Assembly (NCBI GenBank): GCA_965249595.1
Contig: OZ252242.1
Location: 1,168,569-1,232,568, forward strand
Source of the DNA: Chloroflexota bacterium
Lineage (GTDB): Bacteria > Chloroflexota > UBA11872 > VXNJ01
Direction: 5' to 3'
Length of the DNA stretch: 64,000 nucleotides
Shown: in pieces, positions 1-64,000 of the stretch
Numbering within the stretch: the stretch's first letter is position 1
Layout of the letters: each line of letters opens with the position of its first letter
Translations under genes and position numbers: made by a program
Notes under the pieces: model-generated
The model's input: only the letters and a program-made list of their open reading frames with translations
What the model was told of the DNA's origin: nothing
The model's database searches: none

Positions 1-324
1 ATGGGTCACCTGCACGTCGGAACAGGTCGTGTCGATGGTCTTAAGTCCCCGCCGCTCGGCCACTTCCCTAACTTGCGGAGAAACGCCGTGGGCGGTAAAG
101 ATGATCGTCCCTCCATCGGCCTGGTTTAGGCCTTCGATCCGATCGTCGGAATCGATCAGCTCGATACCCTGATCCTGGAGTTGTCGGGTCATGTGCTCGT
201 TGTGGACCAGATATCCGAGCATGTACAGCGGTCCATCTTCAGATTTGGCCGCCTTGCGCGCCATGTTCACGGCGGTTACAACGCCGTGGCAGTAGCCACG
301 CGGATTGACTGCGATGACCTTCAA
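1..324 (-). CDS. ispH: 4-hydroxy-3-methylbut-2-enyl diphosphate reductase IspH/LytB (N-terminal part; C-terminus runs off the left edge)
   Basis: Manual translation of the minus strand gives LKVIAVNPRGYCHGVVTAVNMA...LVHNEHM...IIFTAHGVSPQVREVAERRGLKTIDTTCSDVQVTH, which matches the IspH N-terminal motifs (NPRGFCxGV, IFSAHGVS, ATCPxVxKVH). A likely TTG start is at 324. This gene is not in the ORF track because it is truncated by the window edge. Confidence 0.75.
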   Translation of the reverse strand, partial: MKVIAVNPRGYCHGVVTAVNMARKAAKSEDGPLYMLGYLVHNEHMTRQLQDQGIELIDSDDRIEGLNQADGGTIIFTAHGVSPQVREVAERRGLKTIDTTCSDVQVTH

Positions 325-402
325 TCCAACCGCCTGCCGCTAATCGCCATTCTTAAAGCCAAGTTTAGAAATGCGGTCGTGCAATATGGCCCGACTTTGC
401 TT

Positions 403-1200
403 TTAGACCTTGCGGAATTCGGTCACCGCTTCGTTGGTCCCGTCGGCAAGCGGCTCCAGGCGGTAGTCGCCGAAAAGGTTGGGTGCTTCGCGCTGCATGA
501 TTTCAAGCACCATCGTGGCCACCTGGCGAATTTCGGTCTCGGCATGTTCGCTGCCGCGAAGTTCGATAAAGTGACGCAGGGCACGGGCGTTGGCGGTTAC
601 AAATATCTTGGTTTCGGTGGCATTGGGCAGCACCGACCGCGCGGCTTGGCGGGAGAGCTTGCGGCGCAGAGTCAAGCTTTCGACTCCCTCGAACTGGGAT
701 CGCAAAATACGGACCAGGCGCCGATAGCTGTCGAGTGAATGCTCCATTGCCTTCAGCCAAACTTGGTGCGCCTCGGGGTTCTCAGCGATGGCCGCCGGCT
801 CCACAAATTCGGTCCGGGCTGAGTTGACATAACGCTGGGAGAGCTGGCTGTAACCGAATCCGGCACGGTGCCGGATCAGCTCGTGGGTAAAGGAGCGCGA
901 AACGCCGCTGAAGATGAAATTCCACACCGCGTGCTCCAGTACGCTGCCGTGGCCCGAGGTGATGATATTGGACAGGTAATCGCGATTTGAGCGACGTCCC
1001 TTGCCAAAGGACATGTAACAGAGACGGCCGCCGGCCTCGGCCAGCAGTTCTGCGGCGTTGTCGGTATCCGAAGTCCACTCCAGCCCGTGGTCAGACAGGA
1101 ATTGAGCCGTGCCGGCGTCGACGACTTCCTGTCTGCCGACCAGCACAACCCGTGGCTTGGTGACCACCGCCACCGGCGGCGGTTCGGGAGTCCCGGTCAC
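403..1200 (-). CDS. thyX: Flavin-dependent thymidylate synthase ThyX
   Basis: The ORF 403..1401(-) contains the ThyX signature HELIRHRAGFGYSQLSQRY (RHRx7-8S). The homologous part starts near VTGTPEPPP, with a probable GTG start around 1200. The upstream 60-70 codons of the ORF are probably not translated. Confidence 0.8.
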   Translation of the reverse strand: MTGTPEPPPVAVVTKPRVVLVGRQEVVDAGTAQFLSDHGLEWTSDTDNAAELLAEAGGRLCYMSFGKGRRSNRDYLSNIITSGHGSVLEHAVWNFIFSGVSRSFTHELIRHRAGFGYSQLSQRYVNSARTEFVEPAAIAENPEAHQVWLKAMEHSLDSYRRLVRILRSQFEGVESLTLRRKLSRQAARSVLPNATETKIFVTANARALRHFIELRGSEHAETEIRQVATMVLEIMQREAPNLFGDYRLEPLADGTNEAVTEFRKV

Positions 1201-1529
1201 GAGGCCTCCGATGCAGTCGCCTGATATCGGGGCCGCCGATAATCTTTCCTGATCATGCTTTCTCGCCCTAGCCCATAGATGGCGCCCGATGATACGGCGG
1301 CGACTACCGCTGTTTTGCCACAGGGTGATTGGTACATTGTGCCGCCAGTTGACGAAGAATGGCGGGTCGAAGCGACGCCCGACGGACGCGGTGGCCAGCA
1401 CATGCGGATGATATACGGCGATGGCTATTCGGCGACTGTATTTATGCGTGCCGATGGAGATTTACGGATTCGTCTCTACCGCCATGATCGACCTCATCCA
1501 ATGGAAATCGATCATGACAAATTCCATAT

Positions 1530-2672
1530 TTGGTTCGTCGGCGAATGACCGGCCCCTTGGTCTGGAAATTGCTGCGGGCCACGGCCCCGGCCGCACCTTT
1601 CCTTTTCGGGATGGGGTACGCAGCTGGGCGGCTGGCGATTCGTCCTCTCCGGGATTACCTAAATCGCCCGGAGATAATCGATCAGCAGCTGGCCCGGCGC
1701 GTAGCACGGGCCGTCCATCGACCGGCCGGTGGAGCCGCTTTTAGCCCAACTTGGGCCGATCTGGCGGGGCGCCAGTGCTCTGAGCAATTGGCTGAAGCGC
1801 TGGGCATAAATTGGCTGGCGGAGCACCCGGTAAAGGCAATCGAACCTCTCGATTGGATTGATCTGAACTTGGTGCGATTCGCCCAATTGCTCCAGTCCCT
1901 GGACGGCCCGGCCCGCAAGGGCATTGACAATCCCTTCGCGCGCGTCGCCGTTTCGGTGCAGGTCGGGATCCTGCTGGGGTACTTAGCATCGCGGGTGATG
2001 GGCCAATATGACGTGAAGCTATTCGGCGGTGACCACACCACCTATGTGGTTGAGGCCAACGTGGACTCTTTGGCGCGCCGAATGGGGGTTGACCGCGACC
2101 AGCTTTGGCGTTGGGTCGCCCTGCACGAATTGACCCATGCTCTTGAATTCGAACGCGCCGCGTGGTTGCCGGACCATTTACGCGGCCTGATTGCGAGCTA
2201 TTTTTCCGACGACCGGCCCGATGATGCGACCGCAACTAAGGATGACGAGGCTGCTGGTGGGCTGCTGGCGATGGCGCTTAGCGGCAACCAGCGGGCAATG
2301 ATTTCCCGCACCCAGGCCTGCATGTGCGTTCTGGAGGGTTATTCCAATCTGGTCATGCGCGAGGTTGGACGCTCGGTTCTCGGCGAATATCCGCGCATAG
2401 ACGCGGCGATGCGCTCACGCGAAAAGTCCCGTTCGCTATTTACCAATCTCGTCCTGCGCCTGCTGGGATTGGGCCTAAAAATGGATCAATACCGAATGGG
2501 CGAGCGATTTTGTCGGCACGTGTTTGAAGAGGCCGGCATGGAGGCTGTGGACCTGGTCTGGCGTCGACCGGCCAACCTGCCCGACCTAGCTGAGATTGCC
2601 GATCCCGATCGTTGGCTGACCCGCATGCGCGAGTCGCTGCCCGAATCAGAGACGGGCCAACCTTCGCGCTAG
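1530..2672 (+). CDS. Zinc-dependent metalloprotease, HEXXH (DUF2342-like zincin hydrolase)
   Basis: 380-aa ORF with an HELTHALEF (HEXXH) motif. Its composition resembles actinobacterial DUF2342-type hydrolases. Confidence 0.65.
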   Translation: MVRRRMTGPLVWKLLRATAPAAPFLFGMGYAAGRLAIRPLRDYLNRPEIIDQQLARRVARAVHRPAGGAAFSPTWADLAGRQCSEQLAEALGINWLAEHPVKAIEPLDWIDLNLVRFAQLLQSLDGPARKGIDNPFARVAVSVQVGILLGYLASRVMGQYDVKLFGGDHTTYVVEANVDSLARRMGVDRDQLWRWVALHELTHALEFERAAWLPDHLRGLIASYFSDDRPDDATATKDDEAAGGLLAMALSGNQRAMISRTQACMCVLEGYSNLVMREVGRSVLGEYPRIDAAMRSREKSRSLFTNLVLRLLGLGLKMDQYRMGERFCRHVFEEAGMEAVDLVWRRPANLPDLAEIADPDRWLTRMRESLPESETGQPSR

Positions 2673-2676
2673 CGCC

Positions 2677-3204
2677 CTATTCGCCGTCGCCGTAATGGAT
2701 CAGGCTGTGAATCGGATAGTCGGCCAGATTGCTGCGGCCGGACAGGAAATCAAGTTCAACCAGAAAGGTCGCACCCGTAATCTGCCCGGCCAAGCGGGCG
2801 ATTAGGCGCTCGGTCGCCGCAACCGTGCCGCCGGTGGCCAGCAGGTCATCACATAGCAGGACCTTTTGACCCGGTTGAACCGCGTCGGCGTGGATCTCCA
2901 AGGTTGCGGTGCCGTATTCGAGGTCGTAACTTTCCCCGATCGCCGCCGCCGGCAGTTTTCCGGCTTTGCGCACCAGGGCCACGCCGCATCCGCCCAGCTC
3001 GCGGGCCACGGCGACTGCGAATAGGAAACCACGGGCTTCGGCGGCAGCGATGACGTCGGGCGGGTCGTCCTTAAAAGGAGCGGCCATCTGCTCAGCGGCC
3101 TGCGCGAACGCTTCACCGTTAAGGAGCAGTGGCGTGATGTCCTTAAACAGGATTCCTTCAATCGGGAAGTTCGGGATCGTGCGAATGTAGTCTTCGAGAT
3201 TCAA
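2677..3204 (-). CDS. apt: Adenine phosphoribosyltransferase
   Basis: IPNFPIEGILFKDITPLL...EARGFLF...VRKAGKLP...SYDLEYG...LLCDDLLATGGT is the canonical APRT/PRPP-binding pattern. The ORF extends to a TTG at 3264. An in-frame TTG at 3204 (MNLEDYIRTIPNFP) gives a more typical length of about 175 aa, so the start is uncertain. Confidence 0.85.
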   Translation of the reverse strand: MNLEDYIRTIPNFPIEGILFKDITPLLLNGEAFAQAAEQMAAPFKDDPPDVIAAAEARGFLFAVAVARELGGCGVALVRKAGKLPAAAIGESYDLEYGTATLEIHADAVQPGQKVLLCDDLLATGGTVAATERLIARLAGQITGATFLVELDFLSGRSNLADYPIHSLIHYGDGE

Positions 3205-3844
3205 TTCGGCCGGCCATCGAGATTGTTGATTCGTTGGTGCGCAGGGCAGGCAAATTTTCGACAAATTTGGCCAGCGCTATCCAGTCGGTGACCTGCTGCG
3301 GAAATCTGCGGTATCGAGACATTACGCGTGGCGAAGGGTGATAGAGCGGGAAGAGGACTCTATCGTGCCAGGGCCAGGCTTGCCCGGCGGCGCCGGGCAA
3401 TGACAACTCGTGTGGATCGATCCGTTTCAATGCGGCCAACGCCACCGCGCCGAGGGTGGCGATCAATGGCGGCTCGAGCAGGTCGATTACCGCTTTTAAC
3501 CAGTGGCTACAGGCTGCCAGTTCGCTGGCCCGTGGGGCCCGATTTCGGCCGCCACCCGTTTGCGGATTGCAGATGACCGCATTGGTAATGAACAGGTCCG
3601 ACCGCTTCAACCCGCAGGAAGCGAGCAATCGCTCGAAGTTTTCACCGCTGCGGTCGTCGCTGAGAGGAACCCCGGACTGCTCGGCGCCCCGCACGCCCGG
3701 GGCCTCGGCGATGACCAGGAGAGAGGTATCCAAGGACCCGTTGGCGGCGGTTAGGACCCGCCGCCGCCCTTCCATCGCCGGGCACGCGCGGCAGGCTGCG
3801 GCGGTTGCAAACAACTCCCGCCAGTTGTTTGGTGGCGCCGTCAA
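3158..3844 (-). CDS. Uracil-DNA glycosylase, family 4
   Basis: The VIAEAPGVRGAEQSGVPLSDDRSGENFERLL (GEAPG...GxPFxGxxG-like) and LYHPSPRV (HPSP) motifs are typical of family-4 UDG. The 3' end overlaps the apt 5' region by at least 47 nt. Confidence 0.75.
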   Translation of the reverse strand: MTAPPNNWRELFATAAACRACPAMEGRRRVLTAANGSLDTSLLVIAEAPGVRGAEQSGVPLSDDRSGENFERLLASCGLKRSDLFITNAVICNPQTGGGRNRAPRASELAACSHWLKAVIDLLEPPLIATLGAVALAALKRIDPHELSLPGAAGQAWPWHDRVLFPLYHPSPRVMSRYRRFPQQVTDWIALAKFVENLPALRTNESTISMAGRIESRRLHSHDPELPD

Positions 3845-4470
3845 GCAACCACCTGGGGTTGGAATCGCTCAACCCCGCCATTGGCGGCGTCGCGTTGCCG
3901 GGCCGACTGGGCGGGCCCGGCACCTCCATCGCCGGGAAAGTTTCCGTTGCCGAGCAATTCATATTTGGCCCGGCCCGGACCATTTGCGGGGACGGCAATC
4001 TCGCCATTTCCGTCAGCGTCAAATGTCCAAAGCTGGGGCCGCTCCGGCAACGGCGGGCCGTCAACAAGCGTCCCGCCGGCCTGGGCCAATACGATGGCCC
4101 GATAGGCGATTGCAAAGGTGCCGGCGTGGTCTGGATTGGCGTCCAATCGATGGTGGGTTATCACCAATTGGACATCGGCCTCGCGCAGGATCTGGGCAAG
4201 CCGGATGGCGGCGACGGGATCGTCGCGTACGGTCTGCTCGGAAAAACCCAGCGTTGTGAGCCTGCACCCGAATTGCTTCGCCGAATTGGCCGTCGTCTCT
4301 TCGGCCCGGTCTGGGGGCAGACGCCTGCCGGGCAGCAAGCGTTCCACCATTACGACAATCGTTGGCGGATTGGAAGGTGAATGCGCAAGGAGCAGGCCGC
4401 CACAGGCGATTTCCGCCTCCAGCGGGTAGGCCGCAACTACCACCGTGCGCTGATCAAACTGATCTTGCAA
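3841..4470 (-). CDS. PIG-L/LmbE-family N-acetylglucosaminyl deacetylase-like protein
   Basis: VVVAAYPLEAEIACGGLLLAH sits where the LmbE AHPDDExxGxGG motif is expected, and ITHHRLDANPDHAGT sits where the HPDH motif is expected. The first motif is degenerate (HPDDE becomes YPLEAE). There is a 4-bp overlap with the downstream UDG gene. Confidence 0.55.
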   Translation of the reverse strand: MQDQFDQRTVVVAAYPLEAEIACGGLLLAHSPSNPPTIVVMVERLLPGRRLPPDRAEETTANSAKQFGCRLTTLGFSEQTVRDDPVAAIRLAQILREADVQLVITHHRLDANPDHAGTFAIAYRAIVLAQAGGTLVDGPPLPERPQLWTFDADGNGEIAVPANGPGRAKYELLGNGNFPGDGGAGPAQSARQRDAANGGVERFQPQVVA

Positions 4471-4538
4471 TTGGCATCTCCCTATTCCTTAACATCGCCA
4501 AAGCGTAAATTGACCGCCGCCAACAGATCGATTGCTCA

Positions 4539-5825
4539 TTGACTCAATTTTTCGACACTGCGACCATTTCCGTAGTCGCCGGACGCGGCGGCGCGGGCTC
4601 GGCTTGGCTGCGGCGCGAAAAATATGTTCCGCACGGCGGCCCGGCCGGTGGTGACGGAGGACGCGGCGGACACGTGATCCTGCGGGCCAGTACCGGTGAG
4701 AACACATTGGTTCGCTTCGCCTACCAGAAGCGCTTTGCGGCCGAGTCCGGTGGTGCCGGCGGCCGCAGCCTGGCCAGCGGCCGCCAAGGCCGCGACATGC
4801 ACCTGGACGTTCCCTGTGGGACGATGGTTTACGACACTACCGAGGATTGCCTGCTGGGCGACCTTGCGGAAGCCAGCCAAACTTTGGTCGCCGCCGCGGG
4901 CGGTGACGGCGGAATTGGTAATCATCACTTTAAAAGCTCGACTCGCCAGACTCCGCGTTTCGCCTTGCGCGGCCTACCGGGGGAACATCGTCGTCTTCGA
5001 TTGGAACTTAAGTTGGTCGCCGATGTTGGATTGGCCGGCGCCCCCAATGCGGGCAAGTCCTCGTTGCTCGCCAAGATCTCGGCGGCCCGGCCGCTAGTGG
5101 CGGCGTTCCCTTTCTCGACAGTCCATCCAGTCCTTGGCGTGGTTCGGCGAGGTGATTCGCAACTGACTTTTGCCGATGTTCCCGGTCTGATTGAAGGATC
5201 CCATCTAGGGCAGGGCTTGGGCGATGAATTTCTGCGGCATCTGGAACGCACCCGATTCCTAGTCCAGGTAGTTGATCTGTCGGGCGATTCGGGCGACCCG
5301 ATGCAGACCTATGAGTCGATCCGACGCGAACTCGAGTTCACGCCGCGTCCGCTGGACCGTCGCCCATATATCGTGGCGGCCAACAAAATGGACATCGCCA
5401 CGGCCAGCGATGCCTGGCCAGCTTTCCAGGCGCAGATGGAGCGACTCGGCGTTTCCGCCTACCCGATTTCGGCAGTCACCGGCGAAGGCGTCAGCGATCT
5501 GCTGGCCGCCGCCTTCGCCGGCGCCGCCGCGGCTCCGGTCCACCATCTCGGCGACAACTCCGGCGCCAATCTTCCGGTCCTGCGGCCCGGCGCCGGGCAA
5601 AGGCCGACCATCGTCGAACAAACCGGCCCAGGGCAGTTTGAAGTTCGCGGCAGTCAAATCGAAACCCTGATCGAGCGGGTGGATTTTCAGATGCCGGAAG
5701 CCCTGGAGTGGTTCTGGCGCCAGTTAGAGCGGGCGGGAGCGATGCGAGCGCTGCGGCGGGCCGGGGCCAAAAAGGGAGATCAGGTCGAAATCGCCGGCCG
5801 CACCTTTCAGTGGCATGAACCTTAA
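4539..5825 (+). CDS. obg: GTPase Obg/CgtA
   Basis: The Gly-rich Obg fold region (ISVVAGRGGAGSAWLRREKYVPHGGPAGGDGGRGGHV), the G-domain motifs GLAGAPNAGKSSLL and DVPGLIEG, and a C-terminal OCT-like domain are all present. Confidence 0.9.
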   Translation: MTQFFDTATISVVAGRGGAGSAWLRREKYVPHGGPAGGDGGRGGHVILRASTGENTLVRFAYQKRFAAESGGAGGRSLASGRQGRDMHLDVPCGTMVYDTTEDCLLGDLAEASQTLVAAAGGDGGIGNHHFKSSTRQTPRFALRGLPGEHRRLRLELKLVADVGLAGAPNAGKSSLLAKISAARPLVAAFPFSTVHPVLGVVRRGDSQLTFADVPGLIEGSHLGQGLGDEFLRHLERTRFLVQVVDLSGDSGDPMQTYESIRRELEFTPRPLDRRPYIVAANKMDIATASDAWPAFQAQMERLGVSAYPISAVTGEGVSDLLAAAFAGAAAAPVHHLGDNSGANLPVLRPGAGQRPTIVEQTGPGQFEVRGSQIETLIERVDFQMPEALEWFWRQLERAGAMRALRRAGAKKGDQVEIAGRTFQWHEP

Positions 5826-5867
5826 GATCTGGGCGGATGCGGGCGATGATCCGTCCAGGCCGGAGGT

Positions 5868-7052
5868 CTATCCGTCCCCGGTCATGATCCCGTAGTGGTC
5901 AGCGATGATCGGATCGGCCGTTAGCTGCAGCCCGTTCCGGCTTAGCCAATCCTCCTGAACCGAATCAAGCTGGCTCGTCAATACGGCGCTGTCGCTGCGC
6001 AAATTTAAGTAGAAATTGTCAATTGCCCGTTCTTGCAACTGACCTAGGGAGTCCTCTTCCAGTGGCCTCATCTCTTCAAAATCCTCGACATAGAAGAGGA
6101 TGTCGCTGGCATCGGGAACTTCAAATATCGATACCGTGCCAACTTCCTGCTGCCAGATACCGTCGGCGTATTCAGGCGGGATCTGCGACCGCACGCGATA
6201 ACCGTAATCGAATGCCGAATAACCCTCATCGTCGGCGTCGCCGTCGACGATCGTTTGGCGCCCACCGGTGATTAGCTGTATCTCCAATTGATCTAGGCGC
6301 TTGCGGTCCGTAGATCGAATGATCAAAAGTTTTATCTGGTCGGCTTCAGTTGGGACACCGGCTCTGACACCGGCAATTTCGTACTCCTCAAGCGCCAGTC
6401 CGCGCAGATGTCTCTCCAATGCATCGCCTTCTACGTCTATGGCCTCGGCCAGCGCCGCGATGGAAGCCGCGATGCCGGCTGCTGCGGCGTAGTCGAGCAG
6501 CGCGGCTTGATATCGGTCGGCGGCCGGGACTTCACCCGCGGCGTACCGGTCAAACAGGATCTGGCGATTTACTAGATCGTTGAGCGCGCCTGATTCGGAA
6601 CCGAAATAGCTCTGGGCAAACTCATCGGACGCGGCATTGGGAACAAATTCAGCTCCAGAGGGTATCTTTTGGGCGATTTCGTTTAGTCCGGTCAACGCAC
6701 GCCAGCGCACCAAGTCGCGTTCGACGGCGACCTGCTCAAGCTGAACGGCGGTTTCGCCAATTTCGGCCACGGTACTCCACTGAACCCCAACGCGGTTGTA
6801 GAAGAGCATCCAGACCAATATCGTTACGACAACCGCGGCAACCAGCCAGACAAAAAGCTGGACCAATCGGTTGCCGGCTTGAGTACGGGCCGCGTCAGGT
6901 TGATCGTTCCAAGAGGAAATCACATCCGGCAGATCACGCCAGCCAACGCGGTGTTCGGCGGCCGTCTCAATGCGCCGGATGCGGCGCGCATCTTCTCGTT
7001 CGTGCCGCCGCCGCTTGGATTTGTTCTGCGGTGGATCCTTACGGCTGGCCAT
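5868..7052 (-). CDS. Hypothetical membrane-anchored protein (basic N-tail, one TM helix, acidic C-terminal domain)
   Basis: 394-aa ORF with an Arg/Lys-rich N-terminus, the TM helix LVQLFVWLVAAVVVTILVWMLF, and an Asp/Glu-rich remainder. No recognisable catalytic motif. It sits where rplI usually follows rpsR. Confidence 0.55.
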   Translation of the reverse strand: MASRKDPPQNKSKRRRHEREDARRIRRIETAAEHRVGWRDLPDVISSWNDQPDAARTQAGNRLVQLFVWLVAAVVVTILVWMLFYNRVGVQWSTVAEIGETAVQLEQVAVERDLVRWRALTGLNEIAQKIPSGAEFVPNAASDEFAQSYFGSESGALNDLVNRQILFDRYAAGEVPAADRYQAALLDYAAAAGIAASIAALAEAIDVEGDALERHLRGLALEEYEIAGVRAGVPTEADQIKLLIIRSTDRKRLDQLEIQLITGGRQTIVDGDADDEGYSAFDYGYRVRSQIPPEYADGIWQQEVGTVSIFEVPDASDILFYVEDFEEMRPLEEDSLGQLQERAIDNFYLNLRSDSAVLTSQLDSVQEDWLSRNGLQLTADPIIADHYGIMTGDG

Positions 7053-7085
7053 AGACGTTGGGAAGAATTCTGCGGTCGTTATCGA

Positions 7086-7424
7086 TTAGCGACGCTGGGT
7101 GTACGGCAACAGGGCCAAGTACCGGGCACGCTTGATCGCCCGGGCCAACTTGCGCTGCTGCTTGGCGTCAAGCCCCGTTTGCCGGCGCGCCATTATCTTG
7201 CCCGACGGGGCCAGAAAGTTGCGAATCCGATCCACATCTTTGTAATCGAGGATTACATCTTCGCCCGGTTCGAACGCGTGGCCAATCGCTCCACGGCGAC
7301 GACGACGATTTCCCGATTGCGCGTCTTCCGAGGATCGTTCTTCGAATCGATTGGGTGGTGCCGAACGGGGTCGGTCTTCGAATCGATTGGGTGGTGCCGA
7401 ACGGGGTCGGTCTTGGTCAGTCAT
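7086..7424 (-). CDS. rpsR: 30S ribosomal protein S18 with N-terminal extension
   Basis: [49 protein letters not shown] is the bS18 core. The N-terminal extension carries a duplicated [12 protein letters not shown] unit. Confidence 0.85.
7340..7411. repeat. Perfect 36-bp tandem duplication (2 copies) inside the rpsR coding region
   Basis: cttcgaatcgattgggtggtgccgaacggggtcggt occurs twice in tandem, at 7340-7375 and 7376-7411. It is in frame and encodes [12 protein letters not shown] twice. Confidence 0.9.
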
Positions 7425-7471
7425 TAGAGGTACCTTCTTGGCAATCGGATTGGTTGTTTGGCCGGCAGTGG

Positions 7472-7981
7472 TTAAAACGGCAAATCGTCAATGTCGATTT
7501 CCTTTTCACCACTCGCCGGGCGTTGGCCGGTTGGTTGATCGGCGGCCTGTTCCCATGATTCAACTGCTCCGCCGGCCGGCCGGGCAGCCGGGCGAACCGG
7601 TGGTCCTTCACTGGAGGCGGGCGAACCGCTGGTGAGGTTGACCACGTCGGATGCTGAAACCTCCAACGACGTTCGAGTCTGCCCGTCATTGCCGGTCCAT
7701 TCGCTGGAGCGGAATCTACCCGAAACATAGACGCGCGAGCCTCGATTTAGGTACTGATTGGCCATTTCGGCCGTACGTCCCCAGGCGGTAACGCGAAACC
7801 AATCGGTGTGTTCGGTCCACTGCCGGTCAGGTCCGCGGCGGTTGTCATTGACCGCCACGCGGAACGTGGAATATTCACGTCCATCCTGTGTAAAGCGTTT
7901 CTCGGGGTCGGCGCCGAGGCGACCAACCAACGTAATTGTTTTGATGCCTCGCGCGCGGCGTGGGCGACCGTCGTCGTTCAT
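7472..7981 (-). CDS. ssb: Single-stranded DNA-binding protein
   Basis: Single OB-fold N-terminal domain, a Gly/Pro-rich linker, and the canonical acidic tail ...DIDDLPF. Confidence 0.9.
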
Positions 7982-8006
7982 ATATTTGAATCCGTTCGGA
8001 GATTAT

Positions 8007-8342
8007 TCACGCGTCGTCTGTTTCGTCAGCCAGGTCCATAACTGGACCAATTCCGCCTTCGTCCTTGGCGATCAGATAACGCACCACGGCGGCCTCCAAT
8101 CGCAAACCCTCGTTGATCGGCTCAATTGCCGCACGGTCCAGATTGACCTTGAACAGGGTGTAAAAGGCCTCGCGGCGCTTGTCGATTTCATAGGCCAAGC
8201 GGCGCCGTCCCCACTGGTGAATTTCAGTGACCGAACCGGAGTTCGTAGTGACGAGGCCTTCGACTTTAGACAGTTGCTCGGGGGCCGTTTCGATGCCGTC
8301 TGGAGTGGCCTCAAAGAGGACCACGATTTCATAATCTTCCAA
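8007..8342 (-). CDS. rpsF: 30S ribosomal protein S6
   Basis: YEIVVLF...GLVTTNSGSVTEIHQWGRRRLAYEI...FYTLFKV matches bS6. The true start is probably the TTG at 8342 (M-EDYEIV). The ORF continues upstream to 8444. Confidence 0.85.
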   Translation of the reverse strand: MEDYEIVVLFEATPDGIETAPEQLSKVEGLVTTNSGSVTEIHQWGRRRLAYEIDKRREAFYTLFKVNLDRAAIEPINEGLRLEAAVVRYLIAKDEGGIGPVMDLADETDDA

Positions 8343-8519
8343 GCGAATCGCCCCTTCCTGCGGGTTCGTCGGCGTGCAAATTCGCCGATAGAAAGGCTTT
8401 TCCCGGATCAAAGGCCGGGCCGCAGATTTTAGCCGGGTTTTCAACTAAATTGAGTCGTAGAACCAGACAGTGACGCTGAACCCGGTCGCCGCTGTTACGT
8501 AATTACCGATCCGTACCGA

Positions 8520-9467
8520 TTGATGCAACGCCCCACCACTCACCCCAAATCGTTGGCAGCAATACGCCAGCGAACGCGCAGCGCGCTGGAACGCTATGGA
8601 TGGCGGCCGATACCAATCAAGCCCGATGAGTATCTAAATGGACGCCGGTTTGTCGATACTGGCCAGGGGCGTGCGGTCGTCGAAGACATCGGTTCTGGCG
8701 CACCGATATTGGCGCTGCCAGGTTTTGCCGGTTCGGCCGATTCCTGGCGAGCGCTGGTGGTTGCTCTGGGACCCGGTTGGCGCTGGCTGCTGGTTGACCC
8801 GCCGGGTTTCGGGCTGGCCGATAAGGTGCCGGGAGCCGATTACCGAGCGCCGGCCCAAGCGCAGCGCCTGCTCGCGGTCATGGACGCGCTGCGGATCGAG
8901 CGGGCTACCCTGATAACTAGTTCGGGCTCGGCCCAGATTGCCCTCGCCGCCGCCCAAGCGGCTCCGGCCCGCTGCCGGGCGCTGGTTCTGGTGGCGCCGT
9001 TCTTGGTCCCTTCGCGATCGACCAAGGCGTTGCTGGCGCTGGGTCGCCTGCCCCTTCTGGCAGCCCTGGCGAGCCGTCTGCTAGCCACCCGTTGGACGGT
9101 GATGATCGCCAATCGATTGGGCACGGAGGACAACACCTTGGTGACAGACTCGGTTGTCGATCAGCAATTTTTGGCTTTCGGGTCGCCGGGATTCGTCCGA
9201 GCCTACTTCGAGGTCCTGGCTCATCTGGCACCGGAGGGACTCGAACGAATCCTCCCGCAGGTGAAGGTGCCCACCCTGGCCGTTTTGGGCGATAACGATC
9301 TCGCGTCCGATCCGGTCGCGACCCGCCGTTTGCTCTCGCGCCTGCCCGACCGGAGATTGATCGAATTAACCGACTGCGGCCACGTTATTCAACGAGATCG
9401 CTCTGAACGCCTGGCCGCTATCCTTCGCCAATTCTTGAGTTCGCAATTCAAAATAAGCGGCCCATGA
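8520..9467 (+). CDS. Alpha/beta-hydrolase fold protein
   Basis: Blocks typical of this fold (PILALPGFAGSADSW, the TSSGS nucleophile-elbow region, and a C-terminal DCGHV His region). The nucleophile motif is non-canonical. Confidence 0.65.
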   Translation: MMQRPTTHPKSLAAIRQRTRSALERYGWRPIPIKPDEYLNGRRFVDTGQGRAVVEDIGSGAPILALPGFAGSADSWRALVVALGPGWRWLLVDPPGFGLADKVPGADYRAPAQAQRLLAVMDALRIERATLITSSGSAQIALAAAQAAPARCRALVLVAPFLVPSRSTKALLALGRLPLLAALASRLLATRWTVMIANRLGTEDNTLVTDSVVDQQFLAFGSPGFVRAYFEVLAHLAPEGLERILPQVKVPTLAVLGDNDLASDPVATRRLLSRLPDRRLIELTDCGHVIQRDRSERLAAILRQFLSSQFKISGP

Positions 9468-9493
9468 TGGGCGATTGAACCGAGATCTTTCTT

Positions 9494-10288
9494 ATGTCCA
9501 ACCACGCTACCCCGCGCATTTGGTTGCGTGAAGCAGTCGACAGCGTGCCGGTTATCGGATTTGGGACCTGGCTCTACAGCGGCGGCCACGGAGTCCTGCG
9601 CAGGGCCGCGGAACTCGACTGTGGGCTTGTCGACACCGCCGAGCTCTATGGCAATGAGGAGTTGGTTGGAGCGGAAATCGCCCCGATTCGTGACCAGGTA
9701 TTCCTGGCCACCAAGGTGTCGCCGGAGAATCTTGGCCTCGCCGACGTGATAAATCATTGTCTGGCTTCGCTGGAGCGATTGCAGACGGCGACCATCGACC
9801 TGTATCAAGTGCATTGGCCAAACCCGGCCATTCCCATAAACGAGACGATGCGCGGGATGCGCCACCTGGTTGAACAGGGGCTGGTGCGCTACGTTGGGGT
9901 GAGCAATTTCTCGGTTTCCCAAATGGAGGCCGCGCAGGCCGCATTGGGCGATATCCCGTTAGTTTCCAACCAAGTAAATTACAGCCTGCTCGATCGGGGC
10001 GCGGAGGCCGAGGTGCTTCCGTGGTGCAAGCATCGCGGTGTGGTACTGGTCGCCTATCGCCCGCTGGCGCGGTTTCAACTGGGTGAGGCCCGACCGGTAT
10101 TGGAGGCCGTAGCCAAAGAGTCGGGCCACAGCATCGCCCAGGTCCTGCTCAACTGGGCCATTGGCACTGGCGGCGTTGTGGTAATTCCCAAAACCGACCA
10201 AATTGAGCGGGTTGATGAATTGGCCGCTGCCGCTCAGTTTGAATTGACCGCAGATCAGCGGGCGCGGCTCGAAAAAAGCGTCAATTAA
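9494..10288 (+). CDS. Aldo/keto reductase
   Basis: IGFGTW...DTAELYGNEELVG...IDLYQVHWP...VRYVGVSNF is the AKR signature. Confidence 0.85.
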   Translation: MSNHATPRIWLREAVDSVPVIGFGTWLYSGGHGVLRRAAELDCGLVDTAELYGNEELVGAEIAPIRDQVFLATKVSPENLGLADVINHCLASLERLQTATIDLYQVHWPNPAIPINETMRGMRHLVEQGLVRYVGVSNFSVSQMEAAQAALGDIPLVSNQVNYSLLDRGAEAEVLPWCKHRGVVLVAYRPLARFQLGEARPVLEAVAKESGHSIAQVLLNWAIGTGGVVVIPKTDQIERVDELAAAAQFELTADQRARLEKSVN

Positions 10289-10305
10289 ACAAGGAATTGC
10301 CACGG

Positions 10306-10390
<85 letters not shown>

Positions 10391-10776
10391 CGAATCCGGG
10401 CGAGGCGATTTTCGCCTTTCACAATTTCTTTGCGAAATTTGATCAATCTTGGTCGGATGCCGGGCCGACCCAATCCTGTACGCTGGAAGTTGATTTCTCC
10501 CACCCCACGGCTCACGCCTAATAACCGCCCGGGCGCCCTCAGCTTGCAAAGCCAATCGGTTGGCGCGATCTCGACATCGACGTCGGGAGGCCGGATGCAA
10601 ATTGAACTTGTAAACATGCCGCCGCGGATCTGGATCGACTTTGCACCGGTCGGTGAGAATTCCTCGGTTGCCGAGCGATGCCGATGCCCGAGCGGCAACC
10701 GCGCGCGGCAGGGTAGGTCGCGACCTGGGCCTGCGGGCATCGCCGGTCGCATTGCCGACGCTGGGAGTTTGGCGAA

Positions 10777-11970
10777 TTGATTGGCCAACCTTCGGCCAGT
10801 CGGCTCCGCGACCGCCCATTTGTCATCTTCACGGTTTGCCAAATGTTCTCCATGGGCGGCTGGATACCGGTGCTGGCATTGTTGGCGGTCTACATGCGCG
10901 ACCACTTGGGCGCCGGCGTCTTGGCGGCCACGGCTACCATCACGATCATTCACGTGACATCGATCGGGATGAGCCTTTTTGCCGGTTCGATCGCCTCGCG
11001 TTGGGGTGGACGCCGAATCTATATGATCGCCGTCGCCGGCATGACGGTTTTTGCCGGTTTGCTGAGCCGGATTGGCGAGGGCTGGCAGGTCATTGCCCTG
11101 GCACCACTGGCCGGTGTGATGGTCGCTTTCTATTGGACCGCGATCAGCACCTACGTGCTGCAGGCGGTCGCTCCGCGACGGCGTGGCACCGGGATGGGCG
11201 TTAGCGCCTTCGTAATGGTCCTCGCGCCGGGAATTAGCGGACCGATCCTTACCGCTCTCGGCCATGAAGTCGGAATCTGGCTAACGATCGCCGGTGGGGC
11301 GGCCCTGCTGGCCATAGCGGTTTCGGCCTCGGTGTTGTTACTGCCCGAACTGCCCTCGCCCGACGCGCAACTTTTCCGTGCCCGTGGATTTGTGCTTTCC
11401 GACTATTTGCGCTTGCTCGCCAACCGCCATAACCTAGTAGCCGCCTTCGTCCGCATGGTCTCGGGCATTTCCTTTGGCATATTCCAACTGCTCTCGGCGT
11501 TGGTGCTGCTCGACCTTACCGGGCAGTTGTCGGCAGTGGGGCTTTTTCTGACCGCCGGAGCGGTGGGCGGAGGGGCTTCGCAGGTGCTGGTAGGCGCACT
11601 ATCCGATCGAATCGGGCGCCGCAATTTGCTCATCGTCGCCAAACTGTCCGGAATCGGGGCGGCCCTGCTTTTCTGGCGCGCTGAATTTCTGCCCCAGCTA
11701 CTGTTCGGTTCGGTCCTGCAGTCCTTTGCGTTCGCGGCATTTCAGACGTTGATTACGGCGGTATCCGGCGACCTGGTTGCACGCCGCGACATCCCGATCG
11801 TTTCAGGGCTGCAAACGAGCATGTTTTCAATGGGAATGGTCATCGGAGTTTTGTCCGGTGGACTGCTTTGGCAGGTAGATCACCGGCTTCCGTTCCTCTT
11901 CGCCGCACTGTGGTTCGTTCCGGCCATCATCTCTCTTTTCGTTCTGCCCGGCAAGACTCTCGACGTCTAA
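10777..11970 (+). CDS. MFS transporter
   Basis: A 12-TM hydrophobic profile with Gly-rich helices. The MFS-like motif GGRRIYM follows TM2. The start is uncertain and may be downstream of 10777. Confidence 0.75.
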   Translation: MIGQPSASRLRDRPFVIFTVCQMFSMGGWIPVLALLAVYMRDHLGAGVLAATATITIIHVTSIGMSLFAGSIASRWGGRRIYMIAVAGMTVFAGLLSRIGEGWQVIALAPLAGVMVAFYWTAISTYVLQAVAPRRRGTGMGVSAFVMVLAPGISGPILTALGHEVGIWLTIAGGAALLAIAVSASVLLLPELPSPDAQLFRARGFVLSDYLRLLANRHNLVAAFVRMVSGISFGIFQLLSALVLLDLTGQLSAVGLFLTAGAVGGGASQVLVGALSDRIGRRNLLIVAKLSGIGAALLFWRAEFLPQLLFGSVLQSFAFAAFQTLITAVSGDLVARRDIPIVSGLQTSMFSMGMVIGVLSGGLLWQVDHRLPFLFAALWFVPAIISLFVLPGKTLDV

Positions 11971-12202
11971 AGCCGCGGCCGTTTAAGTTCAGCCGCGGCG
12001 AGAGCGGGCCGATACTGACGACCGAATGCGCGGCGATGACCCAAAGGCCCGCATCGGTCGCCCCGCCCCGATCCGCGCAAGTTGCTTTTTTAAATTTCGT
12101 TGGCCGAAAATCGTATTCGGCAAGCAGGGTGTCCGGCGGGAGTCTGCGGGACTTTATTCCGGGCACATTCAGGGCCAAGGAGCGGGGTTGGGAAACGCGT
12201 CA

Positions 12203-12946
12203 ATGTTGCTGGCGGTCGATCAGGGCAATAGCTCGGTCGGATTGGCTGCCTTCGCCGGACGCAACCTGTGCGCCAACTGGCGAATTGCGACCAACGCCAA
12301 GCTAACTGACCAAGAAATGACGGGCAAACTTGCGGCGATCTGCCAATCGGGACCGTACCAGAGGATTCTTCTCGGTTCGGTGACGCCGTCCCGGCGAGGC
12401 CCGTTGATGGAGGCACTGTCGCACTTTTCGTCACAGGTTGTGCAATTACCCGCTGACGGTATCCCGGGAGCGATTCCACTGGTGCCCGATCCCTCGCGGG
12501 TAGGCATTGACAGGGTTTTGAATTGCTTGGCCTCGGCTGGCCTGCATGCCGCGCCGGCGATCGTGATCGATGTTGGAACGGCCGTCACGGTCGATGTGGC
12601 GAGTGAATCCGGTCAGTACCTCGGCGGTGTCATCGCGCCGGGTCCGACCAGCTTCCTAAAAGCCCTCTCCGGCTCCACCGAACTGTTGTCGACGGTGCAA
12701 TTTGCCCGTCCCGCCCAAGTGCTCGGCCGCAACACCAAAGAATCGATGCAAGCGGGAGCCTACTGGGGTTTGGTCGGATTGGTGCGGGGACTTATCGGCA
12801 GTGTGCGCTCCGAATCCGGACCCATCAACAAGGTAATCGCCACCGGCGGATATTGCCAACTGATCGCCGATGACGTGCCGGAGATCGATATCGCCGATCC
12901 GTTGCTGACGCTGCGCGGTATCGCCCTGGCGGGAGAGCGCATATGA
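12203..12946 (+). CDS. coaX: Type III pantothenate kinase
   Basis: MLLAVDQGNSSVGLA (compare MLLVIDxGNT in CoaX) and the C-terminal VIATGGY motif. The ATG at 12203 has an upstream ggagcgggg ribosome-binding site. The ORF-track start at 12026 is probably too long. The stop overlaps the coaBC start (ATGA). Confidence 0.85.
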   Translation: MLLAVDQGNSSVGLAAFAGRNLCANWRIATNAKLTDQEMTGKLAAICQSGPYQRILLGSVTPSRRGPLMEALSHFSSQVVQLPADGIPGAIPLVPDPSRVGIDRVLNCLASAGLHAAPAIVIDVGTAVTVDVASESGQYLGGVIAPGPTSFLKALSGSTELLSTVQFARPAQVLGRNTKESMQAGAYWGLVGLVRGLIGSVRSESGPINKVIATGGYCQLIADDVPEIDIADPLLTLRGIALAGERI

Positions 12947-14136
12947 GCCCGGTGCGCATTCTGGCCGGTCGGCGAATCCTGCTCGGGGTCTCCGGCTCGA
13001 TCGCCGCTTACAAGGCCGCCCTGACCGCCAGCCAACTTACGCGCTCCGGGGCACTGGTCGACGCTGTGCTAACCGGTGCCGCGCAACGGTTTGTCGGAAC
13101 GGCCACGTTCGAGGGACTCACCGGGCGCCGGGCCTATGGTCATGTCGGTGCAATGACTGAATCCGGCGAAATAGCCCACGTCGCAGTGGGCCTGGCCGCC
13201 GACGGCGCGCTGATCGCTCCAGCCACCGCCGAAACCATCGCCCAATTGGTCAGTGGCCGGGCCGACAACATCCTCACCGCGGCGATGCTGTCGGTACGCG
13301 GGCCGGTTCTGATCGCACCGGCCATGGAATCGGCCATGCTCGCTTCGCCTCCGGTGCAAGCCAACCTCGAGACCCTGCGCGCGCGCGGCGCCATGATCGT
13401 CGAGGCGCCATCCGGTCGGCTTGCCTCCGGCCATTTCGGACCCGGCCGGTTGGCCGAGCCACAGTTCCAGATCGACCAACTGCGGGCGGCGCTGGGCGCC
13501 GAAGGTCCCTTAAAAGACCGGCGCGTCGTAGTGACCGCCGGCGGAACTCGCGAATACATTGACGCGGTGCGTTTCATTTCAAACCCCTCCTCCGGCGCCC
13601 AGGGAGTAGCGCTGGCCGAGGCGGCGCGCGATCGCGGCGCTTTGGTGACCCTAATTGCGGCAAATCTGACGGTTCGCCCGCCCGCGGCGATTCAAGTGCG
13701 CTATGCCGACGATGCGGCGGCAATGGCCGCTGCGGTGGCTGAAAAGGGCGCCGTCGATGCGTTGATCATGTGCGCGGCGGTTGGCGATTTCCAACCGGTC
13801 CACCGCCGAACCGACAAGCTTTCGCGGTCCGATGGCTTGATGCTCGAACTTGAGCCAACGCAAGATATCGTAGCCGGTGCCCGCGGCCCGGCAGTCAAGA
13901 TTGGCTTTGCGTTGAACAATCGTGATTTGGCAGCCGATGCGCAGGCCAAATTGGCGGTCAAGGGTTTGCAAGCCATCGTCGCCAATGACCCCAGCGCCGC
14001 CGGGGCCGGCTTTGGCCCAGGGACCAACGCCGTGAGCATCTACACCGAGAAAGGACTCTGGGACCAAATTGGTCCGGTTCCGAAATCGGAGGTGGCCGAA
14101 CGCATCATCGATCTGCTCGAGGATCTGTTGAGTTGA
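12943..14136 (+). CDS. coaBC: Bifunctional phosphopantothenoylcysteine decarboxylase / phosphopantothenate-cysteine ligase
   Basis: N-terminal flavoprotein ILLGVSGSIAAYKA, and the CoaB motif VVVTAGGTREYIDAVRFISNPSSGAQG. Confidence 0.9.
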   Translation: MSPVRILAGRRILLGVSGSIAAYKAALTASQLTRSGALVDAVLTGAAQRFVGTATFEGLTGRRAYGHVGAMTESGEIAHVAVGLAADGALIAPATAETIAQLVSGRADNILTAAMLSVRGPVLIAPAMESAMLASPPVQANLETLRARGAMIVEAPSGRLASGHFGPGRLAEPQFQIDQLRAALGAEGPLKDRRVVVTAGGTREYIDAVRFISNPSSGAQGVALAEAARDRGALVTLIAANLTVRPPAAIQVRYADDAAAMAAAVAEKGAVDALIMCAAVGDFQPVHRRTDKLSRSDGLMLELEPTQDIVAGARGPAVKIGFALNNRDLAADAQAKLAVKGLQAIVANDPSAAGAGFGPGTNAVSIYTEKGLWDQIGPVPKSEVAERIIDLLEDLLS

Positions 14137-15803
14137 CCCTGTTTGGCGACCAACCGCAGTTGAGCCTGTCGGGGCGGGCTTGGGCCCCCTCGCACGGCAC
14201 GGCCGAAGCAGAACTCAAATCCGTTGAGGAACTGGCTCCGACCCTACTTGCCGCCCGCGGAATCGAATCCGGCAGTCAACCACCCGAAATCTTTGACCCC
14301 AAATCCAGTAACCCAATATCGATTTCGGGCTTGGAAGAAGCGGCCATGCAGGTAGCGGCCGCCCTCAAGCAGAGGTCGAAAGTTGGGATATATGCCGATT
14401 TTGACTGCGACGGAATCTGTGCGGCAGCCCTCCTGCAAATATTCCTGCGCGGCCTGGGCACCGAACCTTTCTTGTATTTTTCCGATCGGCTGCGCGACGG
14501 TTACGGCCTAAACGAAAGAGGTCTGAACGAGTGTTTTGATGCCGGCGTCAAATTGCTCCTGGCCCTCGACATCGGCGCCAACGCGCAATCGGAGATTGAT
14601 CATGCCAATGGCCTCGGTATCGCGGTTGTGGTGGTCGATCACCACGTCGCCGCAGAACCGCTGCGGGGGACGGCGGCGGCAGTGGATCCGCCCGCCGGGT
14701 CACCGGGCAGTGAACTTAGCGCCGGGGCCCTGGCCTACAAATTGGCCGAAGTGCTCAGCTGGAAACTTGGCCGGCAAATTCCAGTCGCCAGCAGCCTGAT
14801 CGATCTGGCGGCGATTTCCACGGTAGGCGACGCGATGGAGTTGACCGGGGAAAACCGTTGGTTTGTGAGTACTGGTTTAGAAGCCATGGCAAGGCAGCCC
14901 CGCCCGGGATTGGCCGCCCTCTTTGCCGCGGCCCGCATCCACCCTCCGCTGACCGCCCGTGATATTGCCTTCCGCATTGCTCCACTCATAAATAGCGCCG
15001 GCCGAATTGGTGATCCGCGGTTGGCCTGCCGCCTATTGGCCTGCCCCGGTGGGCTGGCGGCCCGCAATTTGGCCAAGGAACTGATTGCGCTGGGCAAACG
15101 ACGGCGTGAACTATCAGCCGAAGTTGAACGGGTGTTGGTTGAGAAGATCCCTCCAGCGGGGCCGGTCTTCTACTTCGACGAACGCTTTCACCCCGGCGTG
15201 GTATCGGCGGCGGCTACCCGGCAGAGTGCGCGCCGCCAGGCTCCGGTGTATATCTGCGCCAAGGCCGGCGAATTGGTGCGCGGATCTGGCCGGGCCCCAG
15301 ACGGCCTAGACGTCATGGCCCCATTACAGTCGCTCGATCCGCCCCCGCGACAGCTGGGTGGTCATCGTCAGGCCTGTGGCTTTACCATCGCTGCCGAACG
15401 TCTCGATGAGGTTGCCGCGGCGGTAACTTCGTATTGGGAAAACATGGCTGACGGTTGGCAGCCGCCCGCCCTCAAATACGACATGTGCCTGGCGACCGAT
15501 CTGCTCGGTACTCCGGCGTTGGATCTGTTCGACCGGTTTGAGCCCTTTGGCCGGGGATTTGAAGCGCCCAATCTTTTAATCCGCGGTGCATTGCTAGAGC
15601 GCGTATTTAGCGTCGGTCGCGGACAGCATCTAAAACTGGCGCTCGCCGATGCGAACGCCGTCGATGTAATTTGGTTCGGCGGCGGCCGCAAAGGGCGTTC
15701 GCTGCGCCGCGGTCAGCGGGTCGACATGATCGGCCAGTTGCGCCGCCCCCAGGTTGGCTATTCTGGTATTTCAGTGATAGTTGAAGATATGCGCCCGGCA
15801 TGA
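14133..15803 (+). CDS. recJ: Single-stranded-DNA-specific exonuclease RecJ (DHH family)
   Basis: GIYADFDCDGICAAA (DHH motif I), VVVVDHH (the DHH motif), and a DHHA1-type C-terminal region. TTG start. Confidence 0.85.
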   Translation: MTLFGDQPQLSLSGRAWAPSHGTAEAELKSVEELAPTLLAARGIESGSQPPEIFDPKSSNPISISGLEEAAMQVAAALKQRSKVGIYADFDCDGICAAALLQIFLRGLGTEPFLYFSDRLRDGYGLNERGLNECFDAGVKLLLALDIGANAQSEIDHANGLGIAVVVVDHHVAAEPLRGTAAAVDPPAGSPGSELSAGALAYKLAEVLSWKLGRQIPVASSLIDLAAISTVGDAMELTGENRWFVSTGLEAMARQPRPGLAALFAAARIHPPLTARDIAFRIAPLINSAGRIGDPRLACRLLACPGGLAARNLAKELIALGKRRRELSAEVERVLVEKIPPAGPVFYFDERFHPGVVSAAATRQSARRQAPVYICAKAGELVRGSGRAPDGLDVMAPLQSLDPPPRQLGGHRQACGFTIAAERLDEVAAAVTSYWENMADGWQPPALKYDMCLATDLLGTPALDLFDRFEPFGRGFEAPNLLIRGALLERVFSVGRGQHLKLALADANAVDVIWFGGGRKGRSLRRGQRVDMIGQLRRPQVGYSGISVIVEDMRPA

Positions 15804-17998
15804 GCATTAAGACCAGCGCACCGTCGACGGCCGGCGCCGTTCCGGCCGAATTGGCCCCCTTGCTGGTCGCCACCACCAACTACATGGGAGCCGAGGCTGC
15901 CGACCAGCTGTCGCTGATCGCCCGGGCCTACCAATTTGCGGCCCGTTGCCACGACGGCCAAATGCGGCTCTCCGGCGATCCGTACATCTCTCACCCTTTG
16001 GCGGTGTCGATGTTGCTGACCGAATTGCACATGGACGCTGACACGATTGCCGCCGGGCTACTCCACGACGTAATCGAAGACTGCGATATCACCACCGGCG
16101 AGATCCGAAAACGTTTCGGACCGCAGGTCGCCCTGTTGGTGGACGGCGTGACCAATTTGACCCGTTTGGATTTCGACCACATCGAGGGCGAACGGGCCTG
16201 GACCATGCGCAAGATGTTCTTGGCCATGGCCCGCGATATCCGGGTGGTAATTGTCAAGTTGGCCGATCGCCTGCACAACATCCGCACCGCCGAATCGCTC
16301 AGCCCCGAGCGACGCTCCCACGTATGTGAAGAAACCCTTGAAATCTATGCCCCGCTGGCCGGCCGGTTGGGGATGTGGACCTGGCGCTGGCAGCTGGAAG
16401 ACGAGTCTTTCCGACAGTTCGCCCCGGAAGAGTATTCGCGAATCGCCCGCATGTTGGAGATGCGCCGCGGTCAACGCGAGACGATGGTCGAGGACGTGGT
16501 TTCCGAGCTGGAAAAGCGGCTTATCAAGGCCGGTCTGCAGGCGACCCTGTCAGGGCGCGCCAAACACATTTATTCGATTTATCGCAAGATGCGCCGCAAA
16601 AGTGTCGAATTCGATGAAATCCACGACCTGATCGCGGTCCGGGTCGTTGTTCGCACCGTCGAAGATTGCTATCGTGCGCTGGCGACCGTACATTCCCGTT
16701 GGCGTGCAATCGGCGGCCAGTTCGATGATTACATTTCCGCTCCCAAAGCCAATCGCTACCAATCGTTGCACACAGCCGTGTTGGGGTCCCGCGGGCAGCG
16801 TTTTGAAGTCCAAATCCGGACCGAGCAAATGCACCGCGAAGCCGAATACGGGGTGGCCTCGCATTGGCGCTACAAAGAGGGGCGGGCCACCCAAGAGGGG
16901 TTCGACGAGAAGCTGGCCTGGATCCGTCAAGTTCTCGAATGGCAGGAGGACTTAGAAAGCGCCGAACCACTGCTCGATATCCTCAAGACCGACATCTTCG
17001 CCGACCAGTTATTTGTTTTCACGCCGCAGGGTGACGTAATAGATCTGCCGCGCGGTTCAACGCCGCTGGATTTCGCCTACCGCATCCACACCGAGGTGGG
17101 ACATAACTGCACTGGGGCCAAGGTAAATGGCCGTATCGTTCCCCTGCGGTACGAGCTCAACACCGGCGACACAGTTGAGATCAAGACCAGCAATACAAGT
17201 CGTGGACCAAGCCGCGACTGGTTAACGATCGTGGCCACGGGGGCCGCGCGGGAAAAGATTCGCCAGTGGTTTAAGCGCCAAACACGGGCTGAAAACGAAG
17301 CCCAGGGCCGTCTCCTGCTGGATCGTGAATTGCGCCGTATCGGCCATGGTCCGCTAACGACGCTCGAGCCCGAAGTGGTGATGAAAGCGGCCCGCCGACT
17401 CTCTTATAAGGATGTCCCCTCACTCCTGATTGGGGTTGGCTACGGTGCCGCCACGGCTACCCAAGTTGTCAACCGGATGGGGCTGGAGACAGCTGCTCCG
17501 GAATTGGTGGCTCCCGCCAGTGGTGCTCCCATATCCCGCAGCGACGGCGTACGGGTGGGCGATCTGGACTTTGCCCTGACCCGCCTGGCGGCCTGTTGCA
17601 ACCCTCTGCCCGGCGACGCCATCGTCGGCTACGTTACCCGCGGCCATGGGGTGAGCGTTCACCGCGTCGGTTGCGCCAACGTGATCAAATCGCTAGATTC
17701 TGAGCGAATTGTCGAAGTGACTTGGAAAAGCGGCAGCAGCAAGCCATTTCCTGCCTCTATCCTGATCGAAGCCGAAGACCGCGAAGGGCTCCTCCGCGAT
17801 GTTGCTTCGGTGGTGGCCGAAGAAGGGCACAACATTGAATCAGCCGACGTGATTACCTCCTCGCAGGGGGTGGCGACGGTCCGGGTGTCGGTCGCACTAA
17901 AGAGCATTGACCAACTTACGCAACTGCTCAATCGCCTGCATCTGATCCGCAATGTAAGCGAAGTTCGTCGTGAAACGGCAAGGCTGCCCAGCAAATGA
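15800..17998 (+). CDS. rel: Bifunctional (p)ppGpp synthetase/hydrolase Rel (RelA/SpoT family)
   Basis: HD hydrolase domain (HPLAVS...LLHDVIED), RelA/SpoT synthetase domain (RVKHIYSIYRKM, RVVV), TGS domain (FTPQGDVIDLPRGSTPLDFAY) and a C-terminal ACT domain. Confidence 0.9.
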   Translation: MSIKTSAPSTAGAVPAELAPLLVATTNYMGAEAADQLSLIARAYQFAARCHDGQMRLSGDPYISHPLAVSMLLTELHMDADTIAAGLLHDVIEDCDITTGEIRKRFGPQVALLVDGVTNLTRLDFDHIEGERAWTMRKMFLAMARDIRVVIVKLADRLHNIRTAESLSPERRSHVCEETLEIYAPLAGRLGMWTWRWQLEDESFRQFAPEEYSRIARMLEMRRGQRETMVEDVVSELEKRLIKAGLQATLSGRAKHIYSIYRKMRRKSVEFDEIHDLIAVRVVVRTVEDCYRALATVHSRWRAIGGQFDDYISAPKANRYQSLHTAVLGSRGQRFEVQIRTEQMHREAEYGVASHWRYKEGRATQEGFDEKLAWIRQVLEWQEDLESAEPLLDILKTDIFADQLFVFTPQGDVIDLPRGSTPLDFAYRIHTEVGHNCTGAKVNGRIVPLRYELNTGDTVEIKTSNTSRGPSRDWLTIVATGAAREKIRQWFKRQTRAENEAQGRLLLDRELRRIGHGPLTTLEPEVVMKAARRLSYKDVPSLLIGVGYGAATATQVVNRMGLETAAPELVAPASGAPISRSDGVRVGDLDFALTRLAACCNPLPGDAIVGYVTRGHGVSVHRVGCANVIKSLDSERIVEVTWKSGSSKPFPASILIEAEDREGLLRDVASVVAEEGHNIESADVITSSQGVATVRVSVALKSIDQLTQLLNRLHLIRNVSEVRRETARLPSK

Positions 17999-19116
17999 TC
18001 GATCCTGCTGTCGGAGAACAAAACGCCAAATTGATGGCGCTGCGCGCGGTAATGGACCAGCAAGGCTGGGACCATGTGCTCCTGCAATCTCCCGGCTCGT
18101 TCGCTTGGCTTACCGGCGGCGGCCGTTCCTACATCGTGGCGGGCGATCCGCGCGGTGTGGGCTGGCTCTTGATCTCGCCGGCGCGGACGATTCTGATAAC
18201 CGCCAATATCGAGCTGCCGCGCTTGACGCAGGAAGAATTGCGGGGCCTGCCGGTGGAAGTCGAATCGGTCGCTTGGCCGGAGATGTTTAGCGATCCGGTC
18301 CCGACGGTTGTGCGGTTAACCGGCGGTGGGACGCTAGCCAGCGATCTGCCATTCGCCGGTGCCGTCGACGCATCCGGCCAAATCATGCGACTGCGCTCGG
18401 CATTGCTGCCGGGCGACATTGCCCGCTATCGGGCCCTGGGCGCCGATACCGCCGCCGCGGCCGAGGCGGTGGCCGGTCAGGTCGTGCCTGGTCAATCCGA
18501 ATTTGCGGCGGCAGCCTTGTTCCAATCAAAACTCAACGCCGCCGGAATCGTGGCGCCGGTTCTTTTGGTCGCCTCCGATCAGCGCATTCGTTTACACCGT
18601 CACCCGCTGCCAGTTAATAAGCCGATCGATCGATACCTGATGGTCGTGGCCTGTGCCCTGCGCGACGGTCTATGGTGCTCGATCACCCGTCTGGTGCACT
18701 TTGGGCCGGTGCCGGCCGATCTGGCGGACCGAGCCCGCTCCTGTGCTGAAGTGGATGCCGCTTACATCGCCGCTTCGCGGCCGGGCAATTTGGTGACCGA
18801 TGCATTCGCTGCCGGCCAGGCGGCCTACGCCGAGCAAGGCTACGAAGGGGAGTGGCGAAATCATCACCAGGGTGGGCCGGCCGGATACGGTTCACGTGAA
18901 TTCTTCGCCGGCGGGACGACCGACATGAAAATAGCGATCGGGCATTCCTTCGCCTGGAATCCCTCCATTGCCGGCGTCAAGAGCGAGGACACCGTCATCG
19001 TTCTATCCGATAGCGCCGGGGACCCGTTTCCTGACGTTATTACCCACACCGGCAATTGGCCGTACTTGGCCGCCGGTCAACTCGAGATTCCGCGGCCGGC
19101 GATTCTGCAGCGTTAG
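17995..19116 (+). CDS. M24-family (creatinase/prolidase-fold) peptidase-like protein
   Basis: The C-terminal HHQGGPAGYGSRE...GHSFAWNPSIAGVKSEDTVIV resembles the M24 metal-binding blocks. The N-terminal creatinase-like domain is present. Several metal ligands are not evident. Confidence 0.55.
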   Translation: MIDPAVGEQNAKLMALRAVMDQQGWDHVLLQSPGSFAWLTGGGRSYIVAGDPRGVGWLLISPARTILITANIELPRLTQEELRGLPVEVESVAWPEMFSDPVPTVVRLTGGGTLASDLPFAGAVDASGQIMRLRSALLPGDIARYRALGADTAAAAEAVAGQVVPGQSEFAAAALFQSKLNAAGIVAPVLLVASDQRIRLHRHPLPVNKPIDRYLMVVACALRDGLWCSITRLVHFGPVPADLADRARSCAEVDAAYIAASRPGNLVTDAFAAGQAAYAEQGYEGEWRNHHQGGPAGYGSREFFAGGTTDMKIAIGHSFAWNPSIAGVKSEDTVIVLSDSAGDPFPDVITHTGNWPYLAAGQLEIPRPAILQR

Positions 19117-19159
19117 GGGCGTCGACCGGTGAGGCAATCCGGCTCTTCAAGGTGAAAAG

Positions 19160-20479
19160 TTGGGATTGACCCAGCGCGACAAGGCGCTGGCCATTGCCAA
19201 GGCCGGGATCGAGGCGGTAAAGCCGGCATCCTGTATGGCCGTCGAGTTGGAAATGCGCGGAGAGACCCTTGTCTGTCGCGAGCAGAGCCACGACCTTTCC
19301 GGACGCCGCGAGGTAATCGTTATCGGTATCGGCAAGGCGTCGGCGGCGATGGCCCAAATCGCCGAATCGCTTCTCGCCGACCGCATTGCGGCCGGTATCG
19401 TGGCGGTCAAGGACTCGCACCAACTGCCCTTGGCGCGCCTTCCTACATTTGCGGCCGCGCACCCGGTGCCAGACGAGCGGTCACCGGCCATTGGTCGTTG
19501 CATTCGCCGGCTGATCGCCGCAGCACCCCGCGACAGTCTGATCCTTGCCCTGCTGTCCGGCGGCGGGTCGGCCCTAATAACCGATCCGATTGACTCGATC
19601 ACCCTCGCCGATCTGGCCGCAACGACCGATCAGCTGCTCAGAGCCGGCGCTGACATCGGCGAGCTAAACACCGTTCGCAAACACCTGTCACGAACCCAAG
19701 GCGGACGCCTCGCCGCGAAGGCCGCCGGGCGTGAGGTTCTAGCGCTAGTCATTTCTGACGTCCTCGGCGATCGATTGGACACGGTCGCCTCCGGCCCGTT
19801 CTACCCAGACCCAACCACGTGGGCGGAGGCCCAGTCGGTGATCGATCGGTATTCATTGCAAGACCATTTGCCGGTCCGCGTGAGCGAGGCGATGTCGGCC
19901 GGATTGGCAGGTCAGTTACCGGAAACCCCCAAACCGGGAGGGCCTGAATTTGCGGCGGTATCTCATGTGGTGATCGCCAACTTGGCGAAAGCGGCGGACG
20001 CCGCGCGCGATCGGGCCTTACTTCTTGGCCTGGACTGCCAGATCCGCAATCTGCAGGTGACCGGTCCGGCGGATCGGGCGGCCGCCATGTTGGTGGCTGC
20101 GGGACGCGCCCAGTTGGCGGTTGCCGACCGACCATTCTGTTTGATCTACGGCGGCGAAACGACGGTCAAAGTCACCGGCAGCGGGTCCGGCGGCCGATGC
20201 CAGCATATGGCGCTGGCGGCGGCTCGCCAATTGGCCGGCAGTTCCGGGTTGACGGTCCTGGCCGTCGGTACCGATGGAACTGACGGTCCGACATCGGCCG
20301 CCGGTGGATTTGCCGATGGTGAGACGATTAGTCGTGGACGGGCGATGGGCGTTGACGCCGACGTTTGCATAGGCGACAACGATTCCAATCGATACTTGGC
20401 GGCCAGTGGAGATCTCCTATCTATTGGCCCCACGCAGACCAACGTGAATGACCTGCTGCTAGTGCTGGGAAACCCTTGA
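19160..20479 (+). CDS. Glycerate 2-kinase (MOFRL family, GckA/TtuD-like)
   Basis: The LLSGGGSAL and LNTVRKHLSRTQGGRL motifs, and a C-terminal MOFRL domain. Confidence 0.8.
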   Translation: MGLTQRDKALAIAKAGIEAVKPASCMAVELEMRGETLVCREQSHDLSGRREVIVIGIGKASAAMAQIAESLLADRIAAGIVAVKDSHQLPLARLPTFAAAHPVPDERSPAIGRCIRRLIAAAPRDSLILALLSGGGSALITDPIDSITLADLAATTDQLLRAGADIGELNTVRKHLSRTQGGRLAAKAAGREVLALVISDVLGDRLDTVASGPFYPDPTTWAEAQSVIDRYSLQDHLPVRVSEAMSAGLAGQLPETPKPGGPEFAAVSHVVIANLAKAADAARDRALLLGLDCQIRNLQVTGPADRAAAMLVAAGRAQLAVADRPFCLIYGGETTVKVTGSGSGGRCQHMALAAARQLAGSSGLTVLAVGTDGTDGPTSAAGGFADGETISRGRAMGVDADVCIGDNDSNRYLAASGDLLSIGPTQTNVNDLLLVLGNP

Positions 20480-20967
20480 AACAAACCGAATCCGCGTTGA
20501 CCGTTTCGCCTCAGCGAATAGATGGGGGCCAACGGTGGCACCCAGTCACCGGCGCTGCCGTGCAGGGCGGGGACCGTTTCGACTGGACCCAGCCGGCCCG
20601 GCTGATAATCCTTGCCGCGGCCGCCTTGATCGCCTACATGGCGCTGGACTGGCAAACCGGGGTATACGAAAACGCGGCCCTAAACGCTGAGGAAATACTG
20701 GTCACCACCAGCGAGTCGCAGCCGATAGCTGTCCCGTTGCTGGCGACGATTGCCCCGTCGGAACTGGTGGTCTCTGAGACCACTGTGCAGCCACCGGCGG
20801 TGACCCCCGATCCGCCCCTGCTGTCGTTTCACGTCGTCCAACCAGGCGAGTCGCTGGCCGAGCTGGCGGATCGCTATTCGATATCCGTGGACCGTTTGCT
20901 GACGGCCAATCCCAACATTGTTGACCCAGACCTCATTAGGGCCGGCGATACGATAATGGTTCCCTAA
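20476..20967 (+). CDS. LysM domain membrane protein
   Basis: A TM helix (LIILAAAALIAYMAL) and a C-terminal LysM domain (HVVQPGESLAELADRYSISVDRLLTANPNIV...GDTIMVP). Confidence 0.7.
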   Translation: MKQTESALTVSPQRIDGGQRWHPVTGAAVQGGDRFDWTQPARLIILAAAALIAYMALDWQTGVYENAALNAEEILVTTSESQPIAVPLLATIAPSELVVSETTVQPPAVTPDPPLLSFHVVQPGESLAELADRYSISVDRLLTANPNIVDPDLIRAGDTIMVP

Positions 20968-20985
20968 AACACGGGAAAATAAATG

Positions 20986-21001
20986 GCCGGGCGCGCCCGG
21001 C
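20986..21001 (+). terminator. GC palindrome (possible terminator hairpin) after the LysM gene
   Basis: gccgggcgcgcccggc is a perfect 16-nt palindrome, 19 nt after the stop. There is no clear U-tract. Confidence 0.3.
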
Positions 21002-21099
21002 ATGCGCAGCGCTGGTGCGACCATTGATCTCTGTGGCGCAGCGCGGCCCGTGCAATATCGTGGCAGCGCCCCGACCCCGGCTACTACATCTGGACTGAT

Positions 21100-23133
21100 A
21101 TGGCTACCGAAACAATTACCATTCCCGTCAATCGCTGGAACCGCGTCGGCGGCAAAAGCGGCGGCACCGTATCGGCCATCGCGGTTACTCCCGGACCAAG
21201 CACCGACCGCGTTCTCTATATCGGGACCATGTCCGGTGTCTATAAATCGCGGGACAACGGTCGTTCATGGACCATTTCCAACGTGGGATTACAGAGCCCG
21301 TTCATCCAAAACCTGGCACTGGCTTCCGAACCCGGCAGTTCCCCGCGATTGTTCGCGGCGGCGGGCGGAATCGGCGGATTCATGTCCTTTGGCGGGGTTA
21401 ACTGGCGGCGTCTCGACTACTGGGGAATCAAGCCGGAAATTGCTGCCTTTGCCGTTTCGCCGAATTTCGCTAAAGATCAATCGGCCCTCACCGCCACGCT
21501 CTCCGACGGCATATTTCGCTCCGACAACGGCGGCAAGACATGGAACGCGACCAACACCGGCCTGCCGAGCGGCGCCGGCGAGGTACTCAGCGTGGCCTAC
21601 TCGCCGGGTTTTGCCAAGGACCAGCGTGCCTACTGCGCCGTTGCCGAAAACGGCGTATATCGTTCATCGGACGGTGGCCGCAATTGGGCGGCTTGCGGAC
21701 AGGAAAATTCACCGGCGCCGGCCGCGGTGCAGGTTATCGCCGCCGCTCCGCTACGCGGCGAAGTTACCGGAGTTTTTTTCGGCGATGAAGACCAAGGCGT
21801 CTGGTACAGCCACGACGGTGGACGCACGGTGGCCCGGTCGGCGGGCATCGAGGATGAATCGGTGAACGCATTGGCAGTCTCACCGCGCTTCGCGTCTGAC
21901 CAAACCGTTTTCGCCGGCGCCGGTGACGGCGCAATCTATCGATCAGAGGACGCCGGAGCCAGCTTTAGCCGAGTTTCCGACCCGGCCGCCGGTGCGCCGG
22001 TCCTCTCGTTGGCAGCGATGGCTGAACCGGCCGGTGGCAGTTTGCTGCTAGCCGGCACCTACGGGGCCGGCCTAATGCGATCGGTCGACCAGGGCGCCAG
22101 CTGGGAATACTCAGCCGATGGGATCCCCAGCCAGAACTGGCTGTGCTTTGCCATGTCGCCTGATTTTGGTGAACGACGCTTGATGCTGGCCGGTGGTTCG
22201 CAGGGTGGAATCTTCACCTCCGACGATGCCGGCGCCAGTTGGTCTGAGGCCGCCGCCGAAACCGAAGGTGTGCCGTATTTTCAAATTTCCTTTTCGCCGC
22301 GGTTTGCCGCCGATAGCCGAGTATTTGCGGCAAGCGCTGCAGGTCTCTTTACCAGTGACGACGCCGGGGTCAATTGGAGCCATTACGAACCGCTCGGCCC
22401 CACCGAATTGCGTTGCGTCACCACCTCCAAAGAATCAGGTGGAAATTACTCCGTATTCGCCGGCGGGGTTGGCGGCCGGGCGCACTTGAGTCGAAACGGC
22501 GGGCGCGAATTTGTTCGGATCGATCACGATTTCCGCGGCGATACCCTGCTCGACGTCAAATTTACCCCGACTTTCGCCAGCGACGAGACCATCGTGGTCG
22601 CTTCGTACGGCTCGGGCCGGGTGGTGTTGACCCAGACGGAAAACGGCGGCACCAGTTGGCGCCGGATGGTGCGGCATCGCACCGCCGCCCAGTGGTCGAG
22701 CATCGTAATCCCCGACAGCTACGATCCGGTCGAGAACCAATATTGGGCGTTTGCTGCCGAAAACCAAGTGTTCAAACCGGCTCGCCGTTTTCGCAACGTG
22801 TGGTCGGGCACACGGCCGGCCAACAAAGCCACCTCGATATTGAGCCTGACAGCGGCGCCCGGGTTTGCCGATGAACCGCTTTTGTTCGCCGCCACCAGCA
22901 GCGGCGCCTATCGCTCCGCTGACGCTGGCGGAACCTGGCACGCCGTCAACGCAGGGCTCGATAATCGGGCTGTACTGCAAATTGCAGCGTCGCCGGCATT
23001 TGGCACGGATCGCACCGTTTATCTGCTGGCAATAGGGGGCGAAATTTGGGGTTACCGCGATGACCCAACGACACTGGAGTTCGAGTCGCCCGATCCAACC
23101 GAACTCGTCTACCGGCCAGATGGGATCGGTTAA
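21100..23133 (+). CDS. BNR/Asp-box repeat beta-propeller protein (GH74/sortilin/Ycf48-like fold)
   Basis: Eleven SxDxGxTW-type Asp-box repeats: SRDNGRSWT, SDNGGKTWN, SSDGGRNWA, SHDGGRTVA, SEDAGASFS, SVDQGASWE, SDDAGASWS, SDDAGVNWS, SRNGGREFV, TENGGTSWR, SADAGGTWH. No signal peptide. Confidence 0.75.
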   Translation: MATETITIPVNRWNRVGGKSGGTVSAIAVTPGPSTDRVLYIGTMSGVYKSRDNGRSWTISNVGLQSPFIQNLALASEPGSSPRLFAAAGGIGGFMSFGGVNWRRLDYWGIKPEIAAFAVSPNFAKDQSALTATLSDGIFRSDNGGKTWNATNTGLPSGAGEVLSVAYSPGFAKDQRAYCAVAENGVYRSSDGGRNWAACGQENSPAPAAVQVIAAAPLRGEVTGVFFGDEDQGVWYSHDGGRTVARSAGIEDESVNALAVSPRFASDQTVFAGAGDGAIYRSEDAGASFSRVSDPAAGAPVLSLAAMAEPAGGSLLLAGTYGAGLMRSVDQGASWEYSADGIPSQNWLCFAMSPDFGERRLMLAGGSQGGIFTSDDAGASWSEAAAETEGVPYFQISFSPRFAADSRVFAASAAGLFTSDDAGVNWSHYEPLGPTELRCVTTSKESGGNYSVFAGGVGGRAHLSRNGGREFVRIDHDFRGDTLLDVKFTPTFASDETIVVASYGSGRVVLTQTENGGTSWRRMVRHRTAAQWSSIVIPDSYDPVENQYWAFAAENQVFKPARRFRNVWSGTRPANKATSILSLTAAPGFADEPLLFAATSSGAYRSADAGGTWHAVNAGLDNRAVLQIAASPAFGTDRTVYLLAIGGEIWGYRDDPTTLEFESPDPTELVYRPDGIG

Positions 23134-24556
23134 GGCCGATAACCTGATCACCCGACGCCGCCTGCTTGGTGGTGTCGGACCGACGATCGCGTTGGCCGTC
23201 TTGGCTGCCTGTGGCCAGGGCCCCGGCGCCGATGTTCCGCCGATTTCCGAAGAACAGGAATTAATCCTCGAAAACGCGCGGTCGACGTTCGGAGCGGACA
23301 TCGATCTCTCGACGAGCTATCTGGTCAACCAAACCGTAAAACTTGGATTTGTTGCATCGCCGGGCGGCGGTCGGAATGAACACTACCAGGGCATAGTTGA
23401 CGCCGCCAGCCTTTACCAGGATGCCTACCCGCGTCTCCTTGAAGACCGAATCCTGTTGAATGAGAGGGAGGGCCTGACGATCGGCGAAGTCTTGAGTTCG
23501 CTGGGCGCTGAATCGCGACCGGACATTCTTATCTTTCCGGGCAGTCAATTAGCCGATCTGCACGCCAACAAATTGTTGATCGAATTGGACAAGGCCGGCG
23601 GCGCTGAACCCTTGCTCAATCCCCAGCAGTACTGGGGCCAGACGCTGGTCGCGGGACGAGTCCAGGGGCGCCAGTTGGCCATACCGCTGATGCTGGGACC
23701 CTGGCTGATGATTTGCAATACCGCGGTGCTAGATCCTTTTGCAATAGATCCGCCGATAAATTCGCCTTGGCCGCGAGAAAAGTTCCTGACCAACGTCGCC
23801 CGCATGACTAATCCGTCGCGAGGCCCCACCGAGCGTGGTGCGTTCGGGTTTCTCCAAATCGTGACCGCAAGCCAGTTCTCCGACTCATTGCCCCCTTCCT
23901 GGGTCTGGCTGTTGGCGATGGGATCGCAGCTCCCTGACATCGAAGGCGGCGAGGAAATATTGCAGGAAACGCCGGCGCTTGAGGCCCTGGAACTAATGCA
24001 CTCGTTGGTTCACGAGCAACGCAGCGCAATTAAAGTTGATAGTGCGGGCGGGCGCAGCCTGCGCTACGTGTTATTCGAGCATCAGAATGCGATGATGTCC
24101 TATCAGTTCAACAGCGGTTGGCTCAATCAGTTTTGGCGAACCGGGACCGGTGAATCGGTCGAATTGGCTCACCTGCCGCGTGGGAGCGGGCACTTTACTC
24201 CCGTCGAAATGCACATGATGATGGGTGTTTCGACGACGGCCAGTGACCGCGAGGCCGCGGTGGCCAGCTTGCGGGCGATCGCCCAAAGCGCCGGCAAGGT
24301 TGTTTTTCCGACCGCCTTCCGATCCGATCTGGGATCCATTCAATCACTCCACCCGCGCATCAACGCATCCGATATCCAATTTCTGGGATCGGCACTACCC
24401 ACCGCCGAGCCGGTCATGCTGCCGCGCGCCGAAAGAACGGTCTTTCGCCGAAATCTAGACCTGCCGGTAATGGTTGATCGAGTCAACCCTGAGTCAGCGG
24501 CCAGTTCAGCTCTGGCGGCCCTGTCTGAATATCGCCTGCGCAATCCTTCCGTCTGA
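23119..24556 (+). CDS. ABC transporter substrate-binding lipoprotein (solute-binding protein family 1)
   Basis: The ATG at 23119 gives MGSVKADNLITRRRLLGGVGPTIALAVLAACGQ, a twin-arginine signal plus a lipobox Cys, followed by a family-1 extracellular solute-binding-protein-like body. The ORF-track start at 23060 is likely too long. No permease or ATPase genes are adjacent. Confidence 0.7.
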
Positions 24557-24588
24557 GTAGTGGCCGCCCGGAATGGGCGTTTCCGTAA

Positions 24589-24723
24589 CTACTGGAAGGC
24601 GACGTAACCCCAGCTGCCAAATACGGCCATCGCCAGCATTCCGACCACCACCACGGTGACGAACGTCCAGGGGATAGCCGCTCGTGGTCGCTTGATCTTG
24701 GGTCGTTTGATGGGGTCTTGCAT
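24589..24723 (-). CDS. Possible 44-aa small membrane protein
   Basis: Manual translation gives MQDPIKRPKIKRPRAAIPWTFVTVVVVGMLAMAVFGSWGYVAFQ, with a basic N-terminus and a single TM helix. It is below the ORF-track length cut-off. Confidence 0.25.
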   Translation of the reverse strand: MQDPIKRPKIKRPRAAIPWTFVTVVVVGMLAMAVFGSWGYVAFQ

Positions 24724-24858
24724 GGAGTTCTTGTTCGCCCGGTGGGCTCATCTGATCAATTGCCAACAATCGAATATTAGGCCGACGCCGGTTGGCAAGC
24801 GTTATCTGACCATAACCACCTTGTTTCCGTGTAAACTTTTTTCGGCGCAAGACGCGGC

Positions 24859-25080
24859 TTGCAAGATGGTGAGGCGGCCGGGCGTGTGGTGAGAATTGCG
24901 GCGCTCGCGCTTGAATTTGGCTTCATCGTCGGAGCGTTCTTAATAGTTGGAATAAAGCTAGGCACTTGGCTTGACGGCCAATTGGCGGCGCGCCCATTGT
25001 TTCTGGCCGTCGGCGTCTTGATGGGGCTGGCAGCCAGCTTTTCGGTTTTCTACCGCATCTACCGTTGGCACGAAGGCTGA
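24859..25080 (+). CDS. AtpZ/AtpI-like small membrane protein preceding the ATP synthase genes
   Basis: 73 aa with two TM helices, ending ...FYRIYRWHEG, placed immediately upstream of atpB as for AtpZ/AtpI. TTG start. Confidence 0.5.
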   Translation: MQDGEAAGRVVRIAALALEFGFIVGAFLIVGIKLGTWLDGQLAARPLFLAVGVLMGLAASFSVFYRIYRWHEG

Positions 25081-25086
25081 TACCCG

Positions 25087-25869
25087 GTGCTTCCCGAATT
25101 TGTCCTTCCGGCCGAGCCGATCTGCGAGGGTTGCCATTGGTCGCTCCTCGGCGATTCGGTGGCCCAACCGTTTAGCGAATTCGTGCTCACCAATTCAATG
25201 GTGATCATGTTTTTGGTGATGGGCCTGATGCTGCTGACCGCACTGTTGACCCGTCGCCAAATCGGAATAGTCCCCTCATCCCTGCAGTCGCTGGTCGAGG
25301 TCACCTACGACCAGATTGAATCCGTCACGCGAGCCACGCTGGGGCGTTTCAGTGACCCGCGTCTTCCGCTGCTGACCGGATTTTTCACCTTCATTCTTTT
25401 GGCCAACTGGTTCTCGTTGCTGCCTTTCGTGGGCACCGTCGGTTATTTGCACGAGTCGCACGGTCACGAGGTCTTAGTGCCTTACCTGCGACCGGCGACG
25501 GCCGACATAAACATGACCCTGGCCCTGGCAATCGTTGCCTTCGTGCTGATTCACTCCACCGGCATCGCCTCGCACGGCCTCGTCGGTCACTTAAAAGAAG
25601 TAGCCCAGAAATCGTGGATGCTGGCCCCTATCTTCGTGCTCATTGAGCTGTTTGTGATCATCTCGCTCTCTTTCCGGCTCTTTGGCAATCTTTTCGCCGG
25701 CGAGGTCCTACTGGGACTGTCGTCGACCTACATGCCGGTAATCGGCGTTGTTTTCCTGTTGCTGGAACTTTTGTTCGGCTTGATACAGGCCATCGTATTT
25801 GCGATCCTCACCTTGAGTTTCACTGGGGTGGCAGTCGGGTCGGCGGCGGCGGCGGGTGAACACCATTGA
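25087..25869 (+). CDS. atpB: ATP synthase Fo subunit a
   Basis: SLSFRLFGNLFAGEV carries the essential Arg in the conserved helix. Multi-TM. Confidence 0.9.
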   Translation: MLPEFVLPAEPICEGCHWSLLGDSVAQPFSEFVLTNSMVIMFLVMGLMLLTALLTRRQIGIVPSSLQSLVEVTYDQIESVTRATLGRFSDPRLPLLTGFFTFILLANWFSLLPFVGTVGYLHESHGHEVLVPYLRPATADINMTLALAIVAFVLIHSTGIASHGLVGHLKEVAQKSWMLAPIFVLIELFVIISLSFRLFGNLFAGEVLLGLSSTYMPVIGVVFLLLELLFGLIQAIVFAILTLSFTGVAVGSAAAAGEHH

Positions 25870-25913
25870 ATTTCAACCATTTCCGCGAACAAACAACTTA
25901 AAAGGAGTCGCAA

Positions 25914-26141
25914 ATGGATTACGGACCAATTGGAGCTGGTCTGGCGATCGGCCTGGCCGGAATCGGATCCGGTATTGGCCTGGGGCTAGGTACCGCTGCC
26001 GCAATGTCGGCGCTGGGCCGCAACCCGGAGGCTGAAAACGTCGTTCGCCCGAACATGATCGTCGCCCTCGGTTTGACCGAAGCGATAGGCATCTACGGCT
26101 TCCTAATCGGTCTGTTCCTGGCGCTGGGCCTGGGCGGCTAA
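25914..26141 (+). CDS. atpE: ATP synthase Fo subunit c
   Basis: 75-aa hairpin proteolipid GLAGIGSGIGLG...RNPE...LGLTEAIGIYGF. Confidence 0.9.
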   Translation: MDYGPIGAGLAIGLAGIGSGIGLGLGTAAAMSALGRNPEAENVVRPNMIVALGLTEAIGIYGFLIGLFLALGLGG

Positions 26142-26189
26142 AGCCGGCCTGAGCACGGTACCGAACCATACGGGAGGACCGATTTTTAA

Positions 26190-26699
26190 GTGGTAGAGCT
26201 ATTTGAGGGAGTGGGGATCCTATTCCCTAACCTGCTGTTCCAGCTCATCACGTTCCTACTGTTCGTCTGGATCATCAATCGGCTGCTTTTCAAACCGATC
26301 GCCCGGGCCCTGCGCGAGCGTCGAGAGCGGATTGCAAGTGACATTGATTCGGCATCGGATTTGCGCCAGCAGGCCATGCGGGAGCAGGAGCAGTTCCAGG
26401 TCCAATTGCGAGAGCAACAGGCCGAGGCGCAACGAATGCGGCAGGAGATGGCGCAACGGCTGTCTGAACTCGAGGCCCAGCAGATGCAGGAGGCCCGCGA
26501 CCAAGCGGCCCGCATCCGCGCCGAGGCCCAGAGCGAATCAGAGCGACTAAAAGAGCAAGCGCTGCTCGAAGCCCGCGGCGAACTCGCCGATCTGGTGATG
26601 GCGGCCACCGGCCAGGTCTTGGGTCGTGTTGTCGACGACGAAGAACGTGCCCGGTTGGTTGACGAGGCGGTCGCTGAGCTAGGCGGCCAATCGAATTGA
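26190..26699 (+). CDS. atpF: ATP synthase Fo subunit b
   Basis: An N-terminal TM helix, then a long charged coiled coil (RERRERIASDIDSA...). Its position in the operon fits. Confidence 0.85.
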   Translation: MVELFEGVGILFPNLLFQLITFLLFVWIINRLLFKPIARALRERRERIASDIDSASDLRQQAMREQEQFQVQLREQQAEAQRMRQEMAQRLSELEAQQMQEARDQAARIRAEAQSESERLKEQALLEARGELADLVMAATGQVLGRVVDDEERARLVDEAVAELGGQSN

Positions 26700-27226
26700 T
26701 CCGAGACCGGCATTCGGCTCGCCGAATGGTTCTTTCCTATGTAAATGCGATCGTTGCCGACGCCGAAGCGGCCGACGCCTGGGCGCAATGGGATCAGGAC
26801 CTTAACGCGTTGGCTCAGATCGGCGCTGACCGTGCTCTCGCCGCGGCCATCAGTGCACGCGGCACCGGCGATGACAGGGTTTCGGCTCTGCTCGGCGGGA
26901 TTTTGGGGGAACGTGGATTGGCCATCAGCGAGATTCTCGCGGCCGAGGGCCACTTCGAATTAGTCGGCGCGATTTACGAACGATTCGTGCGTCGGTCGGC
27001 CACTGAAGGACCGTTGGACAGGGTTCTGATTACCGCCGCCGGGGAACTTACCGACCGGCAAATCGGCGCCATATCCAATCAACTGACCAAGCCAAATCGC
27101 CAAGTGGTTATGCAGACCAGGATCGACCCCGATCTCATCGGTGGAATCATTGTCCGCATCGGCGATTGGCGCTACGACTTCTCGGTCCGTTCGCGGCTCG
27201 AGTCCCTGAGACGATCAATTAACTAA
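26696..27226 (+). CDS. atpH: ATP synthase F1 delta subunit (OSCP)
   Basis: 176 aa with the C-terminal motif [25 protein letters not shown], typical of delta. Operon position fits. Confidence 0.85.
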
Positions 27227-27246
27227 AGCAGGCATTTTTAGTACCA

Positions 27247-28773
27247 ATGGTGCAATCAAAACAAGATATAGCGGCGCTGCTCCGGCAGCGAATTGCGGAC
27301 CTAGATCCCTCCACCGACGCCGCCAACGTCGGCTCGGTGGTAGAAGCTGGCGACGGGATAGCCCGTATTCAGGGGCTCTCCCAGGCGATGGCCGGCGAAT
27401 TGGTCGAATTCCCAGGCGACGTATTGGGAATGGCCCTCAACCTGGAGGAGGATTCGGTCGGCGCGGTGCTTTTGGGCCAATTCGAGCATATTCGTGAAGG
27501 CGACGAGGTCAAGTCAACCGGTCGCGTCGCCCAGGTTCCGGTCGGGGAAGCCCTGCTGGGCCGAGTGGTTTCGGCCGTCGGCGAACCGCTTGACGGTCGC
27601 GGACCGGTGGAAACCAGCGAATTTGACGTAATAGAAAAAGTGGCGCCCGGGGTAACCGCGCGCGCCAATGTCGACACGCCGCTGCAGACCGGAATTCGGG
27701 CCATCGATTCGATGATCCCGATCGGGCGCGGTCAACGCGAATTGATCATCGGCGACCGCCAAATCGGCAAGACCGCGGTGGCCATTGACGCCATCATCAA
27801 CCAGCGCGACACCGGCGTTAAATGCATCTATGTCGCAATCGGCCAGAAAGCCGGTCAGGTAGCCCAGGTTCGAGCGGTGCTTGATCAGCACGGCGCGATG
27901 GACCACACGGTAATCGTGGCGGCCACGGCATCCAATCCGGCTGGAATGCAGTTCATCGCCCCATTCGTAGGCTGCACCATCGGCGAGTACTTCCGCGACC
28001 GCGGCGAGGACGCCCTGGTGGTCTATGACGACCTGACCAAACACGCCTGGGCATATCGCCAGATTTCGCTGCTGCTTCGCCGTCCACCGGGCCGCGAAGC
28101 CTACCCCGGCGACATCTTTTACCTGCATTCCAGGCTGCTTGAACGAGCCGCCCGGATGGGGTCTGACGCCGGCGGCGGATCGCTCACTGCACTGCCGATC
28201 ATCGAGACCCAAGAGGGTGACCTGACCACATACGTTCCCACCAACGTGATATCAATCACCGATGGTCAGATCTACCTCGAGCCCAGTCTCTTCAACGCCG
28301 GCAACCGACCGGCAATCAACGCCGGTCTGTCGGTCTCGCGGGTTGGCGGCGACGCCCAATTGCGCAGCATGCGCACCGTCGCCGATGGATTGAGGCTTTC
28401 ACTGGCCCAGTACCGCGAAGTGGCGGCCTTTGCCCAATTCGGATCGGATCTTGATCCGGCCACCCAGCGACAGCTCACCCGCGGACTGCGCTTGCTGGAG
28501 ATCCTCAAGCAGGATCAGTACCAGCCGCAATCCGTAGTAGACCAGGTGATCTCGCTGCGCGCTGGCACGTCGGGCCGGGCTGACCCGGTGCCGGTTGAAG
28601 ACGTTGCCCGATTCATCGATGAACTTCTCATGCACCTGCGGGCCGGTCAAGCCGATCTGGTAGGCGCAATTACTGAAAGTGGCCGCATCGAAAGCGACCA
28701 ATTGACCGCATTGGACGCGGCGATTGAAGGATTTGCCAGCAGTCACTTTATCCCCAGTGAGTCGGCGGCCTAG
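27247..28773 (+). CDS. atpA: ATP synthase F1 alpha subunit
   Basis: [13 protein letters not shown] (Walker A) and an alpha-specific C-terminal domain. Confidence 0.95.
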
Positions 28774-28782
28774 GCTACTCCA

Positions 28783-29661
28783 ATGGCCTCCTTAAGGGAC
28801 ATCCGTACTCGCATAAACGGAGTTGACGCCACTCGGCAGATCACCCGGGCAATGCAGCTGGTGGCCACCTCCAAAATGTTTAAAGCCCAGGAGGCGGTGC
28901 GCCAATCACAGCCGTACGCCGATGCGCTGCGGACGGTGGTGGCGAACCTGACGGCTACCGATCCCGACCTGGTAGGCGCCCATCCGTTGATGCAGCCACC
29001 GGACCGATCGCGGCCGACCGCATTGGTTACTTTTGCGACCAATCGCGGCTTAGTAGGCGGATTAAACACCAACTTGGCGCGCACCACTCTGGAACACGCG
29101 CGGACCCTCCGCAACGAGAATTCCGACGCCGAAATCGAATCGGTTTGCATTGGCCGGGTGGGGGTTCGAATGCTCGGTGGCGCCATTCCGGTGCACGCTC
29201 AATTTACCGAGTTTCCCGACCAACCCGGTTCCGATGACGTGAGTTCGTTAGCGCGACTGCTCGTGGATGGCTATGCGGATGGCCGATTTGGGGCCATCGA
29301 GATGGTTTATCCGCGGTTTGTAAATACCGTTTCCCAATTCCCGGTGATTGAACGCCTGTTCCCGCTAACCGAGTTACTGGAACACGAATCGAGGCGGAAT
29401 CTGCAATACATCTACGAGCCTTCGCGGGCGGCCGTACTTGATTCGCTGCTACCGCGGTTCGTGCAATCGCGGCTGTTGCAAGTGGCCCTCAACGCGGCGG
29501 CCAGTGAGCACTCTTCGCGAATGGTGGCGATGCGCAACGCCACCGAGAACGCCAACGAATTAATCGATGACTTGAAACTTACCTATAACCGTCAACGACA
29601 GGGCGCCATAACGTCCGAGATGATTGATATCGCCTCTGGCGCCAACGCCCAATCAAATTAA
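28783..29661 (+). CDS. atpG: ATP synthase F1 gamma subunit
   Basis: N-terminal MASLRDIRTRINGVDATRQITRAMQLVATSKM, and the C-terminal ...ITSEMIDIASGA. Confidence 0.9.
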   Translation: MASLRDIRTRINGVDATRQITRAMQLVATSKMFKAQEAVRQSQPYADALRTVVANLTATDPDLVGAHPLMQPPDRSRPTALVTFATNRGLVGGLNTNLARTTLEHARTLRNENSDAEIESVCIGRVGVRMLGGAIPVHAQFTEFPDQPGSDDVSSLARLLVDGYADGRFGAIEMVYPRFVNTVSQFPVIERLFPLTELLEHESRRNLQYIYEPSRAAVLDSLLPRFVQSRLLQVALNAAASEHSSRMVAMRNATENANELIDDLKLTYNRQRQGAITSEMIDIASGANAQSN

Positions 29662-29693
29662 ATCCAAACAACCCTCAACCAATTTCAAATTAA

Positions 29694-31103
<1,410 letters not shown>

Positions 31104-31146
31104 GCCGCCGTCACCGGTGGACCGCAAATTAGAGAAGTAATGTGGA

Positions 31147-31563
31147 ATGAGTGACGCCAGACTGACCATTGAACTGATTACGCCAGAAAAAAGCGTGGTC
31201 GAGGAGACCGGTATTGAATTGCTGGTTGCGCCAAGCGTCGATGGGCAGGTGGCAATCTTGCCAAGTCACTCCCCGCTGTTGACCGAGCTTGAGCCCGGCG
31301 TTGTTTACACCCGTCGCGGCGGGCAGGAGGAAGTTCTGGCGGTAAGCGGCGGATTTCTACAGGTTCAAGATAATCGCGTTGTAATCTTGGCCGATACATC
31401 TGAGCGATCCAGTGAAGTCGACCGTGCTCGCGCCGAAAGCGCGCGCGTAGAAGCTGAGCGCCAAATCCATGAAGCAGTTGATCTTGATGCGATGCTGCTA
31501 GCGCGCGTTCGCTTGATGCGGGCGCTTTCGCGCTTGCGGGCCGTCGAACGGGGATCTGCTTAA
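31147..31563 (+). CDS. atpC: ATP synthase F1 epsilon subunit
   Basis: LTIELITPEKSVVEE...ILPSHSPLLTEL. Confidence 0.9.
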   Translation: MSDARLTIELITPEKSVVEETGIELLVAPSVDGQVAILPSHSPLLTELEPGVVYTRRGGQEEVLAVSGGFLQVQDNRVVILADTSERSSEVDRARAESARVEAERQIHEAVDLDAMLLARVRLMRALSRLRAVERGSA

Positions 31564-31593
31564 TCGGCAACATCAATTAGGGCGGGGCTAGCG

Positions 31594-32898
31594 GTGGCGG
31601 CAATGAGCCTGCGAACGACGCAGCAACCACTGCTGAGTCAATACGCAATAAACGGTGGCGATAACCGCCTGCACGGCGTATTCCGGGTGCCCGGGGCCAA
31701 GAACGCTATATTGCCGATGATGGCGGCCACGCTGCTGACCGAAGAGACCTGTCACCTAACCAATGTTCCGGCGATAACCGACGTCGAATCCATGATTGCC
31801 CTGCTGCGACAACTTGGCGCCCAAGTCGAGTACGATCGCAGCCACAAGCGGTTGACGATAACCGCCGCCAATATCAGTTCGCTCGAGCCTGACCCCGATT
31901 TGGTGGCCGAAATGCGAGCCTCCTTCTTAGTAACCGGGCCGCTACTGGCGCGCTTTGGACGGGTTACCGTAATTACCCCTGGCGGGTGTGAAATTGGCAG
32001 CCGGCCGGTCAATGTCGACGTCGACGGGCTTATTCGCATGGGCGCTACCGTCGAGCAATCGGAGGTCGGTTACGACATGGCCGCCGGCACCCTGCGGGCC
32101 GAGCGGTTGTACCTGAATTACCCATCCCATACCGGCACTGAGAACCTGGTCATGGCGGCGACCCTGGCCGACGGCGTCACCACCATCGTCAACGCGTCGC
32201 GGGAGCCCGAAGTTCTCCATCTCTGCGGATTCTTGCGAGCGATGGGGGCCGACGTCCGCGGCGTTGGAACCAGCGTAATCCGGGTCCACGGGCGCCGCCG
32301 TCTGTTCGGCGCTGGATATCGGGCGATGCCCGACCGCCAAGTTGCCGGCACGATCGCCATCGCCACCGCCGTTTGCGGGGGCGAAGTCGTTCTTGACGAC
32401 ATAGTCCGCGATGACCTCGAACCGGTACTGCTCAAGCTGGAAGAGGCGGGCGTTGATGTGTACCACGAAGGCGACTCGGTCGCCATTGTCTCCAATCGCC
32501 AGCTGCAGGCACTGGAGCTGCAGAGCATGCCACACCCGGGGTTTCCCACCGACAAGCAGGCCGAAATGGGAGCGCTGCTCACCCAGGCCAATGGACGCAG
32601 CGTGATTTCGGAGCGGGTGTTTGAGAATCGATTCGGATATTTCGAAGGCCTCAAAATGTTGGGCGCCCGCATTGAACAAGAGGGTACCTACGCGGTGATT
32701 GAAGGTCCACAGATCCTGCACGGCGCCGAAGTCCCGCTGGCGCGCGATTTGCGGGCCGGTGCGGCTTTAACGATTGCCGCCCTGGCCGCCCGCGGGCGAA
32801 CGGTCCTCAGCGATGTGGAATTTATCCGTCGCGGGTATGAAGACTTGGCTGGCGACCTTGCCAATTTGGGTGCCGATATCCGGTTGGTTGCGCGATGA
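31594..32898 (+). CDS. murA: UDP-N-acetylglucosamine 1-carboxyvinyltransferase
   Basis: VPGAKNAILP, CEIGSRPVNV and GYEDLAGDLANLGADI match the MurA/EPT family. It follows atpC as in many monoderm genomes. Confidence 0.9.
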   Translation: MAAMSLRTTQQPLLSQYAINGGDNRLHGVFRVPGAKNAILPMMAATLLTEETCHLTNVPAITDVESMIALLRQLGAQVEYDRSHKRLTITAANISSLEPDPDLVAEMRASFLVTGPLLARFGRVTVITPGGCEIGSRPVNVDVDGLIRMGATVEQSEVGYDMAAGTLRAERLYLNYPSHTGTENLVMAATLADGVTTIVNASREPEVLHLCGFLRAMGADVRGVGTSVIRVHGRRRLFGAGYRAMPDRQVAGTIAIATAVCGGEVVLDDIVRDDLEPVLLKLEEAGVDVYHEGDSVAIVSNRQLQALELQSMPHPGFPTDKQAEMGALLTQANGRSVISERVFENRFGYFEGLKMLGARIEQEGTYAVIEGPQILHGAEVPLARDLRAGAALTIAALAARGRTVLSDVEFIRRGYEDLAGDLANLGADIRLVAR

Positions 32899-33902
32899 TC
32901 GCGCCACGCAAGCTAGGCATTGACCTGGGGACCGTCAACGTGGTGGTCTTTGTACATGGACGTGGCGTTGTTTTGCGTGAGCCATCGGTAGTGGCCGTAG
33001 CGCGTCCCGGTCGACAGATCGTGGCCGTCGGTTCGAACGCTTATGAAATGATCGGGCGCACGCCGGACAAGATCGAAATTTCAAACCCGCTGCGGGATGG
33101 CGTTATCGCCGACTATCTGGTGACCGAAGCGATGCTAGGTCACTTTATTTCGCGGGCCTGCGGTCGGCTGCGGGTATTGCAGCCGGATGTGATCATTTCG
33201 ATTCCAGCTGATGCCACCGGGGTTGAGCGGCGGGCCGTGCGCGATGCCGCTTCGGCGGCCGGTTGTCGCTCGACGATATTGATCCCGGAGGCCTTGGCCG
33301 CCGCTCTCGGCGCCCGCCTGCCGGTGCAAGAGCCCATCGGCAGCATGATCGTAAACGTCGGCGGGGGAACGGCCGAGATCGCGATCCTCTCGCTCTCGGG
33401 AATCGTTGCGTCTCGTTCGCTGCGGGTGGCGTCCAACGCCTTCGACGACGCCATCGTTTCCTACCTACGGCGTAACTTCAATTTCCTTATTGGCTCCCGC
33501 ACCGCAGAGGAACTCAAGATCTCGATCGGCTCGGCGACCCCGCCAATTGAAAGCGATTTAGTGGAAATCAAGGGTCTCGATATGGAAACTGGATTACCCA
33601 GTTCCATACATGTGCAGCCGCAACATATCTACGAGGCATTGAACCCACCTCTAAGTGAGCTGATCCGGGGAATCAAGTCGGTCCTGGAGCAATCCCCGCC
33701 GGAAATCGCCGGCGACATATTCGACAACGGGATCGTGTTGTCTGGCGGCGGCTGCCTGCTCGCCAACCTGGACGTGCTCATCTCCAGCGAAACTCAGGTC
33801 CCTTGTTTTCGCGCCGAGCAACCGCTCCTGTGCGTGGCCTTAGGCACCGGGATTGCTCTGGAACACTACGATTGGATTTCTCAGTTTTCCCAGTTCAATT
33901 GA
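32895..33902 (+). CDS. mreB: Rod-shape-determining actin homologue MreB/Mbl
   Basis: The actin-fold ATPase motifs GIDLGTVNV (phosphate 1), VNVGGGTAEIAI and VLSGGGCLLANLDVLI. Overlaps the murA stop. Confidence 0.85.
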   Translation: MIAPRKLGIDLGTVNVVVFVHGRGVVLREPSVVAVARPGRQIVAVGSNAYEMIGRTPDKIEISNPLRDGVIADYLVTEAMLGHFISRACGRLRVLQPDVIISIPADATGVERRAVRDAASAAGCRSTILIPEALAAALGARLPVQEPIGSMIVNVGGGTAEIAILSLSGIVASRSLRVASNAFDDAIVSYLRRNFNFLIGSRTAEELKISIGSATPPIESDLVEIKGLDMETGLPSSIHVQPQHIYEALNPPLSELIRGIKSVLEQSPPEIAGDIFDNGIVLSGGGCLLANLDVLISSETQVPCFRAEQPLLCVALGTGIALEHYDWISQFSQFN

Positions 33903-33926
33903 CGGCAATCCCAGAAAGATGGTCCC

Positions 33927-34898
33927 TTGAATTACGACTTTTTTCAGACCTACCCGATGCCGGAAGAAGATATCGATATCCTGCGCGAGGTCGGCCAGGT
34001 ACGCCTTCTTCACACCAATGACGTCGATGTCTTAATTCGTGAGGCGCGCAACGCCGATGTGATCGTTTGCGGGACCGAGCCGATAACCGCCGAAGTGATC
34101 GCCGCCGCCAGCAACCTGGTTGCGATCGACCGTTTTGGCGCCGGCTACGACAACATCGACGTGGCAGCCGCCACGGCTCGCAATATCCCGATTTTTTATT
34201 CGCCCAAAGTGAACGCCCAGACGGTAGCCGAGCACACCGTTGGACTGATGCTGGCAACCGCCTACAACATCACCCGCGGCGACCGGTCGGTGCGGGTAGA
34301 GAGCCTGGCGATGCGGCCGATATTGCGCGGGCGCGAGCTTGCCGGAAAAACGCTGGGCGTGGTCGGATTCGGGGAGATCGGGGTTAAAGTTGCCCGCATC
34401 TGCCAGCTCGGGTTCGGCATGGAATTGCTCGTAAATACCAAGAATCCTGATCCGGCCCGATTCGACGCAGCCGGTTTACGCGGCCGTTTTGTCACATTGC
34501 CCGATCTGATGGCCAATTCCGATGTCGTCACCCTGCATGTGCCTATCGTCGATGACACGGCCGGCATGATTTCCAGGTCGTTGATTGAGTCGATGAAACC
34601 GAGCGCATATTTGGTCAATACCGCCCGCGGGGCCCTCGTCGATGAGCAGGCCCTAATCGATGCCCTCACGAGCGAGGCGATAGCCGGGGTCGGGTTGGAC
34701 GTCTACGCGTTCGAACCGCCGGCCCTTGACAACCCTCTGCTGTCCCTTGAGACAGCGGCGCTCACCCCCCATATCGCCTCGAACACGTACGAAGCGTTTC
34801 ACCGTATCGGTGCGCTGTGCCACTCGTCCACGGTTGAATTCCTAAAAGGCGGCCGGCCGGCCGCGGTCGTAAACCCGGAGGTTTACGACCGGCTGTAG
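33927..34898 (+). CDS. D-isomer-specific 2-hydroxyacid dehydrogenase (NAD-binding)
   Basis: GVVGFGEIG (Rossmann), NTARGALVDEQAL, GLDVYAFEP, and the catalytic His region TPHIAS. Confidence 0.85.
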   Translation: MNYDFFQTYPMPEEDIDILREVGQVRLLHTNDVDVLIREARNADVIVCGTEPITAEVIAAASNLVAIDRFGAGYDNIDVAAATARNIPIFYSPKVNAQTVAEHTVGLMLATAYNITRGDRSVRVESLAMRPILRGRELAGKTLGVVGFGEIGVKVARICQLGFGMELLVNTKNPDPARFDAAGLRGRFVTLPDLMANSDVVTLHVPIVDDTAGMISRSLIESMKPSAYLVNTARGALVDEQALIDALTSEAIAGVGLDVYAFEPPALDNPLLSLETAALTPHIASNTYEAFHRIGALCHSSTVEFLKGGRPAAVVNPEVYDRL

Positions 34899-34916
34899 CA
34901 GATTCGGCGGCCGAGC

Positions 34917-36092
34917 TTGTCCAGCAATCGAGATCCGGCAATGTTAGGTCCGTTGGCTGTGGCAGTTATCGAATATTTGGCCGACGCCAACAGCCGGCTG
35001 ACCCTCGCCTGCGCCGGCGCCGGGTCGTCGGCGATAGCGTCGCTGGCCAGCTGCCCCGGTGCCTCGAAGGTATTGGTCGAGGGCCGGCTGGCATATTCCC
35101 GGGCGGCGGTGGAGCAGGCCAGCAACTCCGCTGTCGAAGCGGAGTTTTGCAGTCCAGCGATGTCGTTGGACCTGGCGCACCTGGCTCTGCGTCGAGCTCG
35201 CGAGTATGAACCGGATGCCGGCTTGCAACTGACCGCCGTTGCCGCCAGCGGGGCGCTGGCCACCAGTCGCGCTCGGCGTGGTCGCGACCGCGCCTACATT
35301 GCGGCTGTGGCGGTCGGCCGAACCGACGTGTATTCGCTCGAATTGGCCAATTGGCCGGGCCAACGGGCGGCCCAGGAACTACTCACCGGGGCAGCATTGC
35401 TCCTAGCTGCCGTCCCGGAACGGGACCGGCCCGCCGACCTGCCCTTGCCCGAAGGACTCGTGGAAACTCTCATGCGAGTGGACATAGCGCCGAGTTATTG
35501 GCCGCAGAGGGTTCTTCGCAGCGTCATTCCATTCGCCTTGTTCGATCAAGCCGGCGCCTGGTCGGCGCCGCCGCCGGCGCCGCGGGCCCTGCTCGCCGGA
35601 TCATTTAATCCGCTCCACGACGGACACCGTCGCCTGGCCGAGGCGGCTGAATCGCACCTGGGCGTTGCAGTGGCTTTTGAGCTGTCGATGGCCAACGTCG
35701 AGAAACCGGAATTGCAGTCTGATGTGGTGGTCGATCGCGTCGAAAGTATGGCGGCGCGGCGAACGGTAACGGTAGACATGGCGGCTACGTTCGCGCAAAA
35801 AGCGGCCCTTTTTCCGGGTGCGGTTTTCGTAGTTGGCGCCGATACCGCAGAAAGAATCGTTGACCCACGGTTCTACGGCGGCAGCCGGTCGACCATGCAC
35901 ACGGCGCTCTCATCCATCGCCGATTGCGGATGCAGTTTTTTGGTGGCCGGGCGGGCCCTTCGGCGAGGCTATGTGACGATGGCCGATCTGGATCTTGCGG
36001 CCGCACCTCAGCTGTTTTCGATGCTGGAGGAAAGTGCCTTCCGCCTGGATGTGTCCTCAACGTCCATACGCCGGCAGGGTGGTTTGGAATGA
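34917..36092 (+). CDS. Fusion protein: CinA C-terminal (PncC, NMN deamidase)-like domain + NadD/NMNAT-like nucleotidyltransferase domain
   Basis: N-terminal half: LTLACAGAGSSAIASLASCPGASKVLVEGRLAYSRAAVE, comparable to the CinA-C TAESCTGG...PGSS...GGxxAYS motif. C-terminal half: ALLAGSFNPLHDGHRRLAEAA ((H/T)xGH nucleotidyltransferase motif) and ...VSSTSIRRQ (the ISSTxIR motif of NaMN/NMN adenylyltransferases). Confidence 0.55.
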   Translation: MSSNRDPAMLGPLAVAVIEYLADANSRLTLACAGAGSSAIASLASCPGASKVLVEGRLAYSRAAVEQASNSAVEAEFCSPAMSLDLAHLALRRAREYEPDAGLQLTAVAASGALATSRARRGRDRAYIAAVAVGRTDVYSLELANWPGQRAAQELLTGAALLLAAVPERDRPADLPLPEGLVETLMRVDIAPSYWPQRVLRSVIPFALFDQAGAWSAPPPAPRALLAGSFNPLHDGHRRLAEAAESHLGVAVAFELSMANVEKPELQSDVVVDRVESMAARRTVTVDMAATFAQKAALFPGAVFVVGADTAERIVDPRFYGGSRSTMHTALSSIADCGCSFLVAGRALRRGYVTMADLDLAAAPQLFSMLEESAFRLDVSSTSIRRQGGLE

Positions 36093-36353
36093 ACTTTGGT
36101 CGGCCGCGGGGTCCATCCGAATGCCTAGCCCGCATTTTGCACCAGCATGCCCGTTCGACCCCAATTCGGGCTGATTGGGCGTGATCGGACCTGATTTGCG
36201 GTGGGAGCCGTCCATTTCCGACTAAATTGCGACCGTTATCGGTGCCAGACCCTCCCGCAACAGCGCATCCGACTCATTTGCGGCGCAAACTGCCTGCATT
36301 GGACCCGGCGCGGCCGGGACCCTGGCCGTCAGGCTATCCGGGAGCGCCGGGTA

Positions 36354-37581
36354 CTACCCCGGCGTCATAGGGTAGAGGGGAACCCTGGCCAGATTGGCAA
36401 GGGCCCTGGCAAATTCCTCCTGCCAGGGATAGGCCGTAGGCAATGCGAGCCATATGCGGCGATGGGTTATCTTGATGCGGGCGGCGATCTTGAGATAGCG
36501 CAGGCGCAGGGTATCGCAGCGCCGACGGGCATTGGCGGTTCCTTGCAAACCCAGCCGTCGCAGGCTCTCCAGCAATACGTAGGCGAACCCTGAGAAATAC
36601 AGTCGTAGCTGATTGGAGCGCATGGCCCCGGTGGAGGTGCGGTCGGCGAACAGTCCCAGCTGCATCTCCTTGATACGGTTCTCCATCTCGCCCCGGGCGC
36701 AGTAGAGCTTCTCGTATAGATCCTGTTTGCCGATACGGGATGGGGACAGGTTGGTTACCACGAATCTGGGATTGGGACCCTTGCGCAGATGCTCGGCCTT
36801 ACCCACCACCCGGCGCCGCTTCGACCATGACTTTAAGGTCCGGTAGTGGAACTGGCGAAAGCGCCGTGACCGGGAGCCGGTGGCGATGGAGCGCCGCCGC
36901 GATTTATGGAGCGCCTTTCCCAGCTTCTGCTGTAGGCGAGGGTTGCGGGACAGACCGAAGACGTAGCCGATGCCCTCCTTCTCACACCAGGTCATGGTCG
37001 CATCGCGGGCAAAGCCTTAAATCGGCGCGCAGGATGATCTCCGTATCCGGCCAGGCCGATCTGATCCGGGCGATGAGCGGGGAGAGTTCTTCCGCCATCC
37101 CCGCTCCGGGATCGCGGCTGGCGCCTTTTAGACGGCAGAGCAGCAGGTGCTCTCCGCAGAAGACGTACAGCGGCAGGTAGCAGTATGAGCGGTAATAGCC
37201 ATGGAAGAATCTGCCTTCCTGCTTACCGTGCAGTGGATCGTCGGTTGCGTCAAGGTCGAGGACGATCCGCCGCGGCGGACGCTGCTGGGCCTCGATGAAC
37301 AGATCGCACAGCAGGGCGTCCATCTTCGCAAAGTCGGCCGCGATCTTCCGGTAGCGGTCTAAAGGAGCCGTATCCGGGCGTGAGAGTTCCAGGCGGTTTA
37401 GGGCCGATGCCGATGCCAGCGGCCTGCCCCTGTCGCGCTTGCGGCGGCGTCTCTCTCCGGTCAAATCATCCTTACCCGCCAATAGCGCCAGCATTGGATC
37501 GGCGCGCAGGACATCGTGATCGTTTAACGGGGATCCACCGAAATTGTCGACAAGTTGCCATTTCCGGTCCTGACGAATCAA
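36354..37581 (-). mobile_element. DDE transposase gene of the IS4 superfamily, split by a frameshift into two ORFs (IS copy A, probable pseudogene)
   Basis: The N-terminal fragment 36982..37581(-) contains LDLDATDDPLHGKQEGRFFHGYYRSYCYLPLYVF (first catalytic Asp block). The C-terminal fragment 36354..36995(-) contains YCARGEMENRIKEMQLGL (the E/K block of IS4-type DDE enzymes). The frames differ and overlap by 14 nt. Confidence 0.7.
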
Positions 37582-37601
37582 TCATCTGCCACCATCACCG
37601 G

Positions 37602-39073
37602 TTAATGCGCTGCCACCGCCGCTGCAATCGCCCAACAGCGCTGCAAATGCCGGCCAGTTGGCCAGTCAAGGCCCCTATCTGCGGCCGCTGGGATGCTTAA
37701 CGCCCACAGGTAGGGGTGATTACATCCGCAGTCCCTGTGGACCGCGGGGGTCAGATAGGCTGCGGCAGCCCCCGCAGCCGGGAAAGCGCGATCTTGATCT
37801 GATCTGCCCAGGGCCAGCGCAACGGCCGATGCAGGGTGTGGCGACGCGCCGACCTGCTCAATCGTCCCGGCAGGGCGAATATCCTCCGCCGCAGGGTGGG
37901 AGTGGTAACGACTGAGCCGTCGCCAGAGCCGATTACGGCGATCCAGCGGCCGAGCTTGTGGGCGGTCGCCGGTATCGCCAGCCACAGCGGCGTTGGCGGT
38001 AAAGCTCCCCGCTGGCATGTGGTTGCGGCCGACGCCGTACTTTAGGTCCTTGATCGCGTTCTCGATTTCGGCATGACGGCGATGATCGTCCTCCAGGGAG
38101 ATCATCTCTCCCTTGCGGTCGGTGATGAAGGCGTGGTAAGAGTAATTGGCCAGCAGGGCCAGCGGCGACCCCGGTGTGGGTTTTACCCGTCTTACGATCA
38201 GACGCAGCGGTTCTGAATTCTCCGAAGGGGGCATAGGCTATCTCGGCTGCGTCGGCGGCGCCATCGAGCCAGTACTCTAGCGGAGTCCAGTCCTCCTCGG
38301 CTATCTCTTCGATCTTCTGACGCAGGCTAGAGTGCTGGCGGACAGTTATCGAGAAGCGTACGTTGTGCTCTCGGCCGGTGGCAACGATCCGCTTTGAGTA
38401 GAAACCGGAGTCGGCGCGCATCGTCAGCTGCCCCTTAGCGCCGGCATAGCGCACCCGGCTTACGGTCTCGGTGAGAAAGTGCGCCGCGCCGCGGCCGGTG
38501 TTGGCCCGGCCCCTGCGCCGACGGGCAAAGAGCACCTGGCCGGTTCCGGCGGCAACCGCCAGTAAGGGATGGTAGCCACGCACTCCGCATATAGCAGTGA
38601 TCACGGGCGCCATCTTTTTTGCGACCGTAAGTCTGGCCGACGGTCGAGTCAAGATCAATGGTGAAGGGATCCCTGCCGGGACCGGCGCCGGCATCCCCGG
38701 CCCGCCGCCGCCGCTGGCGGCTGATCCCATCCAGCTGGCGTACGTGTCCCCATCTGAAACTGCGCAGGAATGCCCCCAGAGTAGAAGGGGCCTTGACCTT
38801 AAAGCCCAGCACCTTCTCGGTATCGCCCGAGCGCAGGACATCGGCATCGTCGATGCAGTCTCCGCCGCCAAGGGCCGAGGCCACCAGCGTCTGCAGCTTG
38901 TCGGAGGCATTGGCGGCGCCGGGAGTTGAGCCCAGGGTAAGGCGGGAGTCGCTAAGTTCCCCAAGTCCCAGGCGCTTAGCCAGGGTCATCGGCAGGAGCA
39001 GTCCGGCATTGGCCACCAGGTTCTTCTCGTCGAAGGCGATCTGGACGCGGTCGGGGTTAATAGTTGGTAGCAT
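37602..39073 (-). mobile_element. IS1380-like DDE transposase gene broken into three ORFs (IS copy B, probable pseudogene)
   Basis: Fragments: 38435..39073(-) has FDEKNLVANAGLLLPMTLAKRLGL...IDLDSTVGQTYGRKKDGA; 37933..38964(-) has ...GAKGQLTMRADSGFYSKRIVATGREHNVRFSITVR...; 37602..38234(-) has ...YSYHAFITDRKGEMISLEDDHRRHAEIENAIKDLKYGVGRNHMPAGSFTANAAV, the IS1380-type C-terminus. An AT-rich terminal sequence at 39074-39190 abuts the uppP stop. Confidence 0.7.
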
Positions 39074-39194
39074 CTTTTAGGTGCTCCCTGTTTCTTGTGA
39101 ATTTGGTCGTCGTAAACCAATTTTCCCAAGATACGGGGAAGCACTTTTTCTTATTTCAGGGCCGGTCCGCCAGAGATGTTTCGGTGGATCCCCG

Positions 39195-40007
39195 CTAAAG
39201 CAGGTTGGTCAGGACGATCAACCCGATAACGATGCGATACGCGCAGAAGCCGCCCACACCGTGTTTGGCTACAAAACCGGGCAGCCATTTGGCCACCAAG
39301 AATCCCGAACCGGTGGCGCTGGCCACGCCGGCGGCCAACAATATCCATCCGTCGCCACCCAAATTTTGGGCCAACAAATCGGGTAGTCGGTAGACAGCGG
39401 CGCCAATCACTATCGGGGCCATCAGCAGGAATGCGTATTCGATCGCCGCACGGCGGTCCAGCCCCAGCCAGCGGGCGAACGTGAATATGGCCCCTGACCG
39501 CGAAACACCCGGCACCAGAGCGATCGCCTGAGCGCATCCGGACAGAGCCAGCCGCCAAAATGTTGTCGGTCGCTCCGATCCGGCCCAGCGATCGGCCAGG
39601 TACATGAAGACGGCGCCGATGATTAGGGCGGAACCCGCTACCGCGGCTGAGCGTAAAACCGTTTCCGCTGCCTGCTCTAGGAGGATTCCGGCCACTCCGG
39701 TGAACGCGGTGGCCAAAACTACGGCAGCGAGCCGCCGGCGATCCGAATGCCTACTTGCGCTGGCGGGGCCAGCGGCCGCGCGCAGCAGCGATATCCAGGC
39801 CGGAGCGATAGCCGCCGCGATCGCGATCGCCGTGCCCAAATGCAGGGCCAGGGCGAAGGTGAGTGAATTGAGCAGTTGATTGCTCACGCCAAACAGCCGG
39901 GGAACCAGCAGCAGATGGGCCGAGCTGGACACCGGCATGAATTCGGTCGCACCCTGTATCAAGCCAAGAACGATCGCCCAGATCAGATCGGCAGAGTCGA
40001 TATTCAT
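39195..40007 (-). CDS. uppP: Undecaprenyl-diphosphate phosphatase
   Basis: EFMPVSSSAHLLL and ALVPGVSRSGAI (BacA/UppP motifs), 8 TM. Confidence 0.9.
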   Translation of the reverse strand: MNIDSADLIWAIVLGLIQGATEFMPVSSSAHLLLVPRLFGVSNQLLNSLTFALALHLGTAIAIAAAIAPAWISLLRAAAGPASASRHSDRRRLAAVVLATAFTGVAGILLEQAAETVLRSAAVAGSALIIGAVFMYLADRWAGSERPTTFWRLALSGCAQAIALVPGVSRSGAIFTFARWLGLDRRAAIEYAFLLMAPIVIGAAVYRLPDLLAQNLGGDGWILLAAGVASATGSGFLVAKWLPGFVAKHGVGGFCAYRIVIGLIVLTNLL

Positions 40008-40054
40008 TTACGGTGCGTCTTGATCTTGGTTGGCGCATTCCGCGCCGCCGCCGG

Positions 40055-42190
40055 TCAGATAAACAGCGGCGTGAGGACCAACGTGATGGTAGCCAGGATC
40101 TTGATCAAGACATTCAACGAGGGTCCAGCGGTGTCCTTGAAGGGGTCGCCAACGGTGTCGCCCACGACGGACGCGGCGTGTTCGTCAGACCCCTTGGGGA
40201 TCGGGTTCCCTTCGGCATCCTTTAGACCACCGGCCTCGATGAACTTCTTGGCGTTGTCCCAGGCCCCGCCGCCATTGTTGAGGAACAGCGCCAGAACAAC
40301 ACCGGCAATGGTGGCGATCATGAGAAACCCGGCTGCCGCTTCAGCTCGCAATACTAGGCCAACCGCGATCGGAGCGACCACCGGCAGCAGGCCGGGCAGC
40401 AGCATATTGCGCAGCGCCGAGGCCGCGGCGATGTCTACAGCCTGACCATACTCCGGCTTCTCATCGCCGGTCATGATGCCCGGTTTTTCGCGGAATTGCC
40501 GGCGAACCTCTTCGATGATGGCGCTCGAAGATACGCCGACGGCGCGGATGGCCATGGCGCAAAAGAGGTAGACGATCATCGCCCCCAGGAACGCACCGAT
40601 AAAGACGCGTACATCGGCCAGGTTGATGACGCCCGAGGAAATTTCGGCTTTTTGAATGAAGGCCGATAGCAATACGAACGCCGTTAGTGCGGCTGACCCG
40701 ACCGCGTAGCCCTTTGTGAGCGCTTTGGTGGTGTTGCCAACCGAGTCGAGGTTGTCGGTTATGTCGCGAGTTTCCTGGCCCGCATGTGAAAACTCGGCGA
40801 TGCCACCGGCATTGTCGGAGATTGGTCCAAACGTATCCATCGCCAGGATGTAGGCCGCCGACATGAGCATACCCATCGTCGCAGCGGCGGTGCCGTAGAC
40901 CCCGGCCACAAAATCCGATGAGACGACCAGTCCCAATTCAGCCACTGCCTCGACCCCGAAGAAATACGAGGCTCCCAAAGCTGAGACAAGTACCAAAACC
41001 GGGATGGCTGTGGTTTCAAAGCCGATGGCGATGCCGGCGATTATGATGGTCGCCGGCCCGGTGCGAGCGGCCTCGGCAATATTGCGGACCGGGCGCCATT
41101 CGCCGGCGGTGTAGTACTGGGTTATGTAATAGAAGAGGATCGTCGTTACGATGCCGGTTACGCCGGCCGCAAGCAGCCACCAACTGCCGATCATCGTGAG
41201 CGAAACCGCCGCAAATCCGGCCGTGGAAAGAATGGCCGTTGTCCAAAAACCAATATCCAGGTTTCGTTGGGCCGAATTGACGGTACCGCCGCGCACGGCC
41301 ATCAATCCGACCATCGAGGCGAGTATCCCCACCGCCCTAATCACCAGCGGGAAAAGGATCCATATCAGGCTGTGCTCAGGGTCGGCCAGGTAGAGTGAAA
41401 CTCCCAGGATCATTGAGCCGATGTTCTCGGCGGCGGTGGACTCAAACAGGTCCGCGCCGCGCCCGGCACAATCTCCAACGTTGTCGCCCACCAGGTCGGC
41501 GACGACCGCCGCGTTACGGGGGTCGTCTTCCGGGATGCCGGCTTCAATCTTGCCCACCAGGTCGGCTGCCACGTCGGCGGCCTTGGTGTAAATCCCACCG
41601 CCTAGCAGCGCAAATAACGCCACAAAACTGGCGCCGAACCCGTAGCCCACGATCAGATAGGGGGTCGTTGTCGGATGGTCCAGGCCGCCAAAGGCGATGT
41701 AGAGAACGTAGACACCGAGCAGGCTCAAGCCGGTGACCATGAATCCGGTAATGGCCCCGCCGCGTAATCCGATGCGCAGGGCTTCACCGAGCGAACGGGT
41801 AGCCGCCGACGCCGTGCGGACGTTTGACTTCACCGCGGTAATCAGTCCGATTATTCCGGCGATGGCCGACATCGTGGCCCCGATGATGAAGGCAACTCCA
41901 GTGCGCCAGGCTATGTCGAATCCTTTAATCGGATCGCCACCGGCGACCTCTTCGCCGCCAAACAGGCCAACTGTTGCCGAGAGCACTACGGCTACTACAA
42001 CCGCCAGCATGGCGATGGTGCGATATTGACGTCGAATAAAGGCCATCGCACCTTCGTAGATGTAGCCGCCGATTTCCTGCATACCCTCATCACCGGCGTC
42101 AGATTTGAGGACGTCAAAGGCCAGGTAACCGGCAAATAACAATGCCAACGCAACGACGATTGGTACTAGCCAAAGTGCGAAATCTTCCAA
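40055..42190 (-). CDS. hppA: Membrane-bound H+/Na+-translocating pyrophosphatase
   Basis: 711-aa polytopic protein with GDNVGDCAGRGADLFES and NGGGAWDNAKKFIEAG, the signature motifs of H+-PPases. Confidence 0.9.
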   Translation of the reverse strand: MEDFALWLVPIVVALALLFAGYLAFDVLKSDAGDEGMQEIGGYIYEGAMAFIRRQYRTIAMLAVVVAVVLSATVGLFGGEEVAGGDPIKGFDIAWRTGVAFIIGATMSAIAGIIGLITAVKSNVRTASAATRSLGEALRIGLRGGAITGFMVTGLSLLGVYVLYIAFGGLDHPTTTPYLIVGYGFGASFVALFALLGGGIYTKAADVAADLVGKIEAGIPEDDPRNAAVVADLVGDNVGDCAGRGADLFESTAAENIGSMILGVSLYLADPEHSLIWILFPLVIRAVGILASMVGLMAVRGGTVNSAQRNLDIGFWTTAILSTAGFAAVSLTMIGSWWLLAAGVTGIVTTILFYYITQYYTAGEWRPVRNIAEAARTGPATIIIAGIAIGFETTAIPVLVLVSALGASYFFGVEAVAELGLVVSSDFVAGVYGTAAATMGMLMSAAYILAMDTFGPISDNAGGIAEFSHAGQETRDITDNLDSVGNTTKALTKGYAVGSAALTAFVLLSAFIQKAEISSGVINLADVRVFIGAFLGAMIVYLFCAMAIRAVGVSSSAIIEEVRRQFREKPGIMTGDEKPEYGQAVDIAAASALRNMLLPGLLPVVAPIAVGLVLRAEAAAGFLMIATIAGVVLALFLNNGGGAWDNAKKFIEAGGLKDAEGNPIPKGSDEHAASVVGDTVGDPFKDTAGPSLNVLIKILATITLVLTPLFI

Positions 42191-42673
42191 GGTCCGGATG
42201 CCTCTTGAGTGGAGAAATTAGCGGGTTGCCCGGACTTAATGTCGGGCACGCGATTGAGTTGGCGCCAGCGCACCATGCGAATTATCTTCAATGAGCCGAT
42301 CTGTTGAGTTAGCGGGCTTTCGGCGCGGGCGCAATCGGCCGTAGGCCGCCGCCATCGCTAATCCGCGCCACCTGCCGAACGAAATTTAAAAGGGCGGCCA
42401 ATGCGCGAAAACGGAAGCGGAACCGAGCGAACCAGAAGCTTTGCAACCTCCGCTACCAGCATCAATCCGCCAGCCAACGGCTCAAAAACTTTCAAAAAGG
42501 TACGAAGTTTGCCGGTCCAAGCTAAGGGTTTGAAGCCGCCGGCGAGACGGCCCGGGCGCGCAGCAGTCCGGCCGGCTAAGGCCCTGATACCGGCGATGCG
42601 TTGCGCCCTTACCCGGATCGCGGCGCGGTCTTAAAACGCCTGCAGCGGCCGAGCCTGCTAGGCGGCATCGAAT

Positions 42674-43851
42674 TTATTTGCGCATGCCGGCGAGCCGGAA
42701 CCACTTGTATTTGTAGTTGAGGATCAACAGCGCGAGCACAAAGGCCACGATGTCTAAGAAAACGTTTGGGAAAAGTGCAATTTCCTCTATGTTGATCACG
42801 TACAGCGAAGGTGTAGATATTGCGGCAGCTTCAGTGTTAGCGAACAAGCCGATGAATAGATTGTTCACTGCGTGGTAGCCGGCCGCAACTTCGATTCCGC
42901 CGTCGAGCAGCACGCGACCACGGCGAAGAAGAGCCCTGAGGACACCAGCGCGACGGCGTAGGGCGCAATGCCGTATTCCCAAGGTTCTGGATTGGACAGG
43001 TGCGGAAGCATGAAAATCACCGCGGCGGCGATCGCCACCACCACGCGGTTGCGCGCGAGCAGCGACAGCCCCTGCAGGATGTAGCCACGGAAGAACACTT
43101 CCTCGTAGCCGGCCTGGATTGGGGCGAGGACGATCGCCACCAGGGCGAAGACCAGGTATTCCAAATCCGGTGCCTGGTAGGTGAAATCGAGTTGCAGTAC
43201 GAATCGGTTGACCAGCTGCACTATGACGGCGATTATCAGGGCGACGAGCGCACCACAAAAATACCGGTGCAGGTCAATGGATTTCCTGCCGGTAACTACC
43301 TGTCGCAGTGTTTGCCGATGGAGCAGCTTGGCCACTCCCCAAACGGCGATCAGGCCAAAGGCGAAACCGGTGACGGCTATTGCCAAACTGGCCGATAGCG
43401 TGCCGTCTCCGGCCAATCCCTCGCCCGACGCGCACGTCAAATCAAGGATGTTTGTCGCATCGATGGCGGCGCAGCCGGCAATGGATGCGACGAGCCCCGA
43501 TCCGAGCCAAACGACGATGATGGCCAGAATCCCCACGACCCAACGCCACCAATCGTTGCGACCCAACGAGGCGTTGAGGATGAATTGCTCGCGTGCCGCC
43601 GGCGAGCCGTTCGCGGCGAGCGCATCTACCGGTTGTTGCATGCTCGTGGAGCCCTCCCCTGCCTTTCCATCGATTGCCGATGGCCTCTGAAAGCGGAGGA
43701 GCCTTCCCGTGTCTGTAGCGGCTGGGTTACAAAAGATCCACCCGAATCCCCGCTCGATCCATTGTTGCCGGGCGGTCAGCTGGCTGGCGATGACGGAACT
43801 GGCGGTTCGCCTCGGTTGGCAAAGCACACGATCCGTGGGACTCGGCCGCAC
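42674..43851 (-). pseudogene. CPBP-family (CAAX/Abi) intramembrane metalloprotease, frameshifted
   Basis: The ORF 42865..43851(-) carries motif 1 GYEEVFFRGYILQG and motif 2 AAVIFMLPHL. Motif 3 (GYHAVNNLF) lies in a different frame, in ORF 42674..43258(-). The frames switch within gccgtggtcgcgtgctgctcgacgg near 42900-42930. The likely true start is M71 (MQQPVDALAANGS) near 43641. Confidence 0.6.
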
Positions 43852-43924
43852 CGGGAGTCTGCCTTCATGACCGGTGTTGACGGTGCGCCCGAGGGTTGCG
43901 GCGAACCGATGTCGAAACGGGCTT

Positions 43925-44977
43925 TTACTGGCCGCACAGCCGCCTTAGTGCCGCTGTCAGCGTCTCTAACTCCTCCGCATTTCCGACAGTGATGCGGAGC
44001 GCGTTTTCTGCGCCGCGGACATGCGGAAGATGGCGAACCAGGATCTTCTCGGCCTCCAGTCCTGCCAGCAATTCAGCGGCTGGCGGTTCCGTGCATTCGA
44101 CCAACACAAAGTTGGCCTGCGAAGGATGGGGTTTGAGGCCCTTGATGCGACCAAGCTCGCTGACCAACGAGCTGCGTCGAGCCCGCACGTCGGCCCACAT
44201 CTCCTCGGCCCACTCAGCGTCGGACAGGGCCGCCAGCGCCGCCGCCTGAGATGCCGCCGATACGTTGTATGAGTCCTTCAGATTTAACAAGCAAGCACAG
44301 AGATCGGCCGGCCCGAGCAGGTAACCGACCCGCATGCCAGCGAGCCCATAAGCCTTCGAAAATGTCCGCACCACCGCAACGTTCTCAAATCGATCGAGAA
44401 GTTCGAGGGCGTTGGTATCGGCGTATTCGGCATACGCTTCGTCGATAACCACCAAGTTTTGCCCGCCCGCGCATATCGCCGCCAGGGTGGTGGCCGGATA
44501 GGCTGTGCCAGCCGGGTTATTGGGACTGGTGATGAACGTCACCTTGGGATTCCGCCGCGAAAGCTCAGGCACTTTCAAAGCGAAGTTGTCGTCGCAGGCA
44601 ATAGCCTCATAGGCGGCGCCGGCGCTACCGGCTAGGACCGGATACAGCGAATATGCCGGATCAGTCGACAGTACCGTGTCGCCAGGACCGCATACGGCCC
44701 GGATGATCAGGGAGAGGATCTCATCAGATCCGTTGCCGACGACGACTTGGGATACATCCAGGTCAAACTTTTTGGCCAATGCTTCACGCAGTGGTAATGC
44801 CGTCGGGTCCGGATAGCGGAAATAGGCCGCCGCCGGCAGAGATTCCAATGCTTTGCGGGCGCGCGGGGAGGCGGCTACCGATTCGTTGGTATTGAGTTTG
44901 ATCCAGCCACCACCGGATGGTTGGTGCCCAGGTACGTAACCCGCAAAATTTGCCAGATCGGGTCGGATTTGGACCAT
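43925..44977 (-). CDS. hisC: Histidinol-phosphate aminotransferase family (class II PLP aminotransferase)
   Basis: IKLNTNE, ITSPNNPAG and RTFSKAYGLAGMRVGY (the PLP-binding Lys). Confidence 0.8.
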   Translation of the reverse strand: MVQIRPDLANFAGYVPGHQPSGGGWIKLNTNESVAASPRARKALESLPAAAYFRYPDPTALPLREALAKKFDLDVSQVVVGNGSDEILSLIIRAVCGPGDTVLSTDPAYSLYPVLAGSAGAAYEAIACDDNFALKVPELSRRNPKVTFITSPNNPAGTAYPATTLAAICAGGQNLVVIDEAYAEYADTNALELLDRFENVAVVRTFSKAYGLAGMRVGYLLGPADLCACLLNLKDSYNVSAASQAAALAALSDAEWAEEMWADVRARRSSLVSELGRIKGLKPHPSQANFVLVECTEPPAAELLAGLEAEKILVRHLPHVRGAENALRITVGNAEELETLTAALRRLCGQ

Positions 44978-45130
44978 GCGATTTACCTATTACGACTGGC
45001 GGCGAACGATCGCCACGACCTGCCGCACCTGCAAATACCGCCGCCAAGGAATTTGGGCTTGCGCCCTAACATCTAATTGTCGGCATGGGGAGGCGTCGGC
45101 ACGGGATCTTGCTGTATTTGATCGGTGTGA

Positions 45131-46306
45131 ATGTCTCTCCTTAGTGGCAAGAATGGGTCGCCCCAATCGGCGCGGATAGTAGTTACCGCGGATGTCGCCC
45201 TTGGTCGTTCAAATCATTGGCTGCCGCGGGGACAACAGCTGGGCGCGCTGCTGGAGCGCCGCTTAGCATTCGGGGTTGTGGTAAATCACGTGCTTTCGAG
45301 CCATGCTCAAGCACTGGTTATCGCCGGCGGTTTGTTTGATGACACCAGTCCGGAGCCGGCCGAGATTGCCGCCGCCGTCGCCGGACTAGGTTCACTGGCC
45401 GAGGCCGGCGTCGCCTGCTTCGCAATTCACGGTGCTGCCGAGACCACTCCCGGCGATGTCGTCTCACCGCTTGACCTGTTGGCCAAGCTTGATCTGCTCG
45501 TCTGTCTTGACCGTCAACGTGAGAGCCATATCGCTCGCCTAGGCGGTTTACGTGTCGCGTTTACAGCTCTGCTGGGCGCCGATGCCCGGGGCAGGGACAA
45601 TCCGCTGCGTCAACTCTCATTCCCGCGCATGGGTGATTGTCACGTCCTGGTGACCGATAGCCAGGTGGAGCAACTGACACCCGCCGGTGCGCCAGGGCCG
45701 GTAATAGACCTTGAATCTGTAAATGCCCTAACCGGCGTAAGCCTTCTAATTGCCAATGGGCCGCGGCCCCAGCGCTACCAAGCGACTCGGGCGATGGTTG
45801 TCGTGCCGGGATCGCCGTTGCGGCCTTCTCCAGACGGGGGGTTCGTCGACATTTCGGTTGCCAGCGGGGGCGTGCAGGACATCAAGTTTGAATCCGGCGC
45901 CGGTTTGCCGGCGGCCGAGGTGTTGGTGCCGGCCAGCCTGCTTGAATTACCCGATGCGAATCGCCAAATTCGTAAAAAGATTGCCGAGTCGGCCACCGAG
46001 GCCACCGAGGTGGTTATGAGGGTTTACGGGCGCGCCTCGCCCGAATCCCTGCGCCGGGCGCGACTTGCCAGCTTGGTCCGCTATGGGCGGTCGGTAACGG
46101 CGCGCTTCGTCCTGGATGTATCGGGATTGCTCTCTGTTCAAAACGACGCCGGCCGCGGTCCGCTGGCGGTTCTCGACGAGATTGGCGATCAGGTTGCCGA
46201 ACGGGACCGATCGTCATGGAAAAGCGACCACGAACGCGCCAATGCCATTGACGAATACAAATCGCTGATTGCCGGTCGAAATGGCTTGGGGATTGGCCTT
46301 CGATGA
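45131..46306 (+). CDS. SbcD/Mre11-like calcineurin-fold protein with degenerate metal-binding motifs (predicted inactive nuclease homologue)
   Basis: It aligns by eye to the SbcD N-terminus as ARIVVTADVALG vs MRILHTSDWHLG, ALVIAGGLFDDTSP vs AIIVAGDVFDTGSP, and CFAIHGAAET vs VVLAGNHDS. The motif I His, motif II first Asp and motif III Asn-His are all substituted. The stop overlaps the next gene's start (ATGA). Confidence 0.55.
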   Translation: MSLLSGKNGSPQSARIVVTADVALGRSNHWLPRGQQLGALLERRLAFGVVVNHVLSSHAQALVIAGGLFDDTSPEPAEIAAAVAGLGSLAEAGVACFAIHGAAETTPGDVVSPLDLLAKLDLLVCLDRQRESHIARLGGLRVAFTALLGADARGRDNPLRQLSFPRMGDCHVLVTDSQVEQLTPAGAPGPVIDLESVNALTGVSLLIANGPRPQRYQATRAMVVVPGSPLRPSPDGGFVDISVASGGVQDIKFESGAGLPAAEVLVPASLLELPDANRQIRKKIAESATEATEVVMRVYGRASPESLRRARLASLVRYGRSVTARFVLDVSGLLSVQNDAGRGPLAVLDEIGDQVAERDRSSWKSDHERANAIDEYKSLIAGRNGLGIGLR

Positions 46307-48753
46307 TCACCATCACGCGACTGGCTATTCGAAACGTCCGGGCCATATCGACCCTGGACCTGAACCTGCCGCCCCGCGGCAATTTCTTAATCGACGCTCC
46401 CGCCGAAGGCAAGACCAGTGTGGCGTTGGCAATGCGACTAGCACTGCAAGGACCGACCCGGGGTCAGGAATTGGATGACCTGATTCGCCACGGTTCGCAA
46501 TCGGCCGAGGTAGAGCTTGAGCTTCGCGACGGGCCAAAAACACTTCGGATCGCCCGCCAAATCGGCAGAGGTCGACATGCTGCGCAGGCGAGATTGACCG
46601 CCGGCCTCACCGAAGGAAAGGCCGATCGGCCGGAAGCCGTAAATGCTTTGGCTTCGGAGTTCTTTGCCTATCCGCTGGGACAGGTGGCCGACTTTTTTGT
46701 TTGGAGTTCCGTGAGCGCGTCGCGGAGTTGGCCCTTGGCGGCCGATCGTTCCTACCTGATGCGGGCCGCCGGCGGGAACAATGATGGTACGGCTGCGGCA
46801 CGGGCGCTCGGACATGCCCGCTCGAAGGTCGCCCAAATCCACGAATCCAAACGGCACCGTGAGCTGATCGCCAAACGACTTCGGTTGCGCCGTCAATTGG
46901 CCGGCGAAGAGTTGGTGGAATTGGCGCCGGCGTTAGCCGGGGCGCGGACCGAATTTGAAACGGCTGAAGCTGAATTGAAACAGCTGGATTGCGAACTGGC
47001 CAAAAAGCGCCAGCAGGCGATGCTTACCGGTCGCGCCGCCGAAACCTTTAAGGTCACGACCGAGATCATTGATCAGGCTGAAGCGCTCGATCAATTGCGA
47101 GCCAAGCTACGAATCCTTAACAACTTGGCTACCAACGTCGATGGCGGAGAAGCCGAATTCATTCGCCTGCGGGCGAAGGCCGGCCGGGTGGCAACCGCCC
47201 ACGCCGCGTTGGTTGAGGCCGAGCAACTCAACGCCCAGGCGGCCGATGCCAATATTCAACGCGGGCGCGTCGGAGAGGTTCTTTCAGAGCTGGTTGAGCT
47301 GCGCACCGGAAGCCTCCAGGAGGTAAGTGAAGAGCGGTATCGACGTTGGATCGATTTGACCGAACAGGTCTCGTCAGCCGCGTTAGCCGGCGTAAGCGCC
47401 CGGTTTGACCTGGGCAGTCCGGATGCCGTTGACCCGGTGCGGATGAAGGCCCAACTTCGCCAACTAGAGCTTGAAATGACCGAGGGCGGCCTAGAAATTC
47501 CGGTCTCAATTGACCAGGCCCGCCAGTTTTTGACCGAAAACGAGCCGGACCAGATTTTGCGCTTGGAATCTGAATTGGAATCGCCCGCAATTCCGTCGGA
47601 TGAATCATTCGAAAGGGAATTCCGATCCCGGGCGACGACGGCCCATGAGCGGGCTGCGACCATGCTTTTCGGACTCGATTTGCCGCCCGATCGACGGCTG
47701 GTGGAGTCGCGACTTTCCCAAATCGATCAAGAAATCGAGGAGTTGGAGCGGCTGGCCGCAGATCCTCAATTGCTCGTCGAACAGATTCGCGCTCATGAAC
47801 TCGAAATTGTCCGCCGCCGCAAATTGCTCGATCAGGGGCGGGAGGAGTTGGCGCAACGAGAGCCAGACGCCGGGTTTGAACACTTCGAATTAGATCTAGA
47901 TTCCGTAATTTCTCTGCGCGATCAGTCAACCGCCGACGTTTCTTTACATCCCGCTCCTGCCGACCCGGTGCTCAACCGGATGATGCAACGCTGTCAACAA
48001 CGTTGCAAACGCGCCGCCAGCACCGTGGACGAACATGAATCCCGCATCAAGGCTGCAGCACGGCAGTTGGATCTCGACCCGGTTTCGGCATTGGCCAAAG
48101 CGGCCCAGCAGCGCGCGCGGCCCGACCGCCGCCGCCAACTGCAAATGGAGCTAAAACGCCTGGAAACCAAGATTGCCAGCCTGGCCGCATCGGTCGCTAA
48201 ACCCTCTGGCAACGGCCGACATCCGGTGGATGAGGACGATGTCGAACTGGCCGAAAGAAATTTGGAACGCCTGCAGCGACGGGTCGAACGCCGCCGTCAA
48301 TTGGATCCGGCAATTCGCGGTTTGGACAAAGGGCTTGGTCTTAGAGCCGCCGAGCGGACCATCCAAAACGCCCGTAACCTTTTACCGCGCGTAAGCGACG
48401 GGCGTTATTTCGACTTGCAAGTTGAACCCAACGGGACAATTCGGCTGTGGGACGAAGATGCCGAGGATTGGATCGGGGCTGGCCAATTCGGCAGCTCCCT
48501 GCGCGACTTGTCCGAGTTGGTAATCTGGCTCTCCCGCGCCGTCACGCACAGCGGTACGTCAATTTCCGGGATGCCGGGATTCTGCCTTCTAGATGATCCC
48601 GGCGCCCTCATCGCCGAACCGCTTCAGCATGTCCTTGCGGATGCGTTAGACAGCGATCCAATGCTCAATGCGATCCCGCAAATGTTGATGTTGAGCGGTC
48701 GCCGGTCATTTACCGCCGCTGGTTTCGAACCGTTGTGCGTGTTGGGCAATTGA
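46303..48753 (+). CDS. SbcC/Rad50-like SMC-type coiled-coil protein with degenerate ABC-ATPase motifs
   Basis: N-terminal ITRLAIRNVRAISTLDLNLPPRGNFLIDAPAEGKTSVALAMRLAL (Rad50 N-lobe with Walker A reduced to AEGKTS). A coiled coil of about 500 aa. C-terminal QFGSSLRDLSELVIWLSRAV (signature-like, SGGE becomes SSLRD), GFCLLDDPG (Walker B with Glu replaced by Asp), and no H-loop His. Confidence 0.55.
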   Translation: MITITRLAIRNVRAISTLDLNLPPRGNFLIDAPAEGKTSVALAMRLALQGPTRGQELDDLIRHGSQSAEVELELRDGPKTLRIARQIGRGRHAAQARLTAGLTEGKADRPEAVNALASEFFAYPLGQVADFFVWSSVSASRSWPLAADRSYLMRAAGGNNDGTAAARALGHARSKVAQIHESKRHRELIAKRLRLRRQLAGEELVELAPALAGARTEFETAEAELKQLDCELAKKRQQAMLTGRAAETFKVTTEIIDQAEALDQLRAKLRILNNLATNVDGGEAEFIRLRAKAGRVATAHAALVEAEQLNAQAADANIQRGRVGEVLSELVELRTGSLQEVSEERYRRWIDLTEQVSSAALAGVSARFDLGSPDAVDPVRMKAQLRQLELEMTEGGLEIPVSIDQARQFLTENEPDQILRLESELESPAIPSDESFEREFRSRATTAHERAATMLFGLDLPPDRRLVESRLSQIDQEIEELERLAADPQLLVEQIRAHELEIVRRRKLLDQGREELAQREPDAGFEHFELDLDSVISLRDQSTADVSLHPAPADPVLNRMMQRCQQRCKRAASTVDEHESRIKAAARQLDLDPVSALAKAAQQRARPDRRRQLQMELKRLETKIASLAASVAKPSGNGRHPVDEDDVELAERNLERLQRRVERRRQLDPAIRGLDKGLGLRAAERTIQNARNLLPRVSDGRYFDLQVEPNGTIRLWDEDAEDWIGAGQFGSSLRDLSELVIWLSRAVTHSGTSISGMPGFCLLDDPGALIAEPLQHVLADALDSDPMLNAIPQMLMLSGRRSFTAAGFEPLCVLGN

Positions 48754-48765
48754 TCGCGACCAAAG

Positions 48766-49224
48766 TTGGCGCATAGGACGTATTTGGAGGCGCTGGCCCG
48801 CCAGCCGCAGCGCATTCCAGGATCGAGGCTGCCGGCTCCCCGGGCGGCGGTCCTGATACGGATAACTGCCGCCTTCGCTGGTGCGGGCGCCTTAACTTGT
48901 CTGCTGGCCGCCGTTTCGCTGATGTTGCTAGCGGATCCCGGCAAACCGACCAATCAAATTTTTTTCTACTGCTTGGTCCTGGCTGGCGCCGCCCAAATGG
49001 GCTGGGCTGCTGCCTATCGCATTCAGCGCGAGCGATTGAGCGCAGGAGCGGGCGCGGACGTGGGCCGCATTTGCTTTAAATGGACGGCGATTGCGGCCGC
49101 AATCGCTGCCGCCTGGTTGGCGGGTCTGCGCTTGGGCGCACCAGTCCCGGTGTTATCGCTGGCCACCGCGATTGCGGTGCCGGTTTTGGCAATTTCGGCC
49201 AGATGGCTGCAGGGTCGACTCTGA
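48766..49224 (+). CDS. Hypothetical 4-TM membrane protein immediately downstream of the SbcC-like gene
   Basis: 152-aa ORF starting 13 bp after the SbcC-like stop, with four hydrophobic helices. No known motifs. Confidence 0.4.
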   Translation: MAHRTYLEALARQPQRIPGSRLPAPRAAVLIRITAAFAGAGALTCLLAAVSLMLLADPGKPTNQIFFYCLVLAGAAQMGWAAAYRIQRERLSAGAGADVGRICFKWTAIAAAIAAAWLAGLRLGAPVPVLSLATAIAVPVLAISARWLQGRL

Positions 49225-49319
49225 GTTAAACCGCGATTGCGGCAGCCGGCGAGCAGCCGGGGTTTTTGGCGAAAATGGCAAGTTGCCGCTGACCCCAAGC
49301 CAAAGGCGTACCCCTACCT

Positions 49320-50498
49320 ATGTCGACGAGCGCCCGCGCCGAGAATATCCGTCTCGCCGATTCGATGACTCGTTTAGGTACTGAGTCAGCTTTTGTTGTG
49401 TTGGCCCGGGCCAAAGCTCTCGAGGCCCAAGGGAAATCGATCATCCACCTCGAAATCGGCGAGCCTGATTTCGATACGCCAGCCAACATCGTCGAGGCCG
49501 GCGTGCGCGCGCTACGCGATGGGTACACCCACTACGGTCCGGCTCACGGGTTGCCGCAATTGCGCGAGGCGATAGCGGCCAACTCCTTTGAGCGGCGAGG
49601 AATTGAACATTCCCCCGAACAGGTGTTGGTGACGCCCGGTGCCAAACCGATCATGTTCTATGCCATCTTGGCCCTTTGCCAACCGGGCGATGAGGTGATC
49701 TACCCCAATCCGGGATTTCCGATTTACGAATCGATGATCAACTACATCGGTGCCCGTGCGGTGCCGATGCCCCTGTTGCCGGAAAACGATTTTCGGGTTG
49801 ACATAGACCGATTTGCGGCGGATTTGTCCGACAAGACTCGGCTGGTCATACTAAATTCCCCGGGCAACCCAACCGGCGGCGCCTTTACTCAATCAGATAT
49901 AGCGGCGATAGCCGAGTTGTTGGCCGGGCGTGACGTAGTGGTTCTCGCCGACGAGATATACAAAGACATTGTTTACGGGGAAGAACCATCGTCGATTTCG
50001 GCGATCGGCGACATGGCCGATCGCACGGTAATCCTTGACGGTTTCTCCAAGTCCTACGCGATGACCGGTTGGCGTTTGGGTTATGCACTTGGGCCCCAGC
50101 AGTTGATTGACACGATGGCGCAATTGCAAGTAAATGCCGTAAGTTGTACCGCCGGATTTGTGCAGATGGCCGGCATCGAGGCGTTAGAAGGCCCGCAGGA
50201 TGCACTCTATGAGATGGTCAATGAATTCCGGGCCCGACGCGAAGTCATAGTCGATGGGCTCAACGACATAGACGGGGTCGTCTGTCCGAACCCGGGCGGC
50301 GCCTTCTATGTGTTCCCGCAGTTTGACCAGCCGGCTGATGAATTGGCGCACCGCTTGCTGTATGAAGCGGGAGTTGCGGTCCTGCCCGGCTCGGCGTTCG
50401 GCAGCTATGGCTCAAAATGCATGCGCTTTTCATTTGCAAATTCACGGGCCAATATTCAATCCGCAATTGCCCAGGTCAAGGAATTGACGGAATCTTAA
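49320..50498 (+). CDS. Class I/II PLP-dependent aminotransferase (AspC family)
   Basis: LEIGEPDF, NSPGNPTGG and GFSKSYAMTGWRLGY (PLP Lys). Confidence 0.85.
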   Translation: MSTSARAENIRLADSMTRLGTESAFVVLARAKALEAQGKSIIHLEIGEPDFDTPANIVEAGVRALRDGYTHYGPAHGLPQLREAIAANSFERRGIEHSPEQVLVTPGAKPIMFYAILALCQPGDEVIYPNPGFPIYESMINYIGARAVPMPLLPENDFRVDIDRFAADLSDKTRLVILNSPGNPTGGAFTQSDIAAIAELLAGRDVVVLADEIYKDIVYGEEPSSISAIGDMADRTVILDGFSKSYAMTGWRLGYALGPQQLIDTMAQLQVNAVSCTAGFVQMAGIEALEGPQDALYEMVNEFRARREVIVDGLNDIDGVVCPNPGGAFYVFPQFDQPADELAHRLLYEAGVAVLPGSAFGSYGSKCMRFSFANSRANIQSAIAQVKELTES

Positions 50499-50856
50499 CG
50501 GCTCGACAACCACAATATCAACTAATTGACTATTGCCCTCAATCGCCCGCGGCGGCGCAGTCGCCGAATTGAAAGACGCTGTTCCGGTCAAATGGCTGCT
50601 GGTTGGTCGCAGGTCCCAATCCCGTAAACCGACGGTGGCTAAGTCGGCGATGCCCAATTTCACTTTCACTGTCTAGCCCACGGGGTGTTAGGCGGATGAA
50701 TTGGGCGTTCGGGTCCCGACTGATGCCCAGGCACATAATTCGGGCCCGGAACTTCAGTAAAGTCCAATCGCTTCAAATTGACATATGACCTGATAAGTCA
50801 AGGTTGGGTCCGCGGTTACCTTCCCGCCATTTACGAGACCGCACCATCGCCGAGTT

Positions 50857-50893
50857 GATTGGATCCAATCGATCCAGCAATTCGATTGAATTG
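50857..50893. promoter_or_regulatory. Pair of palindromic candidate operator sites in an AT-richer spacer
   Basis: gattggatccaatc (50857-50870) is a perfect 14-bp palindrome. caattc-gatt-gaattg (50878-50893) is a 6-bp inverted repeat with a 4-nt spacer. Both lie 30-65 bp upstream of the ATG at 50923. Confidence 0.35.
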
Positions 50894-50922
50894 CAGAACA
50901 TTCTTGAGAATCGCTCAGAACA

Positions 50923-51078
50923 ATGATGAAAAACGTTCGCCCGCGGCGATCCGTACTGCAGGCATCGGCCGCAGCGGTTGCGGCGGCGGCGGTTGGCACT
51001 GGGACTGCCACTGAGGTCCAGGCGTCGGCGCTCGACGCATCTGGCACGTGGGGGCAACTGGGGCGGGACTCTATTTAG
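50923..51078 (+). CDS. Small ORF with a twin-arginine (Tat) signal peptide; possibly the 5' part of a frameshifted secreted-protein gene
   Basis: Manual translation gives MMKNVRPRRSVLQASAAAVAAAAVGTGTATEVQASALDASGTWGQLGRDSI*, with an RRSVLQ Tat motif, a hydrophobic h-region and a VQA|SA cleavage site. Downstream ORFs in the other two frames (51048..51248, 50978..51403) continue as one run. Confidence 0.25.
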   Translation: MMKNVRPRRSVLQASAAAVAAAAVGTGTATEVQASALDASGTWGQLGRDSI

Positions 51079-51441
51079 CCCAACGGCTTGGCCAACAAGG
51101 CAGGGCGACATGGTATGCGGCAAATTGGGACGTATTGATATCGCCAACCGCCGCCAGTGGGGCGATCGGGCCGCCGACTATAGCGGCCATCCGTCGAATT
51201 GGTACGCTGCAGTCAGTGATAGATCTTGGATTGGATCGCAGATGGTAGTTGTAAATTCGAGTACTTGGCGGTATGTATTGGCCGGCGTAGTCGAAGTTTC
51301 AACCGCGGCCGGCCTGTTAGTCAATTTATCGCCGGCCGCGTTTGAGGAACTGGGAGCACCCCGCTGGCAAGGCGTTCATACCGTTTGGGCGTTCCGGATC
51401 TAACGAGCAATGGGACACGCCCTTTAAAATTTCTGCTTGCC

Positions 51442-51518
51442 GGGCCACTAGCTCAGTCGGTTAGAGCGCGCCTCTGATAAGGGCGAGGTCATTGGTTCGA
51501 TTCCAATGTGGCCCACCA
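51442..51518 (+). tRNA. tRNA-Ile (anticodon GAU), CCA encoded
   Basis: gggccac-ua-gcucagucgguuagagc-g-cgccu-cuGAUaa-gggcg-aggucauugguucgauuccaau-guggccc-acca is a canonical cloverleaf. Confidence 0.9.
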
Positions 51519-52243
51519 GCGAGAACTAAATTGCGAACGCGCACGCCCAAGGCCACCTCGGCGTTATCGGTGATCGCGATAGGTGGCTGACCTCCGACGC
51601 GGGTACCGTGTAGCGAATGACGGTCCGACCGGGCTCGACCAGCACCTAGACGGCGAAATAGCGGACAAAGGCCCGGGTCTCGGAGATCTTGCTAGTCCTT
51701 TGGAACTCGCTCATGTCCGGGCGAAGCTAGCAATGGTGTAGGTGCCGTCCCGCAGCACGCGGCGCTCCGCCATCGCCTCTTCGGCAGCGAATTCCAGTTA
51801 CGGGCGCCGATCGCGCTGGTTCTTGATGCGGTCGCAGGTTTCGGCTTGCGCGAGGATGACGCTCCCGGCGAATAGCGAGATTCGTTCCAGTTTCCGATTG
51901 AACTCAGCCAGCACCCATTACTACCTACTCGAATGGCCCCAGCTTCTAGTTAATGGCTAGTTAGACGGCGCAAGAGCAAATTTCGTCTTATCCTCCCAGC
52001 CGCCCAACCACTTCCATCAATTCGTTTAACAAGATACCGCGCATTATCAATGCTTGGCCACGCTGGGTTGCCTTGCGTACAGGAACTCAGTTGCGTGCGG
52101 ACTTCGTAACCTCGCGGGGGATTCAGCTTGCACTGCATTGACAACACGCTGGGGCATTCTGATTTCCGCAGCGTGTTCCGCGCCGGTTATTTCGCGAGGC
52201 GATGATCGATGCGCTTCGGGCGGGGAGATCCAGTTACTTGCTG

Positions 52244-52900
52244 CTAGCCCGCCTGCATGACACCGACGGGGCAACTGATGCCAGTGCCGCCGACGCCACA
52301 GTAGCCGTTGGGGTTTTTCGCAAGGTACTGCTGGTGGTAATGTTCAGCGTAGTAGAAGTCGGGCGCGCCGAGGATTTCGGTTGTGATCGGACCGTAATGG
52401 GCCGCGGACAGCACCTGCTGATAGTGGGCTCGGCTCAGTTCGGCGGCCTCGCGCTGCATCTCGCCGTAAACATAGATGCCGGAGCGGTACTGCGTCCCGA
52501 TGTCGTTACCCTGACGCATGCCCTGCGTCGGGTCGTGGCCCTCCCAAAATGCGCGGAGTAGCGCCTCGTAGCTGATCCGCGAGTGGTCGAATACTACGAG
52601 CACAACCTCATTGTGTCCGGTGCGGCCGCTACAGACCTCGTCGTAGGTTGGATTTGGCGTTACCCCTGACGCGTAACCGACGGCGGTGGTATAGACGTCC
52701 GGGAGTTGCCAGAAGATTCGCTCTGCGCCCCAGAAGCAGCCCATCCCGAAGAGCGCCCTCTCCAAGCCGTCGCGGAAGGGCTCACCGAGCGGCCTGCCGT
52801 TGACGTAGTGCTGCGGCGGAATGTACACGCCCTCGGAGCGGCCAGACGGGGCGTCCTTCGCGGTCGGGAGTTCGAGCTTCTTGGTAGAGAACCAAGACAT
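52244..52900 (-). CDS. msrA: Peptide methionine sulfoxide reductase MsrA
   Basis: GMGCFWGAE catalytic-Cys motif, and the C-terminal ...[12 protein letters not shown]. Confidence 0.85.
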
Positions 52901-53449
52901 TGTTGTGCCTCTCGATGCGTGCGTACGTGCGGTGCGGTTCGCGGCCGGAAGTTATCCGAATGCGGGACCCGCTGCTCCGTCGGACGATGATACGCATTCT
53001 GCGGATGGCTAAATATTTCAGGTGTTTCCGCCGGACAGTGCGACTCGGGCATGACGGTTCGGCCAAAGGTAAGGACCATAAAAATCGACGTTTGTGTGGT
53101 ACGCATTGGCCGAGAAGGCGCAAGGTTTGGTACCCTGCTGCAGGTGGCGATTACGCCCAGTGGGCTCCCCAATGCGCAAGACATGCAGCGCCCACGCGCG
53201 ATCCAAAACGTTCTGTATGGCCTTTTGGCCGAGGGCCAACCTGTCCGCCGGATAGGCTAAGTTCATCGGCGGCTAACCAGAACCGGACTGTTAAGCCAGC
53301 TGGGCTCATTTGTTGGCTAGTAACGCAGGAGTAACCGATGTCGGTGCGGGGTGAGGAATTTGGGTCGGGAGTTGACGAGTCGTCTTCGCTCAGATTGCCA
53401 TGTTTCTTAAGAAGTTCAAAAAATTTCACGGGCGAGCGGTAACGGCAGG

Positions 53450-54535
53450 ATGAATCTAGGGCTGTTCATAATGCCGGTCCACCCGCCGGAAAAGCCGCGG
53501 GCGGTTGGATTCGCCGAAGATTTGGAGCTCATCTGTCGAGCCGACGCCTTGGGATTCAGCGAAGCCTGGGTGGGCGAGCACATGACCTCGCTGTGGGAGA
53601 CGATATCGGCGCCCGATCTATTCCTGGCCAACGCCTTCCCGCAAACTCGCGACATCCGCCTTGGAACTGGTGTCTATTTGCCAGCCTTGCACCACCCGGC
53701 TGATCTTGCAACGCGCGCCGCAATGCTGGACCATCTCTCCGGCGGCCGATTCAATTTGGGATTGGGGACCGGATCCATTCCGTCCGATCGCCCTTTTCTC
53801 GGCCTTGCCGGCGATAGGCAGTCGACCCAGGAACGATTCGACGAAGGCCTCGAAGTGATCTTGGCGCTGTTTGAGGTAGATCCGCCTTGGCGTTACGAAG
53901 GTAAGCACTGGCAGGTTTATTTGGGCGAGGACAAACAGCAGCGCGATTTACAAATGGGCTATCCGCTGCGGCCGTTCACCAAACCACATCCACCGATCGG
54001 GATTCCGGGTTATACGCCAAATTCCGGGTCATTGGTCATGGCCGGTCAACGCGGTTACTGGCCCCTGTCAACCAATCTGGCCGCCAACTGGATTATTGGA
54101 ACCCACTGGGATGCCTATCGCCGCGGATTAGCCGATGCCGGCCGACCGGCCGACCCCGAACCGTGGCGAGTGGCCCGCGAAGTTTTTGTGGCCGACAGTG
54201 ACGCGGAAGCGCTCGAATATGCGATCAACGGCCCGATGGGCCAAGCTTTTGAGCGTTTTATGCTCCCGATATTGGCGATCAACGCGCCCGGTGGGGTAGG
54301 AACGTTCAAGGATGACCCTGAAATGGCTGACTCCGACGTAACTCTTGAATACCTAGCCCACAAGGTATGGCTGGTGGGCAGCCCGGCAACCGTAGCCGAC
54401 AAGATAAACGACCTTCGTGGGAAGCATGGCCGGTTTGGCACCCTGCTGGTCATGGGCCACGATTGGGCCGATCATGATCGGGCGATCCACAGCCTCGAAT
54501 TGCTCGCGCGCGAAGTGCAGCCAGCGGTATTGTGA
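53450..54535 (+). CDS. LLM-class (luciferase-like) flavin/F420-dependent oxidoreductase
   Basis: TIM-barrel LLM pattern: GFSEAWVGEH, LGTGVYLP, FNLGLGTG. The start is likely internal to the ORF-track extent. Confidence 0.8.
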   Translation: MNLGLFIMPVHPPEKPRAVGFAEDLELICRADALGFSEAWVGEHMTSLWETISAPDLFLANAFPQTRDIRLGTGVYLPALHHPADLATRAAMLDHLSGGRFNLGLGTGSIPSDRPFLGLAGDRQSTQERFDEGLEVILALFEVDPPWRYEGKHWQVYLGEDKQQRDLQMGYPLRPFTKPHPPIGIPGYTPNSGSLVMAGQRGYWPLSTNLAANWIIGTHWDAYRRGLADAGRPADPEPWRVAREVFVADSDAEALEYAINGPMGQAFERFMLPILAINAPGGVGTFKDDPEMADSDVTLEYLAHKVWLVGSPATVADKINDLRGKHGRFGTLLVMGHDWADHDRAIHSLELLAREVQPAVL

Positions 54536-54608
54536 CCGCGAACGGATACAAATTTTGCCTCCCCGCCGGGTCCGGATTGGGAACGGCGGGACGGATCGGG
54601 CGATCCGA

Positions 54609-55628
54609 ATGACGAACGGCGGCAGATTAATCGGCAATCTATTGGATTCGGCCGCCGGCTGCCTGCGTTGGGCTGAAGATCTGTTGGCCGGTGATGGGAG
54701 TTTCGTCGGGGCCGAAGATTCGCTGGGCCCGTATTATCTGGGCGGCCTGGCCTACACGTCGCTCGGTCGACCGGATGTTAGCGCTCGAATAATCACTTAT
54801 GCGCGGGATCGATTTCTCGTCAATGGCGATATCAATGATGTGGCCGGACAATTCGACTCGCCAGTCGCTAACTTCCGCAATTCATTCTTTTGCCTGAGTG
54901 CGCAGCGATCGGGATTCTATGGCGTGGCCGGCGCGATCGCCGACCGATTGCAACGTGGTGCCCACCCTGCAACCGGTGGCATTCCAGACAACGACGACGG
55001 TGCGCGGGTGATTGAGATGGGAACGACTGCGGCGGCGATTGTGGCCTTGCTGGCGGCTGGGCGCCAGGATGCGGCGACGAAGGCCGGAGATTTCCTGGCC
55101 GACTCGCTGGTGGCCGGGCAACCCGATCTGGATGGCCGCGTTCTATTGCGAAAAAACTGGGATGGTGAGTGGATCGACAAATTTCCCGCCGCCGATTCAG
55201 CCCGCTATCAAATCTTGCTGGGCGTACCGGGACAGATTTACTGGTTCTTTGGCATTTCGATGGCCGCCTTGGGGCAGCTGTACTCTGTAACCGGCAAGAA
55301 GTCCCACCTGGAAGCCGCCACGACGGTTTTCGAGTGGGCCAAACAATGCCAGCCGGGGTCCTTCGCCGACCTGACTGCGGCCAAGGTTGGATGGGGAGCC
55401 TCGGTGCTCTATGCGGTCACCGGTGGCGAGCGTTTTGCAAAAGCCGCCAGCCAAGTCGGCGCGATGCTGGTGGAAACTCGCGATCCCGGTGGCTACTGGC
55501 TGCGCCGTCCAATGGTGGTCCGATTGGAAGACCAGGATGTCGCAACTACGCTCGATACGAGCCTTGAACGTGTTTGCTGGCTGTCGGAAATTGCGCGCAA
55601 TCTGGCTGCCGGCGCGGCGGCCAATTAA
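54609..55628 (+). CDS. Hypothetical protein, possibly an (alpha/alpha)6-barrel (AGE/glycosidase-like) protein
   Basis: The ATG at 54609 (MTNGGRLIGNLL...) lies just after the LLM stop. The upstream part of ORF 54417.. overlaps the LLM gene in another frame. The body is a repetitive helical pattern rich in aromatic and Gly residues. No catalytic motif is recognised. Confidence 0.45.
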   Translation: MTNGGRLIGNLLDSAAGCLRWAEDLLAGDGSFVGAEDSLGPYYLGGLAYTSLGRPDVSARIITYARDRFLVNGDINDVAGQFDSPVANFRNSFFCLSAQRSGFYGVAGAIADRLQRGAHPATGGIPDNDDGARVIEMGTTAAAIVALLAAGRQDAATKAGDFLADSLVAGQPDLDGRVLLRKNWDGEWIDKFPAADSARYQILLGVPGQIYWFFGISMAALGQLYSVTGKKSHLEAATTVFEWAKQCQPGSFADLTAAKVGWGASVLYAVTGGERFAKAASQVGAMLVETRDPGGYWLRRPMVVRLEDQDVATTLDTSLERVCWLSEIARNLAAGAAAN

Positions 55629-55631
55629 TCG

Positions 55632-56774
55632 ATGGGCACGCGAGTTGGAATCGGCATCATCGGCGTTGGCGCCGCCGGAATTCGGCACGCTCGGGCCTGT
55701 TTGCAAATCCCGATATGGTTCGCCGATTCAACGGTTGATCCGGTGCCAGTCGTCTGCGCCGACGCCTGCGGCCCACTGGCTGAGCGGGTGGCCGGCCAGC
55801 TCGGATTTGAACGTTGGACCGATGATTGGCGCAGCGTGATCAATGATCCGCGGGTGGATGCCGTCGCGATTGCAACACCCAATAGGACGCATGTCGAAAT
55901 CGTTTCGGCCGCCGCGGCCGCCGGCAAGGCGATCTTGTGCGAAAAACCGGTCGGCGCCGAGCCCGCCGAAACCGCCGCCGTTGCGCGCGTGATTCGCGAT
56001 ACGGGCGCCGTGTTTATGACCGGATATAACTATCGTTGCGTTCCGGTTTTGGATCACCTGCACAAGGTTATCCGGCGCGGTGACTTGGGTGAACTCACCC
56101 ACTACCGCGGCCGCTACTTCACCGGCGAACGAATAGGCAAACCGTTCCCGTACGCCTGGCGCCACCGCCAGGCCGAATCGGGATTTGGTGCCCTGTCCGA
56201 CTTAATGTCGCACACGATCGATATGGCCCATTTCCTATTTGGCCCGATCGCCGAAACAGTGGCCAACCGCGAGACCTTCGTGGGCGAGCGGCTATTGGAT
56301 GGAGAGGGCAGTGAAGACGGGGCGATGGGCGTAGTGGAGAACGAAGATTACGTCGGTGCGCTAGTGAGATTTGACAATGGCGCTCACGGCACCCTTGAGG
56401 TCTGCCGGGTGATCAAAGGGCCGACCAACGAGTTGTCGTTCGAGCTCAATGGCAGCGAGGGGTCGGCGAAGTGGTCATTGGAGCGCATGCACGAACTCTG
56501 GCTGTACCAACGCTCCGAACTCGGTGAAGGATACGGACAGGTTTATTCGCAGCCAAGTTATGGCCAGCACGGGGCTTTTAATCCTGGCGCGGGCATCGGA
56601 CCCGGATTGATGGACCTCAAGGTCATTGAATTTCACAATTTTTTGCAGGCGGCAACTGGCCACAAACAAACAACCCCGGGGATCGCCGAGGCCTTGGCTG
56701 TTGCCGGCGTGCAGGATGCGATAGCCCGATCCTGGCAGTCGAGTGCTTGGGAAAGAGTGCGCCCGTTGGCGTAG
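55632..56774 (+). CDS. Gfo/Idh/MocA-family NAD(P)-dependent oxidoreductase
   Basis: N-terminal Rossmann GIGIIGVGAAGIRHA, the EKP motif (LCEKPVG), and a C-terminal alpha/beta dimerisation domain. Confidence 0.85.
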   Translation: MGTRVGIGIIGVGAAGIRHARACLQIPIWFADSTVDPVPVVCADACGPLAERVAGQLGFERWTDDWRSVINDPRVDAVAIATPNRTHVEIVSAAAAAGKAILCEKPVGAEPAETAAVARVIRDTGAVFMTGYNYRCVPVLDHLHKVIRRGDLGELTHYRGRYFTGERIGKPFPYAWRHRQAESGFGALSDLMSHTIDMAHFLFGPIAETVANRETFVGERLLDGEGSEDGAMGVVENEDYVGALVRFDNGAHGTLEVCRVIKGPTNELSFELNGSEGSAKWSLERMHELWLYQRSELGEGYGQVYSQPSYGQHGAFNPGAGIGPGLMDLKVIEFHNFLQAATGHKQTTPGIAEALAVAGVQDAIARSWQSSAWERVRPLA

Positions 56775-56852
56775 CCGGCTCCCTTTGGCCGCCGAGGCGA
56801 AAATTACTCGGCCGCCCAATGGACCAACAGATTTGTGTATCGGGCCGGGCGC

Positions 56853-56925
56853 GGGGATGTAGCTCAGCTGGAAGAGCGCTGCCTTTGCAAGGCAGAGGTC
56901 AGGGGTTCGAGCCCCCTCATCTCCA
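56853..56925 (+). tRNA. tRNA-Ala (anticodon UGC)
   Basis: ggggaug-ua-gcucagcuggaagagc-g-cugcc-uuUGCaa-ggcag-aggucagggguucgagcccccu-caucucc-a. The G3:U70 identity pair is present. CCA is not encoded (followed by ccc). Confidence 0.9.
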
Positions 56926-56974
56926 CCCACCAACAGCTTTCTTCGATTGAACAGTCAATGAACGCCGGCGCCAG

Positions 56975-57355
56975 ATGAACGAGATTCGCATGGGCGTCGC
57001 CGTGGTCATATCACTCATGACAGTGTTCGCAGTTTCTTTTGCGGGCACAGCGCTCGGCGGCGGGCCGGAGATCGGTTTGGCGCAGGCAGCCTGGGTTGCC
57101 GGATTCAATCCGGTTGGGAGCTTGTTGCTGGCAACGGCCGCTTGGTCGGCAAAAATGGGCAGGCTAAATGGCCGTCTGTTGGATTTTGGGATTGGCATCG
57201 GCGCGGTGTCGGTGTTGATGGCGATTTGGTTTTCAAATCAGATCGCTAGTGGCCAGATGCCCGGGACGCCAGACGTGCCGATCTTGATTTCAGGGGCCTG
57301 CGTGATTGGGGTCATTTGGGGAATCTTCGAAAAGGTCAGCGCTATTCGCGCTTGA
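56975..57355 (+). CDS. Hypothetical small membrane protein
   Basis: 126 aa with four predicted TM helices. No motifs. Confidence 0.4.
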   Translation: MNEIRMGVAVVISLMTVFAVSFAGTALGGGPEIGLAQAAWVAGFNPVGSLLLATAAWSAKMGRLNGRLLDFGIGIGAVSVLMAIWFSNQIASGQMPGTPDVPILISGACVIGVIWGIFEKVSAIRA

Positions 57356-57719
57356 TCTGGCTTCCTACGTTAGAACCGATCCCTCTTTTAGAACTTGTAT
57401 CGCCGTGGGCGGTCACCTAGTTTGGCCGGCTTGCCAGCATCGCGATTGAGCATTGCCGAACACCGTTGGGCCCTCTCGCGCACCGCCAACCAAATCGAAT
57501 ACGGTTTTGCCCGTAACTGAGTCTCAAACGGGCCGTAGGTCCAACCTGGTAGCGGTTGGAATCCGTCCAGATCCTGGCGGGTTATTGGCGCCGCGCCGTC
57601 TGCGCTGCAAGATTGCGGCGCGGAATAATTGCCGGGTCCTGCCGCCGGGTCGGTAACGGCGCCCCCGGCGTTAGCAATTTAGCGATGTCATCAATGGTCA
57701 AAATGTCTCGTGCATAAAG

Positions 57720-58745
57720 ATGAGCAGCGAGAAGTCGTGGCCGATGACGAATTCAAGCCCAAAGATCAAGCTGATCATCGATACCGACTGTGGTGTTGAT
57801 GATGCGGTGGCTCTTTGGTATGCGTTGACCTGCCCGATCTTCGAAGTCGAACTAATCACCTGCGTCCACGGCAACGTCGGCCATGACTTAGTGGCGCGAA
57901 ATGTCGCCCGGGTCCTGGGGGCGGCCGGACGCACCGACATCCCAGTTGCGTTGGGCGCCTCGGATGCCTTGGCGGGCTCGCCGGTTGTCGGAAGGGCCGC
58001 TTCCGTCCACGGAAACGACGGCCTGGGTGACGCCGATTTGATGGACTACACGATTGAATTCGATGACTTGTCGGCCGACCAGGCGATAGTTGATCGAGCC
58101 CGCCGCATGCCAGGGCAATTGACGTTAGCGGCGCTAGGTCCGGCGACCAACGTGGCGCGGGCGCTGCGTCTTGAGCCGGAGCTACCGAACTTGCTTGGCG
58201 AATTGATCGCCATGGGCGGAACTTTCAATCTCCCCGGCAATATTTCACCGGTCGCCAGCTTCAACACTGCCGGAGACCCCTTGGCGGCCAAAGAAATGGT
58301 GAACGCGGCCTGGCCGCAACCACCGCGGCTGCTCACTTATGACGTGATGCGAGTGACAACTTTGTCCAGCGTGGAACTGGAGACGTTGAAAGCAAGTCAA
58401 TCACCATCGGCGCGATTTTTAGCCCGCCCTATGGCCTACTATCACTTCGCTACCGCGGGCGCTAACGCGGGTGGAAGGATGGTCTGCCCGGACTTATTAA
58501 CGCTTGTCTGGCTGACCGATCCCGACGCTGTCAATTCGAATGTTTATTCGATGGACGTCGATGTGGGGCGTGACGCGGCGTGGGGGATGACGGTTGTAGA
58601 CCGGCGCGAACCGTCCTTAATAGCGGTGACGGAACAGAGTCGCCACGTCGACCCCGCCGTAACCCCGACCGCCCGCTGGGAGATTTCCGAGTCGGCCGAC
58701 GAAGCCCCGTTTAGAGCCGCATTTCGCCATTTGCTCGGCACCTAG
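57720..58745 (+). CDS. Inosine-uridine-preferring nucleoside hydrolase family protein
   Basis: IKLIIDTDCGVDDAVAL (DxDxxxDD Ca-binding motif). The start may be M9 at 57744. Confidence 0.85.
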   Translation: MSSEKSWPMTNSSPKIKLIIDTDCGVDDAVALWYALTCPIFEVELITCVHGNVGHDLVARNVARVLGAAGRTDIPVALGASDALAGSPVVGRAASVHGNDGLGDADLMDYTIEFDDLSADQAIVDRARRMPGQLTLAALGPATNVARALRLEPELPNLLGELIAMGGTFNLPGNISPVASFNTAGDPLAAKEMVNAAWPQPPRLLTYDVMRVTTLSSVELETLKASQSPSARFLARPMAYYHFATAGANAGGRMVCPDLLTLVWLTDPDAVNSNVYSMDVDVGRDAAWGMTVVDRREPSLIAVTEQSRHVDPAVTPTARWEISESADEAPFRAAFRHLLGT

Positions 58746-58939
58746 GTGGTGGTTGCTTCAACCGTCCGGATTTTGGCGTGGATATTGGCGTCTGGGTCGA
58801 TTACAATCAACGGCTAACTTCGACACGAATTTGCCGTGGTGCGCAATTTGTGCACCTGCGTCGCTTCGCGTAGGAGGCACCTTCGACAAGTCAATATGTG
58901 CAAAACTTCAGTTTTGCCGACCCGAGGAATCTAAAACGA

Positions 58940-62024
<3,085 letters not shown>

Positions 62025-62091
62025 CCGAGTCTTCGGGACGGCAATACTGGAGTTTTTGCACAAATATTTACTTGCGATTAATTTGCAAGAA

Positions 62092-62212
62092 TCCCCCGGT
62101 GACCAAGCGGAGGGGCCCCACCCGTTCTCATTCCGAACACGGAAGTTAAGCCCTCCAGCGCCGACAATACTTAACGGGCAACTGTTCGGGAAGATAGGTC
62201 GTCGCCGGGGGT
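62092..62212 (+). rRNA. rrf: 5S ribosomal RNA
   Basis: Helix I is cccccggugac...gucgccggggg, and the internal loop C/E blocks are ccacccguucucauuccgaacacggaaguuaagc. A T-run (ttctttt) follows. Confidence 0.85.
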
Positions 62213-62420
62213 TCTTTTCATAGTGAAAATGCGACCCGCCTGCGGAAGCCTTGCATTCACATTGACCGTCCAAAAGATCGGCAAAGTGCTCGCCTCCGAT
62301 CGCGGGTTTTTGCCGTCTAGAGTCAATCTTTTAAACGTTGGCTCCATCGCGCTATTCTGGTCGGTACTATTGCCTTTTCGAGCTGCCTGCAGCTCGATGG
62401 GCCAATTGACCGCTAAAAAA

Positions 62421-64000
62421 CTAGCGCGTGAAATTGGGCCGGATGCCGAGTTCGATGAGATCGCTGCGGATGAATAGATACAAATCGGTGGATCCGATTG
62501 GCGCTGGCGGATTGTGGAAGGCCAAAAAGCCCCAGGCCTGACCAATGTGATCGCCATTTGTGATCAGCGAGCCCACGCTGCCCAAATTCCAATCTCCGTA
62601 TATCCATTCGGGAAACCACTCGCGCAAATGTATTTGTTGGCGTTGGTAACCGGAGATTTCGACATTGAGTTCCAACTCGGCGCTGGTGCTGATGCCGAGG
62701 AACATGATTGCTGATCGACCGGGTCGAACGTCTTTGGCGCCGGATCCGTAATAGACGTTTGAGTAGTCGCGAAGGTACCAGGCGAGCGGCCAATGCGATA
62801 TCGAATCGGCAAAAATCGGCAGCTCATGTCCGACACCCGTCAATAGCCCGGCCGTTTCGATTAGCTCTATGGCGTCCGCGATGTCGGGCGAAGTTTGGGT
62901 GTATACGAGGGGCGTTCGCGGCACGTCTCCGTACAGAAAATTGCTCGGAATCGAATGACGTAACGTCAATGCGGTCAAGAGTGCTATCGACACGCCCAGT
63001 AGCCACAGCTCTCGACCCCGAAGTTTCCCTATCGATTGACCGCCGAATCGGGCCGATAGCAATATGAGCGGCAACAAAGGGTGCAGGGTCAGCCAGGCCG
63101 CCTTTTCGCCGGCGATCGAATAGATGAAGAAGGACAATAGAAGCCACCACAGCAGGAGCCCTCCAAAGACATCGATGCGTCGCAGCGCCGAGACTATCCC
63201 GGCTAGCCCAAGGACTGCAGCAGTGGGCTCGAGCAGGATTGCAAACAGCAGGTAGTAGAACCAAGGTTGATTGACCCGGCCGGATTCGTGCACTTGCGAC
63301 CAAACCGCAACTGAATCAAAGACCGACCGCCAGAGGTCGCTGGTGTTCTGCAGAAATGACGTGAAAAAGAGCGCCGGGATCGCAACCAGTATGCTGACCG
63401 CGGCCAGCAAACCCACCCAGTCGCCGAAGAACTGGGAGAACGCCCAATTGATCGATTTAAGCCGCCCGGATCCGCCGCTGACCGGGATTTGCGGCCGAAA
63501 CCAAGCAGCCAATGACCACAGCAGCAGCAGAAATGTGACGAAGATGAACCCGACGATGTAGGTGTTTTCCTTAATCACCAAACCAAGTCCCAGCGCACTG
63601 GCGGCAAGCAGCAGCCAGCGTCGCTGTGGACGCTCGACATAGCGAATCAGGGCGCCCATGGCCAGCATCGTCACCAACGCGATATAGATGTCGTTGCGGA
63701 GGAAACGCGAGTAATAGAGAAAGGCCGGCGAGATTGCCAGGAACAGCATTGCTAGCGCCGTCCCGTAGCGACCCAACTGACGGCCAAATAACCAGGGAAC
63801 TACCGCCACTAGGGCGATTCCGGCCAACGCTGGTAAGAGGCGAGCGCTCACATCTGAAATGCCAAACAGCGAATAGACAAGAGCATTGGCGTAGTAGAGG
63901 AATGGCCCGTGGTAAACCGGGTCGTAGATATGCACGAATTCGCTCAATCGATATGTGGCCGTTAAGGCGTGAATCGATTCGTCGTGGTGGAAGGCGCGCG
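62421..64000 (-). CDS. GT39/ArnT-like (PMT-type, TIGR03663-like) polytopic membrane glycosyltransferase; N-terminus probably beyond the right edge
   Basis: At least 10 TM helices. The reading frame stays open upstream of the ORF-track start through ...AFHHDESIHALTATY..., which matches the HxDE loop-1 motif of GT-C mannosyl/arabinosyl transferases, so the gene continues past position 64000. Confidence 0.55.
   Translation of the reverse strand, partial: RAFHHDESIHALTATYRLSEFVHIYDPVYHGPFLYYANALVYSLFGISDVSARLLPALAGIALVAVVPWLFGRQLGRYGTALAMLFLAISPAFLYYSRFLRNDIYIALVTMLAMGALIRYVERPQRRWLLLAASALGLGLVIKENTYIVGFIFVTFLLLLWSLAAWFRPQIPVSGGSGRLKSINWAFSQFFGDWVGLLAAVSILVAIPALFFTSFLQNTSDLWRSVFDSVAVWSQVHESGRVNQPWFYYLLFAILLEPTAAVLGLAGIVSALRRIDVFGGLLLWWLLLSFFIYSIAGEKAAWLTLHPLLPLILLSARFGGQSIGKLRGRELWLLGVSIALLTALTLRHSIPSNFLYGDVPRTPLVYTQTSPDIADAIELIETAGLLTGVGHELPIFADSISHWPLAWYLRDYSNVYYGSGAKDVRPGRSAIMFLGISTSAELELNVEISGYQRQQIHLREWFPEWIYGDWNLGSVGSLITNGDHIGQAWGFLAFHNPPAPIGSTDLYLFIRSDLIELGIRPNFTR

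Follow-up and report, generated by a model that had tools for sequence, protein, structure and literature searches.

A probable Pof1-type nucleotidyltransferase fused to a PncC-derived domain with a lost catalytic dyad in environmental bacteria

Current descriptions of bacterial NAD biosynthesis comprise three NMNAT-type enzymes (NadD, NadR and NadM), of which NadD prefers NaMN. In yeast, Pof1 is an NMNAT that reportedly accepts NMN but not NaMN, and whose HxxH mutant H43A is inactive (PMC13191266). The PncC/CinA proteins have been divided into the sequence blocks P-I to P-VIII (PMC3855486), roles have been assigned to the residues that line their pocket, and the S31A and K63A mutants of AtCinA are each without activity (PMC5384747). 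The E. coli YdeJ and YfaY lineages have the CinA fold and no NMN deamidase activity; they lost the positions G46/S48 and R145, and YdeJ also carries Y58F (PMC3855486). Proteins that join an NMNAT or a PncC to a second NAD-nucleotide module are NadM-Nudix, NadR (NMNAT plus NR kinase) and COG1058-PncC (PMC3680494).

The protein described here combines modules of the same two kinds, with other partners and another NMNAT subfamily than in those fusions, and unlike them, where both halves are active, it has one half that is an apparent pseudoenzyme. Its gene lies in the 64-kb stretch of DNA that was analyzed (64,000 nucleotides, hereafter the window), in an open reading frame without interruption at 34917..36092 (+), which yields 391 residues from its TTG codon. 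The ATG at 34941, eight codons downstream, is more likely the start, because a database twin (P0001, 100% identical, 383 aa) begins there, as do most family members in the family alignment. The AF2 model of the two-domain protein has a pLDDT of 91.3 and a pTM of 0.88, the latter of which implies a defined arrangement of the domains relative to one another. Family members outside the clade of the window protein share with it, on average, 12% identity in the linker, 30% in the N domain and 49% in the C domain. We interpret the protein as a Pof1-type NMN (possibly NaMN) adenylyltransferase joined to a non-catalytic, PncC-derived mononucleotide-binding module, with a single activity between them, and place the probability of this reading at roughly 0.6.

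Table 1. Features of the fusion gene. Residues are numbered from M9 of the 391-aa form (= ATG 34941).
Feature	Position in window	Strand	Remarks
Whole gene	34941..36092	+	ATG 34941 start, 383 aa, stop TGA 36090-36092
Alternative start	TTG 34917 (upstream)	+	391-aa ORF of the initial annotation
CinA/PncC-like N domain, residues 1-160	34941..35420	+	CinA fold (AF2 model); amidohydrolase dyad missing
LACAGAGS, residues 22-29	35004..35027	+	Degenerate counterpart of PncC P-I (AESCTGG); gapless register anchored on G40, S42, Y52
Ala25, at catalytic Ser position	35013-35015	+	Matches AtCinA S31 / EcPncC S29
PGAS...Y52...V57, residues 39-57	35055..35111	+	G40, S42, Y52 = AtCinA G46, S48, Y58 phosphate contacts
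Val57, replaces general base Lys	35109-35111	+	Matches AtCinA K63 / EcPncC K61 (YxNxxK)
Arg142, first turn of last N-domain helix (142-156 in model)	35364..35366	+	Probable counterpart of PncC phosphate-binding Arg145; register uncertain by 2 residues
Linker / small beta-hairpin subdomain, residues 161-211	35421..35573	+	Poorly conserved; model secondary structure
Pof1-type / NadD-like nucleotidyltransferase domain, residues 212-383	35574..36089	+	Pfam, hhalign, Foldseek
GSFNPLHDGH, (H/T)xGH ATP-binding and catalytic motif (H226, H229)	35598..35627	+	Invariant 119/119, 146/146; aligns with Pof1 SFNPPHLAH and NadD
NVEK (N252...K255), family/Pof1 signature N-x-D/E-K	35694..35705	+	N252, K255 invariant; aligns with Pof1 NNADK
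VGADTAERIVDPRFY, signature G-x-DT-x-x-RI-x-D-x-x-(Y/F)Y, common to Pof1 (VGFDTIARIFDEKYY)	35832..35876	+	G299, D301, T302, R305 invariant
VSSTSIRR, SxxxxR motif (S372/S373...R377)	36051..36074	+	Aligns with ISST/VSSSEIR motifs of NadD and Pof1

The initial annotation had proposed a single polypeptide with a CinA/PncC-like N-terminal half and a NadD/NMNAT-like C-terminal half, and Pfam, profile matches to PDB sequences and Foldseek bore this out. In the Pfam searches CTP_transf_like (PF01467) matched the C half end to end (residues 226-386 of the 391-aa form, 26 bits, cutoff 21), whereas CinA (PF02464) covered residues 13-143 of the window protein at 19.2 bits, just below its cutoff of 23.5. 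Among the 52 family members tested, all matched CTP_transf_like and 29 matched CinA at E<=0.01 (best 5e-7), with one protein (P0419) passing the CinA cutoff at 30.2 bits. A family profile was needed for the PDB matches, because a single-sequence search of the PDB with the window protein produced noise only, such as triosephosphate isomerase at E>0.2. The profile found CinA (2a9s) at E=1.1e-5, and the N half of the AF2 model retrieved CinA structures, with 2a9s at a TM of 0.77, an rmsd of 2.5 A and E=6e-7. These comparisons, in part on a predicted structure, showed homology of the N half to the PncC/CinA NMN deamidases (EC 3.5.1.42; A. tumefaciens 2A9S, E. coli YgaD, T. thermophilus CinA 4CT8); unlike in those proteins, the domain is here joined to a nucleotidyltransferase, and the N-terminal COG1058/MocF domain that usually accompanies it is replaced or missing.

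To describe the pocket of the N domain, residue conservation was counted in two sets, a first set of 119 sequences and a set of 146 diverse representatives (265 in total). The alignments showed that the catalytic residues of PncC have been lost. At position 25, where PncC has its serine, the first set has T87/A30/S2 and the representatives T103/A31/S11, and in an alternative alignment the Glu-Ser pair is deleted outright. Position 57, that of the PncC lysine, is L102/A10/V4/M2 in the first set and L112/M15/F8/T3/Q2 among the representatives; a lysine occurs there in 0 of 265 family sequences. The blocks P-I (ESCT) and P-VI (S/T-G-I/V-AGPxGG, the amide contact and oxyanion hole) were not recognizable in the family, which has GVGCTASLA(S/T)DRPKRG at the position of P-VI, the window protein having AVAASGALATSRARRG. 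A caveat in the initial annotation, that the CinA-like motifs are somewhat divergent, was apt; the Ser/Lys dyad and both of these blocks are gone.

The residues that hold the phosphate have been kept. In the first set G40 and Y52 are present in 119/119 sequences and S42 in 117/119, and R142 is invariant in both sets (119/119 and 146/146). Together with G114, these (near-)invariant residues match the phosphate-binding and pocket blocks of PncC, namely P-II (G-A/S-S), the tyrosine of P-III, the glycine of P-VII, and P-VIII, and an arginine opens the last helix in both families. MAFFT pairs R142 of the E. coli protein with family position 140 instead, which is a glycine in the window protein, and hhalign against a single E. 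coli PncC or NadD sequence did not give a signal strong enough to align the second half of either domain. As CinA-fold proteins that lack NMN deamidase activity, YdeJ and YfaY provide a precedent, but the decay there was the opposite one, as the family described here keeps the phosphate elements and loses the residues for chemistry. Because the residues for chemistry are lost and the phosphate clamp retained, the N domain is most likely a non-catalytic binder of a (pyridine) mononucleotide.

The motifs of the transferase half are strictly conserved. Ten residues (H226, H229, N252, K255, R266, D301, T302, R305, S372 and R377) are invariant in 146/146 representatives and in 119/119 sequences of the first set, except R377 with 118/119; Y312 is found in 119/119 and 130/146, respectively. 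By these motifs the C domain looks active. GSFNPLHDGH and VSSTSIRR were both found where the initial annotation had placed them, and the match of the family profile to NadD (8aih, E=7e-5) aligned the HxGH and SSTxxR elements in register. Neither the families proposed for the two halves nor the alignment of the motifs needed revision. A Foldseek search with the C domain of the model alone retrieved NadD structures at the top (1kaq, E=8e-6, TM 0.56; then 3e27, 1k4k, 2h29 and 5deo), and the NadD enzymes of B. subtilis (1kaq) and E. coli (1k4k) are thus the nearest solved folds. Overall these matches had a TM of ~0.5 and an rmsd of 4.5-6.6 A, which indicates, on the predicted model, that the C domain is a distant branch from NadD. 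With the full-length model ATP sulfurylase had outranked NadD, and we set this candidate aside as the order was reversed with the C domain alone. There was no Pof1 structure among the PDB hits, and fold comparison for that reason cannot separate Pof1 from NadD.

The ISSTxIR-type motif is shared with NadD, and the C half of the window protein fails the NadD equivalog cutoffs by a wide margin. The window protein scored 29.1 bits with TIGR00482 (cutoff 112.45), 24.3 bits with NF000843 (cutoff 240), 12-24 bits with the PRK00071 models (cutoffs 150-329) and at most 14.5 bits with all other NadD models. A phmmer search with EcNadD reached the family only at E~0.04, versus 4e-19 for a true NadD (L073), and the HMM alignment with EcNadD was significant only across the ~30-residue HxGH segment.

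The comparison with yeast Pof1, the sequence of which was confirmed by exact look-up (NP_009883.1, S. cerevisiae YCL047C), extended across the whole catalytic domain. Aligned by hhalign to the fungal Pof1 family, the C domain of the family gave a probability of 99.4% and E=1e-21 over 161 columns with all motifs in register; against NadD the value was 2.5e-7, with a shallow NadD profile (enterobacterial sequences and one other) that may exaggerate the margin of Pof1 over NadD. The C-domain HMM scored Pof1 at 25.9 bits over ~100 positions and EcNadD at 14.0 bits over 28 positions, and comparisons with single sequences gave E=4e-8 to 9e-13 for four Pof1-type proteins and 3.5e-5 and 1e-7 for two NadD proteins. 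The fungal Pof1 HMM matched 119/119 family members with scores of 20.7-40.5 bits, each higher than that of EcNadD (18.7 bits); for the window protein itself its 25.5 bits are comparable to the 29 bits of TIGR00482. The Pof1 signatures SFNPxHxxH, NxDK, GxDTxxRIxDxxYY and SSxxxR are present and (near-)invariant in the family, the window protein having the variants NVEK and ...PRFY, and in longer form SFNPxHxGH, (L)SVxNxDK, LTxxxxFxxK, VGxDTxxRIxDxxYY and SSxxxR are common to both sides. Together, these sequence comparisons showed the C domain to be closer to Pof1 than to NadD. Unlike the fusion, Pof1 and the retrieved fungal homologs are single-domain proteins of about 220-400 aa, mostly 250-300, none of which has a CinA-like half; fungal insertions make their core ~35 aa longer, and identity is only ~22%. 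Arabidopsis At2g01220, a plant protein of ~390 aa, may be of the Pof1 family as well, and we found nothing in the literature on it as a Pof1-family homolog.

The family is large, bacterial and uncharacterized. Representatives of 50%-identity clusters that match it at E<=1e-30 number 2,729, far more than chance would produce, and the fusion occurs in Planctomycetota, Chloroflexota, Verrucomicrobiota, Proteobacteria and others, and also in SAR86. The initial annotation had called this architecture uncommon, and its abundance across many phyla of environmental bacteria contradicts that. Complete genomes that carry a member include OZ240207.1 and CP121333.1. Of the best 150 representatives, 149 span both domains; the exception is a 291-aa protein that starts at profile position 94. 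A standalone C domain is present in several genomes, among them that of Zavarzinella formosa (L064), and the N domain may for this reason be dispensable for basic activity. In L045, L065 and L066 an N ORF seems to lie next to a C ORF; we did not count these as gene fission, because the in-frame stop or frameshifts in these MAGs are possible assembly errors. Our literature search found no paper that describes the PncC-like/Pof1-type fusion; a cyanobacterial 'NMNAT-C' paper was rejected as precedent, since it concerns a standalone NMNAT and CinA appears there only as a pathway enzyme.

The gene neighborhood consists of housekeeping genes. All-vs-all clustering of 72 loci and the annotated contigs contained no neighbor that is conserved across phyla and no NAD-pathway partner, and phmmer searches of the window and of the flanking sequence that was fetched, with the E. 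coli proteins as queries, found no canonical nadD or pncC. A single true NadD was recovered by phmmer, L073, and it belongs to an unrelated genome. There was no riboswitch or other RNA element near the gene and no promoter- or terminator-like site between it and the upstream gene. We also considered a role in anti-phage defence, which was rejected based on PADLOC models (0 families at E<=1) and the housekeeping context. Synteny is lineage-specific: in the window clade the gene accompanies an atp-murA-mreB-2-Hacid_dh block, and in Chloroflexota it lies directly upstream of UbiD-UbiA-UbiX, which are genes for prenylated-FMN and quinone biosynthesis, a linkage seen in this one phylum only.

That neighborhood raises the possibility of a link to flavins or quinones and bears on the option that the C domain uses a substrate other than a pyridine nucleotide (phosphopantetheine, FMN, a sugar phosphate or sulfate), the phosphate of which the CinA-like domain would bind, with no role in NAD metabolism. 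PF01467 is indeed a broad superfamily, and PPAT and ATP sulfurylase are among the weaker sequence or fold matches. However, the PPAT matches are confined to the HxGH segment at E>=3e-3, the UbiD linkage is limited to its one phylum, the strongest and only full-length relationships are those with Pof1-type NMNATs (E=1e-21) and NadD, and pyridine mononucleotides are the substrates of PncC and NMNAT, the two parent families; we regard this option as quite improbable. The coupling that the initial annotation had in mind, in which the N domain would convert NMN to NaMN and the C domain NaMN to NaAD, with channelling between two successive reactions of the pyridine nucleotide cycle, is in our view very improbable. 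It has both domain families right; among solved structures the C domain is nearest in fold to NadD enzymes, which prefer NaMN; the phosphate contacts of PncC are retained; and fused NAD-recycling enzymes such as COG1058-PncC and NadM-Nudix are known (PMC3680494). Yet Ala25 and Val57 stand in place of a Ser/Lys pair of which either single mutant is dead in AtCinA, Lys57 is absent from all 265 sequences, P-I and P-VI with their amide contacts are not conserved, and the window clade additionally lacks T25, D109, H116, K137 and R140. The C domain is below the NadD equivalog cutoffs and closer to the reportedly NMN-only Pof1, and a transferase that uses NMN would draw on the same substrate as a fused deamidase and not on its product. 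In view of the lost dyad, and of a C half that is nearer to Pof1 than to NadD, the two-step coupling is not supported.

The pocket of the N domain leaves room for another option, that it carries out a new chemistry on a phosphorylated NAD-related metabolite, with a Thr25, Asp109 and Lys112/Lys137/His116 pocket that was diverged or inactivated in the window clade. Outside that clade T25, D109, K112, H116, R117, K137 and R140 are each kept in >80-95% of sequences, which exceeds what a passive scaffold normally requires, and the Thr/Lys/Asp set recalls an asparaginase-like mechanism once proposed for PncC (PMC5384747). The polar set T25, D109, K112, H116, K137 and R140 could be the seat of another catalytic activity and not a passive binding pocket. 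Against this, Ala is found at position 25 in about 21-25% of members with the pocket otherwise often intact, so that position 25 is not an essential nucleophile, and the gene context suggests no candidate reaction. The window clade (14/14 sequences) has replaced T25, H116 and K112, has also lost D109 and has mostly lost K137 and R140, and the new-chemistry option is for this reason inapplicable to the window protein; for the family at large we consider it unlikely.

Based on the loss of the catalytic residues from the PncC half and the closeness of the transferase to Pof1, the window protein is probably a single-activity NMN adenylyltransferase. One polypeptide would thus have one catalytic activity, that of a Pof1-type member of the NMNAT/NadD superfamily which adenylylates a pyridine mononucleotide, most likely in the reaction NMN + ATP -> NAD+ + PPi; NaMN is possible as a substrate, and sequence alone does not reveal a preference for one over the other. 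The N domain would have descended from a PncC NMN deamidase, with loss of the Ser/Lys dyad and the amide-contacting blocks and retention of a 5'-phosphate clamp of Gly-x-Ser, Tyr and Arg. It may capture NMN and present it to the transferase, be an allosteric sensor, or give a CinA-type dimer interface. We infer the identity of the substrate, ligand binding by the N domain and communication between the domains; NaMN-preferring NadD as the nearest solved fold and the absence of NAD-pathway neighbors are points against the single-activity NMN adenylyltransferase.

More tentatively, and with considerable doubt, we speculate that these proteins are a fourth class of bacterial NMN adenylyltransferase, orthologous to Pof1, in which the PncC-derived pseudoenzyme domain is a receptor for NMN or an NAD metabolite that feeds or gates the transferase. 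Such a receptor domain would be a built-in device for 'NMN accessibility', of the kind postulated but unexplained for yeast Pof1, and the Thr/Asp/His/Lys pocket of the main branch might even carry a new catalytic activity. If this speculation is correct, a widespread Pof1-type enzyme would be the fourth bacterial NMNAT type in environmentally dominant groups, and reconstructions of the NAD pathway would change for Planctomycetota, Chloroflexota, Verrucomicrobiota, SAR86 and other genomes. The fusion offers a bacterial system that is amenable to study of how Pof1 controls access to NMN, a role so far unexplained. The fusion is also a clean example of an enzyme domain that probably became a ligand-binding pseudoenzyme by losing its chemistry while retaining the phosphate clamp. 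The genes of the family are at present labelled hypothetical, 'CinA family' or 'PncC'; the last of these is misleading, and an automatic annotation of family members as 'NMN deamidase PncC' should be treated as wrong.

The fusion gene is an uninterrupted ORF encoding 391 aa from a TTG start. In the database, an identical protein of 383 aa (P0001) starts eight codons downstream, as do most relatives, and the ATG at 34941 is therefore the likely start codon; residues are numbered from its Met. The initial annotation described a CinA-like N-terminal half and a NadD-like C-terminal half in one polypeptide, and Pfam, searches of PDB sequences and a structural model agreed on this. In Pfam, CTP_transf_like was matched over its full length with 26 bits, against a cutoff of 21, whereas CinA, matched over most of the model, fell just short (19.2 versus 23.5). 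Among 52 relatives, all matched CTP_transf_like and 29 matched CinA at E ≤ 0.01, one passing the CinA cutoff. The family profile matched CinA 2a9s (E = 1.1e-5) and NadD 8aih (E = 7e-5), with the HxGH and SSTxxR motifs, both present as originally quoted (GSFNPLHDGH and VSSTSIRR), in register. The AlphaFold model from the family alignment was confident (pLDDT 91.3, pTM 0.88), and its N-terminal half superposed on CinA structures (2a9s, TM 0.77, rmsd 2.5 Å). Modelled alone (pLDDT 89), the C-terminal half came closest, among solved structures, to NadD enzymes (1kaq, E = 8e-6, TM 0.56; then 3e27, 6kh2, 1k4k, 2h29 and 5deo), with ATP sulfurylase ranking below them.

Features of the fusion gene and its surroundings in the window
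Feature	Position	Strand	Remark
MreB/Mbl-family actin gene	32895-33902	+	directly upstream block
D-2-hydroxyacid dehydrogenase gene	33927-34898	+	directly upstream of fusion gene
Fusion ORF	34917-36092	+	from TTG start
GSFNPLHDGH motif	35598-35627	+	C-terminal half
VSSTSIRR motif	36051-36074	+	C-terminal half
DDE_Tnp_1_4 ORFs	36354-36995, 36982-37581	-	overlapping pair
tRNA	56853-56925		precedes 23S rRNA
ORF	57720-58745		precedes 23S rRNA
23S rRNA	58940-62021		complete
5S rRNA	62095-62210		

The N-terminal half had been proposed to act as a PncC NMN deamidase, a role that its residues do not support. In Agrobacterium tumefaciens CinA, Ser31 and Lys63 form the catalytic dyad, the NMN phosphate is held by Y58, R145 and S48, and the active site is built at the dimer interface, where the other subunit supplies S48; S31A, K63A, Y58A and R145A mutants are each inactive, and S48A leaves about half of the wild-type efficiency (PMC5384747). 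We aligned E. coli PncC and 2a9s to the family with a gapless anchor on the invariant G40, S42 and Y52 (At G46, S48 and Y58). The nucleophile (At S31, Ec S29) then corresponds to position 25, which is Ala in the window protein, T87/A30/S2 in the first set of 119 family sequences and T103/A31/S11 in 146 diverse representatives. The general base (At K63, Ec K61) corresponds to position 57, which is Val in the window protein, L102/A10/V4/M2 in the first set and L112/M15/F8/T3/Q2 in the representatives; no Lys occurs there in any of the 265 sequences. The neighboring Glu (At E30, Ec E28; position 24) is Cys in the window protein and hydrophobic in both sets. An alternative register offered by hhalign deletes the Glu-Ser pair, such that neither register gives the Ser/Lys dyad, and the amide-contacting block P-VI (S/T-G-I/V-AGPxGG) was unrecognisable in the family alignment. 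Ala25 is often found beside an otherwise intact pocket, and thus nowhere in the family is position 25 an essential nucleophile. The window protein is accordingly predicted not to be a functional PncC, the catalytic residues checked being absent, and its N-terminal half is very probably a PncC-derived domain that has no NMN deamidase activity.

The phosphate-binding residues present a different picture. Conservation is complete or almost complete for G40, S42, Y52, G114 and R142 in both sets, and these residues match blocks P-II, P-III-Tyr, P-VII and, probably, P-VIII of PMC3855486, which belong to the phosphate site or the pocket. R142, which in the model opens the last helix of the N domain, where the literature places R145, is probably the PncC phosphate-binding Arg, with the register uncertain relative to R140, the residue that MAFFT pairs with the PncC Arg and whose place in the window protein is taken by Gly. 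This decay is opposite to that of the inactive paralogues YdeJ and YfaY, in which the phosphate-binding residues were lost (PMC3855486), whereas the fusion family keeps them without the chemistry. In the clade of the window protein (14 sequences at 45-49% identity) the pocket is remodelled further than in the rest of the family: all 14 carry T25A, P51A, K112R, H116D and E145Q, and D109, K137 and R140 are mostly lost, yet the N domain is still conserved within the clade despite these changes.

The resemblance of the C-terminal half to NadD itself is distant. The window protein failed all the NadD equivalog models (TIGR00482, 29 bits versus a cutoff of 112), and a search with E. coli NadD reached the fusion family only at E~0.04, compared with 4e-19 for a genuine NadD in L073, from an unrelated genome. 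The family motifs resembled those of yeast Pof1; the Pof1 sequence used for comparison agreed with the published residue numbers H43 and R227, and an exact look-up identified it as NP_009883.1/Pof1p. The family C-domain HMM scored 25.9 bits over ~100 positions against this sequence and 14.0 bits over 28 positions against E. coli NadD. With hhalign, four Pof1-type sequences gave E = 4e-8 to 9e-13 and two NadD sequences 3.5e-5 and 1e-7. In profile-profile comparison, Pof1 (117 fungal sequences, including yeast Pof1) was matched with 99.4% probability (E = 1e-21, 161 columns) and NadD at E = 2.5e-7, a margin to be read cautiously because the NadD profile, for which the homolog search gave enterobacterial sequences only, was shallow. 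The Pof1 alignment spans the whole C domain, with SFNPxHxGH, LSVxNxDK, LTxxxxFxxK, VGxDTxxRIxDPxYY and SSTxxR in register. On these sequence comparisons the C-terminal half is a predicted Pof1-type NMNAT, only distantly NadD-like, and the protein lies outside the NadD equivalog family and within the CinA and nucleotidyltransferase superfamilies. H226, H229, N252, K255, R266, D301, T302, R305, S372 and R377 are invariant in 146/146 representatives, the pattern that would be expected of an active enzyme, and the C domain is likely to be an active NMNAT-superfamily transferase. Yeast Pof1 is an NMNAT that, unlike Nma1 and Nma2, uses NMN as its single substrate, and H43 of its HxxH motif is essential (PMC13191266).

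Our overall reading, to which we give a probability of about 0.6, is of an NMN (possibly NaMN) adenylyltransferase with a non-catalytic, phosphate-binding N domain. The C domain would convert NMN (possibly NaMN) and ATP to NAD+ (or NaAD) and PPi, with the chances that NMN is its substrate about even. The N domain would bind the mononucleotide 5'-phosphate without converting it, as a substrate-capture module, sensor or dimerisation scaffold; whether it binds nucleotide at all we consider evenly balanced. An NMN-using transferase and an active NMN deamidase in one protein would compete, and loss of the deamidase chemistry is coherent with this model. Fusions are known in NAD metabolism (COG1058-PncC, NadM-Nudix and NadR; PMC3680494), and nothing in the family is mechanistically unprecedented. 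It combines known domains, one apparently a pseudoenzyme, in an abundant, uncharacterised architecture; the literature searchable here yielded no description of a PncC-like/Pof1-type fusion or of bacterial Pof1 homologs. With this family, bacterial NAD metabolism would gain a fourth NMNAT type and a systematic mis-annotation would be corrected. In source databases the proteins are labelled "CinA family", "PncC", "NaMN adenylyltransferase" or hypothetical.

A full HMMER search against 1.84 billion cluster representatives matched 2,729 of them at E ≤ 1e-30 and, with the looser limit of E ≤ 1e-3, 7,201. Both domains were spanned in 149 of the best 150, the exception (P0472, 291 aa) beginning at profile position 94. 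Carriers among reference genomes include Planctomycetota, Chloroflexota, Rokubacteria, Latescibacterota, Verrucomicrobiota, Armatimonadota, Spirochaetia, and Alpha- and Gammaproteobacteria (SAR86, OM182, Woeseia), and the two-domain architecture is stable across phyla. The C domain occurred alone at eleven loci, with no CinA-like half in the fetched flanks (≤10 kb per side), three of these being cut at a contig end just upstream. Loci of this kind, with standalone Pof1-like C domains (L048, L052, L055, L057, L058, L061-L064 and L067; ORFs of ~180-280 aa, in some cases truncated by the contig end), were carried by, among others, the isolate Zavarzinella formosa DSM 19928, Chloroflexus sp. and Ca. 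Oscillochloris fontis, and L071 and L072 had a more distant relative with a ~130-aa C-terminal extension. At three loci in MAGs the halves lay in adjacent ORFs, separated by an in-frame stop or frameshifts that may be assembly errors. A few members had extra N-terminal regions, such as TPR repeats in P0393 (659 aa); in P0450 (885 aa), ~480 residues without a Pfam match preceded the two-domain core.

In the window, a complete atp (F1Fo ATP synthase) operon, an EPSP-synthase-fold (MurA/AroA-type) gene, mreB and the 2-hydroxyacid dehydrogenase gene come before the fusion gene, and no promoter- or terminator-like signal was found between it and these genes. Synteny of the entire block extends to L076, a relative with 46% identity, and neighbors are unrelated in other lineages. 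No NAD-pathway gene recurred among the family loci examined, canonical nadD and pncC were absent from the 64-kb window, and PADLOC defence models gave no match. A divergent neighbor at L074 (337-1233, minus strand) had a PTP-NADK domain (PF22741; phosphatase-like, named for NAD kinase association), a single case that may be coincidence. Most of six other loci, mainly of Chloroflexota (L021, L023, L036, L066, and the metagenome contigs L075 and L077), had UbiD-like decarboxylase, UbiA-like prenyltransferase and UbiX-like flavoprotein genes downstream, overlapping or abutting the family gene (about -13 to +5 nt). An operon link to the biosynthesis of prenylated FMN and quinones, specific to this lineage, is suggested; it was not seen in other phyla.

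Directly downstream of the fusion gene (~36100-39190) lies insertion-sequence debris, in which the DDE_Tnp_1_4 pair looks like a single transposase broken by a frameshift; other transposase-like ORFs reach 39073. In L001, a sister assembly from the same organism, this spot holds an IS21-type element (IstB and a Mu-type transposase), and in L076 BacA/uppP follows immediately; the site is thus an insertion-sequence hotspot that varies between near-identical genomes. No 16S gene lies immediately upstream of the 23S rRNA gene, and the rRNA arrangement is unlinked. Unlinked rRNA genes are common in Planctomycetota, and their presence here agrees with the taxonomic placement of the nearest homologs.

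Follow-up and report, generated by a model that had tools for sequence, protein, structure and literature searches.

The question raised by this locus, which lies in a 64,000-nucleotide stretch of Chloroflexota DNA (hereafter the window), is what a gene pair laid out like sbcD and sbcC is for, when the catalytic motifs of both products are degenerate. To our knowledge, Mre11-Rad50 is without exception regarded as a nuclease driven by ATP. The layout of the locus is as follows.

44978..45130, no strand assigned: divergent intergenic region between hisC and gene A, the presumed promoter region (position only)
45131..46306, + strand: gene A, an open reading frame encoding a Mre11/SbcD-fold protein of 391 aa with no intact phosphoesterase motif
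46303..48753, + strand: gene B, encoding a Rad50/SbcC-type ABC protein of 816 aa with a split head, a coiled coil of ~500 aa and degenerate ATPase motifs, without zinc hook and without membrane hairpin
48766..49224, + strand: gene C, encoding a small membrane protein of 152 aa with ~4 TM segments and a TTG start
49246..49270, + strand: terminator-like element 22 nt past the C stop, a GC hairpin followed by a T run; a weak candidate, such sites being no commoner in the region than in shuffled sequences

The three open reading frames, the sbcD-sbcC order and the ATGA overlap between the A stop and the B start, the last read directly from the DNA, are confirmed as given in the first-pass annotation. 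The B-C spacing is 12 nt, and the TTG start of C lines up with the ATG, GTG or TTG starts of its orthologues. No sigma-70-type consensus was found in the hisC/A intergenic region, and no Pfam or NCBIfam name is currently assigned to any of the three proteins.

The Mre11 fold is retained by A. The profile of its clade aligns with 17 canonical relatives over 359 columns (hhalign probability 100%, E 4e-41), and both the calcineurin-like phosphoesterase fold and the Mre11-type capping domain are present, the latter being among the most conserved regions of the protein. Motifs were placed by aligning the clade profile to P. furiosus Mre11 and to the 17 canonical relatives; in these profile alignments the A-clade columns read ADV-A/R-LG opposite ADxHLG, GGLF opposite GDLF, and AIHGAAE or AIHAPDE opposite AIGGNHD. 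The corresponding features of the window protein are:

45185..45205, + strand: motif I (DxH) remnant TADVALG, residues 19-25; Asp kept, His replaced by Ala (by Arg in most orthologues)
45320..45343, + strand: motif II (GDxxD) remnant IAGGLFDD, residues 64-71; metal-bridging Asp replaced by Gly, the GG being invariant in the clade
45419..45445, + strand: motif III (GNHD) remnant FAIHGAAET, residues 97-105; Asn and His both gone
45641..45778, + strand: region of motifs IV and V, residues 171-216; motif IV reads HVLVTDSQVEQ, with its His lost in the window protein, and LLIANGPRPQRY replaces the GHxH of motif V

All five phosphoesterase motifs (DxH, GD, GNHD, H and GHxH) are broken in the window protein, the sole ligand left being the motif I Asp, which is not invariant within the clade. 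Motifs II, III and V are lacking from the whole clade, and the motif IV His is present in five of nine orthologues. With every motif broken and a single ligand left, A should neither bind a two-metal centre nor cut DNA, to judge from its sequence. At its C terminus two helices are predicted (343-357 and 366-384); in Mre11 it is a C-terminal helix-loop-helix that contacts the Rad50 coiled coil at its base.

The Rad50 architecture is likewise retained by B. Both head halves match Rad50, which is also the top Foldseek hit, the clade aligns with canonical relatives (hhalign probability 99.6%, E 7e-24), and helices extend across residues 162-697 in the AF2 model, i.e. a long coiled coil lies between the head halves; the head itself is poorly modelled (pLDDT <50 at residues 17-38 and 747-816). 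Placement of the motifs, by profile comparison with M. jannaschii Rad50, hhalign against canonical relatives and MAFFT alignment of the two head halves, gave the following.

46396..46419, + strand: Walker A remnant APAEGKTS, residues 32-39; GKTS invariant, first Gly lost, loop one residue shorter than in relatives
47368..47502, + strand: coiled-coil apex stub, residues 356-400; counterpart, in the alignment, of the two-helix hydrophobic hairpin of relatives, with a conserved Pro retained but not hydrophobic
48484..48498, + strand: signature remnant QFGSS, residues 728-732, where canonical relatives have [FL]SGG
48577..48606, + strand: Walker B, GFCLLDDPGA, residues 759-768; catalytic Glu replaced by Asp, and the D-loop after it without Asp
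48691..48702, + strand: H-loop position, LSGR, residues 797-800; His absent

The losses that had been read by eye, in motifs I-III of A and in the Walker A, signature, catalytic Glu (to Asp) and H-loop of B, are upheld by the profile alignments, which extend that list with the Q-loop Gln and D-loop Asp of B; in the window protein the Q-loop Gln, signature Ser, catalytic Glu, D-loop Asp and H-loop His are thus all replaced. Across the B clade the signature position reads [FC]GS[SGA], and LLDDP stands where canonical proteins have LDEP; the orthologue P0012 alone has LDEP, keeping the Glu, and it shares the shortened Walker A loop with window B. Given these losses and the altered P-loop, B should no longer be capable of ATP-driven head engagement or of hydrolysis. 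Among orthologues GKTS and the Walker B Asp (D764) are invariant. A CxxC zinc hook is absent from B and from every relative, canonical ones included, and no central hydrophobic segment was found in window-clade B. Conservation is highest in the heads and coiled-coil bases, lower in the arms than in the heads, and the bases carry net charges of +6 and +7, the rest of the protein being acidic. The N-terminal lobe, over its first ~90 residues only, matches RecF and arcadin-4 models (E 1e-5 to 1e-7).

The alternative that survives best, though we consider it unlikely, is that the pair still works with weak or non-canonical chemistry, B being a slow switch like RecF, with ATP held by GKTS and the Walker B Asp, and A a regulated DNA-binding or adaptor subunit, or an enzyme with a rebuilt active site. 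RecF-type ABC proteins function with weak ATPase sites, and this precedent, taken with the invariant GKTS and Walker B Asp and the LDEP of P0012, makes some nucleotide-dependent switching possible. The RecF matches of the B N terminus, the greater conservation of the heads than of the arms, and conserved polar residues near the old A site (H100, E104, D169 and H171) also accord with it. The Q-loop, signature Ser, D-loop and H-loop are, however, all gone, the window P-loop is shortened, and A has no unbroken metal motif and no clade-invariant motif I Asp.

The third protein adds a membrane component to the pair, its most distinctive feature being:

48766..48840, + strand: basic N-terminal tail of C, residues 1-25, T-x-L-x-ALARQPxRxxGxR; the most conserved part of C

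C lies immediately 3' of B in all eight genomes checked that have downstream sequence, down to ~30% identity in A, in agreement with the earlier suggestion that the 4-TM protein is part of the unit; two further loci (L005 and L018) end before reaching C. Pairwise identity is 67% in the tail versus 39% in the TM part. A family search with C gave no hit, and C could simply be a syntenic neighbour of A-B. The order uppP-hppA-hisC, then A-B-C, then an aminotransferase gene is conserved at loci L001-L004, L006, L013 and L014. The first-pass annotation had regarded the location as accessory-like, with IS debris nearby, but the synteny is that of a strictly conserved core locus, and the IS copies, ~6 kb off, fall outside this block and are not the same from strain to strain within the species.

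These observations bear on a second alternative, that of an accessory module of SMC/ABC type (like Lamassu, Septu or Gabija) for sensing or defence, with B as the putative detector of foreign DNA and C as the effector in the membrane. We consider it very unlikely. The B N terminus does match PtuA, GajA and LmuB models weakly, IS copies are close by, and C fits a common defence-system design in which a small membrane protein is the effector. However, the PADLOC matches are limited to the generic P-loop lobe (best E 3.5e-6), with none for A or C, the strain-variable IS content is external to the block, and inheritance has been vertical at one core locus in genomes diverged as far as those above. 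A search of viral contigs found no relatives, and the combination of full-length match, effector partner and variable or island context by which SMC/ABC anti-phage systems (Lamassu, Septu, Gabija and Wadjet) are recognised is not seen.

Full-length orthologues occur in at least five other Chloroflexota species, and the motif substitutions are common to all orthologues, so neither chance nor sequencing error accounts for them. The dN/dS values are 0.13-0.14 for A and 0.16-0.21 for B, comparable to those of hisC (0.10-0.15), and long blocks are invariant, across 10 sequences in A and five in B. That the genes are functionless relics, i.e. slowly decaying, pseudogene-like open reading frames, is highly improbable. 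Progressive loss along the lineage would be expected of relics, as would the faster evolution of B than of its neighbours (44-46% identity versus 86-87% for hppA); the within-species differences, 1-3 in B and one in C, are all non-synonymous, and these numbers, too small to interpret, lend no further weight to constraint. Set against this, the reading frames are intact in every species examined (the single frameshift seen is an assembly error in a homopolymer, and an intact copy exists elsewhere), invariant columns are numerous, and both gene order and the stop/start overlap are conserved. With full-length orthologues and dN/dS like that of hisC, the picture is not one of decay: the cassette has a fixed place in the core genome, where purifying selection maintains it, in line with the earlier expectation that shared substitutions would argue for selection. 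A and B are each an enzyme homologue that has lost catalytic residues under purifying selection, i.e. a pseudoenzyme, and the matched Mre11- and Rad50-derived pair initially proposed is borne out.

Alignment artefact, with ordinary SbcCD proteins behind it, was suggested by the by-eye alignment of the first reading and the weakness of single-sequence matches, but is hardly credible and was rejected, as profile-to-PDB, hhalign and MAFFT alignments are concordant and canonical relatives show every motif in the expected columns of the same alignments.

How the pair came to this state can be followed in its relatives. Fully canonical ones (in Ktedonobacter sp. and Caldiserica MAGs) adjoin herA/nurA and have top scores against the archaeal Mre11 and Rad50 NCBIfam models, while no HerA or NurA matches were found in the 64-kb window or within ~10 kb at eight loci of the lineage. 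The more distant orthologues that share the synteny stand in between: their B is already without Q-loop, catalytic Glu and H-loop, and their A keeps four of its five motifs. Canonical and intermediate B proteins have a two-helix hydrophobic hairpin at the coiled-coil apex, where a zinc hook would be expected; in the window clade this hairpin is also lost and the 4-TM C is kept. The losses came in steps: the Q-loop, catalytic Glu and H-loop of B went first, with weakening of the signature, and the nuclease ligands of A, together with the signature Ser, D-loop Asp and apex membrane hairpin of B, were lost later. The cassette marks the last stage reached by a membrane-anchored Mre11-Rad50 pair of archaeal type, whose degeneration can be traced step by step; it is not a system of a new kind, although the first reading had named it as a candidate for an undescribed system. 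Catalytic-motif loss recurs in the family, two or fewer motifs being kept in 24 of 112 aligned members, which suggests a family function that does not need catalysis.

The reading we prefer, with a probability of roughly 0.55, is a joint one: that A, B and C form a single operon, and that their products would make up a complex without enzymatic activity, derived from a membrane-anchored nuclease/ATPase of the archaeal Mre11-Rad50 type and acting as a membrane-associated scaffold or tether. The loss of nearly all catalytic residues makes such a non-enzymatic, membrane-linked role the most likely one for A and B. In this complex an A2B2 rod would still assemble, with the C-terminal helices of a Mre11-like A dimer docked onto the bases of the B coiled coils, which are conserved and positively charged, and C may hold the complex at the cytoplasmic membrane, its conserved basic N-terminal tail serving as a docking peptide. 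The whole would be a passive tether or scaffold, most plausibly one by which DNA is bound without being processed; a structural role may remain for a nucleotide or phosphate bound at the invariant GKTS and Walker B Asp. A larger claim, which we hold to be rather doubtful, is that A-B-C is a new bacterial structural machine, an enzyme-dead rod docked via the C tail that would anchor or organise the chromosome or other large cargo at the envelope, so that a housekeeping cytoskeletal or tethering role would have arisen from a DNA-end processing complex. If true, the parent family would, more broadly, be one of membrane-inserted Rad50 proteins whose scaffold function can outlive catalysis, and this would explain the repeated loss of catalytic motifs.

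A lineage with joint, stepwise catalytic loss under selection would amount to a natural separation-of-function experiment, in which the scaffold or tether role is set apart from the enzymology. It also draws attention to a little noticed trait of the parent family: bacterial Rad50 proteins of the archaeal type, with HerA-NurA linkage, have a membrane hairpin at the zinc-hook position. This hairpin would connect the membrane with the processing of DNA ends, a connection hinted at by B. subtilis SbcE at the competence pole. In databases, A and B should be annotated neither as nucleases nor as ATPases.

Among known systems, E. coli SbcCD is complete in its catalytic motifs, carries a zinc hook and cleaves both hairpins and blocked DNA ends; the window pair keeps none of these features. 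The inactive phosphoesterase B-subunits of eukaryotic and archaeal replicative DNA polymerases fall in another branch of that superfamily and lack a Rad50 partner, and the Mre11 hits of A score far higher. RecF, and SMC-like proteins that serve outside repair (arcadin-4 and archaea-specific SMC-related proteins), illustrate that Rad50/SMC-type proteins can be weak ATPases or structural proteins; B, whose N-terminal lobe matches the RecF and arcadin-4 models, differs in its Mre11-type partner and clear Rad50-type orthology. B. subtilis SbcE/SbcF (YhaN/YhaO) is a second SbcCD-like pair without a CxxC hook; its central domain is unique and hydrophobic in the first half, and its Walker A/B and signature motifs are described as deviant but recognisable (PMC2811018). 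The relatives of B resemble SbcE, as described in print, in their central hydrophobic hairpin, and three of five tested (L006, L008 and L015) pass the 22-bit cut-off of Pfam AAA_27, the YhaN-type head, with 25.9-31.4 bits; by contrast, window B gave no hit in this search, and in the window clade the hydrophobic centre is gone, as are most ATPase motifs. A further likeness is to the archaeal-type Mre11-Rad50 pairs next to herA/nurA, which have the same two-gene order and in which the Mre11 is like A in domain architecture over its full length. From these the window pair differs in lacking nuclease ligands, most ATPase motifs and the herA/nurA linkage, and in occupying a different, fixed locus together with a 4-TM partner.

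The Mre11/SbcD-like gene A, the Rad50/SbcC-like gene B and gene C, encoding a small membrane protein, have exactly the coordinates that the first-pass annotation had assigned to them:

45131-46306, + strand, gene A, open reading frame of 391 aa
46303-48753, + strand, gene B, open reading frame of 816 aa
48766-49224, + strand, gene C, open reading frame of 152 aa with a TTG start

As read from the sequence, the stop codon of A overlaps the start of B within ATGA. Aligned with its orthologues, C has its TTG at the position of their ATG, GTG or TTG starts; gene-caller annotation of other contigs of the same species places the start 18 nt further down. A GC hairpin and a T run lie 3' of C, but are weak evidence for a terminator, terminator-like sites being no more frequent than in shuffled sequences, and a promoter scan did not find a sigma-70 consensus. 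The B-C spacer is 12 nt long in the window; at two related loci it is ~55 nt and holds a GC-rich inverted repeat, CCCCG...CGGGG (L002 ~13655-13700, L004 ~13650-13695), that is absent from the window spacer.

Neither A nor C has a family in Pfam, NCBIfam, PADLOC or PHROGs, and PDB searches with C returned nothing. The archaeal Mre11 models of NCBIfam match A weakly over residues 15-130 (E 1.8e-8, far below cut-offs), while a PDB search using a profile of A and nine orthologues returned Pyrococcus furiosus Mre11 (E 1.6e-5). Comparison by hhalign of the profile of the window clade, i.e. A and its close orthologues, with 17 canonical (motif-complete) relatives gave a probability of 100% and an E value of 4e-41 over 359 columns. 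In the profile alignments motif I reads ADV-A-LG in place of ADxHLG, with Arg at the His position in most orthologues; motif II reads GGLF in place of GDLF, with GG shared by the whole clade; at motif III AIHGAAE or AIHAPDE stands in place of AIGGNHD; and motif V is ANGP or AGGS in place of GHxH. The motif IV His is absent from the window protein and present in five of nine orthologues. A is an Mre11-fold protein with no predicted metal site; its C terminus is predicted to form two helices.

With B, the same family searches returned nothing beyond weak P-loop-lobe matches. Its N terminus matches Rad50 and RecF models, its profile matches Methanocaldococcus jannaschii Rad50 at both ends, and both halves of its head are tied to the canonical relatives by BLASTP and hhalign, the latter with a probability of 99.6% (E 7e-24) over the C-terminal 203 columns. 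An AlphaFold2 model of B has helices over residues 162-697 and a poorly modelled head. The best Foldseek match of this model is Rad50 of the Chaetomium thermophilum MRN complex, followed by Smc5/6, MukB and JetC; since the modelled head is unreliable, it is mainly the coiled coil and the N lobe that carry these matches. With 10 sequences for A and 5 for B, the alignments are shallow, which lowers model quality, especially for the B head.

The P-loop of B, A-P-A-E-GKTS, has lost its first Gly and is one residue shorter than in the canonical relatives and three of four orthologues. The Q-loop Gln is gone (FFVWSS in place of CFVEQK), as is the D-loop Asp; the signature is [FC]GS[SGA] in place of [FL]SGG, and the H-loop LSGR in place of ISH. 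Walker B is LLDDP in place of FLDEP, with LDEP in a single orthologue (P0012). Neither GKTS nor the Walker B Asp varies in the five-sequence alignment. A CxxC zinc hook, suggested as a check in the first-pass annotation, is absent from B and from all Rad50-type relatives compared, including the canonical ones. B is a Rad50-type protein in which the residues needed for ATP-sandwich dimerisation and for hydrolysis are missing. That the pair is an ordinary SbcCD, its apparent losses reflecting a shifted by-eye alignment, can be rejected, as the profile alignments agree with the losses first noted by eye in both proteins and lengthen the list.

Close homologues are few: a word-indexed search of 5.8 billion proteins gave only 10 of A (52-58% identity) and 5 of B (43-46%). 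All of them share the motif substitutions of A and B, so that the retention in orthologues on which the first-pass annotation had made selection depend is indeed observed. By the Nei-Gojobori method, the less saturated pairs give a dN/dS of 0.13-0.14 in A and 0.16-0.21 in B; values for the neighbouring genes are 0.10-0.15 (hisC), ~0.05 (aminotransferase) and 0.02-0.05 (hppA). Conservation is highest in the capping domain of A (76% pairwise identity), in the heads and coiled-coil bases of B (60-61% versus 44% in the C-arm) and in the N-terminal tail of C (67% versus 39% in the transmembrane part). Within the species (window 46303-49224 versus the other assemblies, L010-L012), B has 1-3 non-synonymous and 0 synonymous differences, C has 1 non-synonymous difference and A none, numbers that are too sparse for a selection test and may include long-read errors. 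The only frameshift seen, a one-base deletion in a C run of B at L004, has an intact counterpart in P0013. Given the intact copy, the shared substitutions and dN/dS of 0.13-0.21, the proposal that A and B are decaying pseudogenes is rejected. A-B-C is a three-gene operon under purifying selection.

The genomic setting is likewise conserved. At four loci from Chloroflexota metagenome-assembled genomes (MAGs), uppP, hppA and hisC lie in that order on the - strand and are followed on the + strand by A, B, C and an aminotransferase gene; a fifth locus, L005, ends inside B. As hppA is 86-87% identical across these loci, the synteny around A-B-C is that of a vertically inherited core. Beyond uppP the window has:

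36354-39073, - strand, transposase fragments of DDE type

At the same spot, other strains of the species have an IS21-type element, DDE_Tnp_1_4 fragments or no IS (L010 829-3041; L011 1219-3321); the insertion site is strain-variable and lies just outside the conserved block. A scan of viral contigs found no relative of the cassette, and PADLOC gave only generic P-loop-lobe matches. Together with the conserved synteny and hppA identity, these results leave the earlier description of the location as accessory-like unsupported, and a defence-island module is rejected on the same grounds.

Two further features of the region were observed. A gene for an Rce1-like (CPBP-type) membrane protease, identified by Pfam on L010-L012, occupies 42865-43851 (- strand) between hppA and hisC; protein comparison found no counterpart in five related loci, and the gene may have entered the conserved block in this lineage only. 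Downstream, protein-coding genes interrupt the rRNA region (51442-62210), from which 16S is absent within the window:

51442-51518, tRNA-Ile(GAT)
between the two tRNAs, in this order: msrA, luciferase-like monooxygenase, unnamed ORF, GFO/IDH/MocA oxidoreductase
56853-56927, tRNA-Ala(TGC)
after tRNA-Ala, a small membrane ORF, then a nucleoside-hydrolase-like ORF at 57720-58745
58940-62021, 23S rRNA
62095-62210, 5S rRNA

At 3082 nt, the 23S match is longer than the 2925-nt model and may hold insertions.

At a threshold of E 0.001, an exhaustive profile search returned 196 relatives of A. Among 112 aligned family members, all five motifs are present in 75, three or four in 13, and two or fewer in 24, the last falling in several unrelated branches (e.g. 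P0064, P0082, P0089, P0101, P0111). The motif table distinguishes three grades: canonical, intermediate and the fully degenerate window clade. Canonical proteins (~390-440 aa, all five motifs) occur in Ktedonobacter, Caldiserica, Nitrospirota and other MAGs; the gene order is nurA - herA - mre11 - rad50 in Ktedonobacter and herA - (deacetylase) - mre11 - rad50, with nurA nearby, in Caldiserica. In the Rad50 proteins encoded with them all ATPase motifs are present, and archaeal Rad50 models are the ones that score highest. The intermediates (P0016-P0021, P0196, P0210-P0220) all read GDxD, not GNHD, at motif III; which of the other motifs they retain varies. The three looked up on long contigs occupy the locus seen in the window, uppP - hppA - hisC / A - B - C, and in a fourth branch, on a short contig, hisC is divergent from A-B; they are therefore orthologues. 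Intermediate B keeps a canonical Walker A, the signature Ser and the D-loop, and is without the Q-loop Gln, the catalytic Glu (DD instead) and the H-loop His. From these grades of motif retention, the first losses were those of the B Q-loop, catalytic Glu and H-loop, with a weakened signature, and of motif III in A. The other nuclease ligands of A and the signature Ser and D-loop Asp of B went later.

Full degeneration is also seen in another Mre11-like group, separate from the window clade (P0039, P0059, P0060, P0074, P0090, P0107; L016 33-1154), whose motifs are TAGNxIG, AGGLF and ALDD; a metagenome scan for this group gave two short contigs only. A Rad50-like ORF downstream, at L017 1412-4827, has no GK[ST] (ILGTPDELAAV) and has a central hydrophobic hairpin.

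Such a hairpin, ~30-60 residues with a two-helix pattern, lies mid-coiled-coil in canonical and intermediate B (e.g. L007 520-567, L008 382-429, L013 407-463; Kyte-Doolittle means up to 2.7). Its presence, without CxxC, in motif-complete Rad50-type proteins of Ktedonobacter (L007 8323-12042), Caldiserica (L008 8161-10821) and L015 (8581-12363) points to a membrane-inserted Rad50 family; herA/nurA adjoin the first two but not L015. Window-clade B is 65-110 residues shorter than the orthologous intermediates and has no central hydrophobic segment, all that remains there being a stub with the conserved Pro (~residues 360-385). C, in which a conserved, basic N-terminal tail precedes some four hydrophobic helices, directly follows B in intermediates and window clade alike, in line with the earlier suggestion that it belongs to the same unit.

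A-B is very probably a catalytically dead but functional pair, a reading to which we assign a probability of roughly 0.85. The pair would assemble as an A2B2 rod in the Mre11-Rad50 manner, consistent with the two C-terminal helices of A and the positively charged, conserved coiled-coil bases of B (net charge +6 and +7), and may be attached to the membrane via C, the hairpin of B itself being gone. We lean towards this fuller statement, dead pair plus membrane link, with less assurance. The role of the complex may be that of a passive tether or scaffold, with DNA as its most plausible partner, though DNA tethering as the specific role is a tentative and rather doubtful assignment. The invariance of GKTS and the Walker B Asp suggests that a nucleotide or phosphate is still bound as a structural ligand, or that a vestige of the switch remains. 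That catalytic motifs were lost repeatedly in the family is consistent with a parent complex able to keep a scaffold role once catalysis is gone.

A literature search found no paper on a dead Mre11-Rad50 pair, nor one combining Mre11, Rad50 and pseudoenzyme; the ABC-ATPase classification of Krishnan et al. 2020 lay outside the comparison. Judged from its sequence, the pair descends from Mre11-Rad50 and would work like it. As the catalytic features that define each of the two families are missing, annotation as a nuclease or an ATPase should be avoided. SbcE (YhaN) of Bacillus subtilis is without CxxC and has a unique central domain, insoluble and hydrophobic in its first half, with a conserved proline (PMC2811018), a description matched by the hairpin of canonical and intermediate B; three relatives pass the Pfam AAA_27 (YhaN-type) cut-off. 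By architecture SbcE/SbcF (YhaN/YhaO) are the nearest characterised analogue, from which window B differs in being without their hydrophobic centre.
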